Under the pieces are notes generated by a model that did not search any database, had not been told where the DNA came from, and saw only the letters and a program-made list of their open reading frames with translations. Made by a program: the position numbers and the translations under genes. A stretch of DNA of 64,000 bases. Origin: a bacterium. Its GTDB lineage: Bacteria; Electryoneota; JAOADG01. Shown here piece after piece: positions 1 through 64,000 of the stretch. Each line of letters opens with the position of its first letter. Position 1 is the first letter of the stretch. The stretch lies in contig OY820579.1 of assembly GCA_963681965.1 (NCBI GenBank), positions 2,336,001 to 2,400,000 of the forward strand, given 5' to 3'.

Positions 1-1182
1 CTGACGTGGGAAGGTGCGCAATTTACCCATCCTGAAGTGATCGACCGGGAGCTGCTCAATCGTGCCGGTTCGAAATTCGACACGAATTTTGCGCGTGTGG
101 AATTCAATCGGTTTCGGAGTCTCGATATCTTCGCGGATGTTCAGCTCACTACCAGGACCGGTGTCGATACTGTTGCGGTCGTGTGGCAATTCAAAGAGAT
201 GCCGACACTGCTGATGCTGCCGGACATCGCCAGTGAACCGGATGGTGGAATTGCGGCGGGTGGATTGATTGCCGGAACGAATTTTCTCGGTCGCAATATC
301 CGGATCGCCGTCGAGGCGTTGTGGGGAAAGACGCGGAACTATCAGTATGAATTCGAACATCCGTGGTTCGGTAACAATCGGCACGCACTGCGAATCATGG
401 GCGGATATCACGAACAGCAGAATGAGGCGGAACACTTTTTCGAGAAATATTGGGACAGCGATATCTGGTTGGAACAGTGGACTACTCGCAGCAATCATTT
501 CGATCTAGGCGGTGGTTTTTTGCTGCTCGAGGGGGATGACAGCACAAAGACGCTGCGGGTTTCCGGGAAGGATCGCAACGGGTGGTTCGGGGTTCGTGGT
601 TCAATCGATCGCCGAAACGATATCAGTCACCCTTCGGCGGGACAGTTGCTGCAACTCGAGGGGAAACAGTACTTCGGCGATTCGCATTATACCGAGTTCA
701 CATTCGATGGACGCAGCTGGTTTCCATTTACTGACCGATTGTATTGGGCACAGAGCGTATTGTGTCAATTGCGAACGAATGTAAATGATTTTCCGGTGTA
801 TCAAACGTACCGGTTGGGCGGTTCGCAGACGATTCGCGGCAACTCGTTGAAAGATTTGGGGAAGTGGCAATTTGGTAAAAATGAAGTGATTGCTACTTCT
901 GAGCTGCGGTGGCGGTTTTTGCCGCGGGTAGTGGCGGAATCGATGGGATTTGCCTATCCATTCGGGGTGGAAGCGGCGCTGTTTGGTGATGCCGGAACGG
1001 CGTGGGATGCGACGACAATTTCGCAGCGACGGATTTCGGTGGGGGGAGGAGCGGGTTTGCGATTTCTCGTACCGGCGATCAAGGAAGTGCGGATCGATTA
1101 TGCGCGTGGGGAGGGGGGTAATTCTGCTTTCTCACTTACGATTGGTGTAAAAGAGAAGTATCAGCGGTACCGGATTCGCTGA
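1..1182 (+). CDS. Omp85/BamA-TamA family outer-membrane beta-barrel protein (5'-partial)
   Basis: Frame is open from base 1. POTRA-like end (..KEMP), NFLGRN, LGGSQTIRG (loop-6 motif), ALFGDAGTAW, GGGAGLRF..VRIDYA. Confidence 0.85.
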   Translation: MTWEGAQFTHPEVIDRELLNRAGSKFDTNFARVEFNRFRSLDIFADVQLTTRTGVDTVAVVWQFKEMPTLLMLPDIASEPDGGIAAGGLIAGTNFLGRNIRIAVEALWGKTRNYQYEFEHPWFGNNRHALRIMGGYHEQQNEAEHFFEKYWDSDIWLEQWTTRSNHFDLGGGFLLLEGDDSTKTLRVSGKDRNGWFGVRGSIDRRNDISHPSAGQLLQLEGKQYFGDSHYTEFTFDGRSWFPFTDRLYWAQSVLCQLRTNVNDFPVYQTYRLGGSQTIRGNSLKDLGKWQFGKNEVIATSELRWRFLPRVVAESMGFAYPFGVEAALFGDAGTAWDATTISQRRISVGGGAGLRFLVPAIKEVRIDYARGEGGNSAFSLTIGVKEKYQRYRIR

Positions 1183-1203
1183 CCGGTTCGGTTTTCGTCG
1201 GCG

Positions 1204-1232
1204 TTGAATGTTCGCCGTGAATTGTGTATACT
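1204..1232 (+). promoter_or_regulatory. Sigma70-type promoter of tRNA-Arg
   Basis: TTGAAT (1204-1209), 17-bp spacer, TATACT (1227-1232), about 18 nt upstream of the tRNA. Confidence 0.65.
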
Positions 1233-1249
1233 ATCATTGAATTTTTTTT

Positions 1250-1323
1250 GCGCCTATAGCTCAATCGGATAGAGCACAAGCCTTCTAAGCTTGGGGTTGT
1301 GGGTTCGAGTCCCGCTGGGCGCG
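1250..1323 (+). tRNA. tRNA-Arg(TCT), intact copy at attL; CCA not encoded
   Basis: Cloverleaf: acceptor GCGCCTA/TGGGCGC, D arm GCTC..GAGC, anticodon arm CAAGC-CTTCTAA-GCTTG, T arm GTGGG-TTCGAGT-CCCGC. Confidence 0.97.
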
Positions 1324-1324
1324 C
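1257..1324 (+). repeat. attL core (68 bp)
   Basis: TAGCTCAATCGG...GCTGGGCGCGC, identical to 31788-31855. Confidence 0.95.
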
Positions 1325-1335
1325 GGCTTACAGGA

Positions 1336-1363
1336 GGAGCTAACTCCTCGGAGCTAACGGTTA
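1336..1363 (+). promoter_or_regulatory. Candidate integrase arm-type sites, left (GGAGCTAAC x2)
   Basis: GGAGCTAAC at 1336-1344 and GGAGCTAACGGTTA at 1350-1363. The same motif recurs beside attR. Confidence 0.65.
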
Positions 1364-1386
1364 TTGGAAACTTTTCGGAGTCTCCA

Positions 1387-2457
1387 ATGGCAGTTTCTCT
1401 CTTTTTACGCAAGACCGGTATCTGGTATCTCAAGATCACCGAGGATCATAAAACCACCTGGAAAAGCACTGGTTCAAAAGACCATCTATCTGCTTGTAAG
1501 ATACTCAATGAGTATAAGCGAAAAGCCCCAATCACTATTCCCAAGCCGATAAACAAACCTAAATCGATATGTCAAATAGCTGATCAATCGTTGCTTTCAA
1601 CCTTCACTCAAGAGTGTCTGGATTGGTCTGCAGCGAATCATCGGCGAGGGACTACCGATATCTATCGCAAGACCTTCGCGAATTTTTTGCGGATTGTTGG
1701 GGATGTTCCGTTATCAACAATCACTCTGCGTGTTATTGATCGCTTCAAAGCGATCCGAAGCCGCGAAGTGAAAGCGGTAACCTTGAATGTCGAATTACGG
1801 ACGATCCGCAGTGCCTTGCATCAGGCGAAGAAATGGGGTCTAATTTCGGAAGTACCGATTACCGGGAAAAATTTACTCAAAGTACCATCCGATACGATTG
1901 CACTGTCAGAGAGTGAAGTAAAACAGCTTCTGGATTCGATACAAGAGCCGTGGTTGCGTTCAATAGTACTGGTGGCAGTTTATACTGGTTTACGGAGAAA
2001 CGAGCTTTGTCGACTAACGTGGAGCGATTTTGACGAAGTCAGAGGATTATTGACAGTTCACGAATCGAAAGCGGGGAAAGCGCGGTGTATTCCGGTATCC
2101 GAGGGGGTAACCCAAATCCTGGTTAGTATACCGAAAACGGGTGACAGGATTTTCACTTTGGATGGGAAACAGCCGGTGCAAGGTTCTTGGGTATCGCATC
2201 TGTTCAAGCGGTATTGCCGGAAGTTGGGATTATCCGAGAAGATCCATTTCCACACACTCAGGCATACTTGTGCATCAATCATGGTGCGGAATGGCGTGAG
2301 TCTATTCCATACCAGTAAGGTGCTTGGTCATTCGTCGGTAGTCGTTACCGAGAAATTTTATGCACACATGGGAGTCGAGGATTTGCGGGGTGCAGTGAAT
2401 GTGGTGGGTCAATTGCTCCAATCGAATCATAGGAATGGGAATCGATTGGTGGCGTGA
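1387..2457 (+). CDS. Tyrosine integrase (Int1) with N-terminal arm-binding-like domain
   Basis: ATG 1387 after GGAG. TGLRRNE (R), HFHTLRH (HxxR), LGHSS, FYAH (Y). N-terminal WYLKITEDHKTTWKSTG resembles a three-stranded arm-binding domain. Adjacent to attL. Confidence 0.93.
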   Translation: MAVSLFLRKTGIWYLKITEDHKTTWKSTGSKDHLSACKILNEYKRKAPITIPKPINKPKSICQIADQSLLSTFTQECLDWSAANHRRGTTDIYRKTFANFLRIVGDVPLSTITLRVIDRFKAIRSREVKAVTLNVELRTIRSALHQAKKWGLISEVPITGKNLLKVPSDTIALSESEVKQLLDSIQEPWLRSIVLVAVYTGLRRNELCRLTWSDFDEVRGLLTVHESKAGKARCIPVSEGVTQILVSIPKTGDRIFTLDGKQPVQGSWVSHLFKRYCRKLGLSEKIHFHTLRHTCASIMVRNGVSLFHTSKVLGHSSVVVTEKFYAHMGVEDLRGAVNVVGQLLQSNHRNGNRLVA

Positions 2458-2543
2458 GGATAATCTGCGTCGAGACAATGTGGAACGAGTGATACAACCC
2501 GGAATTTGTATTGGGTGCTTTATCGAACCCTGACCCTAAATAT

Positions 2544-2912
2544 TCACGAATAACGGGGCTTCCGGGGCAAGGGCGAGAAGGTAATTACTCTTCCGCCAAC
2601 AATATAATATAACACTTTTTTCACATTGTCTTCAATCGTTCGAGCGGCAATATTCGGCAGCAACCAAGTCGGTAATGTCTCTTTCAACCGGTAAATCTGC
2701 CAGTAATCGACAAGAATGATTTGCTTCAACTCATAGATCAACCAGTCGGGACAATCGCATTTGCCGCGCTCGATCACACTGATGAATTGCTGGGTGACTT
2801 GCAGTCGCGAAGCTAGTTCTTTTTGTGTATAGTTACTTCGTTTCCGTGACTCGCGAATGATATTACCGATTTCGACACGGATGTCGATGGGGCTGTTTTC
2901 TACTTGATCCAT
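2544..2912 (-). CDS. XRE/Cro-family helix-turn-helix regulator
   Basis: AGGAGG then ATG 2912. IGNIIRESRKRSNYTQKELASRLQVTQQFISVIERG is a classic HTH_3 pattern. Confidence 0.85.
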   Translation of the reverse strand: MDQVENSPIDIRVEIGNIIRESRKRSNYTQKELASRLQVTQQFISVIERGKCDCPDWLIYELKQIILVDYWQIYRLKETLPTWLLPNIAARTIEDNVKKVLYYIVGGRVITFSPLPRKPRYS

Positions 2913-2943
2913 TGTTCCTCCTATTTCAAGAGTTCTAGAATGC

Positions 2944-3157
2944 TTCCGAACCTGCCGAACCTGTTTACCAGTCTGTGATATATTTTTTATATGTGAGTAT
3001 GTGTACATGTACATGTTATCACATATTTATTTTCCTTCCTTAAGGGGTGAATGAGGTTCGGCATGTCCGGCAGAAAACCGTTAAGCCCCTTAAATAGCCG
3101 TTTCCAGCTGCCGAACATCGATTATGTGAGGTTCGGCAATCGATCGAATGTCCGGCA
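2944..3157. repeat. Iteron-like repeat cluster, candidate replication origin of the island
   Basis: CCGAACCT tandem at 2944-2962. TGAGGTTCGGCA at 3052-3063 and 3127-3138. TGCCGAACA at 3109. ATGTCCGGCA at 3063-3072 and 3148-3157. AT-rich spacer. Lies directly downstream of the primase-helicase gene. Confidence 0.6.
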
Positions 3158-3201
3158 AAATCGACGAATGAAATTCATACTTTGCGATACTTTCCTAAAC
3201 C

Positions 3202-5856
3202 TCAATAAGTCTTTCGATCTTCTATATTGTTCTTATCACGCAATCGATACAATCGACATTTTCCGCGTGAAATGCTGTTATCGTGTACAATCTCGATTTG
3301 AAGATTTCCAAACAAGCGCCCTTTAATACGGTTCAGCGCTTTTCCGAGACGCGTCTGATTCGAGTGATCGGAATCTTCACCCAAGATTGAAGACAGTAGC
3401 ATTTTTCGATTACAAAGATCGAGTAATTGTTTGGTCTGAACAGGATCGCTTTTGAACTCATTCCACCAACTTTCGGTAAATTCCAGATACATCTCGGTAT
3501 CCATACTCAGCTCGTGAAATACTTCATTGCAATTACTCATGAAACCGGATATCGATACGGCATCGAAGACGCCACCAATCGTTTTCGCCCATTGTTCGAA
3601 CGACCCCAGTACTTGTTTCCCATCAGGTTTTCCAGTGTCAAGCCAAGAACGAATCAATACTAGGATAGCAGTGACCAACTCTCGACGATTGTCCATCGCC
3701 CAAAGCTCTATTTCAGAATGTTTGAAATCGGTTCGTTTCCACGGTTGACTGTCAACCGGTGTGATGCGGCACCGGATTATTCGCCGTGACAATTCTTCAG
3801 CTACATGGATGTTATTCGCAGTAATGATTATTATCATTCGATTGGGTAGGGATATTATTTCCGATCTACCGAGTAATCGCCCTGAATAATTCGTGCTAGT
3901 CAAGATTAGTGCTAACCCATCGGAATTTAGTTTTCGGTATTCTGGGAAGTTGTCGAATAATAGAATCGATGTATTTTGAATGAGTTCGGCAAGAATCATT
4001 TTCTTCAATTCATCATTATTTTCTGGAAAGGCGCGAGGCGAAATACGCTTTCCCGTCGCGATGATCGAGACGACATCACACAATTTACTTTTTCCACTTC
4101 CTGCAATCGAAGCATCGATGAGGTGGAGCGGAGTACATCCGTTAATCAAATGTCTCACAAATGGCAAGATCAACAGTGCAATAGCAGTCGAACAATCGGC
4201 ATCACGGTGTTCGAAAGGAAAATTGACCAATAAATCATCGGTGAATAGTCGCTTTGCTGCCTCGATTTCTTCCTTCGTGGGGTGCTCAGGAACTTCGATA
4301 TTCGCCAATTCATCAGGTAAGTCGAGGTAAATTCTTGAATCGGAATCATAACCGGATTGACTAAGTAATATCCCATCGCTTCTGAAGATCGGGATTCGCA
4401 CAATTGTGTCTAGTACCGGGATACGTGGATCGATCCGGGTGAGCATATCTTTCACTAAATAATCGGATGGTCTGCTCGCGCGACGTTCATTATTCTCGAC
4501 TTTAACCCAATTGGCACATCGATACAGATGACTATAGAGTTCGTTTATCCCTATCGGGTGAGTCGTAAGATGTGATTCCGACGAGCTTATTTTTAACTCG
4601 ATTAGTTGTTGACCGAACACAAATATTCTGGGTGGATCGTTTTGAGCAATAATGGCATCCCACGCATCTGCGATGACTTCCGGCAACTGTCGGTTATTGA
4701 CGATAATCGATGGCAATTGATTGTCTTGATCGGTCTCAGGTAACTGTCCGGTTGCTGGGAGAGGCACTCCAGTCTTGTCCGCTACCCGGCGGCAGGCATC
4801 GATAAAACTCTTTGCTACTCCTCGTTTGATCAGGAAATCGAAAACCGATATCGTTTGACCACTGCGAAATGAATGAAACTTACCTTTCTCAGCAGCGCCT
4901 TCGCCCGACGCGACACTAGCGGAGGGGTGACGATCACCCGATGATGAATCGGGATCGCGGCATTCCAACCAACCACCCATACTCGTTCGACCGGTTAAGA
5001 ATTCACCATATACCTCATTCAGGTCTAGTTTACCTAAAGCATGTTGACGCCATTCCGAATAGTCGTTCGGAGTTTGAGTAGATACTTCCGTCGATTCGCC
5101 ATCGGACTTCGATTTTTGTAGCATTGTAGAATTTCGATCGAGGTGTTTGATTGCTTGTTGCACTTTTTCGACTGAGATCGTTTCGAAAAGTTCCGGTTCG
5201 TACTCTTCGAACCCGTAGTCATCGTCTAGTTTGTAGAAACGGTTGCAACCGGGCTTTGCATCATACCACAATGGCAGCCAGACGGCATTTCCGCAACCAT
5301 TATTGCTGATCCGTTCGGTTTTAGGAAAGACCTCAATACCACGATTATCGCCGGGACTTGCATACCCGCCGTTTTCGAGTTGCTGATTGGGTGGACATAA
5401 TAGAAACCCAAGCCGACGTGCATCCTTCGCAATAATTGATTCTTCGAAAAAGAGCCAGAGATGATAACCGTGACCTCGCCCTGAACGCTCGATGAAACAG
5501 GGTAAGGACACGCTAAGAGCTGTTTCATAAGCCGCTTTCACGGCACTTTCAGGATCACGCAAAGCGTCTTTATGTTCGGGTCCACCATCGAAATCGAGAC
5601 AGAGCCATTTTGTCAAACCTTCGTTGTTAGGAGAGTAAGTCGCGAGTCGAAAACAACCGGTTTTCTGATGAGTTCCTCGGTCATTTGTGATTTCTACAGT
5701 ACTATGATACAGTTTATTCCCGGTTATATGACCTAATATCAGTTGATCCAAGTACCCATTCACATGAATCGGATGGGGATTTTTTCCAACCATGATGGCA
5801 ATTTTATCAGTTCGATTGAAGAACGCATTTCGGATCATTTCGACATTTTGATTCAT
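3202..5856 (-). CDS. AEP (TOTE-like) primase-polymerase fused to an SF3-type helicase
   Basis: WLCLDFD (DxD), ERSGRGHGYHLWLFF, EVFP..GNAVWLPL. Central Zn-finger-like region. Walker A AGSGKS, Walker B ILLFDN, sensor IITANN. Confidence 0.85.
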   Translation of the reverse strand: MNQNVEMIRNAFFNRTDKIAIMVGKNPHPIHVNGYLDQLILGHITGNKLYHSTVEITNDRGTHQKTGCFRLATYSPNNEGLTKWLCLDFDGGPEHKDALRDPESAVKAAYETALSVSLPCFIERSGRGHGYHLWLFFEESIIAKDARRLGFLLCPPNQQLENGGYASPGDNRGIEVFPKTERISNNGCGNAVWLPLWYDAKPGCNRFYKLDDDYGFEEYEPELFETISVEKVQQAIKHLDRNSTMLQKSKSDGESTEVSTQTPNDYSEWRQHALGKLDLNEVYGEFLTGRTSMGGWLECRDPDSSSGDRHPSASVASGEGAAEKGKFHSFRSGQTISVFDFLIKRGVAKSFIDACRRVADKTGVPLPATGQLPETDQDNQLPSIIVNNRQLPEVIADAWDAIIAQNDPPRIFVFGQQLIELKISSSESHLTTHPIGINELYSHLYRCANWVKVENNERRASRPSDYLVKDMLTRIDPRIPVLDTIVRIPIFRSDGILLSQSGYDSDSRIYLDLPDELANIEVPEHPTKEEIEAAKRLFTDDLLVNFPFEHRDADCSTAIALLILPFVRHLINGCTPLHLIDASIAGSGKSKLCDVVSIIATGKRISPRAFPENNDELKKMILAELIQNTSILLFDNFPEYRKLNSDGLALILTSTNYSGRLLGRSEIISLPNRMIIIITANNIHVAEELSRRIIRCRITPVDSQPWKRTDFKHSEIELWAMDNRRELVTAILVLIRSWLDTGKPDGKQVLGSFEQWAKTIGGVFDAVSISGFMSNCNEVFHELSMDTEMYLEFTESWWNEFKSDPVQTKQLLDLCNRKMLLSSILGEDSDHSNQTRLGKALNRIKGRLFGNLQIEIVHDNSISRGKCRLYRLRDKNNIEDRKTY

Positions 5857-6842
5857 CTTTCACCTCGCAATCCTATCCGGGTCGGTGGAACAATATTCAT
5901 CATGTTTGGTCGTTGTAGTGACGGTCGGCTTCCTAGTTGTCGATCGATGATCTCAACTGCGCCGCGAAGATCTTCCACTGAGATATGGGCATAAAACTTT
6001 TCAGTGACTACAACCGAGGAGTGTCCCAATACTTTCGAGGCGTGATACAAACTGACTCCATTCGCAACCATGATACTGGCGCAGGTGTGTCGCAATGTGT
6101 GGAAGTGGATCTTTTCGGATAACCCGAGTTTTCGACAGTAGCGTTTGAACAGGTGAGTCACCCAGGAGCTACCGATCATGTGCTCACGATCGATTGAGAA
6201 GATGTATTGTGAAGTATGGGGTAATTGCTCCAACACTACGCACACTGACTCGGAAACGGGGATACAACGCGACTTACCTGCTTTGGACTCGTGGACGGTG
6301 AATAGTCCTCGGACATCGTCGTAATCGTTCCAAGTCAACCGACAGATCTCGTTGCGGCGAAGACCGGTGTGAACCGCGAGTAGCACCATCGCTTTGAACC
6401 ACGGTTCCTGAATCGCTTCGAGTAACCGATTGACTTCAATCTCAGATAATGCAACCGTGTCGCTGGGAACCTTGATCAAATGCTTTCCACTGATCGGTAC
6501 TTTGTTGATCAACTCCCAACGCTTCGCTTGATTCAACGCACTCCGAATTGCCCGAAGTTCGACATTCACCGATACCGGTTTGACGCTGGTCAATCGCGCT
6601 GCTTTGTATTGCTCGATCAATCGCTCGGTGATCTTGACGATGGGAATGTCACCAAAGATATCAATCAGATTCCGAAAGGTATTCCGGTAGATTGTTGTTG
6701 TGCCGGGTCGATGATTCGAGCGCGACCACGACAAGCACTCGCATATAAAGGAAGAAAGAGTAACCGACTCAATTGTGCTGATAACTGAACCACTGTGTCG
6801 CTTTTTTCGACGTTGCGAATAATTAAATATTGTTTCGTTCAT
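5853..6842 (-). CDS. Tyrosine recombinase (Int2), paralog of Int1 lacking the arm-binding N-terminus
   Basis: TGLRRNE, HFHTLRH, LGHSS and FYAH all intact. Colinear with the Int1 core. Stop overlaps the primase start (ATGA). Confidence 0.92.
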   Translation of the reverse strand: MNETIFNYSQRRKKRHSGSVISTIESVTLSSFICECLSWSRSNHRPGTTTIYRNTFRNLIDIFGDIPIVKITERLIEQYKAARLTSVKPVSVNVELRAIRSALNQAKRWELINKVPISGKHLIKVPSDTVALSEIEVNRLLEAIQEPWFKAMVLLAVHTGLRRNEICRLTWNDYDDVRGLFTVHESKAGKSRCIPVSESVCVVLEQLPHTSQYIFSIDREHMIGSSWVTHLFKRYCRKLGLSEKIHFHTLRHTCASIMVANGVSLYHASKVLGHSSVVVTEKFYAHISVEDLRGAVEIIDRQLGSRPSLQRPNMMNIVPPTRIGLRGER

Positions 6843-7008
6843 TGCACTCCACCTTACGTATTTTTAACGAAAAGTAGAGCATCACATTGTATATTGATAG
6901 GTGTGGAAAAATTCTAGGTAGGATTTTAAGGTTATGATAATAGTAATGATACAACGACTGGAGGAGTGGAAATTCCTCGCCTCGATATTTTAATCGATGA
7001 AAAATGAA

Positions 7009-8172
7009 CTATGAAGATTCGCGAGCTTTTCCCAAGCAATCTTTTGAATAGAGTACAGCTTGATCGATGTCAGATATCAAATTTTGAATTTGGCTTCTGG
7101 AAAGATACAATCGGAATTCTACTGAATCCCGATTCAACCTTACTCGATCGAACAATCTAGTCTTTATTTTAGCTGAAAGATCTTTCAGCAATCGGCTCCA
7201 ATAAGTCTGAAGGCGCTTATGAACCTCCACAGACCTTGTACTCGGCAACTTGATCCAACCTTTATTATGCCACTCAATCAAGCGATCCGATAACTCTTGC
7301 TCAGTAACGAAAAGATAGGAGTGCGTTCCACTACCGCATTCTTTACCATTGAATAATGCAAATAGAAAGAACAATTGAATACGCCCTAGTTGCATTGTGT
7401 GTGGCTGTATCGCCTTGCCGATTAATTCACACGCAAACCCTTTAACAATTTTGTGACCCGGAAAACGTCTTAAGATTAGCTCTGCCTCGTCGGAAATCTG
7501 AATTTGATCTAATGATGAGAGTACCGATCCAAGGTCGATTGATGGATATGGTTCACATAACAGATCCATTATCCGATAGACATAGACTGCCGATTTCGCT
7601 AGATTCGATCGATCCATTATATCGATAGTTGGTGATTCATTACAAAGAACTAGATAGGGATTGTGTCTACTAGCAATGTCTAACAAGCGATGGAATCGAT
7701 CGGTGAAAGACAAATGGTCGGTATTTGTTGCAAAGCAAATCGAAACACAAAAAGTTGAGTACGACGTCTCAGCAAACTTATATATATCGGTCACCACCTC
7801 ATTTTGTTTGCTATCGACGCATTCCCACTGATTCTCGCTAGCGAGCCATTTCAGAAAATGGAATCGTGAAAATCGGAACTGACGAATCGATTCAGACGGG
7901 ATTGATCGAGATTCCACGCTTCCATACGGACAAACCAATAATGACTGAACGTCACTGCGATAATAGATCTTCAGAAGGCATTCATCGCACTCACAGGGTT
8001 CCAGACAAGGGAGTTCTTCTTGTGGTTGGATTTCCTGAATCAACCCCAACGCCAATAGCGACGCGATGCAATCCGTTTCGCCCCATTCCTCGAAATTGAA
8101 ACCGGTGATCGTATCGATATCGCAACCGTGAGTCGTTTTAAGAATGCGATCAATGAGAGTGTTCGAAAACAA
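7009..8172 (-). CDS. Hypothetical protein with Cys cluster (possible Zn ribbon)
   Basis: 387-aa ORF overlapping the upstream gene. PCLEPCECDEC...VCP. The start codon is uncertain. Confidence 0.7.
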   Translation of the reverse strand: MFSNTLIDRILKTTHGCDIDTITGFNFEEWGETDCIASLLALGLIQEIQPQEELPCLEPCECDECLLKIYYRSDVQSLLVCPYGSVESRSIPSESIRQFRFSRFHFLKWLASENQWECVDSKQNEVVTDIYKFAETSYSTFCVSICFATNTDHLSFTDRFHRLLDIASRHNPYLVLCNESPTIDIMDRSNLAKSAVYVYRIMDLLCEPYPSIDLGSVLSSLDQIQISDEAELILRRFPGHKIVKGFACELIGKAIQPHTMQLGRIQLFFLFALFNGKECGSGTHSYLFVTEQELSDRLIEWHNKGWIKLPSTRSVEVHKRLQTYWSRLLKDLSAKIKTRLFDRVRLNRDSVEFRLYLSRSQIQNLISDIDQAVLYSKDCLGKARESS

Positions 8173-9301
8173 AGTGATTCCTCTTGAGGTGTTCCATGAT
8201 GCGATTTTGTAGATAGCGTCGATCGAATTTAGCGGACGATGGCGGCTTAATCGTCACATCTTTCTTTTTCTCTTTCCCTTGCCAGTAAAAGGAAAATCTC
8301 AGTGTCACCGACCTAATAGCGAGTTTCTTTGGATCGAAATCAGGATGAGAGGCTTGCAGATACTTCAACAAATCGAAAAATCGAAAGGTTGCCGATACCG
8401 ATCCGCGCTTGCCATCCGAGAAGACAATCTCAGTTACCTTAACACCTCTGCAATCGCGATCCCACTGATAGTTGAATTCGAAGTCAAAGCCCTGCTCAAT
8501 GATTGGGTCTAACGTGTAATTAAGCTCTAATGACTTTTTATCCAACCATTCGTCATTTACGATATGGTGAGCAAACAAAGTCGCAAGTGTTTTCTTCTCC
8601 TTCGCTGTCCGCGCATTCACCAATATTTTCGCTTGTTCAGGTTGGAAGCATAAATAATCGAGCTTGGCTTCGCGTAGGATCTTGCTATTCACATCGTTTT
8701 TTTCGACAACCTGAACGCTATTTTTCGCTTTACCGTGAAGAATCAGAAAATGGAAACCGTTCGCATCTTGATATTGACGGACTTTACAGAAAGCACCTTG
8801 GAGTCTTCCGTTATAAAATGACTTCAGAGCAGATTCGTATAAAGTCACTTTCTCAGGATCTGGGATTATCGAAATAGTTTTATTTCCATTGTATTCACCG
8901 GAAAATTGTGCGATCTGTAGTTGAAGACGATCCACACACACTTCGAAAACTTCGTGATACTGAAGATAAGCAACCATTGCTATTTCGGCACGAGTCGGTT
9001 GTTTTTGTTCCTGTGCCAAATAGATCGCTCGGATTGGAGACTTCAAATCGTTGGATACCTCCATTAAGGTCTCGAACCCTTCTTCGCTGGCTAAATCGGA
9101 GATCATCAGTAGATTGTAAATGAGTTTATCGGATAAGAACTCATAGTTTTCCAACAATGCTTCAAACAGCTCCTTACTAGATAATTCGCTTAGCTTCAAC
9201 CCTTCCGTTTCTGGGAATTGCGAAAAGAACTGCTTCAATATTGGTTGTGATATTCCATCGAGAACGCGCTGGTTGATAAAGTAATTGACATTCTTACGCA
9301 T
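8150..9301 (-). CDS. Hypothetical protein resembling an uncharacterised family found in integrative elements
   Basis: AGGAG then ATG 9301. Motifs FLILHG, LDYLCFQP..ILVNART, YTLDPI, VTIKPPSSAKFDR recalled from mobile-element hypotheticals (not verified). Confidence 0.75.
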   Translation of the reverse strand: MRKNVNYFINQRVLDGISQPILKQFFSQFPETEGLKLSELSSKELFEALLENYEFLSDKLIYNLLMISDLASEEGFETLMEVSNDLKSPIRAIYLAQEQKQPTRAEIAMVAYLQYHEVFEVCVDRLQLQIAQFSGEYNGNKTISIIPDPEKVTLYESALKSFYNGRLQGAFCKVRQYQDANGFHFLILHGKAKNSVQVVEKNDVNSKILREAKLDYLCFQPEQAKILVNARTAKEKKTLATLFAHHIVNDEWLDKKSLELNYTLDPIIEQGFDFEFNYQWDRDCRGVKVTEIVFSDGKRGSVSATFRFFDLLKYLQASHPDFDPKKLAIRSVTLRFSFYWQGKEKKKDVTIKPPSSAKFDRRYLQNRIMEHLKRNHFVFEHSH

Positions 9302-9348
9302 CGTCAATCTCCTTTGAATAAGGATCGTTGCAACTAACCTATTCCCCA

Positions 9349-9384
9349 TAAAACAAGCAACCGCCCCACCTTCCGGTAGGGCGG
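9349..9384 (-). terminator. Probable intrinsic terminator after the 1527-aa secreted protein gene
   Basis: Minus strand reads CCGCCCTACC-GGAA-GGTGGGGCGG followed by TTGCTTGTTTT. Confidence 0.65.
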
Positions 9385-9407
9385 CTTGAAATTCGCAATT
9401 AATTGAA

Positions 9408-12400
9408 TTACTTCAACAGAATCGCTTTCTTCGTCGCTACAAATCCTGGTGTCTTCATCGTAATGAAGTAAATACCGGTACTAACTTTCATACCGCTGGA
9501 GTTATTGCCGTCCCAGTTGATTCGATAACTGCCGGTAGTATAGTCTTTATCGGCGAGCGTCTTCACCAACCGACCTAGTGCATCGTACACCGATACCGAT
9601 ACCCGACTTGACTTCGGAACTTCAAATCGAATTTGAGTGGTGTTGTTGAATGGATTCGGATAGATTGAACTGAGTGTAAATGCCTTCGGAATCGCAACTG
9701 CAGTTTCATGCGATGGTGGCTTGATTGCCTTGGAAAGCTTCGCGATCTTCGACAATGCCGTCATGCGGTTCGATTGCTGTGTCTGATAGTAACCGGCAAT
9801 ATCGCCTCGTTTCGAGGCAGGCGTCGGACGCAACAAACTCGAGACCAGCATGTCATACTCAATTCGTAGCGAGTCGTCACCGTTGCCATACGCGAGAATC
9901 GAATCGCGAAACGCATCGGCAGTCAGGAATTCGTGCATCGCGTCGAAGCCGTAACTCTCGTTGTAATACTTCGTCATGCTGTATGGATCGCCTACCGGCG
10001 GCAACTGCGGATTCAATTCCGACAGTCGTTGCAATGCCGCGGCACCGGCAGCAGTGGAATCGCCCGATTGCGCCAGCGTCAGATTGTAATAGTACAAAGC
10101 GCTATCGAGCATATCCTGACTGAAATAGATGTCGCCGCGCAACAAACTGCCGCCGAGATCGGACATGTAGTCGCCCAGATTCGTTCCGCACGACGAAGAG
10201 TCGAATACAGTATTCAAGCCCCAATACGCCCCATTGCTGGGCAACAAGCCACCTAACGGATTCGGATCCTTGTCGAAAGAGTTGCCTTTCAGATTAAGAT
10301 AGAACGGCGTGCCGACTTGCTGCATGTAATAGTTCAAATGGTTTCCATTTTGGTCGATAATACCGGTAAAGGTGTTCTCGCCATAGAGGAAAACCGGTGT
10401 CGAGTTGTCGACCAACACCATCGGGAAGTCGAGGATACCGGAGAAATCGTTCGACCCGACCTGTGAGTTGTCGGGATCGTAGAACGATGCCGTCGAGTTG
10501 CCGGTAAGATATACAGCATGATGATCGTTACCGGAGAAGCTGTTGCAGGTAAAGATCGTCGAAGCGGCATACCCGAAGAAACCGGATTTGTAATTGGTGG
10601 CGTTAATTCCGTTATCGCTGATGTTGCAGTGATCGATCCGACCGCCGCCATTCGACCAAACGAATGCGGCATCGCGATTGTTGTGCACCAGATTGTTATA
10701 GAATTGCGCTTCGCTGTACAAACCATTCACACCGATCGTACAATTGGAGATCTCGCTGTTGTCGATCTGAACTTTACTGGAAGTGGTATACAGGTCAATT
10801 CCGATGGTGCTGTTATTATTGCCAACGATATTGCAACCGTTGATCGTTGTCTCCTTCGGTTTCCACAGTTCCAGCGCTTTCACCGATTGGTTGTTGAAGT
10901 TGCAGCTTGTGATCGATTGATAAGAACCGTCGAGGGCATCGAATGAGGAAATCGCCTTCTCGCCGCCGGTAAAAGTGCAGTGCGACAACGCTACTGTATC
11001 CGCAAGCGAATTGACGGATATCGCCGTCGCACAATTCTCGAATTCCGCCGAATCGAGTTGAATTTGACCACCGGTGGATTTGATGGCATTGGAAAATGAT
11101 ACAAATTTTGCAAATCCTCCAATTACTTTACCACCCTCTTCAACTTCGATCGATGGTGCATCATTTTGGTGACCAATCAAGAATGCATAATTTTCGATTG
11201 GTGTTGGTGCGCTATCATGACCCATAAACTGCACGACAGTACCACTTGGAACATGAATTTTTCCACCATAAGTAAATGATATTCCTGCTCCCGGGTCAAT
11301 TTTTAATGTGTCGTTTGATGGAGGTTCTACAACATCGAAAACACAAAATGAACCTGAAATCCGAGCAGTCTGTTTGACAATAGAACCAAAACTAACGGAT
11401 ATGTCGCCAGTCGATTCATCATAAAAAATATTAGGTTCAGTTGAATTCTCAACCCTAAATCGAATATGATCTTGACCGGTCATTACTTCAGCGAAATATA
11501 CTCTTTCACGGTAACAATCATAAGTATTATTAAAACTTGGACTGAAAATGTCACCGGTAACATTTGTCGCAAGAGTTGACCAAGTATTACCCGAATTGTA
11601 CGATACAAGAATATTAACTGCTTGCGGTGTCGAATTAGTTGAATACATGTATTCGCGCCACCTAACTGGAATCGAGTTTGTACGATAGCGATCACCTGGA
11701 TTGGGTGTTGTGATTTGAACAACATTATGACGAAATGCTGTTATACCACTATTTGTACAAACAAAAGCACGACCTTGAATTTTTGGCGCTTCAGCAACGC
11801 CAAAAAAACTGGAATTATGTACCCAGTCGTCTGACGGCATACACACTTTTCTACCGTCACTTATATCATAAGAACCCATATTAAAACCGTCATTCCACGC
11901 AACTCCCCGTTGTAAATGGTATCGTAGATTGGCAATTGTAATTCCCGTCGCAGTCAACCCATAAACGTAATCGAATCTAGGATTGCCTACCATGCCAATA
12001 TTAGTGCCGGTAAGACCGATATATGTCCAACCTCCATATCTAGGATTTTGCACAGTTCGGAAATACTGCCATTGATGTAAACCAGTTGGTAAATTTGGAG
12101 GAGTTTCGTTAGTGGTTTCACATGAAATGATGTCTGGATAAATCGTAGCTCCATCAGCAGAATAGAACACAACACCACCAATAGTATTGTGACCGAGAGT
12201 TCGGGGATCCATAATGTTAAATTGATTATTGTTCAAATTAATCGGTCGAAATCCCCCGCAATTATTTCTTCCAATTAATAAGTGCGCTAAGCTTAGGTCA
12301 ATCGAGATTGGAGAGAGACCTTCCTCCATTTCCAGTTGGTTAATATTGGTGAAAGAACCGTCGGCAGGATTAAATCGCAACTTATGAACTGATGTTGCAG

Positions 12401-13991
12401 TGGTAGCAAAAACAATTATTTGATTAGTACCTAGAACAGTAAAGTTCATCGCTTTCAAATAAGTAACTCCCGGAAGGTGATAACCGGTTATGCGAGTTAG
12501 AGTTGCTGGTTCAAACACATCGATCCAATTTGCTCCAGCTGCGAATATGTACTGACTCAGAACAACGCCATTCGTGGGAACATTGGTTGCATTACAGATT
12601 GAAGAATAAGGGGTTGAGGTTAGAATTTGATCGGTTTCAGTGAATGTGAATGCGGTTGGATCGGTCATTGATATTGATATTTTCCGAATACCGCGTTCGC
12701 AAGCAGCAAATAGCATTACCGGAGTGTTCGATGAATTATCTGACCGATAGAAACATAATTCATTCGGGCTTCCTCCCGCTCCCGGACAGTTAGTATAAGT
12801 CCGATATGCGTTGCCGTTAAATACAACAATATTCTGATATGGTCCATTAGCGATATAAATTGGACTAGTTGTCGAGGACGGATTCACTAATACGATCGAC
12901 AATGGACTACCGTTAAAGTTTCGTTTTGAAAATACTGGTGAAGATTGATCCAAATACCATTGTATTGCGTCCGAACCGGTATAAGGACTTGCTAGAAGAT
13001 CAAATTGGACTAAATCTGCTCCGTTTCCCGAAGAAGAATTTTTTACAATTCGAACGTGAGCTTTAAATAATGCAGTTGCAGCTTGCTCTCCAATGCAAGT
13101 CATTGCAACTGCAGGTCCAAGATCATTTCCAGAAAATTGGAGGACGTCATAATCACTATTAAAGTACCAATTTCCCATATTCGATCGGTGCGTTATTACG
13201 ATCCGGTCTGTCAATGAAAGGATGATAAATTCCGATCCAAAAACAGCAGGAAGGTAATACAGTGCTTTTAATGGAACATCAGATTCATTTATATAAGTCA
13301 GAGGTTCCCAGTAAGGATTAGTTCCGCTGTAATGGTAATCTAACAAGTAATTTATACTCGGTGTTCCGGAAACGAACCCACCGATTAACAGTTGACCGGT
13401 TGCACCAAAGACCGGTTTGCAAAGTGTAGCATTATTTTGTGAAGAAACCACAGTAAATTGATTAATATCCCCGTACTGACTATACGATCCGACCCCGATC
13501 TGAGTATCTCCCGAAATTAAGATTTTTCCATCCCTAGCCAAGAGATACTTCCACTGACCAGTAGGAAGTGTTTCTACATCAAGCTGTGAAGGTGAGAATG
13601 GGTCGTCGGTCAAATCATATGTTTTTACTTCTTGAGTAGTAAGTTGAAACAAAATCTGTCCGACACGGAAAACATCTTTTGTGTTATCGTTTTGCGAGAA
13701 TTCATTTACACAAAAATACGTCTCCGATTCAGTGATTGCTGTGGGATTATTAAGAGGTGTTCGAAGAATTCGAACTCCACCGGTTCCAGAAGCTACATAA
13801 ATGTACTGATAAGATGTATTCGAGTATGTTACCATGCCAGATACATCACCCCAATATTGATAGTTTTCAACAGGAGTTGGTGGTGTGTAGCTGCCACATG
13901 GAATAATATTTCGAGCTTGGGATAGTGATGAGGTGATTAGTAAACTAACAATGATGCCAATCATCGACAGATAACGAAGAATACTTCTCAT
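9408..13991 (-). CDS. Large secreted protein: beta-propeller-like N-half, right-handed beta-helix, T9SS/FlgD-type C-terminal domain
   Basis: Signal peptide MRSILRYLSMIGII... after GAGGGAG. Parallel beta-helix repeats (CTF, CNF, CNI..N). C-terminus YPNPFN..YDALGRLVKTL..WDG..STGIYF..ILLK. Confidence 0.85.
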   Translation of the reverse strand: MRSILRYLSMIGIIVSLLITSSLSQARNIIPCGSYTPPTPVENYQYWGDVSGMVTYSNTSYQYIYVASGTGGVRILRTPLNNPTAITESETYFCVNEFSQNDNTKDVFRVGQILFQLTTQEVKTYDLTDDPFSPSQLDVETLPTGQWKYLLARDGKILISGDTQIGVGSYSQYGDINQFTVVSSQNNATLCKPVFGATGQLLIGGFVSGTPSINYLLDYHYSGTNPYWEPLTYINESDVPLKALYYLPAVFGSEFIILSLTDRIVITHRSNMGNWYFNSDYDVLQFSGNDLGPAVAMTCIGEQAATALFKAHVRIVKNSSSGNGADLVQFDLLASPYTGSDAIQWYLDQSSPVFSKRNFNGSPLSIVLVNPSSTTSPIYIANGPYQNIVVFNGNAYRTYTNCPGAGGSPNELCFYRSDNSSNTPVMLFAACERGIRKISISMTDPTAFTFTETDQILTSTPYSSICNATNVPTNGVVLSQYIFAAGANWIDVFEPATLTRITGYHLPGVTYLKAMNFTVLGTNQIIVFATTATSVHKLRFNPADGSFTNINQLEMEEGLSPISIDLSLAHLLIGRNNCGGFRPINLNNNQFNIMDPRTLGHNTIGGVVFYSADGATIYPDIISCETTNETPPNLPTGLHQWQYFRTVQNPRYGGWTYIGLTGTNIGMVGNPRFDYVYGLTATGITIANLRYHLQRGVAWNDGFNMGSYDISDGRKVCMPSDDWVHNSSFFGVAEAPKIQGRAFVCTNSGITAFRHNVVQITTPNPGDRYRTNSIPVRWREYMYSTNSTPQAVNILVSYNSGNTWSTLATNVTGDIFSPSFNNTYDCYRERVYFAEVMTGQDHIRFRVENSTEPNIFYDESTGDISVSFGSIVKQTARISGSFCVFDVVEPPSNDTLKIDPGAGISFTYGGKIHVPSGTVVQFMGHDSAPTPIENYAFLIGHQNDAPSIEVEEGGKVIGGFAKFVSFSNAIKSTGGQIQLDSAEFENCATAISVNSLADTVALSHCTFTGGEKAISSFDALDGSYQSITSCNFNNQSVKALELWKPKETTINGCNIVGNNNSTIGIDLYTTSSKVQIDNSEISNCTIGVNGLYSEAQFYNNLVHNNRDAAFVWSNGGGRIDHCNISDNGINATNYKSGFFGYAASTIFTCNSFSGNDHHAVYLTGNSTASFYDPDNSQVGSNDFSGILDFPMVLVDNSTPVFLYGENTFTGIIDQNGNHLNYYMQQVGTPFYLNLKGNSFDKDPNPLGGLLPSNGAYWGLNTVFDSSSCGTNLGDYMSDLGGSLLRGDIYFSQDMLDSALYYYNLTLAQSGDSTAAGAAALQRLSELNPQLPPVGDPYSMTKYYNESYGFDAMHEFLTADAFRDSILAYGNGDDSLRIEYDMLVSSLLRPTPASKRGDIAGYYQTQQSNRMTALSKIAKLSKAIKPPSHETAVAIPKAFTLSSIYPNPFNNTTQIRFEVPKSSRVSVSVYDALGRLVKTLADKDYTTGSYRINWDGNNSSGMKVSTGIYFITMKTPGFVATKKAILLK

Positions 13992-14008
13992 AGCAATCTC
14001 CCTCAAAG

Positions 14009-16162
14009 TTATTTGATTAGTGAAATCGGATAAATCCGATTTGAGTTATTCACTCGTAAATGAATGAAATATTTTCCACTGGCAAATTTTTCTGAGTGCC
14101 AGTTAAATTGATAGAATCCTGATGAATACTGATCGCATGCAACGACAGCCACACTTTTTCCCAAAACGTTGAAGATTTCAAGTCGAAGCATACTCGCTGT
14201 CGGCAATGATAACCTAATATGAAGAATCGAGTTGAATGGGTTCGGAAAGGTCGTAAGTTGAAACGTTTCGACAACGGGATGAAATTCTACCAGTTCTGAG
14301 GATGTCACCGAGGCTGTCGAGCGATAATTACTGTAGTAGAGACAATTCATGGAATCGAGATAGAGCTTCTTGTAATCACTTTCAGACGTTTCAAGAAGAG
14401 TCTCCCAATGAGAATTGTTATGTAACAACCGTTTCACATATTGATGAATATTGGAGGTTAAATCGGTATTATTCTCGATTATAAATAAATCGCCTTGAAT
14501 ATTATCGAGAAAACAGTTTATCGATTGGTTGGATAATAGAAATGGGACTGTGAGCCAATCGACACCGCCATTGTTCGATTTAAAATGACCTCTGGCGGTT
14601 TGCGCGAAGACTGCATGTCCAGACCAAATCTTGAGAGGTTGTTCATTAAGAAGCTGATACTGAGACGTTCGATGCCAACTTGTGCCTAGATTCGAAGAAC
14701 GTTCGAGGTATGTCGTATCATTAGAAAATGTCAACTGATAGATTGTATTGGACGAATCACATCCAATGATGGAATTTTCAGATATTAAATGCCAACTGCA
14801 ACCTTGATTGGTCGAATATTGATTCCCTCGGATCTCTGTTCCATCAGGTAAATAACAGAAATCGCCAGTACTTTGAGCCGTATCTCGAGACCAATTCTCA
14901 CCATGATCGTTTGAACGAAAAATATCGTCATTGGTTGCTAAAATGATCCTTCCATTTTGTTTCTTACAGATTCCCTTAATTCCAATCGATTGTCTGCCAT
15001 CGATACAAATCTTACGAGTGATCGTTTGCCAAGTCGTACAATGGTCGCGACTAATCAACAAACCGAGATCTGCAGTGATCATCGAACCGTTATTTGTTTC
15101 CAGCCAATACTCATTTCGATAAGCTTCGAATGCAGAAAAACATTCAATCCAATTAACTCCTTGATCAGTAGAACGATAAGTAGCCTCATCAGCACGAATG
15201 ATTGTTCCAGATTGTGATACACCGAACGTTGGGTATTCCGATATTAGATTCGGTGAAAAATATGTCCATGTCGTTCCGAAATCGGTGGACCGCGCTAAGT
15301 CACTTCGATTTAGAGAAGGTCTGAAGACCTGAACGTAAATTCTTCCTAATGAATCAATAGAGAAGTCATCACTTACTAACTCAAATCCCGGCACCGACTG
15401 CCAATGTAGCCCCCCATCGAGCGACCGATACAAACCAGTCCAAGCAGATCCACTTGCTAGGATTACGGTATCGTTGACAGCTTCCATATCGTTAAAATGA
15501 AAAGGTCCTGGTACCGCAATGGTTTGCCAGTTTTCCCCGTTGTCAGTTGATCGTGCGACATAATGGTCCGGTGCCCAGCCGGTATCAAGTGGTAGAGAGC
15601 CGCTGCATAGAATTGTATGGTTAGGAGTAATTGCAAGGCAATTGTTGAAACGGACGGGAATTGATCGCGATACCCAGGATACACCATCGTTGGTTGAGAT
15701 AAATAACTTGCTGGTATCGATTTGTAAATATTCGTAAGACATCACATAATGGCGTCCATCGCTAAATACACGATGTTGTTTTAAATCGTAGCTACAAAAT
15801 ATTGGCTCGTTTATCCAGTTTATGCCGTTATTTGTCGTTGAGAATGTTCGGAATTCTCCTGTATATAACCGTGTAAAATACAATTTTCCCGTTCGGTCGA
15901 TGCAAATCGAAGGCAATGGCGAATCGTTCCAATTCTCAAGTCGACCTACGAAAATCCAAGTTACACCATCATCAGTTGATCGAATAAGATTGTAACTTCC
16001 ATGACCCTCAGACCAAATTAACACATTGTTATTCACGCCATTTTGAACTAACCTGGTTAGTCCTCCGAAACTGCTAAGTTGTTCAAAAGTAGGTTGCCCA
16101 AGTCCTACTTGGGAGCTTAACATTGCGAGAACAGTAAACATCCATTTAGTTAGATTGCTCAT
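14009..16162 (-). CDS. Secreted BNR/Asp-box beta-propeller protein with T9SS-type C-terminal domain
   Basis: Many (R)STDxGxTW Asp-boxes, a signal peptide, and FPNPFN..FNVLGK..ASGKYF C-terminus. Confidence 0.88.
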   Translation of the reverse strand: MSNLTKWMFTVLAMLSSQVGLGQPTFEQLSSFGGLTRLVQNGVNNNVLIWSEGHGSYNLIRSTDDGVTWIFVGRLENWNDSPLPSICIDRTGKLYFTRLYTGEFRTFSTTNNGINWINEPIFCSYDLKQHRVFSDGRHYVMSYEYLQIDTSKLFISTNDGVSWVSRSIPVRFNNCLAITPNHTILCSGSLPLDTGWAPDHYVARSTDNGENWQTIAVPGPFHFNDMEAVNDTVILASGSAWTGLYRSLDGGLHWQSVPGFELVSDDFSIDSLGRIYVQVFRPSLNRSDLARSTDFGTTWTYFSPNLISEYPTFGVSQSGTIIRADEATYRSTDQGVNWIECFSAFEAYRNEYWLETNNGSMITADLGLLISRDHCTTWQTITRKICIDGRQSIGIKGICKKQNGRIILATNDDIFRSNDHGENWSRDTAQSTGDFCYLPDGTEIRGNQYSTNQGCSWHLISENSIIGCDSSNTIYQLTFSNDTTYLERSSNLGTSWHRTSQYQLLNEQPLKIWSGHAVFAQTARGHFKSNNGGVDWLTVPFLLSNQSINCFLDNIQGDLFIIENNTDLTSNIHQYVKRLLHNNSHWETLLETSESDYKKLYLDSMNCLYYSNYRSTASVTSSELVEFHPVVETFQLTTFPNPFNSILHIRLSLPTASMLRLEIFNVLGKSVAVVACDQYSSGFYQFNWHSEKFASGKYFIHLRVNNSNRIYPISLIK

Positions 16163-16682
16163 TTGTATGTTTTTACAATTAGATATAACATATTGACAAT
16201 GAACTGCTAATTACTGAAAAAAACTGGTTGCGCTCAACCGATACTTGCACAATGACATAAAATGATTCCACAAATCCATCTAATTCGATCGACCATCTTT
16301 CGCAACTTTCTACTTAGTACTAGTATACAACTGGGTGACTCCCGATCAACTTGCAGGATCTTCGAATTGGAGCTGATTGTTGGAAACCTTGCGGGAACAT
16401 GCATCGTCATTGCCTCTTCGATCTGTGTCTCGACATCACAATCCATCCATCGGAATATTAAGCATGTTGTCTTTTGATAAACTAGTAAATCACTATTCAA
16501 TTGTCAATAGCGAAGAGACAATTTTTAAAAATACTTATCTTTCGTCAACTTATATATTGAATTATACTAATGTTAGAAATATTCCACATAAGTAATCAAC
16601 TTATTAGAGAAAATATACCAATAACTATCTTTTAGAATTAAATATATTCAGGTTTGAGCCAGACAATTTTAACGAAATAGTA

Positions 16683-16838
16683 TAAAATAGATCCCGACGC
16701 GAGTTTGCGCCCATCGAACGTGACGCGATAGCTGCCACTATGCTGTTTCTCATCCACCAGCGTCAGCACACCGCGATCCATCTGATCGATTAGTATTTAT
16801 TTCACTCTACCGGTTATCGGAATCAGAACCTGGATTCC
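16683..16838 (-). pseudogene. Remnant of a T9SS-type C-terminal domain
   Basis: Minus strand translates GIQVLIPITGRVK*ILIDQMDRGVLTLVDEKQHSGSYRVTFDGRKLASG, then a frameshift into IYF. Contains an internal stop. Confidence 0.7.
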
Positions 16839-16959
16839 ACTTTTCGCTAAATCTGCACTAACGAATTGCGAAAATTTTGATTCATTGCATTTCGATTGAT
16901 AATCGGGAAGTACTTTAGTTATCTTTTAAAATTAATTCTTGCACCAACAAGGGACAAAT

Positions 16960-19900
16960 ATGGCTGCACCAAAGCGGAAGTCGGGTACGGAATTGTTTAT
17001 CGTCGACAACAACGATTCCGATTGGAAAGTTCGCTCCTACATCAGCGACTGGTGCGAATTGTCGAAAGCGATTGATATCGCTACCGGCTACTTCGAGATC
17101 GGTGGTCTATTATGTCTGAAAGAAAAGTGGCAGCAGGTCGATCGGATCCGCATTCTGATGGGTGACGAAGTATCGTATCGTACCAAAGCGGCGTTTACCA
17201 AAGGGCTACAGCGAATTCAAAGCACTCTGGATCGAAGTCTCGAAGATGAAAAGTTACGCAACGACTTTTTAGAAGGTGTCCCCGCGATCGTTGAAGGCAT
17301 TCGTTCCGGTAAGATCGTCTGCCGGGTCTTCCGGAAGGATAAGTTTCATGCTAAAGCCTATATCACACATGGTCGTGCTGCGGTGATCGGATCGTTCGCG
17401 CTGGTTGGTTCATCAAATTTCACTTTTCCGGGCTTGAATGATAATATCGAACTAAATGTTCAAATTACCGGCTCCGATGTTAGTTCGTTACAGGATTGGT
17501 TCGAACAGCATTGGAATGAAGCGGACGACGTTACTGCCGATATTCTCCGCACCTTCGAACGTCACACAAATCCGCATCAGCCATTCGAAATCTGGTTGAA
17601 ATCGCTGTATGAGTATTTTTACGGGCGTGAACTCGATGCTGACAATTGGGATCGTGAAAAGTCCGTGATGTACAAGATCCTCGATAAATATCAGCGAGAT
17701 GCCTATAAGAATCTGATGCAAATCGCTAGTAGGTTCGGCGGGGCGTTTCTGTGCGATGGGGTCGGGTTGGGGAAAACCTATGTCGGATTGATGTTACTGG
17801 AACGATTGGTTTTCAAAGAAAAAAAGCAAGTCGTCCTGTTCGCCCCGAAAGCCGCTCGCGAAGATGTCTGGAATACAGCTTTGGAACAATATATGCCCAA
17901 AGCGAAGAGTGAATTCGTCAATCTGGTAGTCTATAATCACACGGACCTTAACCGCGTAGGGGATTGGCCGGAGAAGATGGCGCTGACGGTCCGCGATGCC
18001 GATGTGATCCTGATCGATGAGGCGCACCACTTCCGGAACAAGGGGGTTGCCGGCGAGCAAAAATCGGCGCCATCGCGCTACCGCAAGTTGCAAGACTACA
18101 TCCATTCGGGAGATCGTCCGAAGCAGATCTACTTCCTGACCGCTACTCCGATCAATAATACGGTACACGATTTCCGCAATATGATCGAGCTCTTCACCAA
18201 AGACAATGAACAATACTTTTCGACTACGATTGGCATTCACAATCTTACCGCCCATTTTATCCAGTTGAACGCGCGAATTCTCGGGAAAACAGCTAAAACG
18301 GTACAACTTGCTTTAAATCTGGAAAACAATCTGTTCGATGCCGAGCGGGTGTTGCATTCGGACAAGATCTTCGATGCCTTAGTGGTGCAACGCAGCCGCG
18401 CCTATGTGAAGGAGAGCCAGTTGCAGAGCGAGGGCGGCGTTTCGATGTTTCCCGAGCGAGAGATCCCAAAAGTCGTGCCGTATAATTTGAAATCGACCTA
18501 CGGAATACTGTTAAAGAGTGTGGAACAAGCCTTTCGGAACGATATTCCGTTATTCAATCTTAGTGTCTATTATCCGTTAAAACATTGGATCGGTGGTGAA
18601 ATCGTTGGACTAGAACGCGCTTTCGCCGATGGTCGTCAGAAAATGGTCGTATCGCTGATCCGTACGTCGTTCCTTAAGCGATTCGAAAGTTCGGCGGTTG
18701 CATTCGAAATCTCATGTTGGCGATTGTTAAAAAATCTTCTTAAATGGATCACAGTTCATGGAACTTCAGAGAATTCAAAACGTTCGATCCATTCTTGGAA
18801 GCTGATTAATGCACCGCTAATTAATTACCAAGTTCAACACGAGCTCGATCTTTATCCGACCGACACAGAAGAAGACGAAGTAGAGGATTTCTTAAGCGAC
18901 GAAAGTCTAGCGGAAGTCATTCAGCTTGACGATCCAGAGAATTACGATATCGATAAAATAGTGGAAGAAACGCTAGTAGACTTATCACAACTCGCAGCTT
19001 TCCTGCAGGAAGTTCGACAGGTCAAACCGGAGCGGGATGACAAGCTGAAATCGCTGATCAAGCTTCTTAAAACCGATCCGGTATTGAAGAAGGAAAAGGC
19101 GATAATCTTTACCGAATTCGCCGATACCGCCCGATATCTCGAACATGAATTGAAGAATGAGAAGATCAAAGGAATTTATCGGGTAGACGGCAGCTTTAAA
19201 CATGAGCAGCGTAGTGAAATCTTGCATCGTTTTTCGCCGTATTACAATGGGCGATCCTCAGTAGATCTCGCTGCGAGCGGGCAATCGGAAATCCGGATCC
19301 TGATTTCGACCGATGTCTTGTCGGAAGGCTTAAACCTGCAGGATGCCACCCGGCTTATCAATTACGACTTGCATTGGAATCCGGTGCGGTTGATGCAGCG
19401 GATCGGTCGTGTCGATCGCCGCATGAATCCGGAGATCGAAGCAAAAATTGTAGAGGATCACCCTGAACTTAAGGCAACCCGCGGGAAAGTCGCATTCTGG
19501 AATTTCCTTCCGCCCGATGAATTGAATTTATTGCTCGGACTGTTCCAGAAGGTATCGAAGAAAGTGTTGGTGATCTCGAAACTGCTCGGCATCGAAGGGC
19601 GCAAGCTGCTGACGCCAGATGACGAATTCGATCCAATCCGCGAACTGAACGAGCAGTGTGATGGCGAGCTATCCGAAGCCGAACGCCTCCGCTTGGAATA
19701 CGAGAAGCTGATGCGGGATTACCCGGAGCTGGCAGCCGAATTGCCGGACTTCCCGAATAAGGTCTATTCCGGTCGAGAGGCGCAACATAGCGCGAAAGCG
19801 ATTTTCTTCTGTTATCGTATTCCCGGACCCGATCCCGACCAGATCGATACCGAGACAGGCATGCGGTGGACGGAGCGGATGGGAAAAACCGTCTGGTATT

Positions 19901-20121
19901 GCTGCGATCTTGCGTCAGGAAATGTCACTGCTGATCTTACCGAGATTGCCCGGATCATCCGCACCGCTCCCGACACGTCGCGCCGCATCGCTCTGGATCG
20001 AACTCAAGTCACCGAGATTCGCAAGAAGGTCGAGCGGCAGGTGATACACGATGAATTAAGAACAGTGCAATCCCCGATAGGTGTTTCGCCGATATTAAAA
20101 TGTTGGATGGAGTTAAACTGA
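16960..20121 (+). CDS. PLD-nuclease domain fused to SNF2-family SF2 helicase
   Basis: FHAKAY..GSSNFT..GL..NIELN (HxK PLD). DGVGLGKT, IDEAHHFRN, LTATP, QRSR, IIFTEFADTA, STDVLSEGLNLQ, WNPVRLMQRIGRVDR. Confidence 0.92.
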   Translation: MAAPKRKSGTELFIVDNNDSDWKVRSYISDWCELSKAIDIATGYFEIGGLLCLKEKWQQVDRIRILMGDEVSYRTKAAFTKGLQRIQSTLDRSLEDEKLRNDFLEGVPAIVEGIRSGKIVCRVFRKDKFHAKAYITHGRAAVIGSFALVGSSNFTFPGLNDNIELNVQITGSDVSSLQDWFEQHWNEADDVTADILRTFERHTNPHQPFEIWLKSLYEYFYGRELDADNWDREKSVMYKILDKYQRDAYKNLMQIASRFGGAFLCDGVGLGKTYVGLMLLERLVFKEKKQVVLFAPKAAREDVWNTALEQYMPKAKSEFVNLVVYNHTDLNRVGDWPEKMALTVRDADVILIDEAHHFRNKGVAGEQKSAPSRYRKLQDYIHSGDRPKQIYFLTATPINNTVHDFRNMIELFTKDNEQYFSTTIGIHNLTAHFIQLNARILGKTAKTVQLALNLENNLFDAERVLHSDKIFDALVVQRSRAYVKESQLQSEGGVSMFPEREIPKVVPYNLKSTYGILLKSVEQAFRNDIPLFNLSVYYPLKHWIGGEIVGLERAFADGRQKMVVSLIRTSFLKRFESSAVAFEISCWRLLKNLLKWITVHGTSENSKRSIHSWKLINAPLINYQVQHELDLYPTDTEEDEVEDFLSDESLAEVIQLDDPENYDIDKIVEETLVDLSQLAAFLQEVRQVKPERDDKLKSLIKLLKTDPVLKKEKAIIFTEFADTARYLEHELKNEKIKGIYRVDGSFKHEQRSEILHRFSPYYNGRSSVDLAASGQSEIRILISTDVLSEGLNLQDATRLINYDLHWNPVRLMQRIGRVDRRMNPEIEAKIVEDHPELKATRGKVAFWNFLPPDELNLLLGLFQKVSKKVLVISKLLGIEGRKLLTPDDEFDPIRELNEQCDGELSEAERLRLEYEKLMRDYPELAAELPDFPNKVYSGREAQHSAKAIFFCYRIPGPDPDQIDTETGMRWTERMGKTVWYCCDLASGNVTADLTEIARIIRTAPDTSRRIALDRTQVTEIRKKVERQVIHDELRTVQSPIGVSPILKCWMELN

Positions 20122-23100
20122 TGAAACAGAATTTATCGACCAAGATTGAATTAGCGATTCAAAATTCGAAGAGTGAGTCTACATTTATAAAAAATCTCTT
20201 AATCGACACGCTTAATTGGCCGTTACAAGCGGATAAATCGGAATTTACCGACTTTACTTACGAATGGTATCAGCAAGATTTGGGGATCGAAAAAGACCAT
20301 AGCAAAGTGAAAATCGCCTATCAAATTCCCCCCTTTCGAGATGATAATCCCTGGGGAATTTTCGTCATCGAGTTTGCTGATACGAAATTTTTCGCTACGG
20401 GACGCGGTATCACGAAAGACTTGCGCGAGATGCTTCGCGGATTAACCAGCAAGAAGCAAGTTGTGGGACATTTCGAGCGGGAAGGTTTACTCTTCATTTG
20501 TACTTATAATTATGAATATTTCTCCTTTGCGCATTTTAAAAATCCCGGCATTAATTCGAAAACGACCCCGTTGGCAGCATTCGGGTGGGGACCTGACGAT
20601 CCGATTCATACAATCTGCGATTGCAATCTATCGCATTTGTGTTATTCTGACTCATGGACGAACGACGAATGGCGTAAAGAGTGGCAAACGGCCTTCGATG
20701 TCGAGCAAGTTACCGAACGCTTCTATAATGAATATGAGCGAGTTTTTTCCGATTTTGAGAATCGGTTAGTTGTCGAAAAAATCAAAGGCAAAGAGGAATC
20801 TGAAACCAAGCGGATGTTCGCGCAAACGATCTTCAATCGTTTGATGTTTCTACGGTTTATTGAGCGAAAGAATTGGCTTCAATTCGGTAAAGAGAAAGAC
20901 AATCACATATATTTGAACTCGCTCTATCGTGCTGGTGGTTATGACAGTAAGTCTTTTTATCTTGGACGGTTACGGCCGCTATTTTTTTATGGATTAGCGA
21001 AATATAATGAAGGTGATTCGCCAGCTTATGGGATAGTACCATTTTTAAATGGCGGTTTATTTAAGGAAGGAGATATCGATAAAGTCGTTGTCGATCTTCC
21101 TGATGATGTCTTTCAACCACTCCTCGCAAAAGATGGTCTATTGTATCGTTACAATTTTACCGTCGATGAATCGACACCAATCGATATCGAAGTCGGCGTC
21201 GATCCCGAAATGCTGGGAAAGGTGTTTGAGAAGGTCGTCACACGTCCGAAAGACCGAAAAGCAAAAGGCGCGTTTTATACACCCCGGTCAATTGTCGCAT
21301 TCATGTGCAAAGAGGCTTTGAAAGGGTATTTACCCAATTGTGAGCGCTTGATCGATCATTATGATGCTAGTGATATCAGTATTCAACAAGCAAAAAAACT
21401 AATTAAGAAAGTTGAAGCCGTAAAAATTTGCGATCCGGCGTGCGGTTCGGGCGCGTATTTAGTTGGGATGTTGCAGGAACTGTTTCAGATTTTGAAATTA
21501 CTCGATACTGCTGGTAAACTTGAAACCCCGAATATCGCTTATGAAGCGAAATTGAAAATAATACAGAACAATTTATACGGTGTCGATCTTGACGAATTTG
21601 CCGTCCATATCGCGCGGTTGCGGTTATGGCTTTCGTTATCGATCGATAACCCGATGCTTACTCCCGAACCGTTACCGAATCTCGATTATAAAATTGAATG
21701 TGGCGATAGCTTATCGGAATTGGTCCGCACTGAATTTGTGGGGATTGAAGATAAGGACATCAATGAATTTATCGAGATGAAAGAACATTATCTGAATATG
21801 CATAGTATCGATAAAGATGCATACGGCGAGAAAATCGAGAAAATCAGAGAACATTTCAGGATTTGTCGTGGTCGTGTGAAAGGATCGAAAGTATTTGATT
21901 GGGATATCGAATTTGCCGAAGTCATGCATACATACCCACTAGACAATGCTGGCTTCGATATTGTCATTGCGAATCCGCCTTATGGCGTAAAATGTAATGA
22001 AGTCCTACGAGACCGCTATTTTTCGGTTGAAGCCGATGGACAGAAACAGAGCCGGGATAGTTACGGGATTTTCATGGTTCGAGGTATCGAATTATTAAAG
22101 CCGGGTGGTTATTTTACCTATATCATTTCCGATACCTGGCGTACGCTTCGAACGCATTTACCGTTAAGAAAACAACTCCTTAGAACACGAATCGAACATT
22201 TTATCGATTTACCCGATTGGACTTTCGAAGCGGTCGTGAATACGTGTATACTATCCCTCCAAAAAATGAATCCGGAGGAATCGCATACCGTTATTGCCGG
22301 TGATTTGCGTAATCTACCGAAAAAAGATTGGAAAGATCTGGAAAAGCAATTAACGAATATTGCCGGGCACGGTCCTGATGTACAAACCACAACAGCAGCG
22401 AGGTATACCTACCCGCAGGAATTGATTAAATCGTATAACGGATTATCGTTCTTCGTAGCTTCACCGAAGCTATATAAATTTATGTCGGAACCATCATTTA
22501 CATCTGTGGGAACCATTGCGGATGTGGTTGTCGGTCTTCAGACCGGTGATAATAACTATTACATTAGAAAATATCCCGATGCACGAGGAAGCTATATAGA
22601 AATCGATAAACGAAAAGTATTGACTGAAGAAGAAATAACCAATTTAACCAACGATGAAAAGAGTAATGGCATTGACCCAGAGAAGTATAGCGGTCGACAC
22701 TTCTTACCGTATGATAAAGGGGGCGAATCTGATGCTAAAGGGGGGTGGTTGCCAAATTATTTTGTACCAACTGAGTATTATATCGATTGGTCAACAAAGG
22801 CTGTTGAACGTATGAAAAATGATAGGTCTTCACGATTTCAGAATTCAAACCACTATTTTATAAATGGTATTTCATTTTCACGCACCGGTCAATATGCTCC
22901 AACTTTTCGTTTTAATTCGAAGAGTGTATTTGATACTGAAGGTTCGAGCATTGATATTCAAGAAAATAATCAATCCCGAATATCACATTACATTCTGATA
23001 TCATATTTGTGTTCGAAACTTGCGAGGTATTTTTTCAAGTCCTTTATAGACCATACAGTACATGTTCAAGTAGATGAAATAAAAACACTTCCGATACCTA

Positions 23101-23897
23101 TTTCGATTTCCACTGAAATCAATAAAGAAATTACATCAATAGTTGAAAGAATTGTAAATATTCAATCAATTAATCGCATTGCGAACTACCTTCATGAACA
23201 AAACGAAATTGATCAAATCGTTTATAGTGTTTATGGTCTTACTAATGATGACATTCGCGAAATCGAGCTCTGGTACTGTCGTCGCTATCCGAAGCTAGCC
23301 GAAGCACAAGGCGTATTGGCTGAAGTAAAAACCAAATACGCTTCCCATCTACAACGGTGCGAATTAGTTCTTTCCAAACCACCACATTATTGGAAGTCGC
23401 ATCTACTCTTGCAATTGATTGCCCAAGGGGAAGGGCAACAACTCGAATTCAAAGCGACTTTTGCGCATGATCTTGCAACAAAATCCGAGAACAAAAATCT
23501 ACATTTGGAAGTATTGAAAACGATCGCCGCCTTTCTGAATTCGACTACAGGTGGAATATTACTGATTGGCGTCAAAAATTCCGGTGAGATTACCGGTATC
23601 GAGCAGGATTATCCATACTGTCAAACTGGACATTGCGACCGCGATGGTTTTGAGCTCCGGATCCGTTCGATGACAACCTCCCGTTTCGATCCACAACCGT
23701 ATGAGAAGATTCTCTTCACCTTCTTCGAAATTGATGGGAAGACCGTCTGTCAGATTAATGTCAAGCCGGAGCCTCGTCCCGAAGGAATTTACCTTGATGG
23801 CGATTTATTTATTCGCGACGGCAATAAAACCCAGAAATTGACCGGTGCCGATATCGGTCGCTGGGTTGCGAATCGAACCACGCATTCCTCCGCCTGA
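20121..23897 (+). CDS. Eco57I/Type IIG-like N6-adenine DNA methyltransferase with TRD and C-terminal AlbA_2 (Schlafen-like) domain
   Basis: TGATG coupling to the helicase. GAFYTP, ICDPACGSG, VIANPPY, TRD region. C-terminal GEGQQLEFK..TIAAFLNSTTGGILLIGV..FIRDGNKT. Confidence 0.9.
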   Translation: MKQNLSTKIELAIQNSKSESTFIKNLLIDTLNWPLQADKSEFTDFTYEWYQQDLGIEKDHSKVKIAYQIPPFRDDNPWGIFVIEFADTKFFATGRGITKDLREMLRGLTSKKQVVGHFEREGLLFICTYNYEYFSFAHFKNPGINSKTTPLAAFGWGPDDPIHTICDCNLSHLCYSDSWTNDEWRKEWQTAFDVEQVTERFYNEYERVFSDFENRLVVEKIKGKEESETKRMFAQTIFNRLMFLRFIERKNWLQFGKEKDNHIYLNSLYRAGGYDSKSFYLGRLRPLFFYGLAKYNEGDSPAYGIVPFLNGGLFKEGDIDKVVVDLPDDVFQPLLAKDGLLYRYNFTVDESTPIDIEVGVDPEMLGKVFEKVVTRPKDRKAKGAFYTPRSIVAFMCKEALKGYLPNCERLIDHYDASDISIQQAKKLIKKVEAVKICDPACGSGAYLVGMLQELFQILKLLDTAGKLETPNIAYEAKLKIIQNNLYGVDLDEFAVHIARLRLWLSLSIDNPMLTPEPLPNLDYKIECGDSLSELVRTEFVGIEDKDINEFIEMKEHYLNMHSIDKDAYGEKIEKIREHFRICRGRVKGSKVFDWDIEFAEVMHTYPLDNAGFDIVIANPPYGVKCNEVLRDRYFSVEADGQKQSRDSYGIFMVRGIELLKPGGYFTYIISDTWRTLRTHLPLRKQLLRTRIEHFIDLPDWTFEAVVNTCILSLQKMNPEESHTVIAGDLRNLPKKDWKDLEKQLTNIAGHGPDVQTTTAARYTYPQELIKSYNGLSFFVASPKLYKFMSEPSFTSVGTIADVVVGLQTGDNNYYIRKYPDARGSYIEIDKRKVLTEEEITNLTNDEKSNGIDPEKYSGRHFLPYDKGGESDAKGGWLPNYFVPTEYYIDWSTKAVERMKNDRSSRFQNSNHYFINGISFSRTGQYAPTFRFNSKSVFDTEGSSIDIQENNQSRISHYILISYLCSKLARYFFKSFIDHTVHVQVDEIKTLPIPISISTEINKEITSIVERIVNIQSINRIANYLHEQNEIDQIVYSVYGLTNDDIREIELWYCRRYPKLAEAQGVLAEVKTKYASHLQRCELVLSKPPHYWKSHLLLQLIAQGEGQQLEFKATFAHDLATKSENKNLHLEVLKTIAAFLNSTTGGILLIGVKNSGEITGIEQDYPYCQTGHCDRDGFELRIRSMTTSRFDPQPYEKILFTFFEIDGKTVCQINVKPEPRPEGIYLDGDLFIRDGNKTQKLTGADIGRWVANRTTHSSA

Positions 23898-24039
23898 TGT
23901 CCTCCATCGGCGATCACGGCGGCTGGCCGATTCAGTGACATATGCAATCGAATTTTCATCGCTGACAATGGAAGTCGCAATTTTATAAGGAATGAATCAC
24001 AGGAATTGCACAAAAACCACCGTATTCAATGGAGACATC

Positions 24040-26067
24040 ATGAAAAAATACCCACTTGTTATTCAATTTGTGTACAACCCGGAATCAGCCGATGCCGAAG
24101 GGCTTGCACAATCGCTCCACGATGTATTCAATCGGAACCGCGCTGTGCCGGGATTGCAAATTCCCACGCGCTTCATGCCCATGCATCGACACGTTCCTGA
24201 TATTTCGTCACAATTGCTTGAAGAAGCCGAACAAATTGTCTATGTCTTGCTTTTGGACGATTACATCACTACGAATCACAAAAATACCGAGCCAGTAACT
24301 TGGTCGAAATACATCCTAGATATATGCCGCCAAGCTCAAAGGAAGAAATCAAATGCCCGTTTAATTCCGATTCAGCTAACCCGCTACGGTCTTCCTGATG
24401 CTCCGCCGATGTCAAATCTGAATGCCGTCCGTGCCTGGGCAATTTCCGACCGACAGGAGCGCGATGCACATATCGCACGATACATCACTCAAAATCTGAT
24501 CCGCTACTTGTTACCCGAACAAAAAAACAAAGATGCCGTACCAATCGAGATCTTTATCAGCCATACCAAATTGGATTTAAATACTGATCCTTTTGCCGTA
24601 AATCAGTTGATCGAGTATTTGACGATCAATCGTCCGGTAAAAGGATGGTACGATGAGGGTGACATTGAACCGGGATCAGAATTTGGCGAGAGAATTTTTA
24701 GCGGTGTAGAAAAATCCTCGATGCTCGTTATTGCTACCGATCATTATTCCACTCGAACATGGTGTCGGAAAGAATTGATTCACGCCAAACTGAACAATCG
24801 CCCGATTGTTGTCGCCAATGCGATTTCCAACAAAGAGAATCGCAGTTTTCCTTATCTGGGCAATGTACCCGTTATTCGCTGGCAGAATAACCCGCGCGAG
24901 GTTATTGATCTCGTGTTGCAAGAAACTTTGCGTTCGCTGTTCGTGACGCGCGTTTTACAAAATGAAATTGCAAACCAGCAATTTATTCCCAATCCTCCTG
25001 AGTTACTGACGCTGAAGCATCATTCACAAAATCATCGACGAAAGAATACGAAAGTGTATTTTTATCCCGATCCGCCATTGAATGAAGAGGAGCGACTGAT
25101 TCTACAGAATGATCGGATTCACTATACGACGCCATTGCAACATTTTGCCGACCAACATCAACCAACCAGGCTCCCAATGATTGCACTTTCGATTTCAGAA
25201 TCGTCGGATATCGGCGATTACGGATTACGAAAGTGTCATCTGGACGAGTTTTACTTTGAATTATCGCGATACTTACTACTAGCTGGTTACCGGCTTGCTT
25301 ATGGTGGCGATCTCCGTAATGACGGGTATACGCTAAGACTCGTAGATGTAACCCACGATCCTGCGCTCGAAGTTATCTCCCAATCGAGACCGGCACGTGC
25401 CAACAATCGTAAACCGCTCGTTTGTTATCGTCCTTGGCCAAAAAGTAAAATCCCATTGGAAGCGTCGCAAGTTTTACCCGTCGCTGAATGGATCGCTTGT
25501 CCGAAACCTGCTGAAAAATTCTTTAATTTCACGACTGGAAAACCGATTGGAAAGGATTCGCTTCGCAGATTTGAAATTGCACTTGGTTTGACTGAGATGC
25601 GGAGAAAGCAGTCAAAAGAATGCTTAGCTCGCATAGTGATTGGCGGCAAGCTCGGTAGAAAAAATGATGAGTATTCCGGAATTCTACCGGGGACGTTAGA
25701 AGAGACGCTCTACAGTATCCAATACAGTAAACCAGTCTATCTAATCGGCGCCTTCGGTGGCTGTGCCAAAGCGTTGAGCGATCAGATAGTACACAACATT
25801 CCACGCAATGAACTGACGGAATATTTTCAAGCTTTAACACCTCACCGAAAGCTGTTAGAAAAACTCTACACAAGCCAACGCGTAAGGTTTCCATCACTTG
25901 AAGAATTTTCAAAAACTTGCGATATAAACGGAAGTAAAATGTTAAATAACGGTCTGGATTCAGCCGATAATCTTGTATTGTCGGAAACCCGCTCACCCGA
26001 GAAGATCGTGGAGTTGATTTTGAAAGGGCTGTATCAACATCAACCTCGACGGAAATCAGTGACGTAA
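24040..26067 (+). CDS. TIR-SLOG (cluster-2 type) protein with an additional degenerate TIR-like N-terminus
   Basis: TIR: IFISHT..WYDEGDIEPG..YSTRTWCRKEL..RPIVV. SLOG: IALSISES..LAYGGDLR..ARIVIGGK..YSG.LPG.LEE..PVYLIGAFGGCA. GGAG RBS. Confidence 0.85.
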   Translation: MKKYPLVIQFVYNPESADAEGLAQSLHDVFNRNRAVPGLQIPTRFMPMHRHVPDISSQLLEEAEQIVYVLLLDDYITTNHKNTEPVTWSKYILDICRQAQRKKSNARLIPIQLTRYGLPDAPPMSNLNAVRAWAISDRQERDAHIARYITQNLIRYLLPEQKNKDAVPIEIFISHTKLDLNTDPFAVNQLIEYLTINRPVKGWYDEGDIEPGSEFGERIFSGVEKSSMLVIATDHYSTRTWCRKELIHAKLNNRPIVVANAISNKENRSFPYLGNVPVIRWQNNPREVIDLVLQETLRSLFVTRVLQNEIANQQFIPNPPELLTLKHHSQNHRRKNTKVYFYPDPPLNEEERLILQNDRIHYTTPLQHFADQHQPTRLPMIALSISESSDIGDYGLRKCHLDEFYFELSRYLLLAGYRLAYGGDLRNDGYTLRLVDVTHDPALEVISQSRPARANNRKPLVCYRPWPKSKIPLEASQVLPVAEWIACPKPAEKFFNFTTGKPIGKDSLRRFEIALGLTEMRRKQSKECLARIVIGGKLGRKNDEYSGILPGTLEETLYSIQYSKPVYLIGAFGGCAKALSDQIVHNIPRNELTEYFQALTPHRKLLEKLYTSQRVRFPSLEEFSKTCDINGSKMLNNGLDSADNLVLSETRSPEKIVELILKGLYQHQPRRKSVT

Positions 26068-26583
26068 TCAGAATGTGGAACCGAAAAGAACTCAACAGCG
26101 TAAGTAATCGGGAGGTCTGATTGGTCCTTTAGAGGCTTGTGGAAGTGCACTGAGAGGCATCTCTCAAAGTTTGATGTTTAGGAATGGTTTGCTTATCTGA
26201 TTATGTAAGTAACTCTCTTATTGTATTGTTATTACTGATCTTATTGTTTTTAAAAAGTTGCCGCGGGGTTGAATAATTCACATTCTTTGATGCAAACGGG
26301 TGATATTTTCATTGCGAATCCGTGCGATTACTTGAGAAATTACCCTTTTATTAGTGGAAACGCTTGCGAAATGAGTCCGGACATTTTATCTTATCGCGTC
26401 GTTCGATTTGTCTTGTTGTTTTATTTGACGGAACAACATAATTGTCGAATGAGCTTGAAACGAGATGTGAAATTTTTCTCGACCGCACCACATGAGTCGA
26501 AGCTTCCATCTCTTGATCGTGCGCATCCTGCTTTGTTGCACTTGATCGAAAAACGAAATGCACTGGACAAGGAACAGAACATA

Positions 26584-28083
26584 ATGGGTTTGACGAACCG
26601 CGAAACTGACGAAACTTTTCGTGATGATGCAAATTCATCGGATCCAAATCCCACCCCAAGACAACCGAAACTTTTCGCAAAGTCAGCAATAGATTCTTCG
26701 GTTCACTCCAATGATAATGGAAACTCAAATGTTCCCCCGCAAAGTCCGGGAATGGGAATCACAAACTCATTTGATCATAACTATTGTGATAAAAAATTTC
26801 TTATTAACATGATTTATCCAAATATTGAGAAACTGGAGTTGGAGATAAATGACAAGAAAATTGAAATAAATGTTCGCGAATTCATGATTAATTTGTATGA
26901 AAATTTACGTCAAAGTCTTTTTCTCTGGAATTCCGAAAAACCATTACTATTAGACTGTAAATACAATAGCTTTGATCATTCTCAAGTAATATCAAACATA
27001 ACCAATAATGGATATCTATATGTTGCTGTTATTTGCAAAGGGTTTGAGCAACATAAAGTGTTCTGCGATGAATTATATAAATTACTAGTTAAATTTAAAG
27101 ATAATTTAGAATATTTAAAGATATTCACTATTGATGGAACAAAGCCGCCGGAACAATTATATCCTACCTTCGATTTAACGCATATTGACATTAATAATTG
27201 TGAAACCCCTGAGATGATTTGTAATTATTTAATCGAATACATGAAATCTGGTTCAATTTTATTAAATTTAAAAAAACGTTCTGAGAATGACGCAGAAAAA
27301 ATTGCCGCAACTTTTGAGGATCTTTCTTTGATTTCTTTATTCCAAAATCACACATTGGCACCTTCACTATGTTCGCTCATTGAATTTCTGCGTTTTTGCA
27401 AGGATTATAAAACGATAAACCTTATCTGTAGAGATCTAGCAACATTATTGTTCTATATAAACTCTCTAGATCAACTTGCTACTTTAAAAGACGACGATAA
27501 TACGAGCAGTAATTTTAGATCTAAATTATCTGACAAAGAATTAAATTCTTTAAATACTGGGTTATCTAAAATTCAACTCTCATTAAATAGTTTGGGCAAC
27601 TATTTGTTTTCTATAAGCAAAACGACTTTTGATAGTACTTCTTATACCAGTAAAGTAAATAATTCTATTTTTCTAGGTAACAAATTACGCGCAATTCTTG
27701 AACATAGAATTGGTAGACAATCTGGATCAAACGGTATTGATATTGATAATTCTATTTTTGTGATAAGATTTTTGTTAGAAAACATCGATGAAAAACTAAC
27801 CGTTACTTATAATAGCGCCAATGTTAATTTTATCATTAATACTATTCATAATAAAGATCGCTCGCTAAAAAGGGTTCTTAAAATACTTATTAGTGTATCA
27901 GATGATCATAACCAATGTACGATTGATAGTATGCATAAATATATGAAAAGGGAGATTCCGACTGTTGATAATGTCGAAAAGATGAAATCCTTAGTGACAT
28001 TCTTGAAAGCAACTTATGCACATAATCAAGAAGGATACTATCCATTATATACAAAAGATAGTAAACAGAGGGTATCGTTATGA
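26584..28083 (+). CDS. Hypothetical protein, possible highly divergent TIR-like domain
   Basis: Long AT-rich ORF (frame open from 26269; start uncertain). VAVICKGFEQHKVFCDEL..KIFTIDGTKPPEQL..HIDI follows TIR spacing. Confidence 0.7.
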   Translation: MGLTNRETDETFRDDANSSDPNPTPRQPKLFAKSAIDSSVHSNDNGNSNVPPQSPGMGITNSFDHNYCDKKFLINMIYPNIEKLELEINDKKIEINVREFMINLYENLRQSLFLWNSEKPLLLDCKYNSFDHSQVISNITNNGYLYVAVICKGFEQHKVFCDELYKLLVKFKDNLEYLKIFTIDGTKPPEQLYPTFDLTHIDINNCETPEMICNYLIEYMKSGSILLNLKKRSENDAEKIAATFEDLSLISLFQNHTLAPSLCSLIEFLRFCKDYKTINLICRDLATLLFYINSLDQLATLKDDDNTSSNFRSKLSDKELNSLNTGLSKIQLSLNSLGNYLFSISKTTFDSTSYTSKVNNSIFLGNKLRAILEHRIGRQSGSNGIDIDNSIFVIRFLLENIDEKLTVTYNSANVNFIINTIHNKDRSLKRVLKILISVSDDHNQCTIDSMHKYMKREIPTVDNVEKMKSLVTFLKATYAHNQEGYYPLYTKDSKQRVSL

Positions 28084-28628
28084 TAATTAAACATAACTTT
28101 GCTCAACATCCTATTGATGTGTTCTCACAGTTTTCTGAGATCGATGAAACGTCATTATATAATGTTTGGATTATTCTCAATAATCATCTTTTAAGATTAG
28201 AATCCATCAATGCATACAAAGAATTCGCCAGCAGTATTCTTGCTTTTTACAGGTTTTCGATTGATTGTTGTATTAGAAATAATTTTTCTAAATTTGGTTT
28301 TGACGAATTAATTTTTAGCATCTATGATGTTTACTATTCTGTCGGAATAAAACTTGAGATCGATACTACTATGCAATTTGACAAGGATGCAGATTTTGAA
28401 TTGATTAAAATTAATATTATCCCACTACTTCAAGACATAGTATCAGAAATTCGATATTTATCCGCTTCATTGCCCCTCTTAACTGTAAGTTCTGCTGAAA
28501 ACGATCCAGATAGTGAATCTGAAAGTAAACCTAAATTATTAGTTCTTCGAAATGCAGCATTTTTGGAACCTCTTGTTGATAGCTTGGATTTTTCGAAGAT
28601 GTTCAACCGTATCTGTCATTCTGAATAG
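28080..28628 (+). CDS. Hypothetical protein (182 aa, predicted helical)
   Basis: ATGA overlap with the upstream gene. Ends 13 nt before the next start. Confidence 0.7.
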   Translation: MIIKHNFAQHPIDVFSQFSEIDETSLYNVWIILNNHLLRLESINAYKEFASSILAFYRFSIDCCIRNNFSKFGFDELIFSIYDVYYSVGIKLEIDTTMQFDKDADFELIKINIIPLLQDIVSEIRYLSASLPLLTVSSAENDPDSESESKPKLLVLRNAAFLEPLVDSLDFSKMFNRICHSE

Positions 28629-28641
28629 TGTAGGAGAATTA

Positions 28642-31545
28642 ATGATTTCAATTTCACCTCTTAAATTAGACCTGCCTTCTATTTTCATTGGTTTATCTAC
28701 CCTCAGTATCCACGATGAGATAAACACTAAAGAAAACATTAACGATTTAATTATTGATCACGGTAAGTATTTTGGGAGATTGTGTCCTAATGATAATTAT
28801 TATAAATATTATTATAACCCTTCGTTTTATTATATGTTTAGTAAATTTGATTTATTGTCAATTTGCCTAACAGACGATTATCAATTAGGAACACAGAAAT
28901 TTGGATCACATCATCCTGATTGGAAAGGGAAATATCCCTTCCAATTTCAAACGATCATTGGACCATCTCCGAATAAAGATACAATTGAACTGTCCAAGGA
29001 AACATTTTTAAATCCAACAAATTGTCCACTAATAGCACTTTGCCAATTGAAAATCAATTGTTCGTTTATTATTGGAGGTGGTATAGAAATACTAAAGATA
29101 TTTATCGAAGCGATTAACGAGCACTTCAACGATTATAAACAAAAAAATTCAAGCTCCTGTATACATATACTTGTTAATAACTCTTTTTCTTGGCACGATT
29201 TAACAATACTTGTATTTTCAAATAGTTATATAGATATATTAAAATATATAGTTAATCTTCGTGAATTAACCTTGAATCGCCTTCTGAAGGATTCGCATTT
29301 AAGAAATAGATTCGAAAGTATAAGAAAAAGGTTATTATTTGAAAAAGAAACAAAATCTAAGGGAAATTTAAAGGTTGACAAAAACATAGATATTTATGAA
29401 TCACATTTATTTTCTGTATCTGTGACTTCTCTAGGGTTCGATTTTAAATATTTTGAAGAGTATAGTAATATTATTAGTAAGTGTAATGAAGGATATGAAA
29501 AATTTAAATTCAATATTAATAATATTATAAATGAAAAGAAGCCTTCTCTTTTTCCAATCAGACGGTGGATGACAAAGGCAGGTCACTTACAGTCTGCAAT
29601 TAATACACTTGAATTTCTTGATGATTGCGCTGATAATTCAAGTTTAGCCAAAATTTACCCTCGATTGCCATTTGGCGTAAAATATTTTGTTTGTACTGGT
29701 CGTGGTGGTGATCTAATAAACTATCCAATCAATAGCGTGCAAGACGATAAGGATAATAATATAGCTAATAAAAATTATTTGGATTTAAAAGCGTTAACTA
29801 GTAAGGAACTTATTGAATTTACATTAGAAAATCGATTTAAAGTCGATCAACACGATATTATTAGTGTTTATACATTCATATCAACTTTCTCTGATGAGGT
29901 TTTAAATGATGAGATTAGTCATGTTGAAAAAGAGAAGCATTTTGAACCAATCTTTGAGGATAAGTATCAACATAATGTAATAAAATACCAAACTACATCA
30001 GTAGGAAATTTTAACCAATTTCATAACTATATGAGACAAGGCGTAGCGATGGTGAATGATACTCGTTTATGTCATTCACTTGAAAAGTACAACCAATGCA
30101 TCCGCGACCGTTTACTTTTTTCAAATTTCATAGAATTGCGCGAAAGTATTAATGAATTCTTATTATCTGCAATAAATAGAATTAAATTAGGTGGAACACT
30201 AAATTCAGTTAATGAATACATTGGCTCCTTTGTCGATGCACTGGATGTTGCTTGGCGCAATCGCTATTACATGTCTTGGGATTTAAGTGATTTGACAGAT
30301 TTTAATCTGGAGTATAAAGGTGGTATTCAGTTGATTGTTACTGCAGTAAATGGAGCTTATAAAGCTATTACCAGTAATATCGGCGTTAAAGGATCTTTCG
30401 CATTTATTTCAGGATCTACTAGTGTAAAGGCAACTGGTAGAACAATGCATCTAAACTACGATGAAGTATTTTTTCCAGAATTCTTTGCTGTTCATGTTTG
30501 TCACGAAGCAGTAGAAAATTTATTGAAAAAAGTATACAATGATCGTATCTATGAGAAATTAGGTTACATCCAAGTACGAGATACTGAATATAGAAAATTT
30601 TTCGATGCGATGATTAATATTGTCAATCCTGACTTCGGCCCAAAAATGATTCAATCAGCTAATGAGAGAGTTATTAATAAATTTCCAAATTTTGAAAAAA
30701 TATTAAGAAAGCACCAAGTTTTATCCCAAGATCTCTGTACCGAAATATTCGCTGATTTTAATGCTTACTATTTCGTTTTTCGTAGAGATAAGGATTTATT
30801 TCTTTTTTGGTATCGACAAATGTTCCTTGGTGAGTCAGCTGCATGGATCAAAGAACCTGAGATTAGCAAGTTAAGCGAAACCGATGCAAAAAGTATTTTT
30901 AAATACTCAATCAACGAAGGTCTACTTTACCAATATTTATTACGCCTAGTTATTGTTCTTGGTCCAAATTCTAAAGATCTTATTTATGAATATTGGAAAG
31001 ATCCAGACCCGAAACTCTTTCGCTTAAAATACAGTAAATATACCGAGTTACACGATCTAGTCGTTGAGTTTTTTAAAGAACCAGCTCTTAAAGAATGGTT
31101 AGAATCTGTATATGGTTATTTAGAAGGTAAAGAGAAAGAGATCGGTGAAGCCGATGATTACTTACGTTATGAATTACTGAAAAATTCATTCGAGTCAGGT
31201 CATGTGATTAGTTACAAACAAACTGACATAGACAATCGCGCCAAGAAAACTTTTCAATTTACGACGTCCGTTTTGCATTCATATCTTAGACTTATGCATG
31301 AAAAAATAACTGATAACGATCCTGAATCTAAAGATGACAAATCACATATTTACTTAGTTGAACGCAAAGGCGATGGGTATATTAAGGTATATGATAATAG
31401 CCAATTTTGTTACGATATTCGAGGTGGAATGTATATTAACGATCACCAAAATAGATTAAATTATATGCGTTATCGTAACGTCCTCATGATGTCACTTTGG
31501 GATATGGCTACTAAAGATAAGATTCATGATATCGATATTTGTTGA
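28642..31545 (+). CDS. Hypothetical protein (~967 aa) with zincin-like HExxE...ExxAD motif
   Basis: AGGAG RBS then ATG 28642. HVCHEAVE at ~30493-30516 and EIFADF at ~30742. Confidence 0.8.
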   Translation: MISISPLKLDLPSIFIGLSTLSIHDEINTKENINDLIIDHGKYFGRLCPNDNYYKYYYNPSFYYMFSKFDLLSICLTDDYQLGTQKFGSHHPDWKGKYPFQFQTIIGPSPNKDTIELSKETFLNPTNCPLIALCQLKINCSFIIGGGIEILKIFIEAINEHFNDYKQKNSSSCIHILVNNSFSWHDLTILVFSNSYIDILKYIVNLRELTLNRLLKDSHLRNRFESIRKRLLFEKETKSKGNLKVDKNIDIYESHLFSVSVTSLGFDFKYFEEYSNIISKCNEGYEKFKFNINNIINEKKPSLFPIRRWMTKAGHLQSAINTLEFLDDCADNSSLAKIYPRLPFGVKYFVCTGRGGDLINYPINSVQDDKDNNIANKNYLDLKALTSKELIEFTLENRFKVDQHDIISVYTFISTFSDEVLNDEISHVEKEKHFEPIFEDKYQHNVIKYQTTSVGNFNQFHNYMRQGVAMVNDTRLCHSLEKYNQCIRDRLLFSNFIELRESINEFLLSAINRIKLGGTLNSVNEYIGSFVDALDVAWRNRYYMSWDLSDLTDFNLEYKGGIQLIVTAVNGAYKAITSNIGVKGSFAFISGSTSVKATGRTMHLNYDEVFFPEFFAVHVCHEAVENLLKKVYNDRIYEKLGYIQVRDTEYRKFFDAMINIVNPDFGPKMIQSANERVINKFPNFEKILRKHQVLSQDLCTEIFADFNAYYFVFRRDKDLFLFWYRQMFLGESAAWIKEPEISKLSETDAKSIFKYSINEGLLYQYLLRLVIVLGPNSKDLIYEYWKDPDPKLFRLKYSKYTELHDLVVEFFKEPALKEWLESVYGYLEGKEKEIGEADDYLRYELLKNSFESGHVISYKQTDIDNRAKKTFQFTTSVLHSYLRLMHEKITDNDPESKDDKSHIYLVERKGDGYIKVYDNSQFCYDIRGGMYINDHQNRLNYMRYRNVLMMSLWDMATKDKIHDIDIC

Positions 31546-31702
31546 TGAATTGTGATAAAGATGAAGCAGTTCTGATGCTCGAGCATCACATAAGATCACA
31601 TCACCAAGTATGTGATATGCCGTCACAATTATAACAATTCATCACACGTGATCATTTGTCACAGTTTATCGACTTGACTTCGAATCGAAAATTGTCGAGA
31701 TT

Positions 31703-31748
31703 GGAGCTAACGGCTCAATTGTTCAATCCATCCAGTAACCGTTAGCTC
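31703..31748. promoter_or_regulatory. Candidate integrase arm-type sites, right (inverted pair)
   Basis: GGAGCTAACGG at 31703-31713. TAACCGTTAGCTC at 31736-31748 is the reverse complement of 1351-1363. Confidence 0.65.
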
Positions 31749-31787
31749 TCGAGAAATGGTAATCTACTAATTCTATTAAGATTACAC

Positions 31788-31855
31788 TAGCTCAATCGGA
31801 TAGAGCACAAGCCTTCTAAGCTTGGGGTTGTGGGTTCGAGTCCCGCTGGGCGCGC
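31788..31855 (+). repeat. attR core: displaced tRNA-Arg fragment lacking the 5' acceptor strand
   Basis: Identical to 1257-1324 but preceded by ATTACAC instead of GCGCCTA. Confidence 0.95.
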
Positions 31856-31912
31856 TTATTTGGTTCTTAATCCTTGGTGATTGGTTCTAAGTACTTAGGA
31901 TAATAAAACGTT

Positions 31913-31944
31913 AAAAAAAGGGCGAATAAGACTCGCCCTTTTTT
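31913..31944 (+). terminator. Bidirectional intrinsic terminator (likely original tRNA terminator)
   Basis: AAAAAAAGGGCGA-ATAAGAC-TCGCCCTTTTTT. Confidence 0.85.
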
Positions 31945-32561
31945 GATTTTAGCACGAACCTTGCAGTCGGGTAGGAAAGAGGGTTCGAACCTGCTGGGCA
32001 CGCTCGTTTCGGAAGTTAAGCTTGAACTTCAGACGAATAGACATCAATTTCCACATTGATCCACTTAGCCTTACAACAGTTGCACTACCATCAAAATTCC
32101 AGGTGATCAAATCGAAAGGCGCTCATCACCGCGAGCGTCAATCCACCGATTGTTGCAGCGAACGAATCGATTGAAGTGAAGTACGTGAGATTAATCTTGT
32201 CATATCATCAGAAGCATTCAGATTGACGAATTTCGGATGTGAAGTTTGAGAAGTTCGTACGTATATATAGTATGAGGATGATGTTTGAATTCGAGTATTT
32301 TGATCATTGGATCGCTGTACAAATTAATATTTAGAGACCTACACAATCCTGTGCTCGCATCAGTAAATCACACATCATTGATCACCAGAGTAATCGATTC
32401 GGAACAATTCACATATAAAAATCTTGATGATTACAAATCCAGTAGTACTTGTTATCTCTAAATGAAACTTTCGTGCGATTGATCTTAACAATCAATTTCG
32501 AATGAATCAGATTGGATGTCGTTAGACTGATCTGCCCCCATTATTTGTACCAGTGTCTATG

Positions 32562-33437
32562 TCACACTGGTCTCATTCCTGCGTAGCGTAGCGGAGCAGG
32601 AATGAGTGGTAACTCTGTTTCCGGTGCCGGCGGCAGATAGCCCAAAGAGCTGTGCGGTCGAATCGTATTGTAATGGTGCCGCCATTGTTCGATAATCACC
32701 TTTGCTTCCAATATGGTATCAAAGATTTCACCCTTCAGCAACAGTTTCAACCGACAGTTAAAACTTTCGATGTATCCGTTTTCCCACGGGCTGCCAGGCG
32801 TAATAAACAAGGGTTGCACATCAACCCGGGGCAGCCACGCTAGTACCTCATTCGCCGTAAACTCAGGGCCATTGTCACTACGAACATGAATCGGTGTACC
32901 TCGTACTACAAACAGTTCTTCCAGTACGCAAAGAACATCATCCGCCTTGATCTTCCGGGCTACCAGGATCGCAAGGCATTCCCGGGTGTATTCGTCCATG
33001 ATCGCAAAGATCTTGAACGAACGACCATTCGACGTATGCCACGTGACAAAGTCGAAGCTCCAGACATGATCCGGATGTTCCGGACGTAGACGGATGCAGG
33101 AACCATCATTCAGCCACAGTCTTCGACGCTTCTTCTGCTTCTTCGGGACCTTCAGTCCGGACTGTCGCCAGATCCGTTCCACCCGTTTGTGGTTTACCCG
33201 CCAGCCGATGTTACGGATCATCGCCGTTACGATCCGGTAGCCATACCCGCCATACTGGCAAGCCAGAAATACCACCAGCGAGACCAACGGGCCTTCGTCG
33301 GCACGACGAAGCGGTGCATACCGGTGACTCGTTCGTGGTTCGCAAAGAACCGTACAGACCCGTCGTTCCGAGACCCGATCAATGCCCAGCGAATGGCGAA
33401 CAGTAAGCGCAGTCTCGCGACGCTTCGCCGGGCACAC
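32562..33437 (-). CDS. IS3 transposase OrfB (DDE integrase core)
   Basis: WSFDF, DEYTREC, SDNGPEF, PGSPWENGYIESFN, YNTIRPHSSLGY. In the -1 frame relative to orfA. Confidence 0.93.
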   Translation of the reverse strand: MCPAKRRETALTVRHSLGIDRVSERRVCTVLCEPRTSHRYAPLRRADEGPLVSLVVFLACQYGGYGYRIVTAMIRNIGWRVNHKRVERIWRQSGLKVPKKQKKRRRLWLNDGSCIRLRPEHPDHVWSFDFVTWHTSNGRSFKIFAIMDEYTRECLAILVARKIKADDVLCVLEELFVVRGTPIHVRSDNGPEFTANEVLAWLPRVDVQPLFITPGSPWENGYIESFNCRLKLLLKGEIFDTILEAKVIIEQWRHHYNTIRPHSSLGYLPPAPETELPLIPAPLRYAGMRPV

Positions 33438-33712
33438 TATTTTCCCTTGAGAGCCTCCTGCAGGATCTCTTTGTCCAAGGTCAGATCAGATACGACCTTC
33501 CGAAGACGGCCATTCTCGCGTTCCAGTTCCTTCAAACGCTTCGCCTGATCCAGCTTCAAACCACCGTATTCCTTGCGCCAGTGGTAGTAAGTATGTTCCT
33601 GGATGCCCAACTTCCGGCAAACTTCACGGACGCTCATCCCCTTCCCAATCTCAACTTCCGCTTCACGAAGCATCGGGATAATCTGCTCCGCAGTTCGCTT
33701 CACTCCACGCAT
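33437..33712 (-). CDS. IS3 transposase OrfA (HTH), with -1 frameshift site
   Basis: EQIIPMLREAE..VCRKLGI..TYYHWRKEYGG..RLKELERENGRL. Slippery heptamer G GGA AAA just before the TAG stop. Confidence 0.92.
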   Translation of the reverse strand: MRGVKRTAEQIIPMLREAEVEIGKGMSVREVCRKLGIQEHTYYHWRKEYGGLKLDQAKRLKELERENGRLRKVVSDLTLDKEILQEALKGK

Positions 33713-33777
33713 GAAAACCTCCCATAAAAGGTACTACTCTGACATAGAGAGTGGTACTACTTTCGGGGGCTAGATCA

Positions 33778-34284
33778 GTTTCAATCGTTCGCGAAATTGG
33801 TCCTATTATGACAGCACTTATTTGCGCTGGCAAGGTTGGTTCCGGTATCGGTGCGGAACTTGCCTCCATGCGCGTGACCGAGCAGATCGATGCGATGCAG
33901 GTATCGGGTACGGATCCGTTTAAATATGTGGTCGTTACTCGGGTACTAGCGGCGATGATGATGATTCCAGTTCTTACGATTTTCTCTGACGCGTCCTCGT
34001 TCTTCGGGTCGTATTTAGGCGTCAATCTACAAGGAGATGTAAGCCTTCAATTATTCCTTTCGCAGGCAATGACGCGGCTTACTTTTACAGATTTGCTCCC
34101 GGCAGTTATCAAGACATTTTTCTTTGGATTCGCGATCGGTATCATCGGAGCTTACAAGGGATACAACGCCAATAGTGGAACAGAAGGTGTCGGAAAGGCG
34201 GCAAATGCTGCCGTCGTGATGGCATCGCTATCGATTTTTATCATCGATTTAATTGCGGTACAGATCGTAAGCATTTTCATTTAA
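33778..34284 (+). pseudogene. mlaE: MlaE-family ABC permease, 5'-truncated at the IS end
   Basis: REIGPIMTALICAGKVGSGIGAELASMRVTEQIDAM..GTEGVGKAANAAVV. Starts mid-protein at the first base outside the IS. Confidence 0.88.
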
Positions 34285-34299
34285 TATCAGGCTAGAGCA

Positions 34300-35112
34300 A
34301 TGGAATCGAAAACTAAAGTGACTGAGATGAATGGGGAGAAACAAGTTCCGGAATCGATCGGATCGAACGACTGTTTGATCGAAGTTCAACATTTAAAAAA
34401 ATCGTTCGGTGAAAGCGAAGTATTGAAAGATGTCTCCTTTGCGGTGACAAAAAGTGAAAGTCTTGCAGTGCTGGGTAAGTCGGGCACGGGAAAATCGGTG
34501 CTCATCAAATGCATTGTGGGTCTGATTGAACCGGATGAGGGAACAATTATTCTATTTGGTAAGGACATTGCGACTGTTTCGAAGAAAGAGCTGGCTGAAC
34601 TTCGAAATAAAATCGGTTTTCTCTTTCAGAGTGCAGCGCTTTACGATTCGATGAGTGTAAGGGAAAATCTCGAATTTCCGCTAAGGAACGTTAAACCGAA
34701 ACCGTCACGAAGCGAAATCGACGAATTAGTCAGCGAGGCTTTGAAGAGTGTCGGATTATCCGATGCCATCGATAAAATGCCATCGGAACTATCGGGCGGT
34801 ATGCGCAAGCGATTGGGTCTTGCGCGAACACTGATTCAGAAACCCGAGATTATGCTATATGATGAACCAACGACAGGTCTCGACCCGATCACAGCAAGAG
34901 AAATCAATTCGCTAATTCTAGAGGTACAAAAAAATAACCAAACAACGTCGATCATCATTACCCACGATATGGAGTGTACGAAAACCACTTCGAACCGGAT
35001 TATCGTGCTGGGAGATGGGCACTGTTTGGCTGAAGGAACGTTCGAGGAACTGGAGCACTCGAACGATGACAACGTGAAGTCATTTTTCGAATGGCAAACC
35101 GAATTGCACTAG
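34300..35112 (+). CDS. mlaF: MlaF-family ABC transporter ATPase
   Basis: GKSGTGKS, FQSAALYDSMSV.EN, LSGGMRKR, LYDEPTTGLDP. Lies between mlaE and mlaD. Confidence 0.92.
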   Translation: MESKTKVTEMNGEKQVPESIGSNDCLIEVQHLKKSFGESEVLKDVSFAVTKSESLAVLGKSGTGKSVLIKCIVGLIEPDEGTIILFGKDIATVSKKELAELRNKIGFLFQSAALYDSMSVRENLEFPLRNVKPKPSRSEIDELVSEALKSVGLSDAIDKMPSELSGGMRKRLGLARTLIQKPEIMLYDEPTTGLDPITAREINSLILEVQKNNQTTSIIITHDMECTKTTSNRIIVLGDGHCLAEGTFEELEHSNDDNVKSFFEWQTELH

Positions 35113-35145
35113 TCAGTGCGACTTCGCGAAAAAGGAGTGTTCGCC

Positions 35146-35910
35146 ATGATCAAAAAATCATCGACTCATATCAAACTCGGGATATTTATTACGAGTGGAC
35201 TAATTTTGTTTGCTTCCGCAATCTATATAATCGGTATGAATCAGCAATTTTTCAATAAGACGTTCCATATTTATGGCATATTCAGCGATGTGAATGGACT
35301 TCAGGAAGGCAACAATATTCGATATGCAGGCATTAAAGTGGGAATTATTGAAAGCATTTTAATGGTAGGCGACACCACGGTGTGTGTTGACATTTCAATC
35401 GATGAATCCGTTCGGAAGTTTATTAAAAAAGACGCTGTTGCATTGATTGGAACCGAAGGTTTAATGGGAAATAAAGCACTCATTATTACGCCCGGAACCA
35501 GTACTTTACCGCAAATTAATTCCGGTGATACAATTAAGACTAGACCTCCGCTGAATATCGATCGAATGATGGGTACAGTCAAGTTAACGAACGATAATTT
35601 GGCGCGCATCACGGATGATATGTCCGAAATCGTCCACTCGATCAGGCAGGGAAAAGGAACGGTCGGTAAACTGCTGATGGATACTACATTTCTGAAAGTT
35701 CCGATCGATAATGTAATCCAAGTTACTACCGATCTACAGGATATCGTCGCCACAATACGCGCTGGCGAAGGTGTTTTGGGAAGATTAGTCGCTGATTCGG
35801 TGGCAACTCGAGAAATTGATACTACACTAGTGAATCTTAAAGAGGCATCAGAGAACTTTAAAATCCTGACTGTAAAGGCGAAGAAGAGTTTTCTGCTTTG
35901 GGGATTTTAG
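35146..35910 (+). CDS. mlaD: MlaD/MCE-family protein
   Basis: N-terminal TM anchor. F.DVNGLQEGNNIRYAGIKVG..IGTEGLMGNK..ITPG. GKGTVGKLL repeat. Confidence 0.9.
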   Translation: MIKKSSTHIKLGIFITSGLILFASAIYIIGMNQQFFNKTFHIYGIFSDVNGLQEGNNIRYAGIKVGIIESILMVGDTTVCVDISIDESVRKFIKKDAVALIGTEGLMGNKALIITPGTSTLPQINSGDTIKTRPPLNIDRMMGTVKLTNDNLARITDDMSEIVHSIRQGKGTVGKLLMDTTFLKVPIDNVIQVTTDLQDIVATIRAGEGVLGRLVADSVATREIDTTLVNLKEASENFKILTVKAKKSFLLWGF

Positions 35911-36194
35911 GAGTCAAATATTCGAGATCTCTTGAAATAGTACAAAATAATAGCTACTAATCTTACTATCTTTGATCGAATAGGAACCTTTGAGAATCAG
36001 GTATCGCAATAATAACCTCTGCGGAGATTCTATATAAATTATCGAATACATGTTATAATCAATACTATTTATCTTTGTTCTCTCGATATATTATTCGACG
36101 ATACACTGCATAATGAAATTGCCAGTCAATTGAATTTGATTAACTAGTAATTTTGAAGCAACACTTAGAGACCATAAATCCCTACCACCATCAC

Positions 36195-36441
36195 GACCAG
36201 GTCGAAAACGGGTGCATGTTTCTCCAAGTACTAATTCATGATTTGATTGGTCTACGAATTGAAGCAGATCATTCTTGTTGACTACTGGAAAATCTACCGA
36301 TTGAAAGAGACGTTGCCAACATTGTTGTTACCGAATATCGCCGCTCGAACGGTTGAAAACAATGTGAAAAAAGTGTAACATTATATTATTGGCGGAAGAG
36401 TGATCACCTCTTCGCCTGTACCCCGGAAGCCCCGTTATCCG
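36195..36441 (+). pseudogene. Decayed paralog of the island XRE gene (2544-2912)
   Basis: DQVEN...(deleted)...YELKQIILVDYWKIYRLKETLPTLLLPNIAARTVENNVKKV*HYIIGGRVITSSPVPRKPRY. TAA at 36376. The HTH portion is missing. Confidence 0.9.
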
Positions 36442-36646
36442 ATCGATGAAGTTGTCACTGATTCGATTGTCACCAATTCGAATTCTAGCGAATTTCATTT
36501 GAGAAAAAGTGGCAGGCTGCTCGCTTGCCACTATTTATTTTACATTTTTCTTCAAAAAACCGTATTGATCGTGGAATTAGGAACTTCGATATGACTATAT
36601 TTAGTAAGGAAATAACCTGAAAAATGGTTCTCTGCTAGGCGAATTG

Positions 36647-38875
36647 ATGACTAATTCCAGCGCTACTGTAACTCCAGATCGGGCATCCCAAATTGGCGAT
36701 TTCTGGGGCGGACTCGCGTCCATGTTCGTTGCGCTTCCATCCTCGATCGCATTTGGTATCGCCGTTTATACGACACTCGATCCCGGATTTGCCGGACAAG
36801 GGGCAATGGCTGGAATACTAGGTGCCGGGGCATTAGGGATTGTCGCCTCCATGATTGGTCGCAACGGCGGACTGATCTCAGCACCGTGTGCGCCTGCAGC
36901 AGCGGTATTGACCGCCTTGATTATCGGATTACTTTCGAATGGCGCGTTCGCGGCGCGTGGAACCGATATTCCGCTGCTGATTACCTTGACCATATTTTTT
37001 GCGGCACTGTTTCAACTATTCTACGGCTTAATCGGTTGGGGTCGATTGATCAAATTTATCCCATACCCGGTTGTAAGTGGGTACATGTCGGGAGTTGGAA
37101 TCCTTATCGCGCTAGGTCAACTACCGAAACTCCTGGGTCTTCCATCCGGCACCAATTTGCAAGATGGATTCATGCATCCGGAAATCTGGAGAATTCCCGG
37201 TCTGTCAGTTGGAATCGTTACAATCATTGTAACATTAATATCGCCGCGATTCACCACCAGAATTCCTGCCACTATTCTTGGTTTGCTCGCCGGCATCGCT
37301 ACTTATTTTAGTTTGTCGACAATCTATCCGGAATTATTACTAGTTCAGGGGAATTCACTTATTATTGGTCCGATTGAAACTTCAGGATCGTTTTTTTCAA
37401 CGATATCCGGACACTTTTACGGTCTGATTCACATCGATCTCATCTCGATTACTGCGGTTCTGGTTCCAGCGCTGACGCTATCGGTTTTGCTCTCGATCGA
37501 TACGCTCAAAACATGCGTGGTGCTGGATACAATTTCCATCAGTCGACATAACTCCGATCGAGTGTTAAAAGGGGTTGGCATTGGAAATCTGGTCGTTTCG
37601 TTTTTAGGGGGTATTCCCGGTGCCGGTACGATGGGACCATCGTTGGTCAATTCCGCAAGTGGCGGTCGTACGCCTCGTTCCGGGGTGTACGAAGGGATAT
37701 TTGTGCTACTGGTTTTCCTGCTACTGCGACCGTTGATTGCCTGGGTGCCGATCGGTGCATTGGCGGGAATTCTGATGGTGATTGCCTGGCGAATGTTCGA
37801 CCGAAGTATGTTCCACTTGTTGAAATTGCCAACGGGACGACTTGATTTTGTCGTAATAGCCGGTGTCGTCTTTCTGGCAGTGGCATTCGACCTAATCGTT
37901 GCAACCGGGGTTGGTGTCGGGTTGGCAATTCTCCTTTTTATCCGCGATCAGGTCAAGGTTTCCATCATCTACCGGAAACAATATTTGAATCAAGTATCCT
38001 CGAAAACGCGCCGTGTTGCCAGCGAACGGGCGATCATCGAACGAGACGGCGAACAAGGTGTTTTGTGTGAATTGCAGGGAAATCTCTTTTTCGGAACTGC
38101 CGATCAATTATTCGCGCAACTAGAACCCGATCTCCGGACAAAACGTTTCATTTTGTTCGATCTACGGCGAGTCCAGTCGATCGATTATACCGCCATGCAT
38201 TTTATCAAACAGATGCAGACGTTGCTCACTCGCCGGAATGGAAGTTTGTTGTTCTGTAGTCTCTCTAGTGCACTGTTGAGCAAGAATATTTTCGAACACT
38301 CGCTCAAAGATGCCGGGATACTGGATTCGAACAGTGATAGTATCCTGTTTGGAACTTTGGATGATGCTTTGGAATGGATTGAAAATCGATTGCTCGAAAC
38401 CGCCGGTGTCACCTCCGAACCGGACGAATCGCCCGTCCTTCTAGATGAGTTTAACATCTTTCGCGGGCAGGATGAGACTATACTGGAAGAACTGGCAAAG
38501 ACTATCCAAGAACGGTTTTACAAAAAAGGGGATACGATCTTTGCGAAAGGCGAACTGGGGGACGAAATATTTTTTGTTCGCCGGGGAAGTGTACGAATTG
38601 TCCTCCCGTTTGAAAGCGGAGCTGTTCACCACTTGGTGAATATTGGTCGAGCAGACTTTTTCGGGGAACTGGCATTTCTCGATCAAGGTAAGCGCTCAGC
38701 CAATGCTGAAGCGAAAGAAGATTGCGAGTTGTATGTTTTATCGCGCCAGTCGTTCGAAGCAGTAGTAGCGAAACGAGAAAAATTCGGTCGGGAAGTTTTA
38801 AAACGATTGGCGCTGACGATTGCCGAACACTTACGTCAAGCCGATGCCGAATTGCAATTGAGTAAAGAACGGTGA
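36647..38875 (+). CDS. SulP/SLC26 anion transporter with STAS and cNMP-binding domains
   Basis: GGLASMFVALPSSIAFG, GRLIKFIPYPVVSG, LQGNLFFG..DLRRVQSID (STAS), FFGELAFLDQGKRSANAEA (cNMP). Confidence 0.93.
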   Translation: MTNSSATVTPDRASQIGDFWGGLASMFVALPSSIAFGIAVYTTLDPGFAGQGAMAGILGAGALGIVASMIGRNGGLISAPCAPAAAVLTALIIGLLSNGAFAARGTDIPLLITLTIFFAALFQLFYGLIGWGRLIKFIPYPVVSGYMSGVGILIALGQLPKLLGLPSGTNLQDGFMHPEIWRIPGLSVGIVTIIVTLISPRFTTRIPATILGLLAGIATYFSLSTIYPELLLVQGNSLIIGPIETSGSFFSTISGHFYGLIHIDLISITAVLVPALTLSVLLSIDTLKTCVVLDTISISRHNSDRVLKGVGIGNLVVSFLGGIPGAGTMGPSLVNSASGGRTPRSGVYEGIFVLLVFLLLRPLIAWVPIGALAGILMVIAWRMFDRSMFHLLKLPTGRLDFVVIAGVVFLAVAFDLIVATGVGVGLAILLFIRDQVKVSIIYRKQYLNQVSSKTRRVASERAIIERDGEQGVLCELQGNLFFGTADQLFAQLEPDLRTKRFILFDLRRVQSIDYTAMHFIKQMQTLLTRRNGSLLFCSLSSALLSKNIFEHSLKDAGILDSNSDSILFGTLDDALEWIENRLLETAGVTSEPDESPVLLDEFNIFRGQDETILEELAKTIQERFYKKGDTIFAKGELGDEIFFVRRGSVRIVLPFESGAVHHLVNIGRADFFGELAFLDQGKRSANAEAKEDCELYVLSRQSFEAVVAKREKFGREVLKRLALTIAEHLRQADAELQLSKER

Positions 38876-39152
38876 TGCGACGAAAGAATTACTTCTGTAT
38901 CGAGCGACAGACTTAATCTTATTAGTGCACTTAAATGGGAAATCTTCTCCACTCCACTCAGATCAACTTTCGCGACCAAATATTCAGTAATATTATTCAT
39001 TCGATTATACATCGATGGAAAGCTTGTTATAAAAATATTTTCGCTATTGAGACCGAAAATTCTGTTCTGATTATTATCACTTCCATTCTTTGGTCGGTAG
39101 GTCAAGTTCGGTTCTATCCGATTATTCTCATTTCGGTAATCAACGACCAGAT

Positions 39153-39270
39153 TATAGTGGTTCTTGAAAATAAGTTGTCATGATTCGGTGTCAGGATTTG
39201 CCTGACCTGCGGGCGGACGCGGGGATCCGCCCCTACTACCGATAACAACTTATTTTCCAGAGATACTATA
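39153..39270. repeat. 118-bp MITE-like element with internal REP-type hairpin (copy 1)
   Basis: Terminal IRs TATAGTGGTTCTTGAAAATAAGTTGT and ACAACTTATTTTCCAGAGATACTATA. Internal GGGCGGACGCGGGGATCCGCCCCTAC. Second copy at 44932-45049. Confidence 0.8.
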
Positions 39271-39273
39271 TAC

Positions 39274-39317
39274 AAAAAAAATCTCGATTGAACTGCAAGA
39301 GGCAGCTCAATCGAGAT
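39274..39317 (-). terminator. Probable intrinsic terminator for the C25 peptidase gene
   Basis: ATCTCGATTGA..TCAATCGAGAT stem preceded by an A-run on + (U-tract on minus). Confidence 0.65.
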
Positions 39318-39418
39318 AATAGCACAGAATTGTCACTTAAAAAATAGTTGTCATGATTTGGTGGTCGGCTTTTGTCGAATATGTACCGACGAGCGAGTCT
39401 GTACTTACAAATACCGAC

Positions 39419-39444
39419 GGGCGACCGCGGCGGGTCGCCCGTAC
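39419..39444 (-). repeat. REP-like palindrome
   Basis: Minus strand GTACGGGCGACCCGCCGCGGTCGCCC: GTA(C/G) foot plus a GC-rich hairpin, the same architecture as the MITE-internal REP. Confidence 0.6.
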
Positions 39445-39460
39445 AATCGAACAGCGAAAA

Positions 39461-42400
39461 TTATTTCAACAGCACCATCTTCCGTGTAGCTGAAAATGTA
39501 CCAGCCTCGAGACGATAGAAATACACGCCATTCGCTAAACTGGAACCGTCGAATGTGACGGTATGCTTGCCTGCTGCAAACGGTTTACCGGTAGACAGCG
39601 ACGCGACAACCTGCCCAAGGTTGTTGTAGACGGATAAACTGACCGGCATCATCCGCGGAACTGAGAAAGTAATCGATGTAACCGGATTAAACGGATTCGG
39701 TCGATTTTGCAGCAATGAATAGGTTAGTGGAAGTTGCTCCGGCGTCTGAGTTACTTCACTGTTAGGATTGAACACATTCATGACGATTGGAACATACACA
39801 AGCGGCACACTGGAATTATTGCTAATCCTCAGTCCATCGGAATATCGAACTGGCAGATTCGTGCTTGTCATCGAAATGGATACAGTTTCGAGTTGATTGG
39901 CTAGTAATTCTCCCGATACTGGCGAAACCTGAATCCATGACCGATCCACGGCAAGCTTGTAGATGCCCACGATATCGGAATTGGAGTGACTCATAAGCGC
40001 AATTGCCACCCAAAAAGTAGGATTCCAAGTATTGGTGATTGCTAAACCATATGCGGCATCGCCATTACTCCCCAGACTGGCGAGAATACGACTGGTACCG
40101 GTGGTTGGATTGATTTTTACAAGGCGAGTTCCAGTGGTATGCGATTGTTGATCGCGATAATAAGCGTACAATTTCATCCCATCCGGGTCGGCGGGAAACC
40201 ATGCCAATCCGAATAAACCGCTTATTGCAGGGATATCGCCGACAATCGAGTTATTAGCCAAATTTAGCTTGTAGATCGGGCTGTTTTGATCGGCATAATA
40301 GAGCATCCGATTGGCAGTATCGATTGTGATTGACCGTGCGACCGATACAAATTGGATCGGAATTCGTGAAAGAACGCTGCCAGTTCCAGTATCGATTCGA
40401 TCAATATGATTATCGTACGAACCATAGAGATACCGACCATCGAATGCCAGATCGCGCCAGCCGATGACACCAACACTGTCTGGGCAATTGTAAGTGTTCA
40501 ATAATTGCGTTCCAGTCCGATCGAGTTTGTACAACTTGTGCGGTCGAGCATAATTAGGGGAAGCACCGCTAATCCAAAAATGCTCCCCGTCGTATTCGAC
40601 ACCACTTAACATCGGATCGTTGATGAGTAGCGAGGATGGATTGATAGAAGCCAGTGACGAAAAGAGTGAATCCTCTTCCGATCCATTCGGGTTGATTGAC
40701 TGAGTAAGATTCCAAGTCAACGGTCCATTCCCGGTATTACGCAGGAATAAATGCAGAGTAGTGTCCTGTCCACCTGTCGATAAGCGGGCATAGAGCGAAT
40801 CATTCGGTGCCATTACGGTATCTTGCGGGTGTAACGTTATCCGAAGAATCGGTTTTCGCATTGTAAAGTGAACAGTGGTTGTACTGCTATCGCGAACACG
40901 GACGGTATCGGTAATCGGAATATACCCGAATGCTTGAATCGAAATCGGAAATGTGCCACTGGGGAAACGGTCGATACGAAACTGACCATTTGAATCGGTA
41001 ACAGCCGATGCGATCGCTTCACGAGAACTAATGACGGCTCCCTGAATCGGTCGACCATCGCTCAACTGAGTAACATCTCCGATAAGTCTTCCCGACACGA
41101 AGCTTGCCGAAGTAGCGAAGGTGATAGCACGGTTGATATCGACGCCATCGGGAATCACTGCAGCACCATTCGACCAGTCGTGCCAGAAAACATATTGTAA
41201 TGCCCGGGAGCGAGAAGAATCGCAAATCCCGATCGTAGTGAATCCCGGTTCGTATGGGTAGCTTAGATATTCACTGCTGCTCCGGGTTTTGTATTGGAAT
41301 TTAAGAATGCAATCGCTAGAAGGAACGCGTAATGATTGCGGGTTGTAGATGAGTACCTGAAATTCGTTTGGACCAGTAAAACCGTTCAGATAAGTAATAC
41401 CTTTCCAAGTGATCACGTAAGCATGTGAGCTGGAATCGTAACTACCGAACACACCTCCCGATGGATAACTGGGAATTAATAAATCCTGCCAGTCCACTGC
41501 TACCATATTGGGGGGAACATCGGGACCCGGTAATGCACGATTACGAAACGTGTACTGCAAATGCGAGCCATTTAGCGCATCGATTACCCGAGCCGGACCG
41601 AACGAAAACCAACCATTCGTGCATACTGTGATTGTGTCATAGATAATTCCATAATGTTGCGCATGAAAAGGTAGCCGGATTAATACCGAACTATCGGTAC
41701 TTTCGACCGGATCATTCAAATTCAACCGATTCGCCAATGTCTCATTATCGATCCACTGATAAGTCGGGTGCAAAAAATAGGATGTATCGGTATCGTCGAA
41801 TGCCATGTACCCATACGAATCGGGACCGGTGCAAAGTGTTGTTGGATAATCACCATCAACCCCAATCGTCACTGTGAAATACAAAGTGTCGCGAAGACTA
41901 TCACACTGAAAAATTGCCATCATACCGGCATGAGTACCGGGTATACTGTTTCTGGCGGAATGGATTTGAAATTGTTGAGTAGAAAGATTAGTCACCGTCA
42001 GTAACGACGGCAACGATGGAAATATCGCATTCGATACGTGAACTTCGATTTGCGGCGAGAGCGATATCAAACGCGCCTGAGAGGTTTGAACTGTTAGATC
42101 GCTAGTGTTCATCACCGAAATGGCTAAATTGGCAACCACATCGGGATTAAGTCGAGCCGGTGTGAGCGACGATCCGAAATAGCGCAATTGGATTGATTGT
42201 ATTGGTAAGGAAATTGGATAGGTCCACCGATACTGTGAATCGGCAGTGGTAATCCGAAGATGAAGCGGAAGGTGATCTCCGTTTCGGATATTCGTTGCAA
42301 TCGCAATTCGGAAATTAATGGCATTATATGCTGTGTCGCTTGGTGCGAGATTGGGATACGATCCCAGACTGTCGATCACTACAATTCGCGGATCGTCGGA

Positions 42401-44623
42401 TGTCAAATAGGATCGGATTGTTCTAAGGGTGTCCCGCGATCCCCGATTGGCAAGTTGAATCCGGAGATCGATTATCTCGCCGGGATTGGCGATTTGATTG
42501 TTGTTACCAATGCGACCGTTCCCGGTATTATCGATTATCGACAGACGATTCAATACCAATTCTCCGGGAAGTGTCGTAACAACGACTGTATCGATCCGAG
42601 GGAGATAGTTGTCGCCAACCTTATTACCGATTACGGTAACAATCATGGTTCCAGTAGTTCGATTGGTAAGTGGTAGGTTTACTTGACCGCGAGCATCGGT
42701 TACGCCGCGGGCATAGGTTTCGAGTTCATTGTTGCTATTGTATTTTTGTACGGTAACCAGCGCATTCGGCACAATTGCATTGTCTTCGGTGCGATTTACT
42801 TGAAATTCAAAGGTATTTTGATGAAGTGGAATTAGTGTCGACATTGTTGTAGAAAGGTGGCGGGGCACTCCGGTCCACATATTCACCGAGATATCGCCCA
42901 TGACATTGTACCAATTCAGAATGTCGGTAACGCGTGCCGGATCGTAGTTCCAGAAATTGCGCCACATCTGGTATTTGCCTTCAAAATACATTCCACCCGG
43001 TTGTCGGGCATTTTTCACACCCAGTCCGTAGTATGTTCCAGCCGCCATACAATTGTTATTGGATGGTGTTTGGCTGGATGTTTCGCTGCTCATGGCTGCA
43101 ATCGCACCACACGGCGCAGTAGGAGTACCGAGTTTTACCAGTGTTTCGTGAATACCACTTGAGGAAGCCCCATAATAATCGCCGGTACTGCACGTGATGT
43201 TAAACGCGACAAAACACTTGTTGATATTCGTCGAAATACCAGAAAGATCCGACGATGAGATTTGCCCGATCCATGATGCCCGGTGCGCAAGAAACAACAT
43301 TCCTGGATTGCATCGGATGGAAATTAAACTGGCATCGACATGTCCATTATGTTCGTCATAGTTGATATTCCTTGGTGGGACACCACGTACTGCCATCATC
43401 GACATGCAGTACCAGATACAAGTGCGGTTCGAGTAGACATCGTTGGATACTCCGGCGTATCCCCAGCCCCTTCGAAACCAAGTGGAATCGGTCATATTTG
43501 GTTGTCGTTCATAATTTATCGACCGATTGATCATCAACTGCAATTGCGATGCATTATTCGCCGGCCAACGGCTGATATACGCATCGGCAAGAATGTCGTT
43601 TCCGCTGAGACAGACGAACTGGTGGTCGGTGTATGTGTAAGACGATTGATAAGCCGGGAGTGAAAAATTATCATTTGTATTATACGCATCTGCTGCTAGT
43701 ATAACATTATCTAGACCGGCAGGTGAATTGTAAATATTCAGCAATTGATTACGGATGACAGAGGTATCGGTTGAAGTCGAAATAATCAATTGTGTGGGGC
43801 GTCCACTCTGATTTCGCCAGTCTACAAACGGCTGAATCTGCGATACTGTCCCGAGTCGACAGACAATCACAGTTTGACCGAATAACGCATTGGCATTTAA
43901 TTCCGTCAATTCGTCGGCACCAATGATTTCGCGGTAAAATTGTGCAAACGTTGGTGAAGGGTGGGGAGCGGTACGGATTTCATTGATTCCGATTCCACCG
44001 GTGGGAACAGTCTCGATTTCGATGGAAGTGTAGACCCGCACCGTGCGCGTTCCGGGATTGACAGCGACCGGTTGGACGTTCAACAGTCCGATGCGCGCAT
44101 CGCGGAGGATTTGCGGTTCACTGACTTTGACCAATTCTTCCGGGAACCAATGATCTTTCGAATAGAAGTCGCGATCGATTGTAAAGGGACGATCGCGATA
44201 TCCATCTTTCGTTTCGACGGGTAACGGTTGCTGAGGTAGAACATCGATGTCACGATACTCGATGTAATCCGATGCGATCACACGCACGGCAACATTGCCG
44301 GTGTTGGGATACAATACCGGGCGCGCAATGGCTGGCACCAACGGCTTACCGGGAGTCCAGTTGCGGGTTTCACCGGGGATATCGATCCAAGTCCATTCCT
44401 CTTTACCGGCGATTACCGATTCGAATTTCACATTCGGATGCGAGAACATCAGTTTATAATGACCAACGCCCAGCTTTTGAACATCGATTTGGATTGATCC
44501 GGAATCGGGAATGCCAAGGATATCGTCGTCGGATGGAGTCCATTCCCGGGGATTAGCAAAGGCGAACAAGGATGAGGCGAAGAGCAGAAAAAAAACGATT
44601 GAGAGCAAGCAGCGAGTATTCAT
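39461..44623 (-). CDS. C25 (gingipain-like) cysteine peptidase with propeptide, accessory Ig/propeller domains and T9SS-type C-terminal domain
   Basis: Propeptide PGKPLVP..EPQILRDARIG. FVDWRNQSG, DAYISRWP..INYE, NITCSTGDY (catalytic Cys region), YNVMGD. NRPNPFNP..LANGVYFYRL..KMVLLK. Confidence 0.88.
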   Translation of the reverse strand: MNTRCLLSIVFFLLFASSLFAFANPREWTPSDDDILGIPDSGSIQIDVQKLGVGHYKLMFSHPNVKFESVIAGKEEWTWIDIPGETRNWTPGKPLVPAIARPVLYPNTGNVAVRVIASDYIEYRDIDVLPQQPLPVETKDGYRDRPFTIDRDFYSKDHWFPEELVKVSEPQILRDARIGLLNVQPVAVNPGTRTVRVYTSIEIETVPTGGIGINEIRTAPHPSPTFAQFYREIIGADELTELNANALFGQTVIVCRLGTVSQIQPFVDWRNQSGRPTQLIISTSTDTSVIRNQLLNIYNSPAGLDNVILAADAYNTNDNFSLPAYQSSYTYTDHQFVCLSGNDILADAYISRWPANNASQLQLMINRSINYERQPNMTDSTWFRRGWGYAGVSNDVYSNRTCIWYCMSMMAVRGVPPRNINYDEHNGHVDASLISIRCNPGMLFLAHRASWIGQISSSDLSGISTNINKCFVAFNITCSTGDYYGASSSGIHETLVKLGTPTAPCGAIAAMSSETSSQTPSNNNCMAAGTYYGLGVKNARQPGGMYFEGKYQMWRNFWNYDPARVTDILNWYNVMGDISVNMWTGVPRHLSTTMSTLIPLHQNTFEFQVNRTEDNAIVPNALVTVQKYNSNNELETYARGVTDARGQVNLPLTNRTTGTMIVTVIGNKVGDNYLPRIDTVVVTTLPGELVLNRLSIIDNTGNGRIGNNNQIANPGEIIDLRIQLANRGSRDTLRTIRSYLTSDDPRIVVIDSLGSYPNLAPSDTAYNAINFRIAIATNIRNGDHLPLHLRITTADSQYRWTYPISLPIQSIQLRYFGSSLTPARLNPDVVANLAISVMNTSDLTVQTSQARLISLSPQIEVHVSNAIFPSLPSLLTVTNLSTQQFQIHSARNSIPGTHAGMMAIFQCDSLRDTLYFTVTIGVDGDYPTTLCTGPDSYGYMAFDDTDTSYFLHPTYQWIDNETLANRLNLNDPVESTDSSVLIRLPFHAQHYGIIYDTITVCTNGWFSFGPARVIDALNGSHLQYTFRNRALPGPDVPPNMVAVDWQDLLIPSYPSGGVFGSYDSSSHAYVITWKGITYLNGFTGPNEFQVLIYNPQSLRVPSSDCILKFQYKTRSSSEYLSYPYEPGFTTIGICDSSRSRALQYVFWHDWSNGAAVIPDGVDINRAITFATSASFVSGRLIGDVTQLSDGRPIQGAVISSREAIASAVTDSNGQFRIDRFPSGTFPISIQAFGYIPITDTVRVRDSSTTTVHFTMRKPILRITLHPQDTVMAPNDSLYARLSTGGQDTTLHLFLRNTGNGPLTWNLTQSINPNGSEEDSLFSSLASINPSSLLINDPMLSGVEYDGEHFWISGASPNYARPHKLYKLDRTGTQLLNTYNCPDSVGVIGWRDLAFDGRYLYGSYDNHIDRIDTGTGSVLSRIPIQFVSVARSITIDTANRMLYYADQNSPIYKLNLANNSIVGDIPAISGLFGLAWFPADPDGMKLYAYYRDQQSHTTGTRLVKINPTTGTSRILASLGSNGDAAYGLAITNTWNPTFWVAIALMSHSNSDIVGIYKLAVDRSWIQVSPVSGELLANQLETVSISMTSTNLPVRYSDGLRISNNSSVPLVYVPIVMNVFNPNSEVTQTPEQLPLTYSLLQNRPNPFNPVTSITFSVPRMMPVSLSVYNNLGQVVASLSTGKPFAAGKHTVTFDGSSLANGVYFYRLEAGTFSATRKMVLLK

Positions 44624-44931
44624 TACTACCTCCTGAAGCAGTGCTTGATGACCGACAATATTACCAGTTCTAGCAAACTAACCTGAGGTGTTCATAAAAA
44701 AGTTTGAATGGAAGTTGTAATAAGTAAAATCAAGATAGTGATTTGACCAAAAGATTATTGTACAAGATATGAAAGAGTATGATAAAGAAAAATATTTTTT
44801 TTAAAAATTCGCAACATGCACAATATTAACTACTTGTTCTTTGAATGGTATAATAATGATGTGTACAATTCGTCTATTAAGAAGTCGCATACGGTTATGC
44901 AATTTCAATGCACTCATAACCTTAGACTGAT

Positions 44932-45049
44932 TATAGTGGTTCTTGAAAATAAGTTATCATTATTTCGTGTCAGGCTTCGCCAGACCTGCGGGCGGACACG
45001 GGGGTCCGCCCCTACTACCGATAACAACTTATTTTCAAGAGATACTTTA
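44932..45049. repeat. 118-bp MITE-like element with internal REP-type hairpin (copy 2)
   Basis: Same length and orientation as 39153-39270 with scattered substitutions. REP reads GTAGGGGCGGACCCCCGTGTCCGCCC on minus. Confidence 0.8.
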
Positions 45050-45734
45050 GACCAAGAATATAAGGGGTATCGGTAGGGAGTTTTTTTACAGTGCAGAAAA
45101 GTTTTCAGGAATTACCGCAGTTGTAATTCCAGATAAAGACGAAAAAAAATCTGGATCATAGAAATGAAGGTGAGATACGGGATTTTTTTGTATTTGAACT
45201 GGCAGGTAATGAGCTTGATTCTTTGCATGGCGAGATCGGATACTTCCAATAAGCGAATCTGAAATCACGAAGGAATCGGTAAATCTCGGGTAGTGGTTGT
45301 TGCGATGATTTTTGAGTGAATGCGACAGCTTCATCGAAATCTTGTATTGCTGAATCGGAATTGGCTATCGTACCGAATTGATATCCGAAGTGAATCACTG
45401 AGTTCGAATCAGCAAGACTGGCGCTTGTTTGAAGAATTATTTTTGAAAACGACCACTTGAGTATTGAATATCACGAGTATTGAAGTTACATTAAAAGTAA
45501 ATCGATCAAATTAATGTCAGCACGAATAATTTGAAACCGAGGTAAATTTCGATCTTTGACATCAACACCAACGACTTTCTTCCGATTTATGAGGAGAAAG
45601 TCACTTCCTCAAACAATGTTATCGATGCAATCATGCATCGATATTCAGTGTAGTATCTGTTAGTTACTCTGTTTTGAATACCATGTCTGGAAGCGGCATT
45701 GAATCTAAGCAATGCCTAACTGAACGAGGATACT

Positions 45735-47948
45735 ATGAGACATCCCATCCGCTATTTATTCGCCATCTCTGTACTTTCACTATTAACTAATTCGTTCGCG
45801 ACAGATTTGTCGCAGTCCACCCAAAATCATCTTTCACCCGGACAATCGGTACCAGTAAACTGGTCCAACGATGGCGATCCGCGTTGGAAATTGATTGAAT
45901 CAGCTACGACATTATTTTCCTTCAAGTCGGCATCCGACATCAGCGACTGGCATCCGCAAGGTTGTTGGAAGTTTGGATTGGAGCAATCATCCCTCAAAAC
46001 AAGCGATGAAAACATTCTCTTCGTTACCGGTGATTTTTTATCTTACCCGAACGATGCGAATGATCGAATTACTTCATCTGAGATAACGTTACCTCGACTA
46101 CCGCACAAATACAATCAAATTCTGTTGACAATCGATGAAACGTATCAGTTGGAAAGCGATTACGACTACGGTAATATCGAAATCTCCTCCGATCAAGGTC
46201 GTCATTGGCAAGTACTCGATACTAGAACCGGATCGAGTGTGAGTCAGATAAAATCAATTATCGACTTGACCTGGTTTGCCGGTAATACAATTCAACTCGG
46301 TTTCAGAATATCGTCCAATTCGACACATTCATTTGCGGGATGGTCGGTGGGGAGATGCGATTTATATCAAACCAACCAACCGATCATCAACAGCGTTGAT
46401 GAGACGGACAATCTGTCGACATCGATGGTCAATATCAACTCACAATGTTTTCCGGTAATTTTTTCCAACGTGAGTGTAACATTCGATAGCAGCCAAGTGA
46501 ACGGATTGGCTGCCAGTGCGTTTCATGTTACGGAAAATAACATCCCTCAAACCGATCTTTTTTCGGTGGTTCCCCCTGATTCGAATAACGGAAATCGACT
46601 CGCTGACATTGTTTTTGTGCTTGATGTTACGGGAAGTATGGGTGAGGAAATCGAATCGGTTCGTCGGAACATGGAAAGCTTCGTAAGTACCTTGATTTCT
46701 AGCGAAGTGAACTGCAATATCGGTTTCGTCGTATTCGGTGATATTGTGTACCGATACAACGAAGGGAATCTTTATTCGGACATGGCAACTGTTCAATCGA
46801 TCTTAACGAATATCCGACTCGGTGAACATGGAATTGGAAGTGGCAGTGATGAACCAGAAAATCAACTGGGTGCCTTAGCCGTTGCGAATGCCATGAATTT
46901 TCGCCCCGGAGCGCAGCGGAATCTCATATTATTGACTGATGCTCCCTCACATGAGAACGATGGGGTCACAACGTATACGACTGCGCAAGTTCAAACGATG
47001 CTGGTTGGCAGTCATTCCATTCTATTTCCGATCTTTGATACGAACGATTCGCGGCAGATTGCACAGTATGTGACTCTTGCACGCGCCACGAATCCAACCG
47101 GCACATATTTCAATGTCTATGCCAATTTCAATGCGATCATTTCGCAAATCAGCAGTATGATTTCGAATACTTACTTGATTACCTACCGTTCGAACATACC
47201 TGCAAACGTTACACAAATCAGGACGGTTGTCATCCAAACTGCTCATCGGGATCAAATAAGTACTTGTTCCGGTTCTTATAATCCTAACTCAGCACCAGCG
47301 ATTTCTCGAACGGAACAGACTCTCTTGCTCCATACACAATCGCTTCCTGCCAACTCTCCGGTCGTGATTTCTGTGAATGTCGTCGATAATGTCACACCAT
47401 TCATCAGTCGGGTATCGCTCTATTACAAAAATCTAATTTCGACCAGTTACTCCCAAGCGACGATGAACCTGAGTGGTACTTCGTATACTGCAACGATACC
47501 GGCATCATCAATTGTTTGGCCGGGAATAATCTATTATTTCGCTGCTACCGATGGTCAGTCGACGACGACGAATCCATCTTCGAATCCTACTACGTTTCCT
47601 TACACACTAGCTGTAAGTCCGAATCACAGTCCACAAATCAATTTTACTCCACCTCCCAGTTATAGCTTAACCGGTGGTCGGAACGATTCGATATCGATCG
47701 ACGCGACTATCACCGATTCGACGGTGATCGTAATGCGTTCTCGACTGTTTTATCGAGTTTTTCCGAATCTACTTTACCAAACTGTCGAGATGACCGACAC
47801 TACCAACCATCGGTATCATGGGGCAATTCCCGCTGGCATTGCTACGAACGAACCGATTGAATATGTGTTGTACGCCGAAGATGAAAATTGCATCGCGACA
47901 ACAATTGGAACGTTCGATCAGCCATTAGCGATTCAACCGTCAAGATGA
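45735..47948 (+). CDS. Secreted vWA-domain protein with N-terminal jelly-roll and C-terminal Ig-like domains
   Basis: Signal peptide. LESDYDYG.IEISSD.G..W jelly-roll. MIDAS DIVFVLDVTGSM, GSDEPEN, LILLTDAPSH. Confidence 0.85.
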   Translation: MRHPIRYLFAISVLSLLTNSFATDLSQSTQNHLSPGQSVPVNWSNDGDPRWKLIESATTLFSFKSASDISDWHPQGCWKFGLEQSSLKTSDENILFVTGDFLSYPNDANDRITSSEITLPRLPHKYNQILLTIDETYQLESDYDYGNIEISSDQGRHWQVLDTRTGSSVSQIKSIIDLTWFAGNTIQLGFRISSNSTHSFAGWSVGRCDLYQTNQPIINSVDETDNLSTSMVNINSQCFPVIFSNVSVTFDSSQVNGLAASAFHVTENNIPQTDLFSVVPPDSNNGNRLADIVFVLDVTGSMGEEIESVRRNMESFVSTLISSEVNCNIGFVVFGDIVYRYNEGNLYSDMATVQSILTNIRLGEHGIGSGSDEPENQLGALAVANAMNFRPGAQRNLILLTDAPSHENDGVTTYTTAQVQTMLVGSHSILFPIFDTNDSRQIAQYVTLARATNPTGTYFNVYANFNAIISQISSMISNTYLITYRSNIPANVTQIRTVVIQTAHRDQISTCSGSYNPNSAPAISRTEQTLLLHTQSLPANSPVVISVNVVDNVTPFISRVSLYYKNLISTSYSQATMNLSGTSYTATIPASSIVWPGIIYYFAATDGQSTTTNPSSNPTTFPYTLAVSPNHSPQINFTPPPSYSLTGGRNDSISIDATITDSTVIVMRSRLFYRVFPNLLYQTVEMTDTTNHRYHGAIPAGIATNEPIEYVLYAEDENCIATTIGTFDQPLAIQPSR

Positions 47949-48091
47949 AAGCGGACACGAAGCAATGAGCGAATTTGCGGTGAAGAAAAATAAACCACAA
48001 AATCGTTCGCTTCATCCACTCGACTTTGAATCAATAGGCAAAATAAGTTTAACACACACATCGGAAATCGACTATGATCCGTGGAGGAAAA

Positions 48092-50176
48092 ATGAAGACT
48101 CGAATGTCGATCCTTGTATCGGTGTTAGCAATGTTATTGCAATACCAGCTCAGTTTTGGATTTGGAGTAGCGGTTGTTTCGGCACCAAACAGCACTTGTA
48201 TGCACTTGGATTCGGTTATTGTCCAAACAACGATTGAAAGTCAAATTGCGATCACAAAGACTACGCAATATTTCCGTAACACGACTTCATTCCGATCCGT
48301 TAGTTACGGTTTTCCATTAGGCGAGCAAGCAAGTGCGACTTCTCTAAGGTGGCGTATTAACGGAGAATGGTGGACGGCAAGCATCGCTGGAACGAGTCAG
48401 GACACAACATTGCCCGGTGGTTCGACCGGTGACATACTGACCAACTATCTTGGGGCTACTCCGCTATTTTTTCCGATTCCACAACAAGTACCCCGCGACA
48501 GCTCGCTTGTGGTTGAGTTAACCTATGTCGAACTACTTCCCTATTCAATGGGAATTGTCCGATATTCCTATATCAGCGATTATCATACAATTCAATCGAC
48601 TCCGATTGGTTACCAGCAGTTTGATTTGCATTTACGATCGCTTCGGACAATCGACTCAATCTGGTTGGCGAATACTATTCCATCGGCAGAAGTTGCGAAT
48701 TATCACGATAGTGCTGCCGTTTTTTACTCTGCTAGCAATATCGTTGCATCGACCAATATGGTTGTTCAATATACTCTGAATGCAAGTCAATTGGGTTTGT
48801 TCGGATATAGCACGCTACAACCGGACTCGCTTGTACCAGATTCGCTGGGAAGAGGATTCTATACCTTTATCGCTGAACCAAGTCCCGATGCATCTCATCA
48901 GTCGATTTCGAAGGTATTCACATTAGTCATCGATCGGTCGGGAAGTATGTTGGGAAGCAAAATTCAACAAGCGAAAGATGCGGCAACTTATATCTTGAAT
49001 AATCTGAATCAAGGCGATCGGTTCAATATCATTGATTTCGATAATGTGATTACTCCATTCCGCAGTGCTCACATTCCATATTCTACCCAGACTCGCGATT
49101 CGGCAATTACCTATATCAATTCGTTGACTGCGCGCGGAACTACAAATATTTCAGGTGCGTTGGGGGTTGCAGTCTCACAATTTGCCGCAGCAAACGACTC
49201 AACGGCAAATATTATAATTTTCATTACTGACGGTCAACCTACCACTGGTTACGTCAATTCTACACAGTTGGTAAACTATATCGATCGCCAAGTGTCACGA
49301 GCGGCAGATAACATCAATTTATTCTGTTTTGGCATCGGATCGGATGTGAATCAGCAGATCCTTACATTAATCTCGATGCACAATCGCGGAATCACTCAGT
49401 TTGTCAATGAATCCGATCTTTGTACACAGGTCACTTCATTTTATCAGATCATTCGTAATCCGGTATTGATCAATCCGCATATTGAGTTTACACCCAATAT
49501 CGTTTCCGAAACGTATCCTGCGGTTTTGCCAAATCTCTATCGAGGTTCGCAAATGATCGTATCCGGTCGGTATCCTTCTGCCCAGCCGATAACGATTACA
49601 CTGTCGGGTACGGCGTATGGCGTGCCGGTATCGTATACCTATCCACTGGTGTTGTCGGCATCGTCCGATCCGGAAAATCTGTATTTGGAAAAAGTGTGGG
49701 CGAAGAAAAAAATCGAGTCGCTGCTCATCCAGTATTATGCGCAAAATCGTAGTTCGGATACCGCGCTGACACTCCGCGCGCAAATCATTCAGATCAGTCG
49801 ATCATACGGTGTTATCAGTCCATTCACCAGTTTTTCGGGTGGAAGTACCCCGGTCGATGAAAAGCCCGGAACAAGCACAGTTGCGACGCCACAATCGTTT
49901 TCGCTATTAGGGAATTATCCGAATCCGTTCAACTCCACTACTAAAATTCGCGTGCAGTTGAATGTGGCAGTCCACGGTTTTGTGGAAATCCGGATTTACA
50001 ATATTCTCGGGGAATTAGTTCGGACATTGCGATTCCAAGCGAATGGCAGTGGTATTTATTCCGTGAATTGGGATGGTCATTCCGATTCGGGTAAACTAGT
50101 ATCTGCCGGAGTTTATTTATACGCGATCGATTGTCAAAACACTCTACTTGTGGGAAAAATGAATTTACTCAAGTAG
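48092..50176 (+). CDS. Secreted VIT-vWA protein with T9SS/FlgD-type C-terminal domain
   Basis: GGAGG RBS. VIT (QIAITKTTQYFRN..FPL), VIDRSGSM, GTTNISGAL, FITDGQPT, FGIGSDVN, VISPFTSF, NYPNPFN. Confidence 0.9.
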   Translation: MKTRMSILVSVLAMLLQYQLSFGFGVAVVSAPNSTCMHLDSVIVQTTIESQIAITKTTQYFRNTTSFRSVSYGFPLGEQASATSLRWRINGEWWTASIAGTSQDTTLPGGSTGDILTNYLGATPLFFPIPQQVPRDSSLVVELTYVELLPYSMGIVRYSYISDYHTIQSTPIGYQQFDLHLRSLRTIDSIWLANTIPSAEVANYHDSAAVFYSASNIVASTNMVVQYTLNASQLGLFGYSTLQPDSLVPDSLGRGFYTFIAEPSPDASHQSISKVFTLVIDRSGSMLGSKIQQAKDAATYILNNLNQGDRFNIIDFDNVITPFRSAHIPYSTQTRDSAITYINSLTARGTTNISGALGVAVSQFAAANDSTANIIIFITDGQPTTGYVNSTQLVNYIDRQVSRAADNINLFCFGIGSDVNQQILTLISMHNRGITQFVNESDLCTQVTSFYQIIRNPVLINPHIEFTPNIVSETYPAVLPNLYRGSQMIVSGRYPSAQPITITLSGTAYGVPVSYTYPLVLSASSDPENLYLEKVWAKKKIESLLIQYYAQNRSSDTALTLRAQIIQISRSYGVISPFTSFSGGSTPVDEKPGTSTVATPQSFSLLGNYPNPFNSTTKIRVQLNVAVHGFVEIRIYNILGELVRTLRFQANGSGIYSVNWDGHSDSGKLVSAGVYLYAIDCQNTLLVGKMNLLK

Positions 50177-50220
50177 AGCAATAGTATTTTTCTTTGTTCC
50201 AATTTAATCACGTAGTGAAA

Positions 50221-50255
50221 GAACAACCGGTCTGAAGATCAAGACCGGTTGTTCT
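50221..50255 (+). terminator. Hairpin/terminator downstream of the VIT-vWA gene
   Basis: GAACAACCGGTCT-loop-AGACCGGTTGTTC perfect 13-bp stem; weak U-tract. Confidence 0.6.
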
Positions 50256-50767
50256 CTGATTATATCTTGATTCATATGCAAAAAGCATTTGAGATTGGAT
50301 GAAAAAGATGTCGATTGTGACTGTTGATGCCCTACTATCGATAAAAGAACTCGATGAACCGCTGAAAACCGGTCATCCGGACAAGAATAAGTTCAGCATT
50401 TTCCCGAAAGTTTGTAGTAGACATTGTTGCGACACTATGTCTGCTTATTGGCAGTAGATTTCAACTATTAATAGTAAAAATATCGAGATAGCGCTTGAAC
50501 ATTATAGTGAATTTGACTACATTAAGGCGCTGTTAATAATCTACCACAATCATTTTATTTGATTGGCAAATAGTATCGATGTCATCTGGTGACGATACAA
50601 TTTCATATCCCCTGTTTTTTATTCAATTTCGTGCAGAGTGAAGAATCGATACCCTTTCCATACGTAGTTTTGCCTAGATTTTGAAATTCACTGCTTGAAT
50701 TCTCAAGCCACATTTTTCTATCCTTCTTTACCGATGATCGCAGTACCTCAACAACCGGAGGGTTTTT

Positions 50768-53700
50768 ATGTATCGTTTGATTACAGTTTTGCTGTTTCTG
50801 GCATTCATAGCGGGTGTTGCACTATCCAATCCGGTATATATGGGATTGAACACCTTCGATGTGAATGGTGAAATCATATACGAAATCATGTACAACGGTT
50901 CACCGGTTCCGAGTGGAAATCTGGTACAGGTAATCCGTCCCAACGGTACACTACATCCTCCAGTCACTACTGCCGATAATTTAGGCGCTCCCTCCGGCGG
51001 CGATATCGTTAGTTCAATATTCGCGATGGGTGATGGTGCCAGCGATCAAGCGGGCGTCTTTGCAACAATTCTGTATGGACAATCGGCAACTCCGACCGAT
51101 ACGCGAACTCCGACATCGTTAAATGTTGGATCGCAATTTTACATTCGCGTTTGGGCTGATGTCGTTGCCGCTGCCGAACTTCCATTTACCGGCGGAACGC
51201 ATTACGCCGACGGCGGTCCGTACACTGTTCCTGCAACCGATTCCGATCTGTGGGATATTCAGGTCAATCCCACTTCCGCCATACCAACTTGGTCGACTTG
51301 TGGTGTTGCGCCAGCGGTAATTTCGGTACGGGAAGTATCGGGAGGGGTCATCGTCGATCCACTCAATTTCGGATCTACTCTCATCAATACTTCGATCAAC
51401 CATACGATTCGAATCTCTAACAACGGCGGTTCGACATTATACCTCGCCGGAGCATCGACAACCGGTGATTATTCGAACGGTACTGTTACTAGTTCGATTG
51501 CCGCGGGTGGTTATTCCGATGTCACGTTGACGTTTACACCGACCGTATCCGGTACTCGAACCGGTACTTTTAGCTTTTCCCATAATGCCGCAGGAAGCCC
51601 CTATTCGTTAAATCTGACCGGAGCCGGCAACAATCCTACCTTGACCCTCACTCGTCCGCGCGGCAGTGAGGTCTATGTGATCGGACAAGTAGATACGATC
51701 AAATGGTCGCAATCGGATTTAACCGGTAACGTATCAGTCGAACTCAATACCAACTACCCCTCGGGTATTTGGACATCGCTCGGAACGGTTGCCGCATCGA
51801 CCGGATATGTGACATGGACGCCACTGGTTTCTCAGACATCGGCTGGCAGTGCACGAATTCGCGTAACCTCAATCAACATTCCCGCAGTATGCGATACCAG
51901 TGACGCTAATTTCGGAATCTACACCGTGCCCACGGCGCTCAATCTAGGTGTAGTTTCCTATTATCCATTTAACGGTAGTGTAGCCGACAATTCCGGATTT
52001 AGTAACAACTTGACTCCGTTATACATGTCTTATACGACCGATCGATTCGATCGCGCCAGTTCTGCCGCTTCGTTCAACGGTTCTACGACCCGCACATGGA
52101 ATGTCAATCCGAGTTTTGTAGTTAATCGATCGTCTTCTTTTACCGTATCGACTTGGGTCAAATTCAATACAACTACCCCAACTCAGACGATCATGCTGCT
52201 AGGTCCTGCAACAACCGGTTACATGGATCTAATTTTGGATCTGAATTCCACTGGTACACTTCGCTGGGCTGCGACCAATAATGTCGACCCGGCGATCAGT
52301 GTCCAATCCGGTATTGCAGCAGGGCTATGGAACCATGTAGCAGCCGTGTACGATCAGGGTAAACTCACACTATATATCAACGGCACATCGGTCGGCACGA
52401 TCAATTATACCTATACGGCATCAACAGCGACCGCATCGCCGATGACAATCGGAGCTTACTATTCCGGAACTGCTTCAAATCATCTAAACGGAGTGTTAGA
52501 TGAAATGCGGATGTACAATCGCGCGCTCACTCCCAGTGAAATTGGCGGATTATCTGCTCAAATATTGGTCACGAAGCCGAATGGAAGTAATGTGAATGTG
52601 GTCGGTCAGCCCGATTCTGTCAAGTGGTCGCAACTCGGCGTGACCGGAAACGTCTATATCGAATTGAATACAAATTACCCCTCGGGTTCTTGGACGTCAC
52701 TTGGAACGGCTGCGGCTTCAACGGGCTATTTGCTCTGGACACCGCAATCGAGTCAAGCTTCGACGACTGCGCGATTCCGTGTGACTTCGGTAAACAATTC
52801 ATCGATTAGCGATACCAGCGACGCGAATTTCAATATTTATACGTTACAACAAGCTTTAACGCAGGGATTGGTAGCCTATTATCCGCTAAATGGTAATGCG
52901 CTGGATTATAGCGGGAACGGTTATACTGGCGTTGCATCCTATACGTCCAATACCACTGACCGATATGGTTCGTCAGTTGGGGCATTTGCATTCGATGGTG
53001 CATCCAGCTACGTGGATGTTCCCAACTCAAATGCGATTAGTTTCCAATCGTTAACGGTATCCGCCTGGGTAAATCGAATCGGTTCTTCTACGATCATCAC
53101 AAAAGATCGTGTCGGTCCATCGGGTGATTACACTTTTGTATTCGAAGTGTCCTCGACTGGAGCCGTTTCGATGACCGTCCGACTATCCACTGGAACTTCG
53201 CTGACGCTTAATTCAGTGTCAAATATCAGTACCAATACATGGTATCACCTGGTTTCAACGTACGACGGTACTTCGATTAAGCTCTATATCAACGGTACTC
53301 TTAATACATCAGTGTCGACAGGAAATGGTTTGAGCGAAGCTACAACACGAAGCTTCTCAATCGGTAGTATTAAGTACACCACGGCGAGTCATTCTAACTT
53401 TTTTAATGGTTCGATCGACGAAGTCCGCGCTTACAATCGTGTCCTTAGTGCTGCTGAAATCACGGCATTGTATCAAGGTGTCGGTGTTTCCCGACCAAAT
53501 GGCGGAGATGTCTTCGTTGTCGGTCAGCAAGACTCAATCAAGTGGGGACAAACGGGTGTAACCGGGAATGTCAATATCGAACTCAATACGAACTACCCCT
53601 CGGGATCCTGGACGTCGCTGGGAACTGCTGCCGCATCGACCGGATATATGACATGGACACCGCAACTATCCCAAATTTCAACTACTGCGCGAATTCGAGT

Positions 53701-56700
53701 TACATCGGTGAACAATTCGGCAGTTGGCGATACCGGTGATGGCAATTTCGGTATCTACACCGCACAAATGGCAATCAATCAGGGACTGGTGGCGTATTAT
53801 CAACTGAATGGCGATGTAACTGACAACTCCGGTCAAGGCAACAATCTGACTCCGTCATCCATCACCTACACCACTGACCAAAACGGGATAGCGAGTTACG
53901 CAGCATCATTCAACGGTACTTCCAGCTATGGTCTGAATACTAATCCGAATTTCGTTTTCAGTTACAATTCTCGATTTACCATTTCGTCCTGGGTGAAATT
54001 CAACTCATCAGCGACTTATCAAGCACTAGGTTGTTTTGGAAATAGTGCCACCAATTCATTTTTCGGCGCACTGGAAAAATTCAGTACCAACATTCGCTGG
54101 GCTGTTGGAAAGAGCGGTGTTCTTACCGCAAGTGCGACCTATCCATTCTCGAATATTACACTCGGTAATTGGTATCTCATTACCGGTGTATATGATAATG
54201 GAGTCGTTTCACTATACGTAAATGGTAATCTAGTGAGTTCGACGTCATTTTCACTGACGACTACAGTTCCTACCGCGACTCCAATTGCGATCGGTAGTTA
54301 CTACTACTCCAGCACCAGTACAGTTGCCAATTTCCTCAACGGCTCGTTGGATCAGTATCGAATCTACAATCGTGCACTCTCGTTATCGGAAATCTATACC
54401 CTATTCCGAAATCTGAATGTGAGTCGTCCGAATGGGGGCGAAATTTTTGTCATCGATCAAGCGGATACGGTGAAGTGGGTGCAGACTGGTCTTACCGGTT
54501 CGGTCAACGTCGAATTGAATACGAATTATCCATCGGGTTCATGGACTTCGCTAGGTACTGTGGCGGCATCGACCGGATCTTTAGTCTGGACGCCGCTAAT
54601 GTCACAGGGTTCGGCAGGTCTGGCACGAATTCGCATTACCTCAGTAACATATCCGACAATAGGCGATACTAGCGATGCGAATTTCGGAATCTATACTGCG
54701 CAAACAGCAACCAATCAGGGGTGGATCGGAAATTATCCGATGGATAATACGATGTACGATTATTCACTCTACGGCAATCATCTTTCGTCGACGAACCTGA
54801 GCTATACTACCGACCGCTTCAACCAAACTAATTGCGCCGCGTCGTTCAATGGTACATCGGGTTACAGTCGTCGATCCAATTTCAGTTACGTATTCAATAA
54901 ACCTTCGACATTTACGGTCTCGACTTGGGTCAAATTCAATACGTCGACACCGACTCAAACCATTCTGCATCTTGGAAATGCGACGACCGGATATCTCGAG
55001 CTGGCACTGGATCTATATTCCACTGGAGTATTACGCTGGGCTGCAGCAAATTACAGCGATCAGACAATAAGTGTGCAATCGAATATTACTGCCGGTCAGT
55101 GGAATCATGTCGCTGGTGTATACAATCAAGGTCAACTCACGCTTTACATCAACGGTTATTCCGTCGGCACAACGAGTTATCCCTACAATGCAACAACATC
55201 GACATCCACACCATTGACGATTGGTGCTTACTACTACGGCGGATTTCCGACCAATTTTATGAATGGTGCATTGGATGAAATGCGACTATTCAACCGCGCA
55301 CTAAGCGCAGCAGAAATCAGTTATCTGGCGACTCAAATATATTTGACGAACCACAATGGCGGCGACGTAAACGTGGTCGATCAAGCGAACTATGTCGAAT
55401 GGCGGCAAAGCGGGATCACGGGCAACGTTACAGTTGAACTGAATACGAATTATCCATCGGGCAGTTGGACAGTGCTGGGTTCTGCTGCGGCATCCACCGG
55501 TTATTATATTTGGACACCGTTATCCTCTCAACTTACAACGAATGCTCGAATTCGCATTACTCCGGTTAACTATCCCTCGATGTGCGATACCAGCAATGCA
55601 AATTTCGGAGTGTATACGCTGCAACAGGCACTCCAAACCGGATTACTGGCATATTATCCGTTCTCGGGGAACACCAGCGATGCCAGTGGCAACGGTTTGA
55701 CTGCGATCAACCAGGGTGCGTCATGGACGACCGACCGCAACGGTGTTGCGAACAGTGCCTTCAGTTTCAATGGTTCCTCCAGTTATGTCTATGCCGATGT
55801 CGGATCGGCATTTTCGGTATCGCAAGTTTCGATCTCGGCGTGGATCAAATCCACTGGTCCCGGAACAACCTCGCCTAGAATTGCGGCAGTGGGTCCTTTG
55901 AACAGTACAGCTCAAAACTATGGATTACTGCTGGAGGGAACCGGCAGTCCGAGGCGATTGTGGTTCTACACCAACTCCAGCGTGACCGATGTTTTCAGTG
56001 GGTCGGTATTTACCAATGACAACCTCTGGCATCATGTGGTATCGGTTTACGACGGATCCACAGTATATCTCTATCTCGACGGTTCGATGATTGCTGGTGC
56101 GATTACCACAGGAGCCATACCGACCTTTACGTCGCGCCGATTGCAGATCGGGCGATCAGACTACCCCACCGACGCTTTTCAAGGATCGATCGACGAAGTG
56201 CGGTTCTACAATCGTGCACTCTCCGACGGGGAAATCAACGCGCTGTATTCCAGTATTGCAATATCCCGTCCCAATGGCGGCGAAGTCTTTGTTGTCGGTC
56301 AAGCTGATTCAATCAAGTGGGTAAATAAGGGATTAACCGGTTACGTTTCGGTAGAATTGAACACGAATTATCCATCCGGTAGTTGGACCTCGCTCGGAAC
56401 TGTGCTGGGTACCACTGGATATGTTACGTGGACACCGCAAGTATCGCAGCTTTCAACGAATGCGCGCATTCGCGTCATGTCTACATCGTATCCATCGATT
56501 GGCGATACCAGCGATGCGAATTTTGCTGTGGTCACGCAGAGCTCGATGCGGTTTGATGGTGTCTCTTCCTACATTGACATTCAGAATTTAACTATCTTGA
56601 ATCAGCTTCCATTAACATTGGAAGCATGGGTGAAACCGGAAGATGTGGGATCGAGTATCAACTACGCAAACAATATTTTATCCAATGATGACCGATTGCA

Positions 56701-59700
56701 TTACTCTGTCGGGTTTGGCGTGAACTCCAACTCAAGCCAGTCTTATTTTAATTCGAATTTCCATGATGGCGCTCGTCAATCACAGTTATCATTTCCAGTG
56801 GGACAATGGAAACACGTTGCGATTGTCTACTCATCAGGAAACGTATCTTCGTATGTCAACGGTATTTTGTATGAAACCTACAACTTCACGCAATTGATAC
56901 CAGATGCCCTTACCGAGCTTTTTATCGGTCGGTACAACCCTGGCACAACCGAAAGTGTCACGCTCTTCAAAGGTCAGGTTTCTGATGTCCGTGCTTGGTC
57001 TACGGCTCGAACGGCTCAACAGATTAGAGAGAACTACAATCGGCGTCTAACCGGTATGGAATCGGGATTAGTCGGTTATTGGCCCCTTTCAGGATCTACC
57101 GGAAGTCCAATCTCCGATCTAGCCAGCACTCACAATGGAATTAATTATGGTGCAGTAGTTGTTGGAGATGCTCCACCTCTTTTACCACTTAATTTAACTT
57201 CGCCCAACGGAGGTGAGGTACTCATTGCTGGACAAACGAATGCGATCAACTGGCTGCAAACAGGTCTAACAGGCAATATAACGATACAGAAGTCGTTGAA
57301 TTATTCGACATCCGGTGGATCGACTTGGACAAATATTGCTACTGTTCCAATTAACGATTTGACGCATACTTGGACACCGGCAATCTCCGATACAAGCCGC
57401 ACTGCTCGCATACGCATTACCTCGGTAACCAATCCGACTATGGGGGATACCAGCGAAGCGAATTTCGGGATTTATTCAGTACAACAAGCGGTGCAGCAGG
57501 GATTGGTTGCATACTATCCGTTGAATGGGAATGCGACCGATGCCAGCGGGAACGGGCATACGGGAACGGTGAATGGCGCAACACCTTCCAATGATCGATA
57601 CGGCACTTCGCAAAAAGCGTATTCATTTAATGGAAGTAGCAATGACATCGATTTGGGCAATCTCGGTGCTATTGATAATTATTCGGTAAGTATGTGGTTC
57701 AAGAAAGGAATAGCGAATAACTACATTCCCGGAGGCGTTGCAGGTTCCGGAAGCGAAGCTCATTTGTTTGGAACTCAAAGTACAGTTCTCAATAACTATT
57801 ATAAGTTTGGATTTCATGAGAGCTATCGGGATCGACTCTATTTTGCATTATCACCCACTTTCGGTAATGTGGTGGCATGTTATTCAAACACTTCGATAAC
57901 TGATGCCAATTGGCATCACTTGGTTGTTGTTCGAAATGGTTCAGTGTTGACGCCGTATCTCGATGGTTCGGTAATGACTTTAACTACACTGGGTTGGTCA
58001 AGCGGAGATGTGAGTGGAACTGTCGCAACCGGAACTGTGACAAAACTAGGAACTATTGGTGGAGCAACTGATGCAAAATTTAATGGTTCCATCGACGAAA
58101 CCCGGATTTATTCACGCGCACTTACATTAACCGAGATTTCGGCATTGTATCAGGGCATCGGCATTTCCCGCCCGAATGGCGGCGATGTGTTCGTTGTTGG
58201 ACAAACCGATTCAGTCAAATGGGGACAATCGGGAATTACCGGTAATGTGAATGTCGAATTGAACACGAACTATCCAACCGGCAGTTGGACATCGCTCGGA
58301 ACGGTTGCCGCATCGACCGGATATATAACGTGGACGCCGCTACCGGCGCAACTTTCATCGACGGCACGGATTCGCATTACTTCGGTGACGTATCCGACGA
58401 TTGGCGATACCAGCGATGGGAATTTTGGCATCTATAACGTACAGCAGGCGGTGCAACAAGGCATACTCGCATATTATCCACTGAATGGGAATGCGAACGA
58501 TGCCAGTGGAAATGGGCACCACGGGACTCCAGGTGGTGATTTAACCTCATCCGCGAATAGCTACGGAACTTCAAACTCGGCTATGCACTTTGATGGAAGT
58601 AGTGCAAACATTACTGTTTCTTCTACTACAGGGTTAGATGCAACAAACATTACAGTAAGCGCTTGGGTAAAGCTCGATCAATATACTGGAGATAATGAAA
58701 CAGTTGTCGCTAGATGGCATGGTGGTGCAGAAGTGTTTGCTCTAGAAATTGACCCTACGAATCACCCACAACTAGTGACGAATATTAATAGTACACATAT
58801 TTTAGCCACATCATCGTCTACACTCCCATTAGGTACTTGGGCTCATTTGTGTGGAACATATAATGGGCAAATGGTATCACTTTATGTTAACGGGGTGTTA
58901 CTTTGTTCATCTCCATTTTCTGGAGCATTCGCTCCATCTACATCTCCCCTGATGATTGGATCGCAATACGCTGCTTTGGATAGGAACTGGACGAACGGTT
59001 CGATCGATGAAGTGCGGTTTTACAATCGCGCTTTGAGCGCTTCGGAAATTCAGAATCTCTACATCGGAATGGGCATTTCCCGACCCAACGGTGGAGAGAC
59101 ATTTACAATTGGAATACCCGATACGTTAAAGTGGGGAAGTACCGGAATCACCGGGAATGTCCGAATTGAACTAAATCGCAATTATCCGTCGAGCACGTGG
59201 GATACTTTGTTTGCCAGCACTCCTAACGATGGCAGCGAGCTTTGGCAACCATCCGGAACAGTGTCATCAACCGCACGGATTCGAGTGACGTCGATTGCCA
59301 ATCCCACGGTTGCCGATACCAGCGATGCGAATTTCACCATCGTACTCCCACCGTTGGTTGTAACTAGACCCAATGGCGGTGAGATTTTTGCGATCGGTAT
59401 TCCCGACACAATCCGGTGGACACAATCCGGTATCGTCGGAAACGTCTCGATCAAGCTTAACACCGCATACCCGGGTGGTTCCTGGACGACACTCGCCACA
59501 GTCGCAGCGTCTCAACTATATTACGTTTGGACACCGACCGCACCGGTATCTTCGAATGCACTGGTTGCCATTACCTCAGTGAATAATAGTGGAGTAACCG
59601 ATTCATCCAATACAATATTCTCAATCGTCCAGCCCAGTTTGACCGTTTCGCGACCGAACAATCTCGATACGATCTATATCGGGAATATGGATACGATTCG

Positions 59701-62095
59701 CTGGACCGCCAATTATTTGCCCGGAACCTTGACAGTGAAGATGAATCGCAACTATCCCGGCGGTATTTGGCAGACACTATCGACGACTGTACCTGCTTCG
59801 CAAGGATGGTTGGATTGGTATGTCGCCGAGCCGACCGCCAACAATGTCCGGGTCTCCATTCTTTCCAACTCTTATAGCAGTTATCGCGATACTTCGGACG
59901 CCAACTCACCGATTGTGTATCCGTCGTTGCGCATCACTCGTCCGGTACTGGGTGACACGATGCTGGTGAACCATCTGGAAACGATTCATTGGAATGCGGG
60001 ACATCTACCCGGAAATGTCACAGTTAAGTATAATCTGAATTATCCTTCCGGGGCGTGGGGAACGGTCGTAACCAATTATCCGGCGTCAACGGGAGAAGTA
60101 AACTGGTCGACTAACAACCTCAGTTTGACCAACAATTTTCGGATTGCCATTACATCCGAATCGTTCCCGAATATCGCCGATACATCTTCGGTGAATTTGG
60201 TGCTGGCGACGCCGTTTGTAAGTATTCTTCATCCGAATGGCGGGGAACAATTGCAGGTTGGTGTCCCTGATACTATTCGCTGGGCAACAAATATCAATAG
60301 TACTTTCATTCTCTTGATGTCACGGCACGGCGATAATCCGGAGTATTTCGACATCTTGCCCGGAAGTGACAGCATTCCCTCGACGCAAAATATGTTTATT
60401 TGGACACCGACAGAGCCACTATCCGATTCGGTTCGGTTCTATATTACCGATTATGCCGAACCATTCGACGATTACTCCGATGCGGATTGCCGCATTATCA
60501 ACGGCAGTCTCGCGTTAACTCGTCCCAATGGCGGTGAAACGTTCTTTGCCGGTGAAGTCGACAGTGTGAAATGGACAAGTAGCTCGCTACGCGGAACAGT
60601 GAAAATTCAGATCAATCGGAATTATCCGACTGGAACTTGGACGACACTCGATTCGCTAACTAACATTACCCAAGGGTACTGGCGGTGGAACCCGGTATCG
60701 CTCCCGGTTACCGGTGTAGCGCGAATCCGCGTGGTATCCAATAGTAACAGCTATTTTGCCGATACGTCGAATGCCGCATTCTCCATTGCAGCGCGATCGA
60801 TCAGTGTGGTTCGCCCCGATGGTGGTGAATCCTGCTATCTCAACACGGTTGATACGATTCGATACACGACTCAAAATTTACCGAATGGTGTTCGGATCGA
60901 ATTGAATCGCAACTACCCCTCTACGACTTGGGAAGTATTGACCGATTCCGCTTCCAGCGTCACTGGATATTGGCTGTGGAATGTGTCCGGAGCGGCATCA
61001 GCGACTGCCCGAATTCGCTGTACCGGTCGCGGGTACACCGGTTACGCCGATACTTCGAATGCGAATTTCACCATTCGACCGTATCCGATGAGTATGAATT
61101 TCAGTTCGATTAATTTCTCGAGCGTTCACGTCCGAACCGCCGATTCCGTGCAACTGAAAGTCTGGAATACCGGAAATCAGGCATTCCGCTTTACCACCTT
61201 AACTGGTGCGACGAGTGGGATGTACAGTCGTCGAATAATGGATACGGATTCATCCACAAATACCAACGACACACTTCGGATTTGGGTGAAGTTTACTCCG
61301 GATTCGGTATTGACATATCGCGATACGTTGAAATTTACCTTTGCCAGTCCGTTCGATCCGATCACCATTCCGGTTGCGGGATTAGGCACAGGTTACTACG
61401 TAACGCTGTCAAGAAGCTCCTATAATTTTGCACTACCGATCGAACCGACATTGCATGATTCCATTTCGGTTATTGTTCGCGTTGCGGGAAATCGACCGCT
61501 GCTTGGTGGACAGTGGATCACATTACCGTCGACTGCGCCGTTCTCGACGACATCGCAGTTGATGCCGACGGTCAACGCCGGTGATTCCAGTACAGTCTGG
61601 GTAAAATTCAATCCTGTGACAACTGGATCATTTGCAGCGCAAGTTGCGTTGCTGGATTCCGCGATCAATGAGGATACGATTCGGATATCGGTGAGTGGTA
61701 CGTCGAGTTTCGTTCCGGCAGCTCCCCGATTGACGGTGTCGCTATCCGGTTACGATGCGCGATTGAATTGGACCCGTGTCGATTCATCGGTCGGTCATGT
61801 TCATCTGGATACGACGCTTCAACGCTGGTATATCGTTTATTTCAGCGCGCGGAACGATACGGTGAATGCGAATCGGTGGTATTTCCTCGGTGCTACCTAT
61901 GACAAGGATAGTGTCGCTTTCATTCATCGCGATGTAGCGCGGTTCTCGCCGTTGATGTTTTACCGGGTTACGACGTGGATATATGCACCATCGCAGTCGG
62001 CATCGATTGTCCGGGTATTGGAATCGATGCCGGTAGGTACACCGGAAGCGGTTATGAAACGGTATTTAAGCGAAGCGATCGATCAACAGCAATAA
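50768..62095 (+). CDS. Giant secreted/surface protein (3775 aa) with 8 LamG-like jelly-roll domains, repeated Ig-like spacers and choice-of-anchor-D-like domains
   Basis: Signal peptide. Repeated GLVAYYPLNG..D.SG..WxHxxxxYD..LYING..FNGSIDEVRxYNRAL. Repeated RPNGGE..ELNTNYPSGSW..DTSDANF. Confidence 0.92.
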   Translation: MYRLITVLLFLAFIAGVALSNPVYMGLNTFDVNGEIIYEIMYNGSPVPSGNLVQVIRPNGTLHPPVTTADNLGAPSGGDIVSSIFAMGDGASDQAGVFATILYGQSATPTDTRTPTSLNVGSQFYIRVWADVVAAAELPFTGGTHYADGGPYTVPATDSDLWDIQVNPTSAIPTWSTCGVAPAVISVREVSGGVIVDPLNFGSTLINTSINHTIRISNNGGSTLYLAGASTTGDYSNGTVTSSIAAGGYSDVTLTFTPTVSGTRTGTFSFSHNAAGSPYSLNLTGAGNNPTLTLTRPRGSEVYVIGQVDTIKWSQSDLTGNVSVELNTNYPSGIWTSLGTVAASTGYVTWTPLVSQTSAGSARIRVTSINIPAVCDTSDANFGIYTVPTALNLGVVSYYPFNGSVADNSGFSNNLTPLYMSYTTDRFDRASSAASFNGSTTRTWNVNPSFVVNRSSSFTVSTWVKFNTTTPTQTIMLLGPATTGYMDLILDLNSTGTLRWAATNNVDPAISVQSGIAAGLWNHVAAVYDQGKLTLYINGTSVGTINYTYTASTATASPMTIGAYYSGTASNHLNGVLDEMRMYNRALTPSEIGGLSAQILVTKPNGSNVNVVGQPDSVKWSQLGVTGNVYIELNTNYPSGSWTSLGTAAASTGYLLWTPQSSQASTTARFRVTSVNNSSISDTSDANFNIYTLQQALTQGLVAYYPLNGNALDYSGNGYTGVASYTSNTTDRYGSSVGAFAFDGASSYVDVPNSNAISFQSLTVSAWVNRIGSSTIITKDRVGPSGDYTFVFEVSSTGAVSMTVRLSTGTSLTLNSVSNISTNTWYHLVSTYDGTSIKLYINGTLNTSVSTGNGLSEATTRSFSIGSIKYTTASHSNFFNGSIDEVRAYNRVLSAAEITALYQGVGVSRPNGGDVFVVGQQDSIKWGQTGVTGNVNIELNTNYPSGSWTSLGTAAASTGYMTWTPQLSQISTTARIRVTSVNNSAVGDTGDGNFGIYTAQMAINQGLVAYYQLNGDVTDNSGQGNNLTPSSITYTTDQNGIASYAASFNGTSSYGLNTNPNFVFSYNSRFTISSWVKFNSSATYQALGCFGNSATNSFFGALEKFSTNIRWAVGKSGVLTASATYPFSNITLGNWYLITGVYDNGVVSLYVNGNLVSSTSFSLTTTVPTATPIAIGSYYYSSTSTVANFLNGSLDQYRIYNRALSLSEIYTLFRNLNVSRPNGGEIFVIDQADTVKWVQTGLTGSVNVELNTNYPSGSWTSLGTVAASTGSLVWTPLMSQGSAGLARIRITSVTYPTIGDTSDANFGIYTAQTATNQGWIGNYPMDNTMYDYSLYGNHLSSTNLSYTTDRFNQTNCAASFNGTSGYSRRSNFSYVFNKPSTFTVSTWVKFNTSTPTQTILHLGNATTGYLELALDLYSTGVLRWAAANYSDQTISVQSNITAGQWNHVAGVYNQGQLTLYINGYSVGTTSYPYNATTSTSTPLTIGAYYYGGFPTNFMNGALDEMRLFNRALSAAEISYLATQIYLTNHNGGDVNVVDQANYVEWRQSGITGNVTVELNTNYPSGSWTVLGSAAASTGYYIWTPLSSQLTTNARIRITPVNYPSMCDTSNANFGVYTLQQALQTGLLAYYPFSGNTSDASGNGLTAINQGASWTTDRNGVANSAFSFNGSSSYVYADVGSAFSVSQVSISAWIKSTGPGTTSPRIAAVGPLNSTAQNYGLLLEGTGSPRRLWFYTNSSVTDVFSGSVFTNDNLWHHVVSVYDGSTVYLYLDGSMIAGAITTGAIPTFTSRRLQIGRSDYPTDAFQGSIDEVRFYNRALSDGEINALYSSIAISRPNGGEVFVVGQADSIKWVNKGLTGYVSVELNTNYPSGSWTSLGTVLGTTGYVTWTPQVSQLSTNARIRVMSTSYPSIGDTSDANFAVVTQSSMRFDGVSSYIDIQNLTILNQLPLTLEAWVKPEDVGSSINYANNILSNDDRLHYSVGFGVNSNSSQSYFNSNFHDGARQSQLSFPVGQWKHVAIVYSSGNVSSYVNGILYETYNFTQLIPDALTELFIGRYNPGTTESVTLFKGQVSDVRAWSTARTAQQIRENYNRRLTGMESGLVGYWPLSGSTGSPISDLASTHNGINYGAVVVGDAPPLLPLNLTSPNGGEVLIAGQTNAINWLQTGLTGNITIQKSLNYSTSGGSTWTNIATVPINDLTHTWTPAISDTSRTARIRITSVTNPTMGDTSEANFGIYSVQQAVQQGLVAYYPLNGNATDASGNGHTGTVNGATPSNDRYGTSQKAYSFNGSSNDIDLGNLGAIDNYSVSMWFKKGIANNYIPGGVAGSGSEAHLFGTQSTVLNNYYKFGFHESYRDRLYFALSPTFGNVVACYSNTSITDANWHHLVVVRNGSVLTPYLDGSVMTLTTLGWSSGDVSGTVATGTVTKLGTIGGATDAKFNGSIDETRIYSRALTLTEISALYQGIGISRPNGGDVFVVGQTDSVKWGQSGITGNVNVELNTNYPTGSWTSLGTVAASTGYITWTPLPAQLSSTARIRITSVTYPTIGDTSDGNFGIYNVQQAVQQGILAYYPLNGNANDASGNGHHGTPGGDLTSSANSYGTSNSAMHFDGSSANITVSSTTGLDATNITVSAWVKLDQYTGDNETVVARWHGGAEVFALEIDPTNHPQLVTNINSTHILATSSSTLPLGTWAHLCGTYNGQMVSLYVNGVLLCSSPFSGAFAPSTSPLMIGSQYAALDRNWTNGSIDEVRFYNRALSASEIQNLYIGMGISRPNGGETFTIGIPDTLKWGSTGITGNVRIELNRNYPSSTWDTLFASTPNDGSELWQPSGTVSSTARIRVTSIANPTVADTSDANFTIVLPPLVVTRPNGGEIFAIGIPDTIRWTQSGIVGNVSIKLNTAYPGGSWTTLATVAASQLYYVWTPTAPVSSNALVAITSVNNSGVTDSSNTIFSIVQPSLTVSRPNNLDTIYIGNMDTIRWTANYLPGTLTVKMNRNYPGGIWQTLSTTVPASQGWLDWYVAEPTANNVRVSILSNSYSSYRDTSDANSPIVYPSLRITRPVLGDTMLVNHLETIHWNAGHLPGNVTVKYNLNYPSGAWGTVVTNYPASTGEVNWSTNNLSLTNNFRIAITSESFPNIADTSSVNLVLATPFVSILHPNGGEQLQVGVPDTIRWATNINSTFILLMSRHGDNPEYFDILPGSDSIPSTQNMFIWTPTEPLSDSVRFYITDYAEPFDDYSDADCRIINGSLALTRPNGGETFFAGEVDSVKWTSSSLRGTVKIQINRNYPTGTWTTLDSLTNITQGYWRWNPVSLPVTGVARIRVVSNSNSYFADTSNAAFSIAARSISVVRPDGGESCYLNTVDTIRYTTQNLPNGVRIELNRNYPSTTWEVLTDSASSVTGYWLWNVSGAASATARIRCTGRGYTGYADTSNANFTIRPYPMSMNFSSINFSSVHVRTADSVQLKVWNTGNQAFRFTTLTGATSGMYSRRIMDTDSSTNTNDTLRIWVKFTPDSVLTYRDTLKFTFASPFDPITIPVAGLGTGYYVTLSRSSYNFALPIEPTLHDSISVIVRVAGNRPLLGGQWITLPSTAPFSTTSQLMPTVNAGDSSTVWVKFNPVTTGSFAAQVALLDSAINEDTIRISVSGTSSFVPAAPRLTVSLSGYDARLNWTRVDSSVGHVHLDTTLQRWYIVYFSARNDTVNANRWYFLGATYDKDSVAFIHRDVARFSPLMFYRVTTWIYAPSQSASIVRVLESMPVGTPEAVMKRYLSEAIDQQQ

Positions 62096-62111
62096 TTTAT
62101 TAACTTCTGTT

Positions 62112-62145
62112 AACCGCCCTGCAGCGATGTGGGGCGGTTTTTTTT
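62112..62145 (+). terminator. Intrinsic terminator of the giant protein gene
   Basis: AACCGCCC..GGGCGGTT followed by a T-run. Confidence 0.85.
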
Positions 62146-62201
62146 ATAGCTCGAAATTATACTATCGAGTCTGTTGCAATAATTTTTATCGCGAGAGCGA
62201 G

Positions 62202-62232
62202 AAAAAAAGTGGCGAGGTTCATCCCCGCCACT
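62202..62232 (-). terminator. Intrinsic terminator of the TonB-dependent receptor gene
   Basis: AGTGGCG..CGCCACT stem with A7 on + (U-tract on minus). Confidence 0.8.
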
Positions 62233-62256
62233 ATTGATAAAGAACTGATAAGCTGG

Positions 62257-64000
62257 TTAGAATTGGAAATGAATACCTGCGATCAGACTGGGATCGTTCG
62301 GTCCATTCTGTAGTTCGCCAATCTTTTTCCGGATGAACTCCGGTGCGTAATTCTTCTGACCGAGCAAATTAAAGCCGTCAACGGACAGATTTATATTGGA
62401 ATTCAACGTGTACCGGAATCCGGCATTCAGGTCGAAAACCGCCTTCACAGTGAATTCGTTTGTTCCAGTCGAGGAACTAACCAAATTCGTACACTCACCC
62501 GTATAGATTCCGGTAATCGACCAATCGGTATCCTTCCACTTGTGGTTCACTCCCAGCGATGCGGTGAGTGCGGGAATGTATTTGATGGGATCGCCACCTT
62601 TCACTTTCCCGTAGGTGTAAGCGGGATTAAAAAACAGCTCGGTATTGGAACTGACAATCGCTTTGCATTCGGCTTCGGCACCGTAATAAACGAGATTGTC
62701 GGGTGAATTCGCGTAGCGGGTTTTGGTCGTTAGATAAGGAATGCGGATAATTTGATCGCTGCACTCCAAATAATATCCATCGATCCCGATTCGAAACCGT
62801 TTATCGATCGTGGTGGTCAGCGCCAAGTCGATCGTATTTACCTTTTCCTGTTTCAGATCCGGGTCGCCAACAGTTGTGGGTAATCCGACATATCGTTCAA
62901 ATAGTGTTGGCGATCTGAATGCCTGACCATACAATAGTTTCATGGTGGTAGTGGACGACATCGAATAGACCAATCCGGCACGCGGTGTTACAAACGGTGT
63001 GTAGTCTTTGTTGTAATTATACCGGACTCCGATCAAAGCGTTTAATTCTTTGGTAAACCGATATGTGCCTTGAACATACGCCGAAAGATCGGTATTGTCG
63101 ACAATGGGTACACCTTTACTGATGATCGTATCGGCTCCCCGGTCGATAATGTTGTAACCAAGACTTTGGGCAAATTCGCAAATTGCTCCGTAGATAATCG
63201 AAACATCGTTCGAAGGGGTATAGTTGAATTGTACTTCAGCGTCATTTCGATATCCGGTCGATTGATAATTTGTCCAACCACCGTTCAGACGGGTATAGAA
63301 ATTACGATCGATATGATTGAATGATGTACGCAGATTCATCACGGTTTTCGACGAGATAGCATGTTCATACGAAGCGGCAGTGAACAATCCGATATGATGA
63401 CTCTCTCTATTCTCTGCCATTCCCCAAACGCGTGGTGTCTCGCCGATTTTGGTGGAAACCATATCCATATAGGCGACGATTAAATTGAACTTCCCGCTAT
63501 TCCACTGGACGACTGCATTCTGATAATTGTTCTTATCGTCGAAGGTATAACTGTTTCCCGCTTCGTCTTTTTCGAGGTTGTACGGATAACCTTTCTCACT
63601 GCGATTTCCCAGTGTCAAATCGACATTTGCTTCGGGTGTCATGACTTCACCGCGTAAGAACGATTCGCAGAGTTGAAAACTCCCGCCTTTCATATCGGCG
63701 CTGGCTTTATTGCCTTCCGATTTTTTTAGAATGATGTTTATCACACCGCCGAAAGCATTGGTTCCGTAAAGCGTAGATCCCGGTCCGCGGACGACTTCAA
63801 TTCGTTCGATTGCCGCGATCGGTATCATGTTTAAGTAATAGGAACCATTTACTGCATCCCAGAATGGATTTCCGTTGATCATAAGCAGCGACTTGTCATT
63901 GTATAAAGTAGAATAAATTCCCCGGAAAAATGGTTGACGGAAGCCCCAGTATGTCTCCATGACTTTTACACCGGGGATATAATTCAGTGCGTCTTCGATC
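62257..64000 (-). CDS. TonB-dependent outer-membrane receptor (5'-partial)
   Basis: Plug motif IERIEVVRGPGSTLYGTNAFGGVINII. YGQAFRSPT..GDPDLKQE, FNLLGQKNY, terminal Phe. Frame is open to the window edge (IEDALNYIPGV). Confidence 0.93.
   Translation of the reverse strand, partial: IEDALNYIPGVKVMETYWGFRQPFFRGIYSTLYNDKSLLMINGNPFWDAVNGSYYLNMIPIAAIERIEVVRGPGSTLYGTNAFGGVINIILKKSEGNKASADMKGGSFQLCESFLRGEVMTPEANVDLTLGNRSEKGYPYNLEKDEAGNSYTFDDKNNYQNAVVQWNSGKFNLIVAYMDMVSTKIGETPRVWGMAENRESHHIGLFTAASYEHAISSKTVMNLRTSFNHIDRNFYTRLNGGWTNYQSTGYRNDAEVQFNYTPSNDVSIIYGAICEFAQSLGYNIIDRGADTIISKGVPIVDNTDLSAYVQGTYRFTKELNALIGVRYNYNKDYTPFVTPRAGLVYSMSSTTTMKLLYGQAFRSPTLFERYVGLPTTVGDPDLKQEKVNTIDLALTTTIDKRFRIGIDGYYLECSDQIIRIPYLTTKTRYANSPDNLVYYGAEAECKAIVSSNTELFFNPAYTYGKVKGGDPIKYIPALTASLGVNHKWKDTDWSITGIYTGECTNLVSSSTGTNEFTVKAVFDLNAGFRYTLNSNINLSVDGFNLLGQKNYAPEFIRKKIGELQNGPNDPSLIAGIHFQF

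Follow-up and report, generated by a model that had tools for sequence, protein, structure and literature searches.

We find that a 30.5-kb integrative island at tRNA-Arg(TCT) houses two paralogous tyrosine recombinases, Int1 and Int2, and that Int2 has lost the arm-binding domain of about 45 residues which Int1 carries. Int2 and Int1 derive from a single clade of integrases that bear the arm domain and target tRNA genes, and Int2 keeps all the catalytic residues. Strong purifying selection has preserved Int2 in two diverged islands, in each of which it leads an operon shared with the primase gene. The accepted source of integrase direction is the arm-binding domain together with excisionases. 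An island that keeps an arm-bearing integrase plus an arm-less copy tied to a replication gene is a natural experiment on the purpose of the arm domain. Positions given below refer to the window, the whole 64,000-nt stretch of DNA that was analyzed.

Int1 and Int2 in a tRNA-Arg island

The integration target, on the attL side, is an intact tRNA-Arg(TCT) gene (1250..1324, plus strand; ARAGORN; Rfam RF00005, 69 bits, model positions 1-71). The 68-nt att core block within this tRNA (1257..1324) is repeated with 100% identity at 31788..31855. The right copy is attR, a partial tRNA matching only positions 8-63 of the Rfam tRNA model, and the window holds just these two copies of the tRNA-derived att repeat. 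A tRNA target, a direct repeat of the tRNA 3′ part at the far end, and an integrase adjoining the tRNA qualify the element as a tRNA-inserted island. Its backbone runs in the order attL, Int1, HTH, conserved iteron block, primase-helicase, and Int2, and cargo occupies the remainder as far as attR.

Candidate arm sites flank the core on either side. The P′ arm (1336..1386), conserved in a second island that this genome carries (island B), contains two AGCTAACGG-type repeats and a hairpin (at 1363) over the Int1 ribosome-binding site. These repeats are candidate arm-type sites with a putative binding role. The stretch 1351-1368 pairs with 31731-31748 as an 18-nt inverted repeat (I8, 94% complementary). 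Aligning the P arm (31560..31787) with island B, we found ATCACA-type repeats, two AGCTAACGG sites in inverted orientation (inverted repeats I8 and I20), and a 36-nt stretch identical in both islands; positions 31611-31746 are 78% identical to island B (blastn).

Int1 (1387..2457, plus strand, 356 aa) has arm-binding, core-binding, and catalytic domains, as judged by Pfam, alignment A2, an AlphaFold2 (AF2) model, and Foldseek. It matches PF00589 (E 1.3e-31) and PF13102, and its N-terminal LF.R..WY...WKSTG segment has no counterpart in Int2 (alignment A2). The AF2 model shows three strands (2-7, 13-19, and 22-27) and a helix (33-45) in residues 2-45 (pLDDT 82-88), followed by a disordered linker and the core-binding helices (70-149). 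The best Foldseek match of the model is the full-length lambda integrase (1z1b_B, 344 columns), and structure matches to Cre and Xer are also present. The Pfam arm-domain models gave no match to Int1 at E 0.01 or better. In the predicted structure, the N-terminal domain is a three-stranded sheet plus helix with predicted DNA binding, which puts Int1 among the complex integrases. Int1 would be the directional integrase of the island, using a tRNA anticodon-arm core plus arm sites.

Int2 (5853..6842, minus strand, 329 aa) consists of the core-binding and catalytic domains only (Pfam, alignment A2) and matches PF00589 (E 5.1e-34) and PF13102. Its N-terminus starts 27 residues ahead of the core-binding domain (alignment A2), its C-terminal tail is about 20 aa longer, and a Shine-Dalgarno-like AAGGTGGAG lies ahead of its ATG. 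Neither Int2 nor Int2′, its counterpart in island B, has an arm-binding N-terminal domain. We searched the 166 nt upstream of Int2 in three frames and found no arm-domain remnant. An earlier note on this DNA had assigned the arm domain to Int1 only, and alignment A2, the AF2 fold, and the lack of a remnant upstream of Int2 all agree. A cryptic arm-binding domain in Int2, which that note named as grounds for refutation, is excluded.

Performing BLASTP, we find 188 of 287 residues identical between Int1 and Int2 (66%, no gaps, E 2e-144). This bears out the gapless paralogy at about two-thirds identity that had been estimated by eye. The segment HLFKRYCRKLGLSEKIHFHTLRHTCASIMV is the same protein in both enzymes, and 24 of its 90 nucleotides differ, all at synonymous sites, in line with the heavy synonymous change that the note had described. 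Over the 287 aligned codons, nucleotide identity is 62% and falls to 36% at third positions, with pS 0.79 (saturated) and dN 0.31. The invariant columns of alignment A2, in which Int2 and Int2′ are included, contain R203, K228, H289, R292, H315, and Y325 (Int1 numbering), which by our own reading of the alignment are the catalytic set.

The two-domain architecture of Int2 fits simple recombinases (Xer/Cre/Brujita-type). However, its nearest relatives in this sampling are arm-bearing integrases, so descent from the simple subgroups does not fit. Six integrases form one clade of three pairs, and the arm domain is absent only from Int2 and Int2′. The clade has moderate support (82/91) in a tree built without members of the named simple subgroups.

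The Int2 stop codon overlaps the start of the primase-helicase gene (ATGA). The translational coupling proposed earlier is supported, and the same overlap recurs in the second island. The primase-helicase (3202..5856, minus strand, 884 aa) is an AEP enzyme and the replication gene of the island (PF22548 AEP-TOTE; phrog_19930 DNA polymerase/primase; phrog_10537; PADLOC PrimPol models).

A second island and selection on Int2

Island B lies at tRNA-Arg(ACG) and contains Int1′, HTH, primase′, and Int2′, with the ATGA retained. Performing the dN/dS check, we obtained 0.129 for Int2/Int2′ (dS 0.83), 0.168 for the primase pair, and 0.213 for the Int1 pair. Purifying selection on both integrases, as the earlier note had proposed, is supported by these values (0.13 for Int2/Int2′ and 0.21 for Int1/Int1′). 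As judged from sequence comparison, Int2 is a selected gene and not a relic because its dN/dS against Int2′ is 0.13. The same pairing is kept in the second island, which argues that Int2 has a selected job of its own.

It is very unlikely that Int2 is the leftover integrase of a related element, once separate, fused, or nested, with no present role in the island or acting as a DNA-binding regulator only. Such a history would suit the ancient Int1-Int2 divergence with its saturated synonymous sites. It would also suit the mosaic backbone, in which nucleotide identity between the islands varies by segment (91% at 1819-2927, 78%, and 73%). Moreover, tandem accretion does occur at these tRNAs: downstream of attR in island B, a third Int1-like gene survives as a remnant, together with an incomplete att copy. 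The contigs of public sequencing runs contain a skip from 1483 to 2391 that matches this Int1-like remnant. Against a leftover stand the low dN/dS across a dS of 0.83 and the complete set of catalytic residues. Gene order and ATGA coupling are the same in both islands, and a mere DNA binder would not need a conserved catalytic tyrosine. There is also no third att copy and no repeat flanking the module; comparing 2440-3060 with 6780-7100, we found no direct or inverted 10-mer repeats. The earlier note had allowed that Int2 could belong to a separate nested element, and this gains no support from the lack of flanking repeats, the two att copies in the window, and the recurrence of the four-gene backbone in the second island.

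In a comparison of two islands from one genome, the core-binding domains of Int1 and Int1′ differ at 31 of 96 positions (68% identical) and those of Int2 and Int2′ at 13 of 96 (86%; Fisher p 0.003), a contrast that is partly mosaic history: the 5′ part of Int1 is also more diverged synonymously, and its 3′ part was recently homogenised. Windows within the core-binding domain give dN/dS values of 0.19-0.23 between Int1 and Int1′, compared with 0.05-0.10 between Int2 and Int2′. The catalytic domains differ at 6 of 181 positions between Int1 and Int1′ (97% identical) and at 19 of 181 between Int2 and Int2′. Int1 and Int1′ are a clean case of tRNA target switching, with arm and core-binding modules exchanged and the catalytic domain almost identical.

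Between the target tRNAs of the two islands the whole anticodon arm differs, and the T-arms are nearly alike (GGGTTCGAGTCCC vs GGGTTCGAATCCC). The earlier suggestion that Int2 uses core sites similar to those of Int1 is not supported by these data, since the core-binding domain diverges in the Int1 pair and stays in the Int2 pair although the tRNA-Arg targets differ. Because the Int2 core-binding domain is conserved while the target tRNAs differ, the Int2 target is likely common to both islands. A common target fits the sequences better than an anticodon-arm core that differs between the islands. The shared target may lie in the T-arm.

Possible roles of Int2

The reading that we favor, though tentatively and from two islands of one genome, is that Int2 is a simple recombinase that arose by arm-domain loss and serves the replicating circle by acting on a site within the island. 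Int2 would be a 'simple', arm-independent recombinase of the Cre/Rci/ResD type, co-produced with the replication protein, and its island-internal site would be common to both islands. The most likely candidate for this site is an 11-8-11 inverted repeat (3109-3138) within the iteron block that adjoins the primase gene. The job of Int2 would likely be to maintain the excised circle as a monomer while it replicates, or to process replication products in some other way. If Int2 does resolve multimers, it exemplifies how, within one element, an integrase can become a Cre-like housekeeping enzyme.

The conserved non-coding block (3053..3164), a candidate origin or recombination site, contains five TYCGGCA repeats (3057, 3066, 3109 inverted, 3132, and 3151). 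It is identical to island B at 104 of 112 nt (93%) without indels, compared with 78% in the adjacent genes. An island at tRNA-His lacks the TYCGGCA motif between its HTH and primase genes. The 11-8-11 repeat, TGCCGAACATC / GATTATGT / GAGGTTCGGCA (3109..3138), is a candidate core-type site for Int2. In island B its arms keep 21 of 22 bases, and 3 of the 8 spacer bases differ. Both hits of this repeat in the 4.24-Mb genome lie in the two islands; repeats of the 11-8-11 geometry as such number 679 in the genome (0.16 per kb). The candidate site is one of the five TYCGGCA repeats and might just as well be an element of an origin, or an iteron, to which the primase binds. Two other candidates in this region were rejected: an ORF at 3051-3326 (plus strand) is spurious because it is not kept in island B, and an inverted pair (2440-2455 / 3569-3584) does not exceed chance by our own estimate.

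The HTH gene (2544..2912, minus strand) encodes an Xre-type protein (PF01381; PHROGs repressor families) with a likely true start at MDQVEN (122 aa), although the listed ORF extends to 3014. Its island B ortholog is intact (121 aa) and begins with the same Met, directly after a stop codon. Upstream of the gene, a 38-nt palindrome (2989..3026; inverted repeat I2, 83% complementary) is a candidate operator, putatively for the HTH protein. An IS occupies this point in island B. The promoter and terminator scan gave counts at shuffle level.

The main rival reading is that Int2 excises the island at the att core. Here Int1 with its arms would integrate, and Int2, induced with the replication operon, would recombine the attL x attR cores without arm sites, replacing an excisionase alone or in mixed tetramers with Int1; we consider this possible but doubtful. 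Somewhat doubtful, too, and on the unlikely side, is the proposal of directionality by a paralog, in which arm-bearing Int1 gives one-way integration and arm-less Int2, switched on with the primase-helicase, performs or licenses core x core excision, so that one operon would couple excision and replication. If Int2 does excise the island, this would be a new solution to directionality.

Several observations speak for excision by Int2. We detected no RDF/Xis-like gene in the four-gene backbone that both islands share. The absence of an obvious excisionase, noted earlier, held when we ran Pfam and PHROGs on the island proteins tested, which showed no excisionase-like domain (RDFs are diverse and could be missed), and comparing the backbone gaps of both islands revealed no further conserved small ORF. 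The 66% identity with Int1 makes a related target plausible for Int2, and a core in the nearly identical T-arms would suit its conserved core-binding domain. In P4 and SaPIs, an excisionase gene lies upstream of the primase in an induced operon, and Int2 occupies this slot. A precedent is the arm-less and directionless Int of Brujita, as mentioned in the consulted part of PMC8138268.

Other observations argue against it. Int1 and Int2 share only 59% identity in their core-binding domains, and the Int1 domain follows the change of target tRNA while the Int2 domain does not. If a directionless enzyme needed no more than a bare T-arm, many tRNA genes would be at risk of its action. Further, sister islands at tRNA-His and tRNA-Pro manage with a single arm-bearing integrase of the clade, without Int2. 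Because these islands have one integrase and perfect repeats (46 and 50 nt), Int1-type enzymes appear able to work alone. The tRNA-His island shares the HTH but has a primase-helicase of a different type and no Int2; therefore, a dedicated resolvase, as in the reading that we favor, is not a general need of such islands either.

Of the eight public runs listed, five cover the stretch wholly or partly, as contigs. Comparing assembled contigs of four runs with window positions 1-20000, we found no joint indicating excision, a circle, or inversion of the backbone. That no recombination product was visible in these contigs also weighs against the reading that we favor. Loose contig ends at 1257 and 1324 correspond to the attR copy. 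Looking for an empty site in a same-genus genome, we found a contig that stops 300 nt past the tRNA, with neither flank matched.

It is quite unlikely that Int2 is a strand-specific nicking or processing enzyme that starts replication or transfer with the primase-helicase, like the tyrosine-recombinase-like relaxases, or that it exchanges the cargo directly upstream of its gene. The translational coupling of Int2 and primase in both islands would fit, and a relaxase of the tyrosine-recombinase type, MobK, is published (PMC8152469, in the portion consulted). Homology between the islands also ends about 100 nt inside the 5′ end of Int2 and gives way to different two-gene cassettes, two unknown genes here (7009-9349) and a QueC-like pair in island B, after which the end of a T9SS gene is shared at 92% identity. 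However, Int2 keeps both domains and the full recombinase residue set, at 66% identity to an integrase of working type. Pfam, PADLOC, and PHROGs revealed no genes for conjugation or mobilisation in the island, and the border of backbone and cargo has no conserved sequence. Homologous recombination between conserved flanks would suffice for replacing cargo.

The cargo (7009..31545) is largely defence-type genes, secreted proteins sorted by type IX secretion (T9SS), and unknowns, as judged by Pfam, PADLOC, and composition. Beyond the two unknown genes lie two secreted proteins with T9SS sorting domains (9408-16162), a PLD+SNF2 helicase (16939-20121), a type IIG/PglX-like methylase with a Schlafen domain (20100-23897), a TIR-SLOG protein (23992-26067), and three low-GC unknown genes (26269-31545). 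A conserved stretch at 16685-16789, considered as a site, is instead a remnant of a T9SS sorting domain. A single joint of opposite strands (9744 / 16693; one contig of X4, side 43) connects regions of two mutually related T9SS sorting domains.

Large surface or secreted proteins among the cargo could suggest an invertase, Rci-like or of the phase-variation type, that flips an island segment, and Rci is itself an arm-less member of an arm-bearing integrase group (consulted part of PMC8138268). For Int2 such a role is highly improbable. Searching both islands for inverted repeats, we found no site pair above chance common to the two, and the contigs of the four runs contain no strand-switch joint tied to the backbone.

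Comparable systems and relatives

Int1 resembles the lambda-type complex integrases of tRNA-inserted islands and phages in its three domains, in adjoining a tRNA target whose att repeat spans 68 nt, and in the repeated candidate arm sites to the left and right of the core. This island differs by its second, arm-less enzyme copy and by the lack of a visible excisionase. Cre/loxP of P1, ResD of F, and Xer-type multimer resolution employ two-domain recombinases, whose sites are inverted arms around a 6-8 bp spacer. Int2 also has two domains, and its candidate 11-8-11 site resembles the expected geometry and adjoins replication functions; however, Int2 nests among arm-bearing integrases outside these subgroups, and 3109-3138 is only a candidate site. 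Int2 might yield a compact, arm-independent recombinase with a short site. XerC/XerD and TnpA/TnpB of Tn554 are paralogous, co-oriented partners, none with an arm domain. They resemble Int1/Int2 as paralogous recombinases serving one element or site, whereas the Int1 and Int2 genes converge, lie 3.4 kb apart in separate transcription units, and encode unlike domain sets. These separate units and the differing evolution of the two core-binding domains bear indirectly on joint action of Int1 and Int2 in one synapse.

According to the consulted part of PMC8138268, Rci of the shufflon lost its arm-binding domain within the IntP2 group and has a non-integrative role. Int2 shares with it the secondary loss of the arm domain inside an integrase lineage, presumably with a change of job. 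However, Rci inverts plasmid segments, and no invertible segment was found in the island; Int2 is also primase-coupled and shares its element with an arm-bearing paralog. The Brujita integrase, cited there as 'simple, arm-less, directionless', is likewise an arm-less tyrosine recombinase on an integrating element without RDF, but it is the sole integrase, whereas this island has an arm-bearing paralog at its att site. In the consulted part of PMC11551731, pipolins are described as self-replicating tRNA islands with direct repeats, defence cargo, and often two tyrosine recombinases, all of which this island matches. Their recombinases come from distinct families (IntSXT and IntP2) rather than being paralogs with and without the arm, and their replication gene is PolB instead of an AEP primase-helicase.

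We looked for this architecture in relatives. A first primase scan of genome contigs gave no match. A primase relative was found in 8 of 79 phylum genomes, and none of these eight contexts has a recombinase upstream of the primase. A profile of five primases detected 69 loci, of which 34 long matches were tabulated. In 30 loci the primase is full-length and preceded by 1.3 kb or more of sequence; among them, a tyrosine recombinase lies upstream in none and downstream in 15, counted with a recombinase profile that was built from 11 sequences and may miss distant members. Seven of the 15 are co-oriented within about 420 nt, and eight are on the other strand, 1.7-4.5 kb away.

Outside this genome, we found no relative of Int2 above 55% identity among 79 phylum genomes, 5.8 billion proteins, and 1.84 billion cluster representatives. 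Arm-less forms do exist elsewhere: about 30 of the best 150 representatives have no N-terminal extension, as judged by start offsets. Inspecting nine such sequences, we found that seven start with a Met just ahead of the core-binding domain.

Two integrase paralogs in one tRNA-Arg island

Int1 (1387-2457, + strand, 356 aa), an arm-bearing tyrosine integrase, and Int2 (5853-6842, - strand, 329 aa), its paralog without the arm-binding domain, both match PF00589 plus PF13102. The listed Int1 ORF is longer and begins within the tRNA; the ATG at 1387, with GGAG ahead of it, is the sensible start. An earlier note had proposed a gapless alignment, about two-thirds identical, and we measured 66% identity over 287 residues with 0 gaps (E 2e-144). 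The aligned DNA is 62% identical (36% at third codon positions), with pS saturated at 0.79 and dN 0.31. The 30-residue stretch reported as the same in both proteins and changed at synonymous sites is indeed identical in protein and differs at 24 of 90 bases. As the note also had it, ATGA joins the Int2 stop to the start of an AEP primase-helicase (3202-5856, 884 aa, PF22548), and the arm-less Int2 is operon-coupled to this replication gene.

The tRNA-Arg(TCT) lies at 1250-1324, and the stretch from its position 8 to position 75, with one more base (1257-1324, attL), is exactly repeated at 31788-31855 (attR). Therefore, Int1 and Int2 lie within one 30.5-kb island. A 21-mer search allowing up to 3 mismatches found no third copy in the window, and no repeats surround the Int2-primase module, as expected if it is not a nested element. 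From attL the backbone runs through Int1 and an Xre-type HTH gene (2544-2912) to a block of conserved non-coding DNA, followed by the primase-helicase and then Int2; all else is cargo. Directly upstream of Int2, two co-oriented genes (7009-9349; 387 and 399 aa) had no match in Pfam or PADLOC and weak matches only in PHROGs. Their place is a variable slot with conserved flanks on both sides, like a defence hotspot. Next in the cargo are two genes for secreted proteins that carry T9SS sorting domains, and then defence-type genes at 16939-26067. These encode a PLD+SNF2 helicase, for which 'HKD+Snf2' is the best PADLOC model, a type IIG/PglX-like methylase with a fused Schlafen AlbA_2 domain, and a TIR-SLOG protein. 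Pfam, PADLOC and PHROGs all gave nothing for three low-GC genes (26269-31545; 604, 182 and 997 aa; GC 28-33%). Just outside attR sits an IS3-type element (32562-33712; HTH_Tnp_1 ORF plus rve ORF). Over 145 compared residues, its rve protein has a 100% identical copy at G000:C1:1687336-1688211, on the single contig of this genome, and a 93% copy within the second island described below.

Aligning Int1, Int2, four close relatives and five outgroups (alignment A2, 11 sequences), we found the N-terminal LF.R..WY...GK..WKSTG segment in all except Int2 and Int2', its counterpart in the second island, which bears out the arm-type N-terminus proposed for Int1 but not Int2. In the AlphaFold2 model of Int1 (mean pLDDT 80), this segment (residues 2-45) is built of three strands and one helix, and residues 47-63 behind it form a disordered linker. 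Foldseek ranks full-length lambda integrase first among the matches to the model (1z1b_B, 344 alignment columns, E 1.2e-13). Int2 begins 27 residues ahead of its core-binding domain behind a good ribosome-binding site, and the 166 nt upstream hold no arm-domain remnant in any frame. The candidate catalytic residues R203, K228, H289, R292, H315 and Y325 (Int1 numbering; our own assignment) are among the invariant columns of A2. The C-terminal tail is about 20 residues longer in Int2 and Int2' and reaches into the primase start.

A second island and the descent of the pair

The genome is one 4.24-Mb contig. Searching it for the same architecture, we recovered the Int1/HTH/primase/Int2 backbone in a second island at tRNA-Arg(ACG) (G000:C1:2134040-2155019, locus given also to 2155520; 59-nt boundary repeat). 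Its counterparts are Int1' (79% identity), HTH' (121 aa, intact, about 90% by eye), primase' (73%) and Int2' (85%), and the ATGA overlap of Int2' and primase' is present there too. An IS5-like element lies upstream of HTH', with a palindrome at the matching place in the window island. A QueC-like 684-aa gene and a 265-aa gene fill the slot of the two genes upstream of Int2. Beyond this island's attR lie 42 nt of a partial att copy and what remains of a third Int1-like gene, a sign of tandem accretion.

Two smaller islands each carry one arm-bearing integrase from the clade of Int1 and Int2. The tRNA-His island (G000:C1:1667840-1679440, 11.5 kb, perfect 46-nt repeat) shares the HTH and lacks Int2, and its primase-helicase is of another kind (NrS-1-like plus D5_N); its cargo includes type III restriction-modification, RES and TnsA-like genes. 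The tRNA-Pro island (G000:C1:2863316-2868687, 5.3 kb, perfect 50-nt repeat) is without primase and Int2, and holds T9SS cargo only. A further island, whose integrase is 40% identical (G000:C1:2885442-2886281), lies against the other half of tRNA-Pro and has a 50-nt repeat at 2886543-2886592.

In a midpoint-rooted maximum-likelihood tree of the region common to all, the six integrases formed one clade with moderate support (82/91). Int1 paired with Int1' (82/96), Int2 with Int2' (93/97) and Int-Pro with Int-His (92/91); the tree does not order the three pairs. Given these pairings, Int1 and Int2 had separated, and the arm domain had been lost, before the two islands diverged. Thus, the window island holds two old paralogs, one of which has lost its arm domain. 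Purifying selection on both, another claim of the note, is evident from the orthologous pairs: dN/dS is 0.129 for Int2/Int2' (dS 0.83) and 0.213 for Int1/Int1' (dS 0.74), with 0.168 for the primase pair (dS 1.12). The architecture is kept by selection, and Int2 is, judged from these rates, a working gene; that it is a relic or a regulator seems quite improbable.

Distribution and known relatives

Int2 has five relatives above 55% identity (Int2', Int1, Int1', Int-Pro and Int-His), all in this genome. Among 79 phylum genomes, 7 match Int2 at E 1e-40 or better; outside this genome the matches are 33-39% identical, and none exceeds 55%. In 5.8 billion proteins there are 12 matches at E 1e-30 or better, of which the six close ones belong to this genome; in 1.84 billion representatives, the next best match has 43% identity. 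The architecture is so far known from a pair of islands in a single genome. Members of the primase family are found widely (Planctomycetota, Myxococcota and others). Where a full-length locus offered enough DNA upstream (30 loci), a recombinase lies upstream of the primase in none and downstream in 15; thus, the Int2-primase coupling is peculiar to the two Arg islands. A third primase-helicase homolog (42% identical, G000:C1:2510071-2512773) sits in a phage-like gene row with no Int1/Int2-family integrase nearby, and similar rows occur in two other phylum genomes. Seven of nine distant Int2 relatives read (31-40% identity) begin just before the core-binding domain, so arm-domain loss is not unique in the wider family.

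Smyshlyaev et al. 2021 (PMC8138268) divide tyrosine recombinases into simple and arm-domain-bearing ones, report Xis solely beside the latter and give Rci as an arm-less member of an otherwise arm-bearing group. Int2 is a second such case; unlike Rci, it shares one element with an arm-bearing paralog. The nearest element type is the pipolins (PMC11551731), replicative defence islands at tRNA genes that often carry two recombinases of unrelated families, whereas Int1 and Int2 are paralogs. Within the terms and library covered, we found no paper on an integrase that is accompanied by a primase-coupled, arm-less paralog. The Int1/Int2 architecture is real; tRNA-island integrases are a known kind, of which an arm-bearing Int1 beside its primase-coupled, arm-less paralog is a new form.

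Candidate sites and possible roles of Int2

Non-coding DNA is conserved between the two islands at three places. First, the P' arm (1325-1386) and P arm (31560-31787), the island DNA flanking attL and attR, carry copies of AGCTAACGG, with an inverted pair of 18 nt (1351-1368/31731-31748) among them, ATCACA-type repeats and an identical stretch of 36 nt. These are candidate arm-type and accessory sites of attP. The second place, just downstream of the primase gene (3053-3164), is 104/112 identical without indels. Two of its five TYCGGCA repeats make an 11-8-11 inverted repeat at 3109-3138 (TGCCGAACATC, GATTATGT, GAGGTTCGGCA). Island B, the second island, keeps 21 of 22 arm bases and differs at 3 of 8 spacer bases; these 3 belong to a total of 8 differences across the 112 nt. 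Within the genome, the inverted repeat is confined to the two islands, and the matching gap of the tRNA-His island lacks TYCGGCA; repeats of 11-8-11 geometry number 679 genome-wide. Such geometry is used by simple tyrosine recombinases and also suits an origin, and 3109-3138 is a candidate for either. Nicking, initiation or cargo exchange by Int2 is unlikely. The third place, 16685-16789, we rejected as a site: it is an intergenic, dead T9SS C-terminal sorting domain fragment that matches, at 78% identity, a gene's 3' end in the second island. Upstream of Int2, no sequence is conserved between the two islands.

Comparing domains, Int1/Int1' are 61% identical in the arm, 68% in the core-binding and 97% in the catalytic domain, and Int2/Int2', with no arm, 86% and 90%. 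Core-binding residues changed at 31/96 positions in the Int1 pair versus 13/96 in the Int2 pair (Fisher p 0.003), and dN/dS of core-binding windows is lower for Int2 (0.05-0.10) than for Int1 (0.19-0.23). This contrast comes partly from mosaic history, nucleotide identity between the islands being 73% over the tRNA and Int1 5' end, 91% over 1819-2927 and 78% over 3016-6740. Int1 itself is a mosaic: its catalytic two-thirds, with the HTH gene, fall in the 91% segment and its arm and core-binding part (1250-1483 compared) in that of about 73%. Thus, a switch of target between the two tRNA-Arg genes accompanied exchange of the 5' module. The att repeats begin at or before tRNA position 30 in 4/4 islands, and between the two Arg tRNAs the whole anticodon arm differs, with the T-arm almost the same. 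We infer that the anticodon arm is what the arm-bearing integrases recognise; the target of Int2 would then be something common to both islands.

The note had Int2 recognising core sites like those of Int1, which the core-binding pattern does not favour. Because of this pattern and the primase coupling, we tentatively prefer Int2 as a Cre/Rci-like simple recombinase that would act within the island, most likely at 3109-3138, and may serve the replicating circle, for instance in multimer resolution. Alternatively, Int2 might recombine the att cores, perhaps at the common T-arm, and give excision in place of Xis. The island has no recognisable excisionase or other RDF, as the note had said, and Int2 occupies the position where P4 and SaPIs keep theirs. 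Both points favour excision by Int2, which we hold as a more doubtful possibility than the island-internal site. That Int2 is an invertase is very improbable.

Follow-up and report, generated by a model that had tools for sequence, protein, structure and literature searches.

The type ISP restriction enzymes (LlaGI/LlaBIII type) combine a nuclease, an SF2 motor, an N6-adenine methylase and a recognition domain in one polypeptide, and their nuclease is of the Mrr type. The anticodon nuclease PrrC, which is a separate protein, guards the restriction system EcoprrI. The prokaryotic Schlafen (pSlfn) nucleases were recognised as phage-triggered tRNases only in 2025-2026, each under the control of its fused domain. 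The published accounts describe the pSlfn domains as tRNase effectors that are switched on by a fused sensor (PMC13056530; PMC13462974), and dimerisation of pSlfn is described to rebuild a two-lobed nuclease (bioRxiv 10.64898/2026.05.29.728809).

The locus studied here lies in a 64,000-nucleotide stretch of bacterial DNA (the window, analysed as a whole). On balance, it seems to be a horizontally acquired two-gene defence module of the restriction-modification (R-M) kind, in which the methylase carries a pSlfn nuclease domain as second effector. The idea is less novel than the original prediction took it to be. Schlafen-methyltransferase fusions are already in print as 'direct fusions with methyltransferases' (Cluster 3; PMC13462974, Nat Commun 2026), where the class, with the 1294-aa representative HVT13099.1, is listed without an assay; and RNase domains on R-M, BREX and BREX-related components have been proposed as second-line or backup suicide effectors (PMC3710099, PMC12839542). 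No experiments on any methylase-Schlafen fusion were found in the literature searched.

Organization of the locus

The features of the two genes are collected in Table 1. The helicase gene ends with the stop codon TGA (20119-20121), the A of which is the first letter of the methylase ATG; the predicted pair of genes with TGATG coupling was recovered, with both ORFs and their overlap in place. The gene 2 ORF has two possible starts, 20100 and 20121. Because the database copy is 1258 aa long, the latter is taken as the methylase start, whereas the gene 2 residue numbers used here are counted from 20100, i.e. seven codons ahead of this ATG. The promoter and terminator scan of 16150-26300 gave signal counts at the level of shuffled sequence, none of them above chance to define an operon. 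A TIR-SLOG gene, which may be co-transcribed, was considered as third operon member and not retained; no such gene follows the fused methylases in those scanned loci that have long flanks (L022 and L087).

Table 1. Features of the two-gene locus, in positions of the window.
Feature	Position	Strand	Basis or remark
Gene 1	16960..20121	+	PLD(HKD)-SNF2 helicase-nuclease; 1053 aa from ATG 16960; ORF opens with TTG 16939
PLD-like nuclease domain, single HKD motif (FHAKAY... VGSSNFT)	17065..17514	+	Pfam PLDc_2
SNF2/SF2 ATPase core (GLGKT, DEAH, TATP, QRxGR)	17680..19419	+	Pfam SNF2-rel_dom, ResIII, Helicase_C
Helicase C-terminal domain, ~210 aa	19489..20118	+	Kept in partner helicases of many loci
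TGATG stop/start overlap of gene 1 and gene 2	20119..20123	+	Couples both genes
Gene 2	20121..23897	+	N6-adenine methylase, recognition domain, linker, AlbA_2 domain; 1258 aa
N-terminal domain (residues 8-190), poorly conserved	20121..20669	+	Without nuclease motif
Helical domain and gamma-class N6A methyltransferase core (DPACGSGAYL, NPPY)	20688..22349	+	Pfam MmeI_Mtase, Eco57I, N6_Mtase
Presumed target recognition region	22350..23204	+	Matches C-terminal part of PglX and type IIG profiles
Conserved helical linker (IREIELWYCRRYPKLAEAQG...)	23217..23399	+	Alignment; helices in model
Schlafen/AlbA_2 domain with E1111, E1116, K1118, N1160	23430..23840	+	Pfam PF04326
AAT codon for N1160, position of the family's conserved Asp	23577..23579	+	Alignment, codon reading

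Helicase-nuclease and methylase

As judged from its motifs, gene 1 carries one intact HKD nuclease motif together with an intact SNF2 ATPase. The Pfam family PLDc_2 matched residues 43-192 (36.4 bits, cut-off 27), and the HxK ... GSxN motif of the PLD-superfamily nucleases is present as FHAKAY and VGSSNF. The ATPase part matched SNF2-rel_dom (251-420), ResIII (248-405) and Helicase_C (702-827). Alignment of 59 partner helicases showed that the H and K of the HKD motif, the S and N of GSxN and the ATPase motif residues, including Walker A, DEAH and QRxGR, are invariant in all of them. The top PADLOC model for gene 1 was 'C3a139 HKD+Snf2' (E 6e-56, residues 25-887). The C-terminal domain of the helicase was modelled with a mean pLDDT of 68.6; its comparison with the PDB gave no Foldseek match at E <= 0.001 and a top VIA-align Z of 4.3. 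An inactive restriction-fold domain, as in the helicases of BREX-related (BR) systems, was considered for this part.

The predicted product of gene 2 is an Eco57I/PglX-like methylase with an intact gamma-class N6-adenine core and a recognition region, and without a nuclease motif of its own. The Pfam matches include MmeI_Mtase (429-512), Eco57I (490-704, 103 bits) and N6_Mtase (593-744), and the motifs DPACGSGAY (D445-Y453) and NPPY (N625-Y628) are invariant in 31 of 31 aligned members. The presumed recognition region is conserved only inside the fused clade, since the profile matches of unfused relatives end near residue 740. A PD-(D/E)xK nuclease in the N-terminus was also considered and rejected: residues 1-190 have no conserved acid across the 120 and the 31 aligned members, and just eight columns of the N-terminal domain are at least 90% conserved, none of them acidic. 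The type IIG profile of PADLOC aligns to gene 2 solely from profile position 200 on. The methylase core is that of the type IIG enzymes (Eco57I/MmeI kind), but the endonuclease domain that these carry in the same chain is absent, and gene 2 was not assigned to them.

The Schlafen domain

The reading frame runs from the methylase through the helical linker into the AlbA_2 domain, as had been predicted; this was confirmed by the translation, which contains both strings quoted in the original prediction (GEGQQLEFK and AAFLNSTTGGILLIGVKNSG), and by the match of SLFN_AlbA_2 (PF04326) to residues 1111-1247 of gene 2 (61.5 bits, cut-off 25.3). Other lines of evidence agree with the Pfam match on a Schlafen fold with the ExxxxEFK motif. 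The tail matched profiles of SLFN14, SLFN5, SLFN12, SLFN11 and CbCash; its model has the fold of the Schlafen C-lobe (pLDDT 85.1); and a Foldseek search with this model returned AlbA_2, SLFN and SAMD9 structures (3lmm, SLFN13 5yd0, SAMD9 7ksp and 9o0d, SLFN11) with E values from 5.5e-07 to 1e-04.

The catalytic Ex4(E/D)xK motif is present in the window tail as E1111, E1116 and K1118. Among the 117 fused members, E1111 and K1118 are kept in every one, and position 1116 holds E in 113 members and D in the other four. The mean column identity is 62% for the tail versus 51% for the whole protein; by this sequence measure, conservation of the tail equals or exceeds that of the remainder.

In the window copy, however, Asn stands in place of the third metal-binding acid, which is the Asp of the GVxD motif and corresponds to D248 in rat SLFN13. 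The original prediction had cautioned that GVKN is read at this place, and rightly so: position 1160 is Asp in 113 of the fused members and Asn in only four, the window copy being one of these. The assignment of the position is consistent with the alignment of the family's GVsD with the GVDD of SLFN14. Four sequencing runs, which come from two studies, have contigs over the codon of N1160, all with the same letters; two of these runs are possibly the assembly's own source. Within the fused family, Asn occurs in four subclades that are distinct from one another, and in the wider AlbA_2 subfamily 12 of 147 representatives have Asn at the third acidic position with E/E/K kept. Mutation of the equivalent Asp in SLFN13 is reported to have lowered activity (PMC5862951). 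With the third metal-binding acid replaced, the predicted RNase of the window copy is probably weakened, and full activity seems doubtful. As Asn is a recurrent minority state it may be tolerated, and neither a 'dead' nor an 'active' enzyme is established.

Distribution of the fusion family

Neither a sporadic occurrence of the fusion nor degenerate catalytic residues are seen. PF04326 is carried by 117 of the best 120 homologues. In a tree built from the methylase core, with the AlbA_2 columns left out, the fused methylases form one clade (51 rows, 47 of them fused; support 100), and the fusion state requires 6 changes on the tree versus a mean of 37.7 after shuffling. With these results, the original prediction's first ground for refutation, a sporadic fusion with decayed residues, falls away.

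The R-M-like pair of genes also recurs as proposed. Of 80 genome loci, 54 have a PLD+SNF2 ORF next to a related methylase, and in these loci the pair is widespread without a Schlafen tail as well; pieces of such an ORF are found in 10 more. The ORF is present in 10 of the 13 loci with a methylase-AlbA_2 ORF. Because the pair is widely found tail-less, the Schlafen tail is an add-on to a restriction-like core; and as the same core presumably works without it in most related loci, the tail is presumably dispensable for restriction, which counts against the module reading given above. So does the fused methylase of locus L022, which lacks a helicase partner and is flanked to the left and right by about 10 kb of housekeeping genes. 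The AlbA_2 subfamily of the tail also occurs on GmrSD, in 18 of 46 ORFs, and on HsdR in another locus (L150). The AlbA_2 tails most similar to that of the window belong to short proteins. That these are split-off restriction parts was considered and rejected; in L091, L092, L094 and L102 they lie among housekeeping genes.

The distribution is patchy: nothing comparable to the window locus was found in one genome of the same genus and two of the same family; one genome of the same phylum has a broken copy. The search of viral contigs gave 19 pattern matches, none of which is a relative.

Possible mechanisms

The fused family is likely to be restriction-like and to use its Schlafen domain as a catalytic effector. 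A bolder reading, somewhat less likely than not, takes the restriction complex as the sensor of a tRNase fused in cis: where two methylase-motor complexes meet on phage DNA that is unmethylated, DNA would be cut by the paired HKD domains and tRNA by the paired Schlafen domains, so that a single enzyme would achieve restriction as well as the shut-off of translation; or the tRNase would fire when an anti-restriction protein jams the complex. The changes from Asp to Asn would then be natural dimmers of an effector that is toxic to its own cell. Given a restriction-like module with a catalytic Schlafen domain, its trigger could quite possibly be the recognition of foreign DNA; inhibition of the complex (a guard or backup role) is an unlikely trigger, and the rest falls to other or regulatory roles.

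In the preferred reading, the methylase would mark the host sites and read their methylation state, and at unmethylated (phage) sites it would recruit the motor subunit. The motor would translocate on the DNA, and a DNA-cutting site would arise only where two complexes meet, each contributing its single HKD domain. The use of two HKD domains per site and the collision model come from Nuc/BfiI and the type ISP enzymes. The meeting complexes might also bring two single-lobe Schlafen domains together, and this pairing would lead to tRNA cleavage and a stop of translation, as described for the published pSlfn systems. The prediction of an AlbA_2 homodimer gave a score of 0.01, which counts neither for nor against pairing.

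Alternatively, though this is rather unlikely, the intact restriction complex might restrain the Schlafen RNase, and the RNase would be set free once the methylase is bound or blocked by an anti-restriction protein of a phage (for example a DNA mimic), similar to PrrC and EcoprrI. That precedent was counted in favour of such a guard, as was the binding of Ocr to PglX-type methylases. The occurrence of the AlbA_2 subfamily on nuclease-bearing restriction proteins (GmrSD and HsdR, see above) and the published view of RNase domains on R-M, BREX and BREX-related components as backup suicide effectors (PMC3710099, PMC12839542) also fit it. Nevertheless, no sign of an inhibitor sensor appeared in the present analysis; and the three characterised pSlfn systems respond, according to their published descriptions, to a positive cue (phage protein, cA4 or target DNA), none of them to the lost activity of a partner.

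An improbable reading is that the AlbA_2 tail serves in nucleic-acid binding or regulation, helping the methylase and the helicase to engage DNA or RNA, and is no nuclease in the window. The upkeep of E, E/D and K in all fused members, and of Asp in most, would be unexpected for a mere binding module, and Asn could still bind metal. N1160 itself points in this direction all the same, and so do the structures of the same fold, which include DNA-bound SAMD9 and the DNA-binding form of SLFN5; some mammalian Schlafens also lack the catalytic residues, as stated in PMC13462974.

It is very improbable that the Schlafen domain cleaves DNA in its own right, adding to or replacing PLD cleavage of phage DNA without action on RNA: it does sit on a DNA-recognising protein, and in L022 the tail would be the sole nuclease as no PLD partner is nearby, but all three tested prokaryotic Schlafen systems are described to cut tRNA, and RorSlfn5 is reported to be without action on DNA (PMC13056530).

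A Schlafen domain on a restriction methylase would join the cutting of foreign DNA and the shut-off of translation, layers of immunity that most studies treat separately. The fusion would offer a defined, sequence-specific trigger for the study of Schlafen nuclease activation. Since the family is large, spread across many phyla and made of two genes only, it could be easily tested. Its Asn variant makes the window copy less suitable for such tests, but a natural counterpart with which to compare the Asp-bearing majority.

Comparison with known defence systems

The locus resembles the type ISP enzymes in its set of components and in the expected translocation from the site, with cleavage when two enzymes meet. 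It differs in that its parts are divided between two polypeptides, with a nuclease of the PLD kind and a motor of the SNF2 kind, and in the additional Schlafen domain.

Class 1 DISARM is similar in having PLD and SNF2 parts together with an N6A methylase, and the window's genes show profile similarity to DrmD, DrmMI and DrmC. In DISARM, however, the SNF2 helicase DrmD and the PLD protein DrmC are separate, whereas PLD and SNF2 are fused in gene 1 of the window. Membership was rejected, as neither DrmA nor DrmB (DUF1998) is found among the ORFs of 3202-38875 and DrmD scored 146.8 bits versus an NCBIfam cut-off of 610. Type 1 BREX was likewise rejected, with 175.4 bits for BREX_1_MTaseX versus a cut-off of 500 and no PglZ or BrxC among the window neighbours.

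The Type-2 BR systems, as described in PMC12839542, share a helicase with an N-terminal HKD nuclease as primary effector, an R-M-like character and RNase domains as added effectors. They centre on DUF3780, a DUF499 ATPase and a methylase in which the recognition domain is nested, and none of these adjoins the window's genes; although the HKD-SNF2 helicase is present, no DUF499 ATPase or DUF3780 occurs among the ORFs of 3202-38875, and the assignment was rejected.

The concept of an RNase that backs up the restriction system to which it is coupled is shared with PrrC/EcoprrI and with the HEPN RNases that are fused to R-M components (PMC3710099). The nuclease folds of these are unlike the Schlafen fold of the window, and PrrC is not part of the restriction protein.

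The RorSlfn5 and EcoSlfn7 (PMC13056530), CbCash (PMC13462974) and SLFN-pAgo (bioRxiv 10.64898/2026.05.29.728809) systems have, like the window, an AlbA_2 module with Ex4(E/D)xK fused to a sensing part, and their published effect is tRNA cleavage; they differ from the present locus, where the role of sensor would fall to a DNA methylase that is paired with a helicase-nuclease. For the pSlfn catalogue of 5,930 proteins (PMC13056530), the supplementary file searched lists no Eco57I fusion, one with N6_Mtase, two with N6_N4_Mtase and two with Methylase_S.

A close likeness is to Cluster 3. The text of PMC13462974, as far as consulted, has no mention of a PLD-SNF2 partner beside this cluster, nor do six of its supplementary files mention SNF2. 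The first 400 residues of HVT13099.1, compared by eye, contain the invariant motifs of the present family (NRLxFxxF...GWL, LNGGLF, NFTxxESTP, VDPEMLGK and YYTP). Each is a large methylase (about 1250-1300 aa) whose chain ends in the Schlafen domain, and the system in the window is a further member of this known, experimentally uncharacterised methyltransferase-Schlafen class.

Organization of the helicase-methylase gene pair

Two long ORFs were called on the + strand at 16939-23897, a PLD(HKD)-SNF2 helicase (gene 1) and an Eco57I/PglX-like N6-adenine methylase with a C-terminal SLFN_AlbA_2 tail (gene 2). The helicase stop and the methylase ATG have one base in common (TGATG, 20119-20123). The original prediction of two coupled genes, with the methylase running into an AlbA_2 domain, was borne out by the ORFs, this overlap and the Pfam matches, and the peptide strings it quoted were found in the gene 2 translation.

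Features of the window and of related AlbA_2 loci
Feature	Position	Strand	Remarks
Tyrosine integrase (329 aa), adjoining 884-aa protein	3202-6842	-	884-aa protein with AEP-TOTE primase-like domain
GC-rich patch	16660-16800		about 140 nt, in AT-rich intergenic region upstream of helicase gene
Gene 1, PLD-SNF2 helicase	ATG 16960, stop 20121	+	translation and Pfam
Gene 1 PLDc_2	residues 43-192	+	Pfam, 36.4 bits (cut-off 27)
Gene 1 SNF2/ResIII N-lobe	residues 248-420	+	Pfam
Gene 1 Helicase_C	residues 702-827	+	Pfam
Gene 2, methylase	ATG 20121	+	1258 aa; start used in database copy P0003; residues numbered in P0002, from 7 codons upstream
Gene 2 MmeI_Mtase	residues 429-512	+	Pfam
Gene 2 Eco57I	residues 490-704	+	Pfam, 103 bits
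Gene 2 N6_Mtase	residues 593-744	+	Pfam
Gene 2 SLFN_AlbA_2	residues 1111-1247	+	Pfam, 61.5 bits (cut-off 25.3)
TIR-SLOG gene	23992-26067	+	691 aa; TIR 187-275, SLOG cluster-2 domain 396-663
Three ORFs (604, 182, 997 aa)	26269-31545	+	30-35% GC within region of about 44% GC
rve-family IS transposase	32562-33437	-	after the low-GC ORFs
Second AlbA_2 protein of the same genome (L170)	G000:C1:1439875-1440264	-	open frame 436 aa
Methylase-AlbA_2 fusion, Chthonomonadaceae genome	L022:9947-13768		full length, among PrkA, DUF444, PheS/PheT
DUF499 ATPase	L134:3705-6860		AlbA_2 at N-terminus
Type I HsdR-like protein	L150:4538-8227		AlbA_2 at C-terminus
GmrSD (DUF262)-AlbA_2 directly beside large N6A methylase	L065:11433-13781; L107:8441-10603; L131:3215-5326; L133:3423-5552; L117:8372-10639		L065, L107: also beside PLD-SNF2 helicase

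The pairing was analysed by scanning a single genome from each species, with aligned family members as the query (at least 600 pattern matches, 577 encoding a relative). Among the best 80 loci, a PLD+SNF2 ORF adjoins the methylase in 54 (upstream in 23, downstream in 31, with a gap below 300 bp in 20). Pieces of this ORF were present in 10 more, and it was absent in 16, of which 11 are short contigs or contig ends; the other five (L022, L025, L030, L056, L079) have full flanks. For the methylase-AlbA_2 ORFs, a PLD and/or SNF2 ORF adjoins in 10/13 loci. L082 and L084, for which no partner was found, are fragments without the upstream side; the fusion of L022 is flanked on both sides by housekeeping genes for about 10 kb, and no helicase partner was found within that distance. 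Across 59/59 aligned partner helicases, the single HKD motif keeps its His and Lys and GSxN its Ser and Asn, and the helicase motifs (GxGK, DExH, A-T-P of motif III, QRxGR) are invariant as well. Together with the recurrent pairing, this makes the two genes a conserved module, in which both the nuclease-motor and the N6A methylase are predicted to be active.

The best PADLOC match of the helicase is a model described as 'HKD+Snf2' (E 6e-56), and those of the methylase are type IIG, PglX and DrmMI models. The match to the type IIG profile begins only at profile position 200. Moreover, in the methylase N-terminus (1-190) just 8 columns reach 90% conservation across 120 homologues, none of them acidic. 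These two observations show that the methylase chain lacks a nuclease of the type IIG kind. All NCBIfam matches of the pair are far below the curated cut-offs (for example, DrmD 146.8 vs 610 and BREX-1 PglX 175.4 vs 500); the pair is therefore a member of none of these named systems.

Distribution and origin of the fusion

The AlbA_2 domain (PF04326) is carried by 117 of the best 120 methylase homologues, and the other three stop immediately after the linker. By their source names these proteins come from many phyla, including Microcystis, Planctomycetota, Zixibacteria, Chloroflexi and Desulfobacteraceae; the fusion is conserved rather than sporadic. A sporadic fusion with degenerate catalytic residues had been named beforehand as refuting the prediction. 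A FastTree phylogeny was reconstructed from the methylase core only, with 127 rows: every third of the database homologues P0004-P0122, another five named rows, and each locus ORF whose core match has a full start; L101, L115 and fragments were not included. A single clade of 51 rows, 47 of them fused, unites the fused proteins (SH-like support 100), and the fused/unfused label requires 6 changes on the tree vs a shuffled mean of 37.7. Of the unfused rows inside this clade, L089 is split, with linker and domain on its next ORF, and L120, P0066 and P0067 end after the linker. This topology fits a single origin of the fusion with rare losses. AlbA_2 tails also occur on the more distant methylases of L101 and L115, each with a PLD-SNF2 ORF upstream.

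Catalytic residues of the AlbA_2 tail

The motif residues are highly conserved among the 117 fused members: E at 1111 and K at 1118 in all, E (113) or D (4) at 1116, and D (113) or N (4) at 1160. The caveat that the usual acidic residue reads GVKN in the window was correct. Asn is shared by the window's methylase, P0055, P0111 and P0119, which sit in four different subclades of the methylase-core tree, each beside Asp-bearing rows; the Asp-to-Asn change therefore arose several times. The wider AlbA_2 subfamily was surveyed in another 147 representatives at 50% identity: E/E/K is kept, and the equivalent residue is Asp in 132, Asn in 12 and Lys in 2, with a gap in one, so that Asn recurs as a minority state. 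The Asn codon (AAT) is one transition away from GAT. It is uniform in contigs of four runs from two studies, of which two runs may be the source and in which rare variants would be hidden.

The tail profile matches the solved SLFN14, SLFN5, SLFN12, SLFN11 and CbCash, and aligns the GVsD of the family with GVDD of SLFN14. An AlphaFold model of linker and tail (mean pLDDT 85.1) matched AlbA_2, Schlafen and SAMD9 structures in Foldseek. In SLFN13, activity was lowered by mutating each one of the three acids, and both Glu changes abolished it even when the enzyme concentration was high (PMC5862951). The Asn probably weakens the nuclease of the window's tail; we do not claim that it kills it.

AlbA_2 modules on other proteins

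Of 1.84 billion representatives, the tail profile retrieved 11,876 at E <= 0.001, 5,786 at 1e-10 and 343 at 1e-30. When metagenomes were scanned with the alignment of the tail, there were at least 600 pattern matches, 383 encoding a relative; in the 80 of these that were kept, the same AlbA_2 subfamily is a terminal add-on of other proteins too. By Pfam, 46 ORFs with AlbA_2 include GmrSD_N (18, with GmrSD_C only in 2 more), response regulators (3), STAND/AAA ATPases (2), and a DUF499 ATPase (L134), an HsdR-type protein (L150) and IF2_N (one each); 18 have no other Pfam domain. By these domain compositions the tail module is promiscuous, and L134 and L150 are further restriction-type carriers of it. 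GmrSD-AlbA_2 genes adjoin large methylases in L065, L107/L108, L117, L131 and L133, in some of them together with a PLD-SNF2 gene, so the Schlafen tail accompanies the same restriction core in unfused form too.

Genomic context

The genome is a single contig of 4.24 Mb. One same-genus genome has a short methylase-motif match only (E 1.1e-5), nothing comparable to the module was found in two same-family genomes, and a broken copy of the fused form, at 48-50% identity, is present in one same-phylum genome. The surroundings of the module look like a defence island. The integrase and primase-like pair is likely the edge of a mobile element near it, and the GC-rich patch may be a remnant of another gene. 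The TIR-SLOG gene begins 95 bp past the methylase stop, and the NCBIfam similarity of its protein, to TIR proteins of Thoeris and of retrons, is only faint. Because none of the other fused loci scanned showed it on their downstream side, it is probably a defence gene in its own right. The three low-GC ORFs had no Pfam, PADLOC or NCBIfam matches and are a candidate for an unknown defence cassette. Also near the module are two secreted proteins that carry sorting domains of type IX secretion.

Possible mechanism and comparison with known systems

Prokaryotic Schlafens with Ex4(E/D)xK were described as phage-activated tRNases fused to sensors, and a DUF262-Schlafen fusion gave broad defence (PMC13056530). 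Supplementary file 21 of that paper lists one N6_Mtase, two N6_N4_Mtase and two Methylase_S fusions, and no 'Eco57I' fusion. A cA4-activated Schlafen tRNase has also been reported (PMC13462974); the methyltransferase-Schlafen representative there is 1294 aa long, and the invariant motifs of our family are seen by eye in its 400 printed N-terminal residues. According to a SLFN-pAgo preprint, the nuclease is rebuilt only when two single-lobe Schlafen domains come together as a pair. In our literature search, neither an experiment on any methylase-Schlafen fusion nor an account of its PLD-SNF2 partner turned up. The fusion represents a conserved family, and the class of such fusions is already listed in print.

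The sequence shows the domains, the conserved motifs, the gene pairing and the single origin of the fusion; the most likely working, which is inferred, is as follows. The methylase would mark and read sites, and unmethylated sites would license the SNF2 motor. In Nuc and BfiI, DNA cutting requires that two single-HKD domains come together. A similar meeting in the pair would lead to DNA cleavage, and would at the same time pair the Schlafen domains and switch on tRNA cleavage. The main rival is the guard model of the original prediction, in which the fused RNase fires when phage blocks restriction; RNases on BREX, BREX-related and R-M parts have been proposed as backup suicide effectors (PMC12839542, PMC3710099). 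That interpretation is plausible in outline, its specific trigger being hypothetical; in the window the RNase is likely weakened because of the Asn variant. The nearest working analogues of the PLD-SNF2/methylase pair are the DrmD/DrmMI/DrmC part of DISARM and, presumably, the type ISP enzymes.
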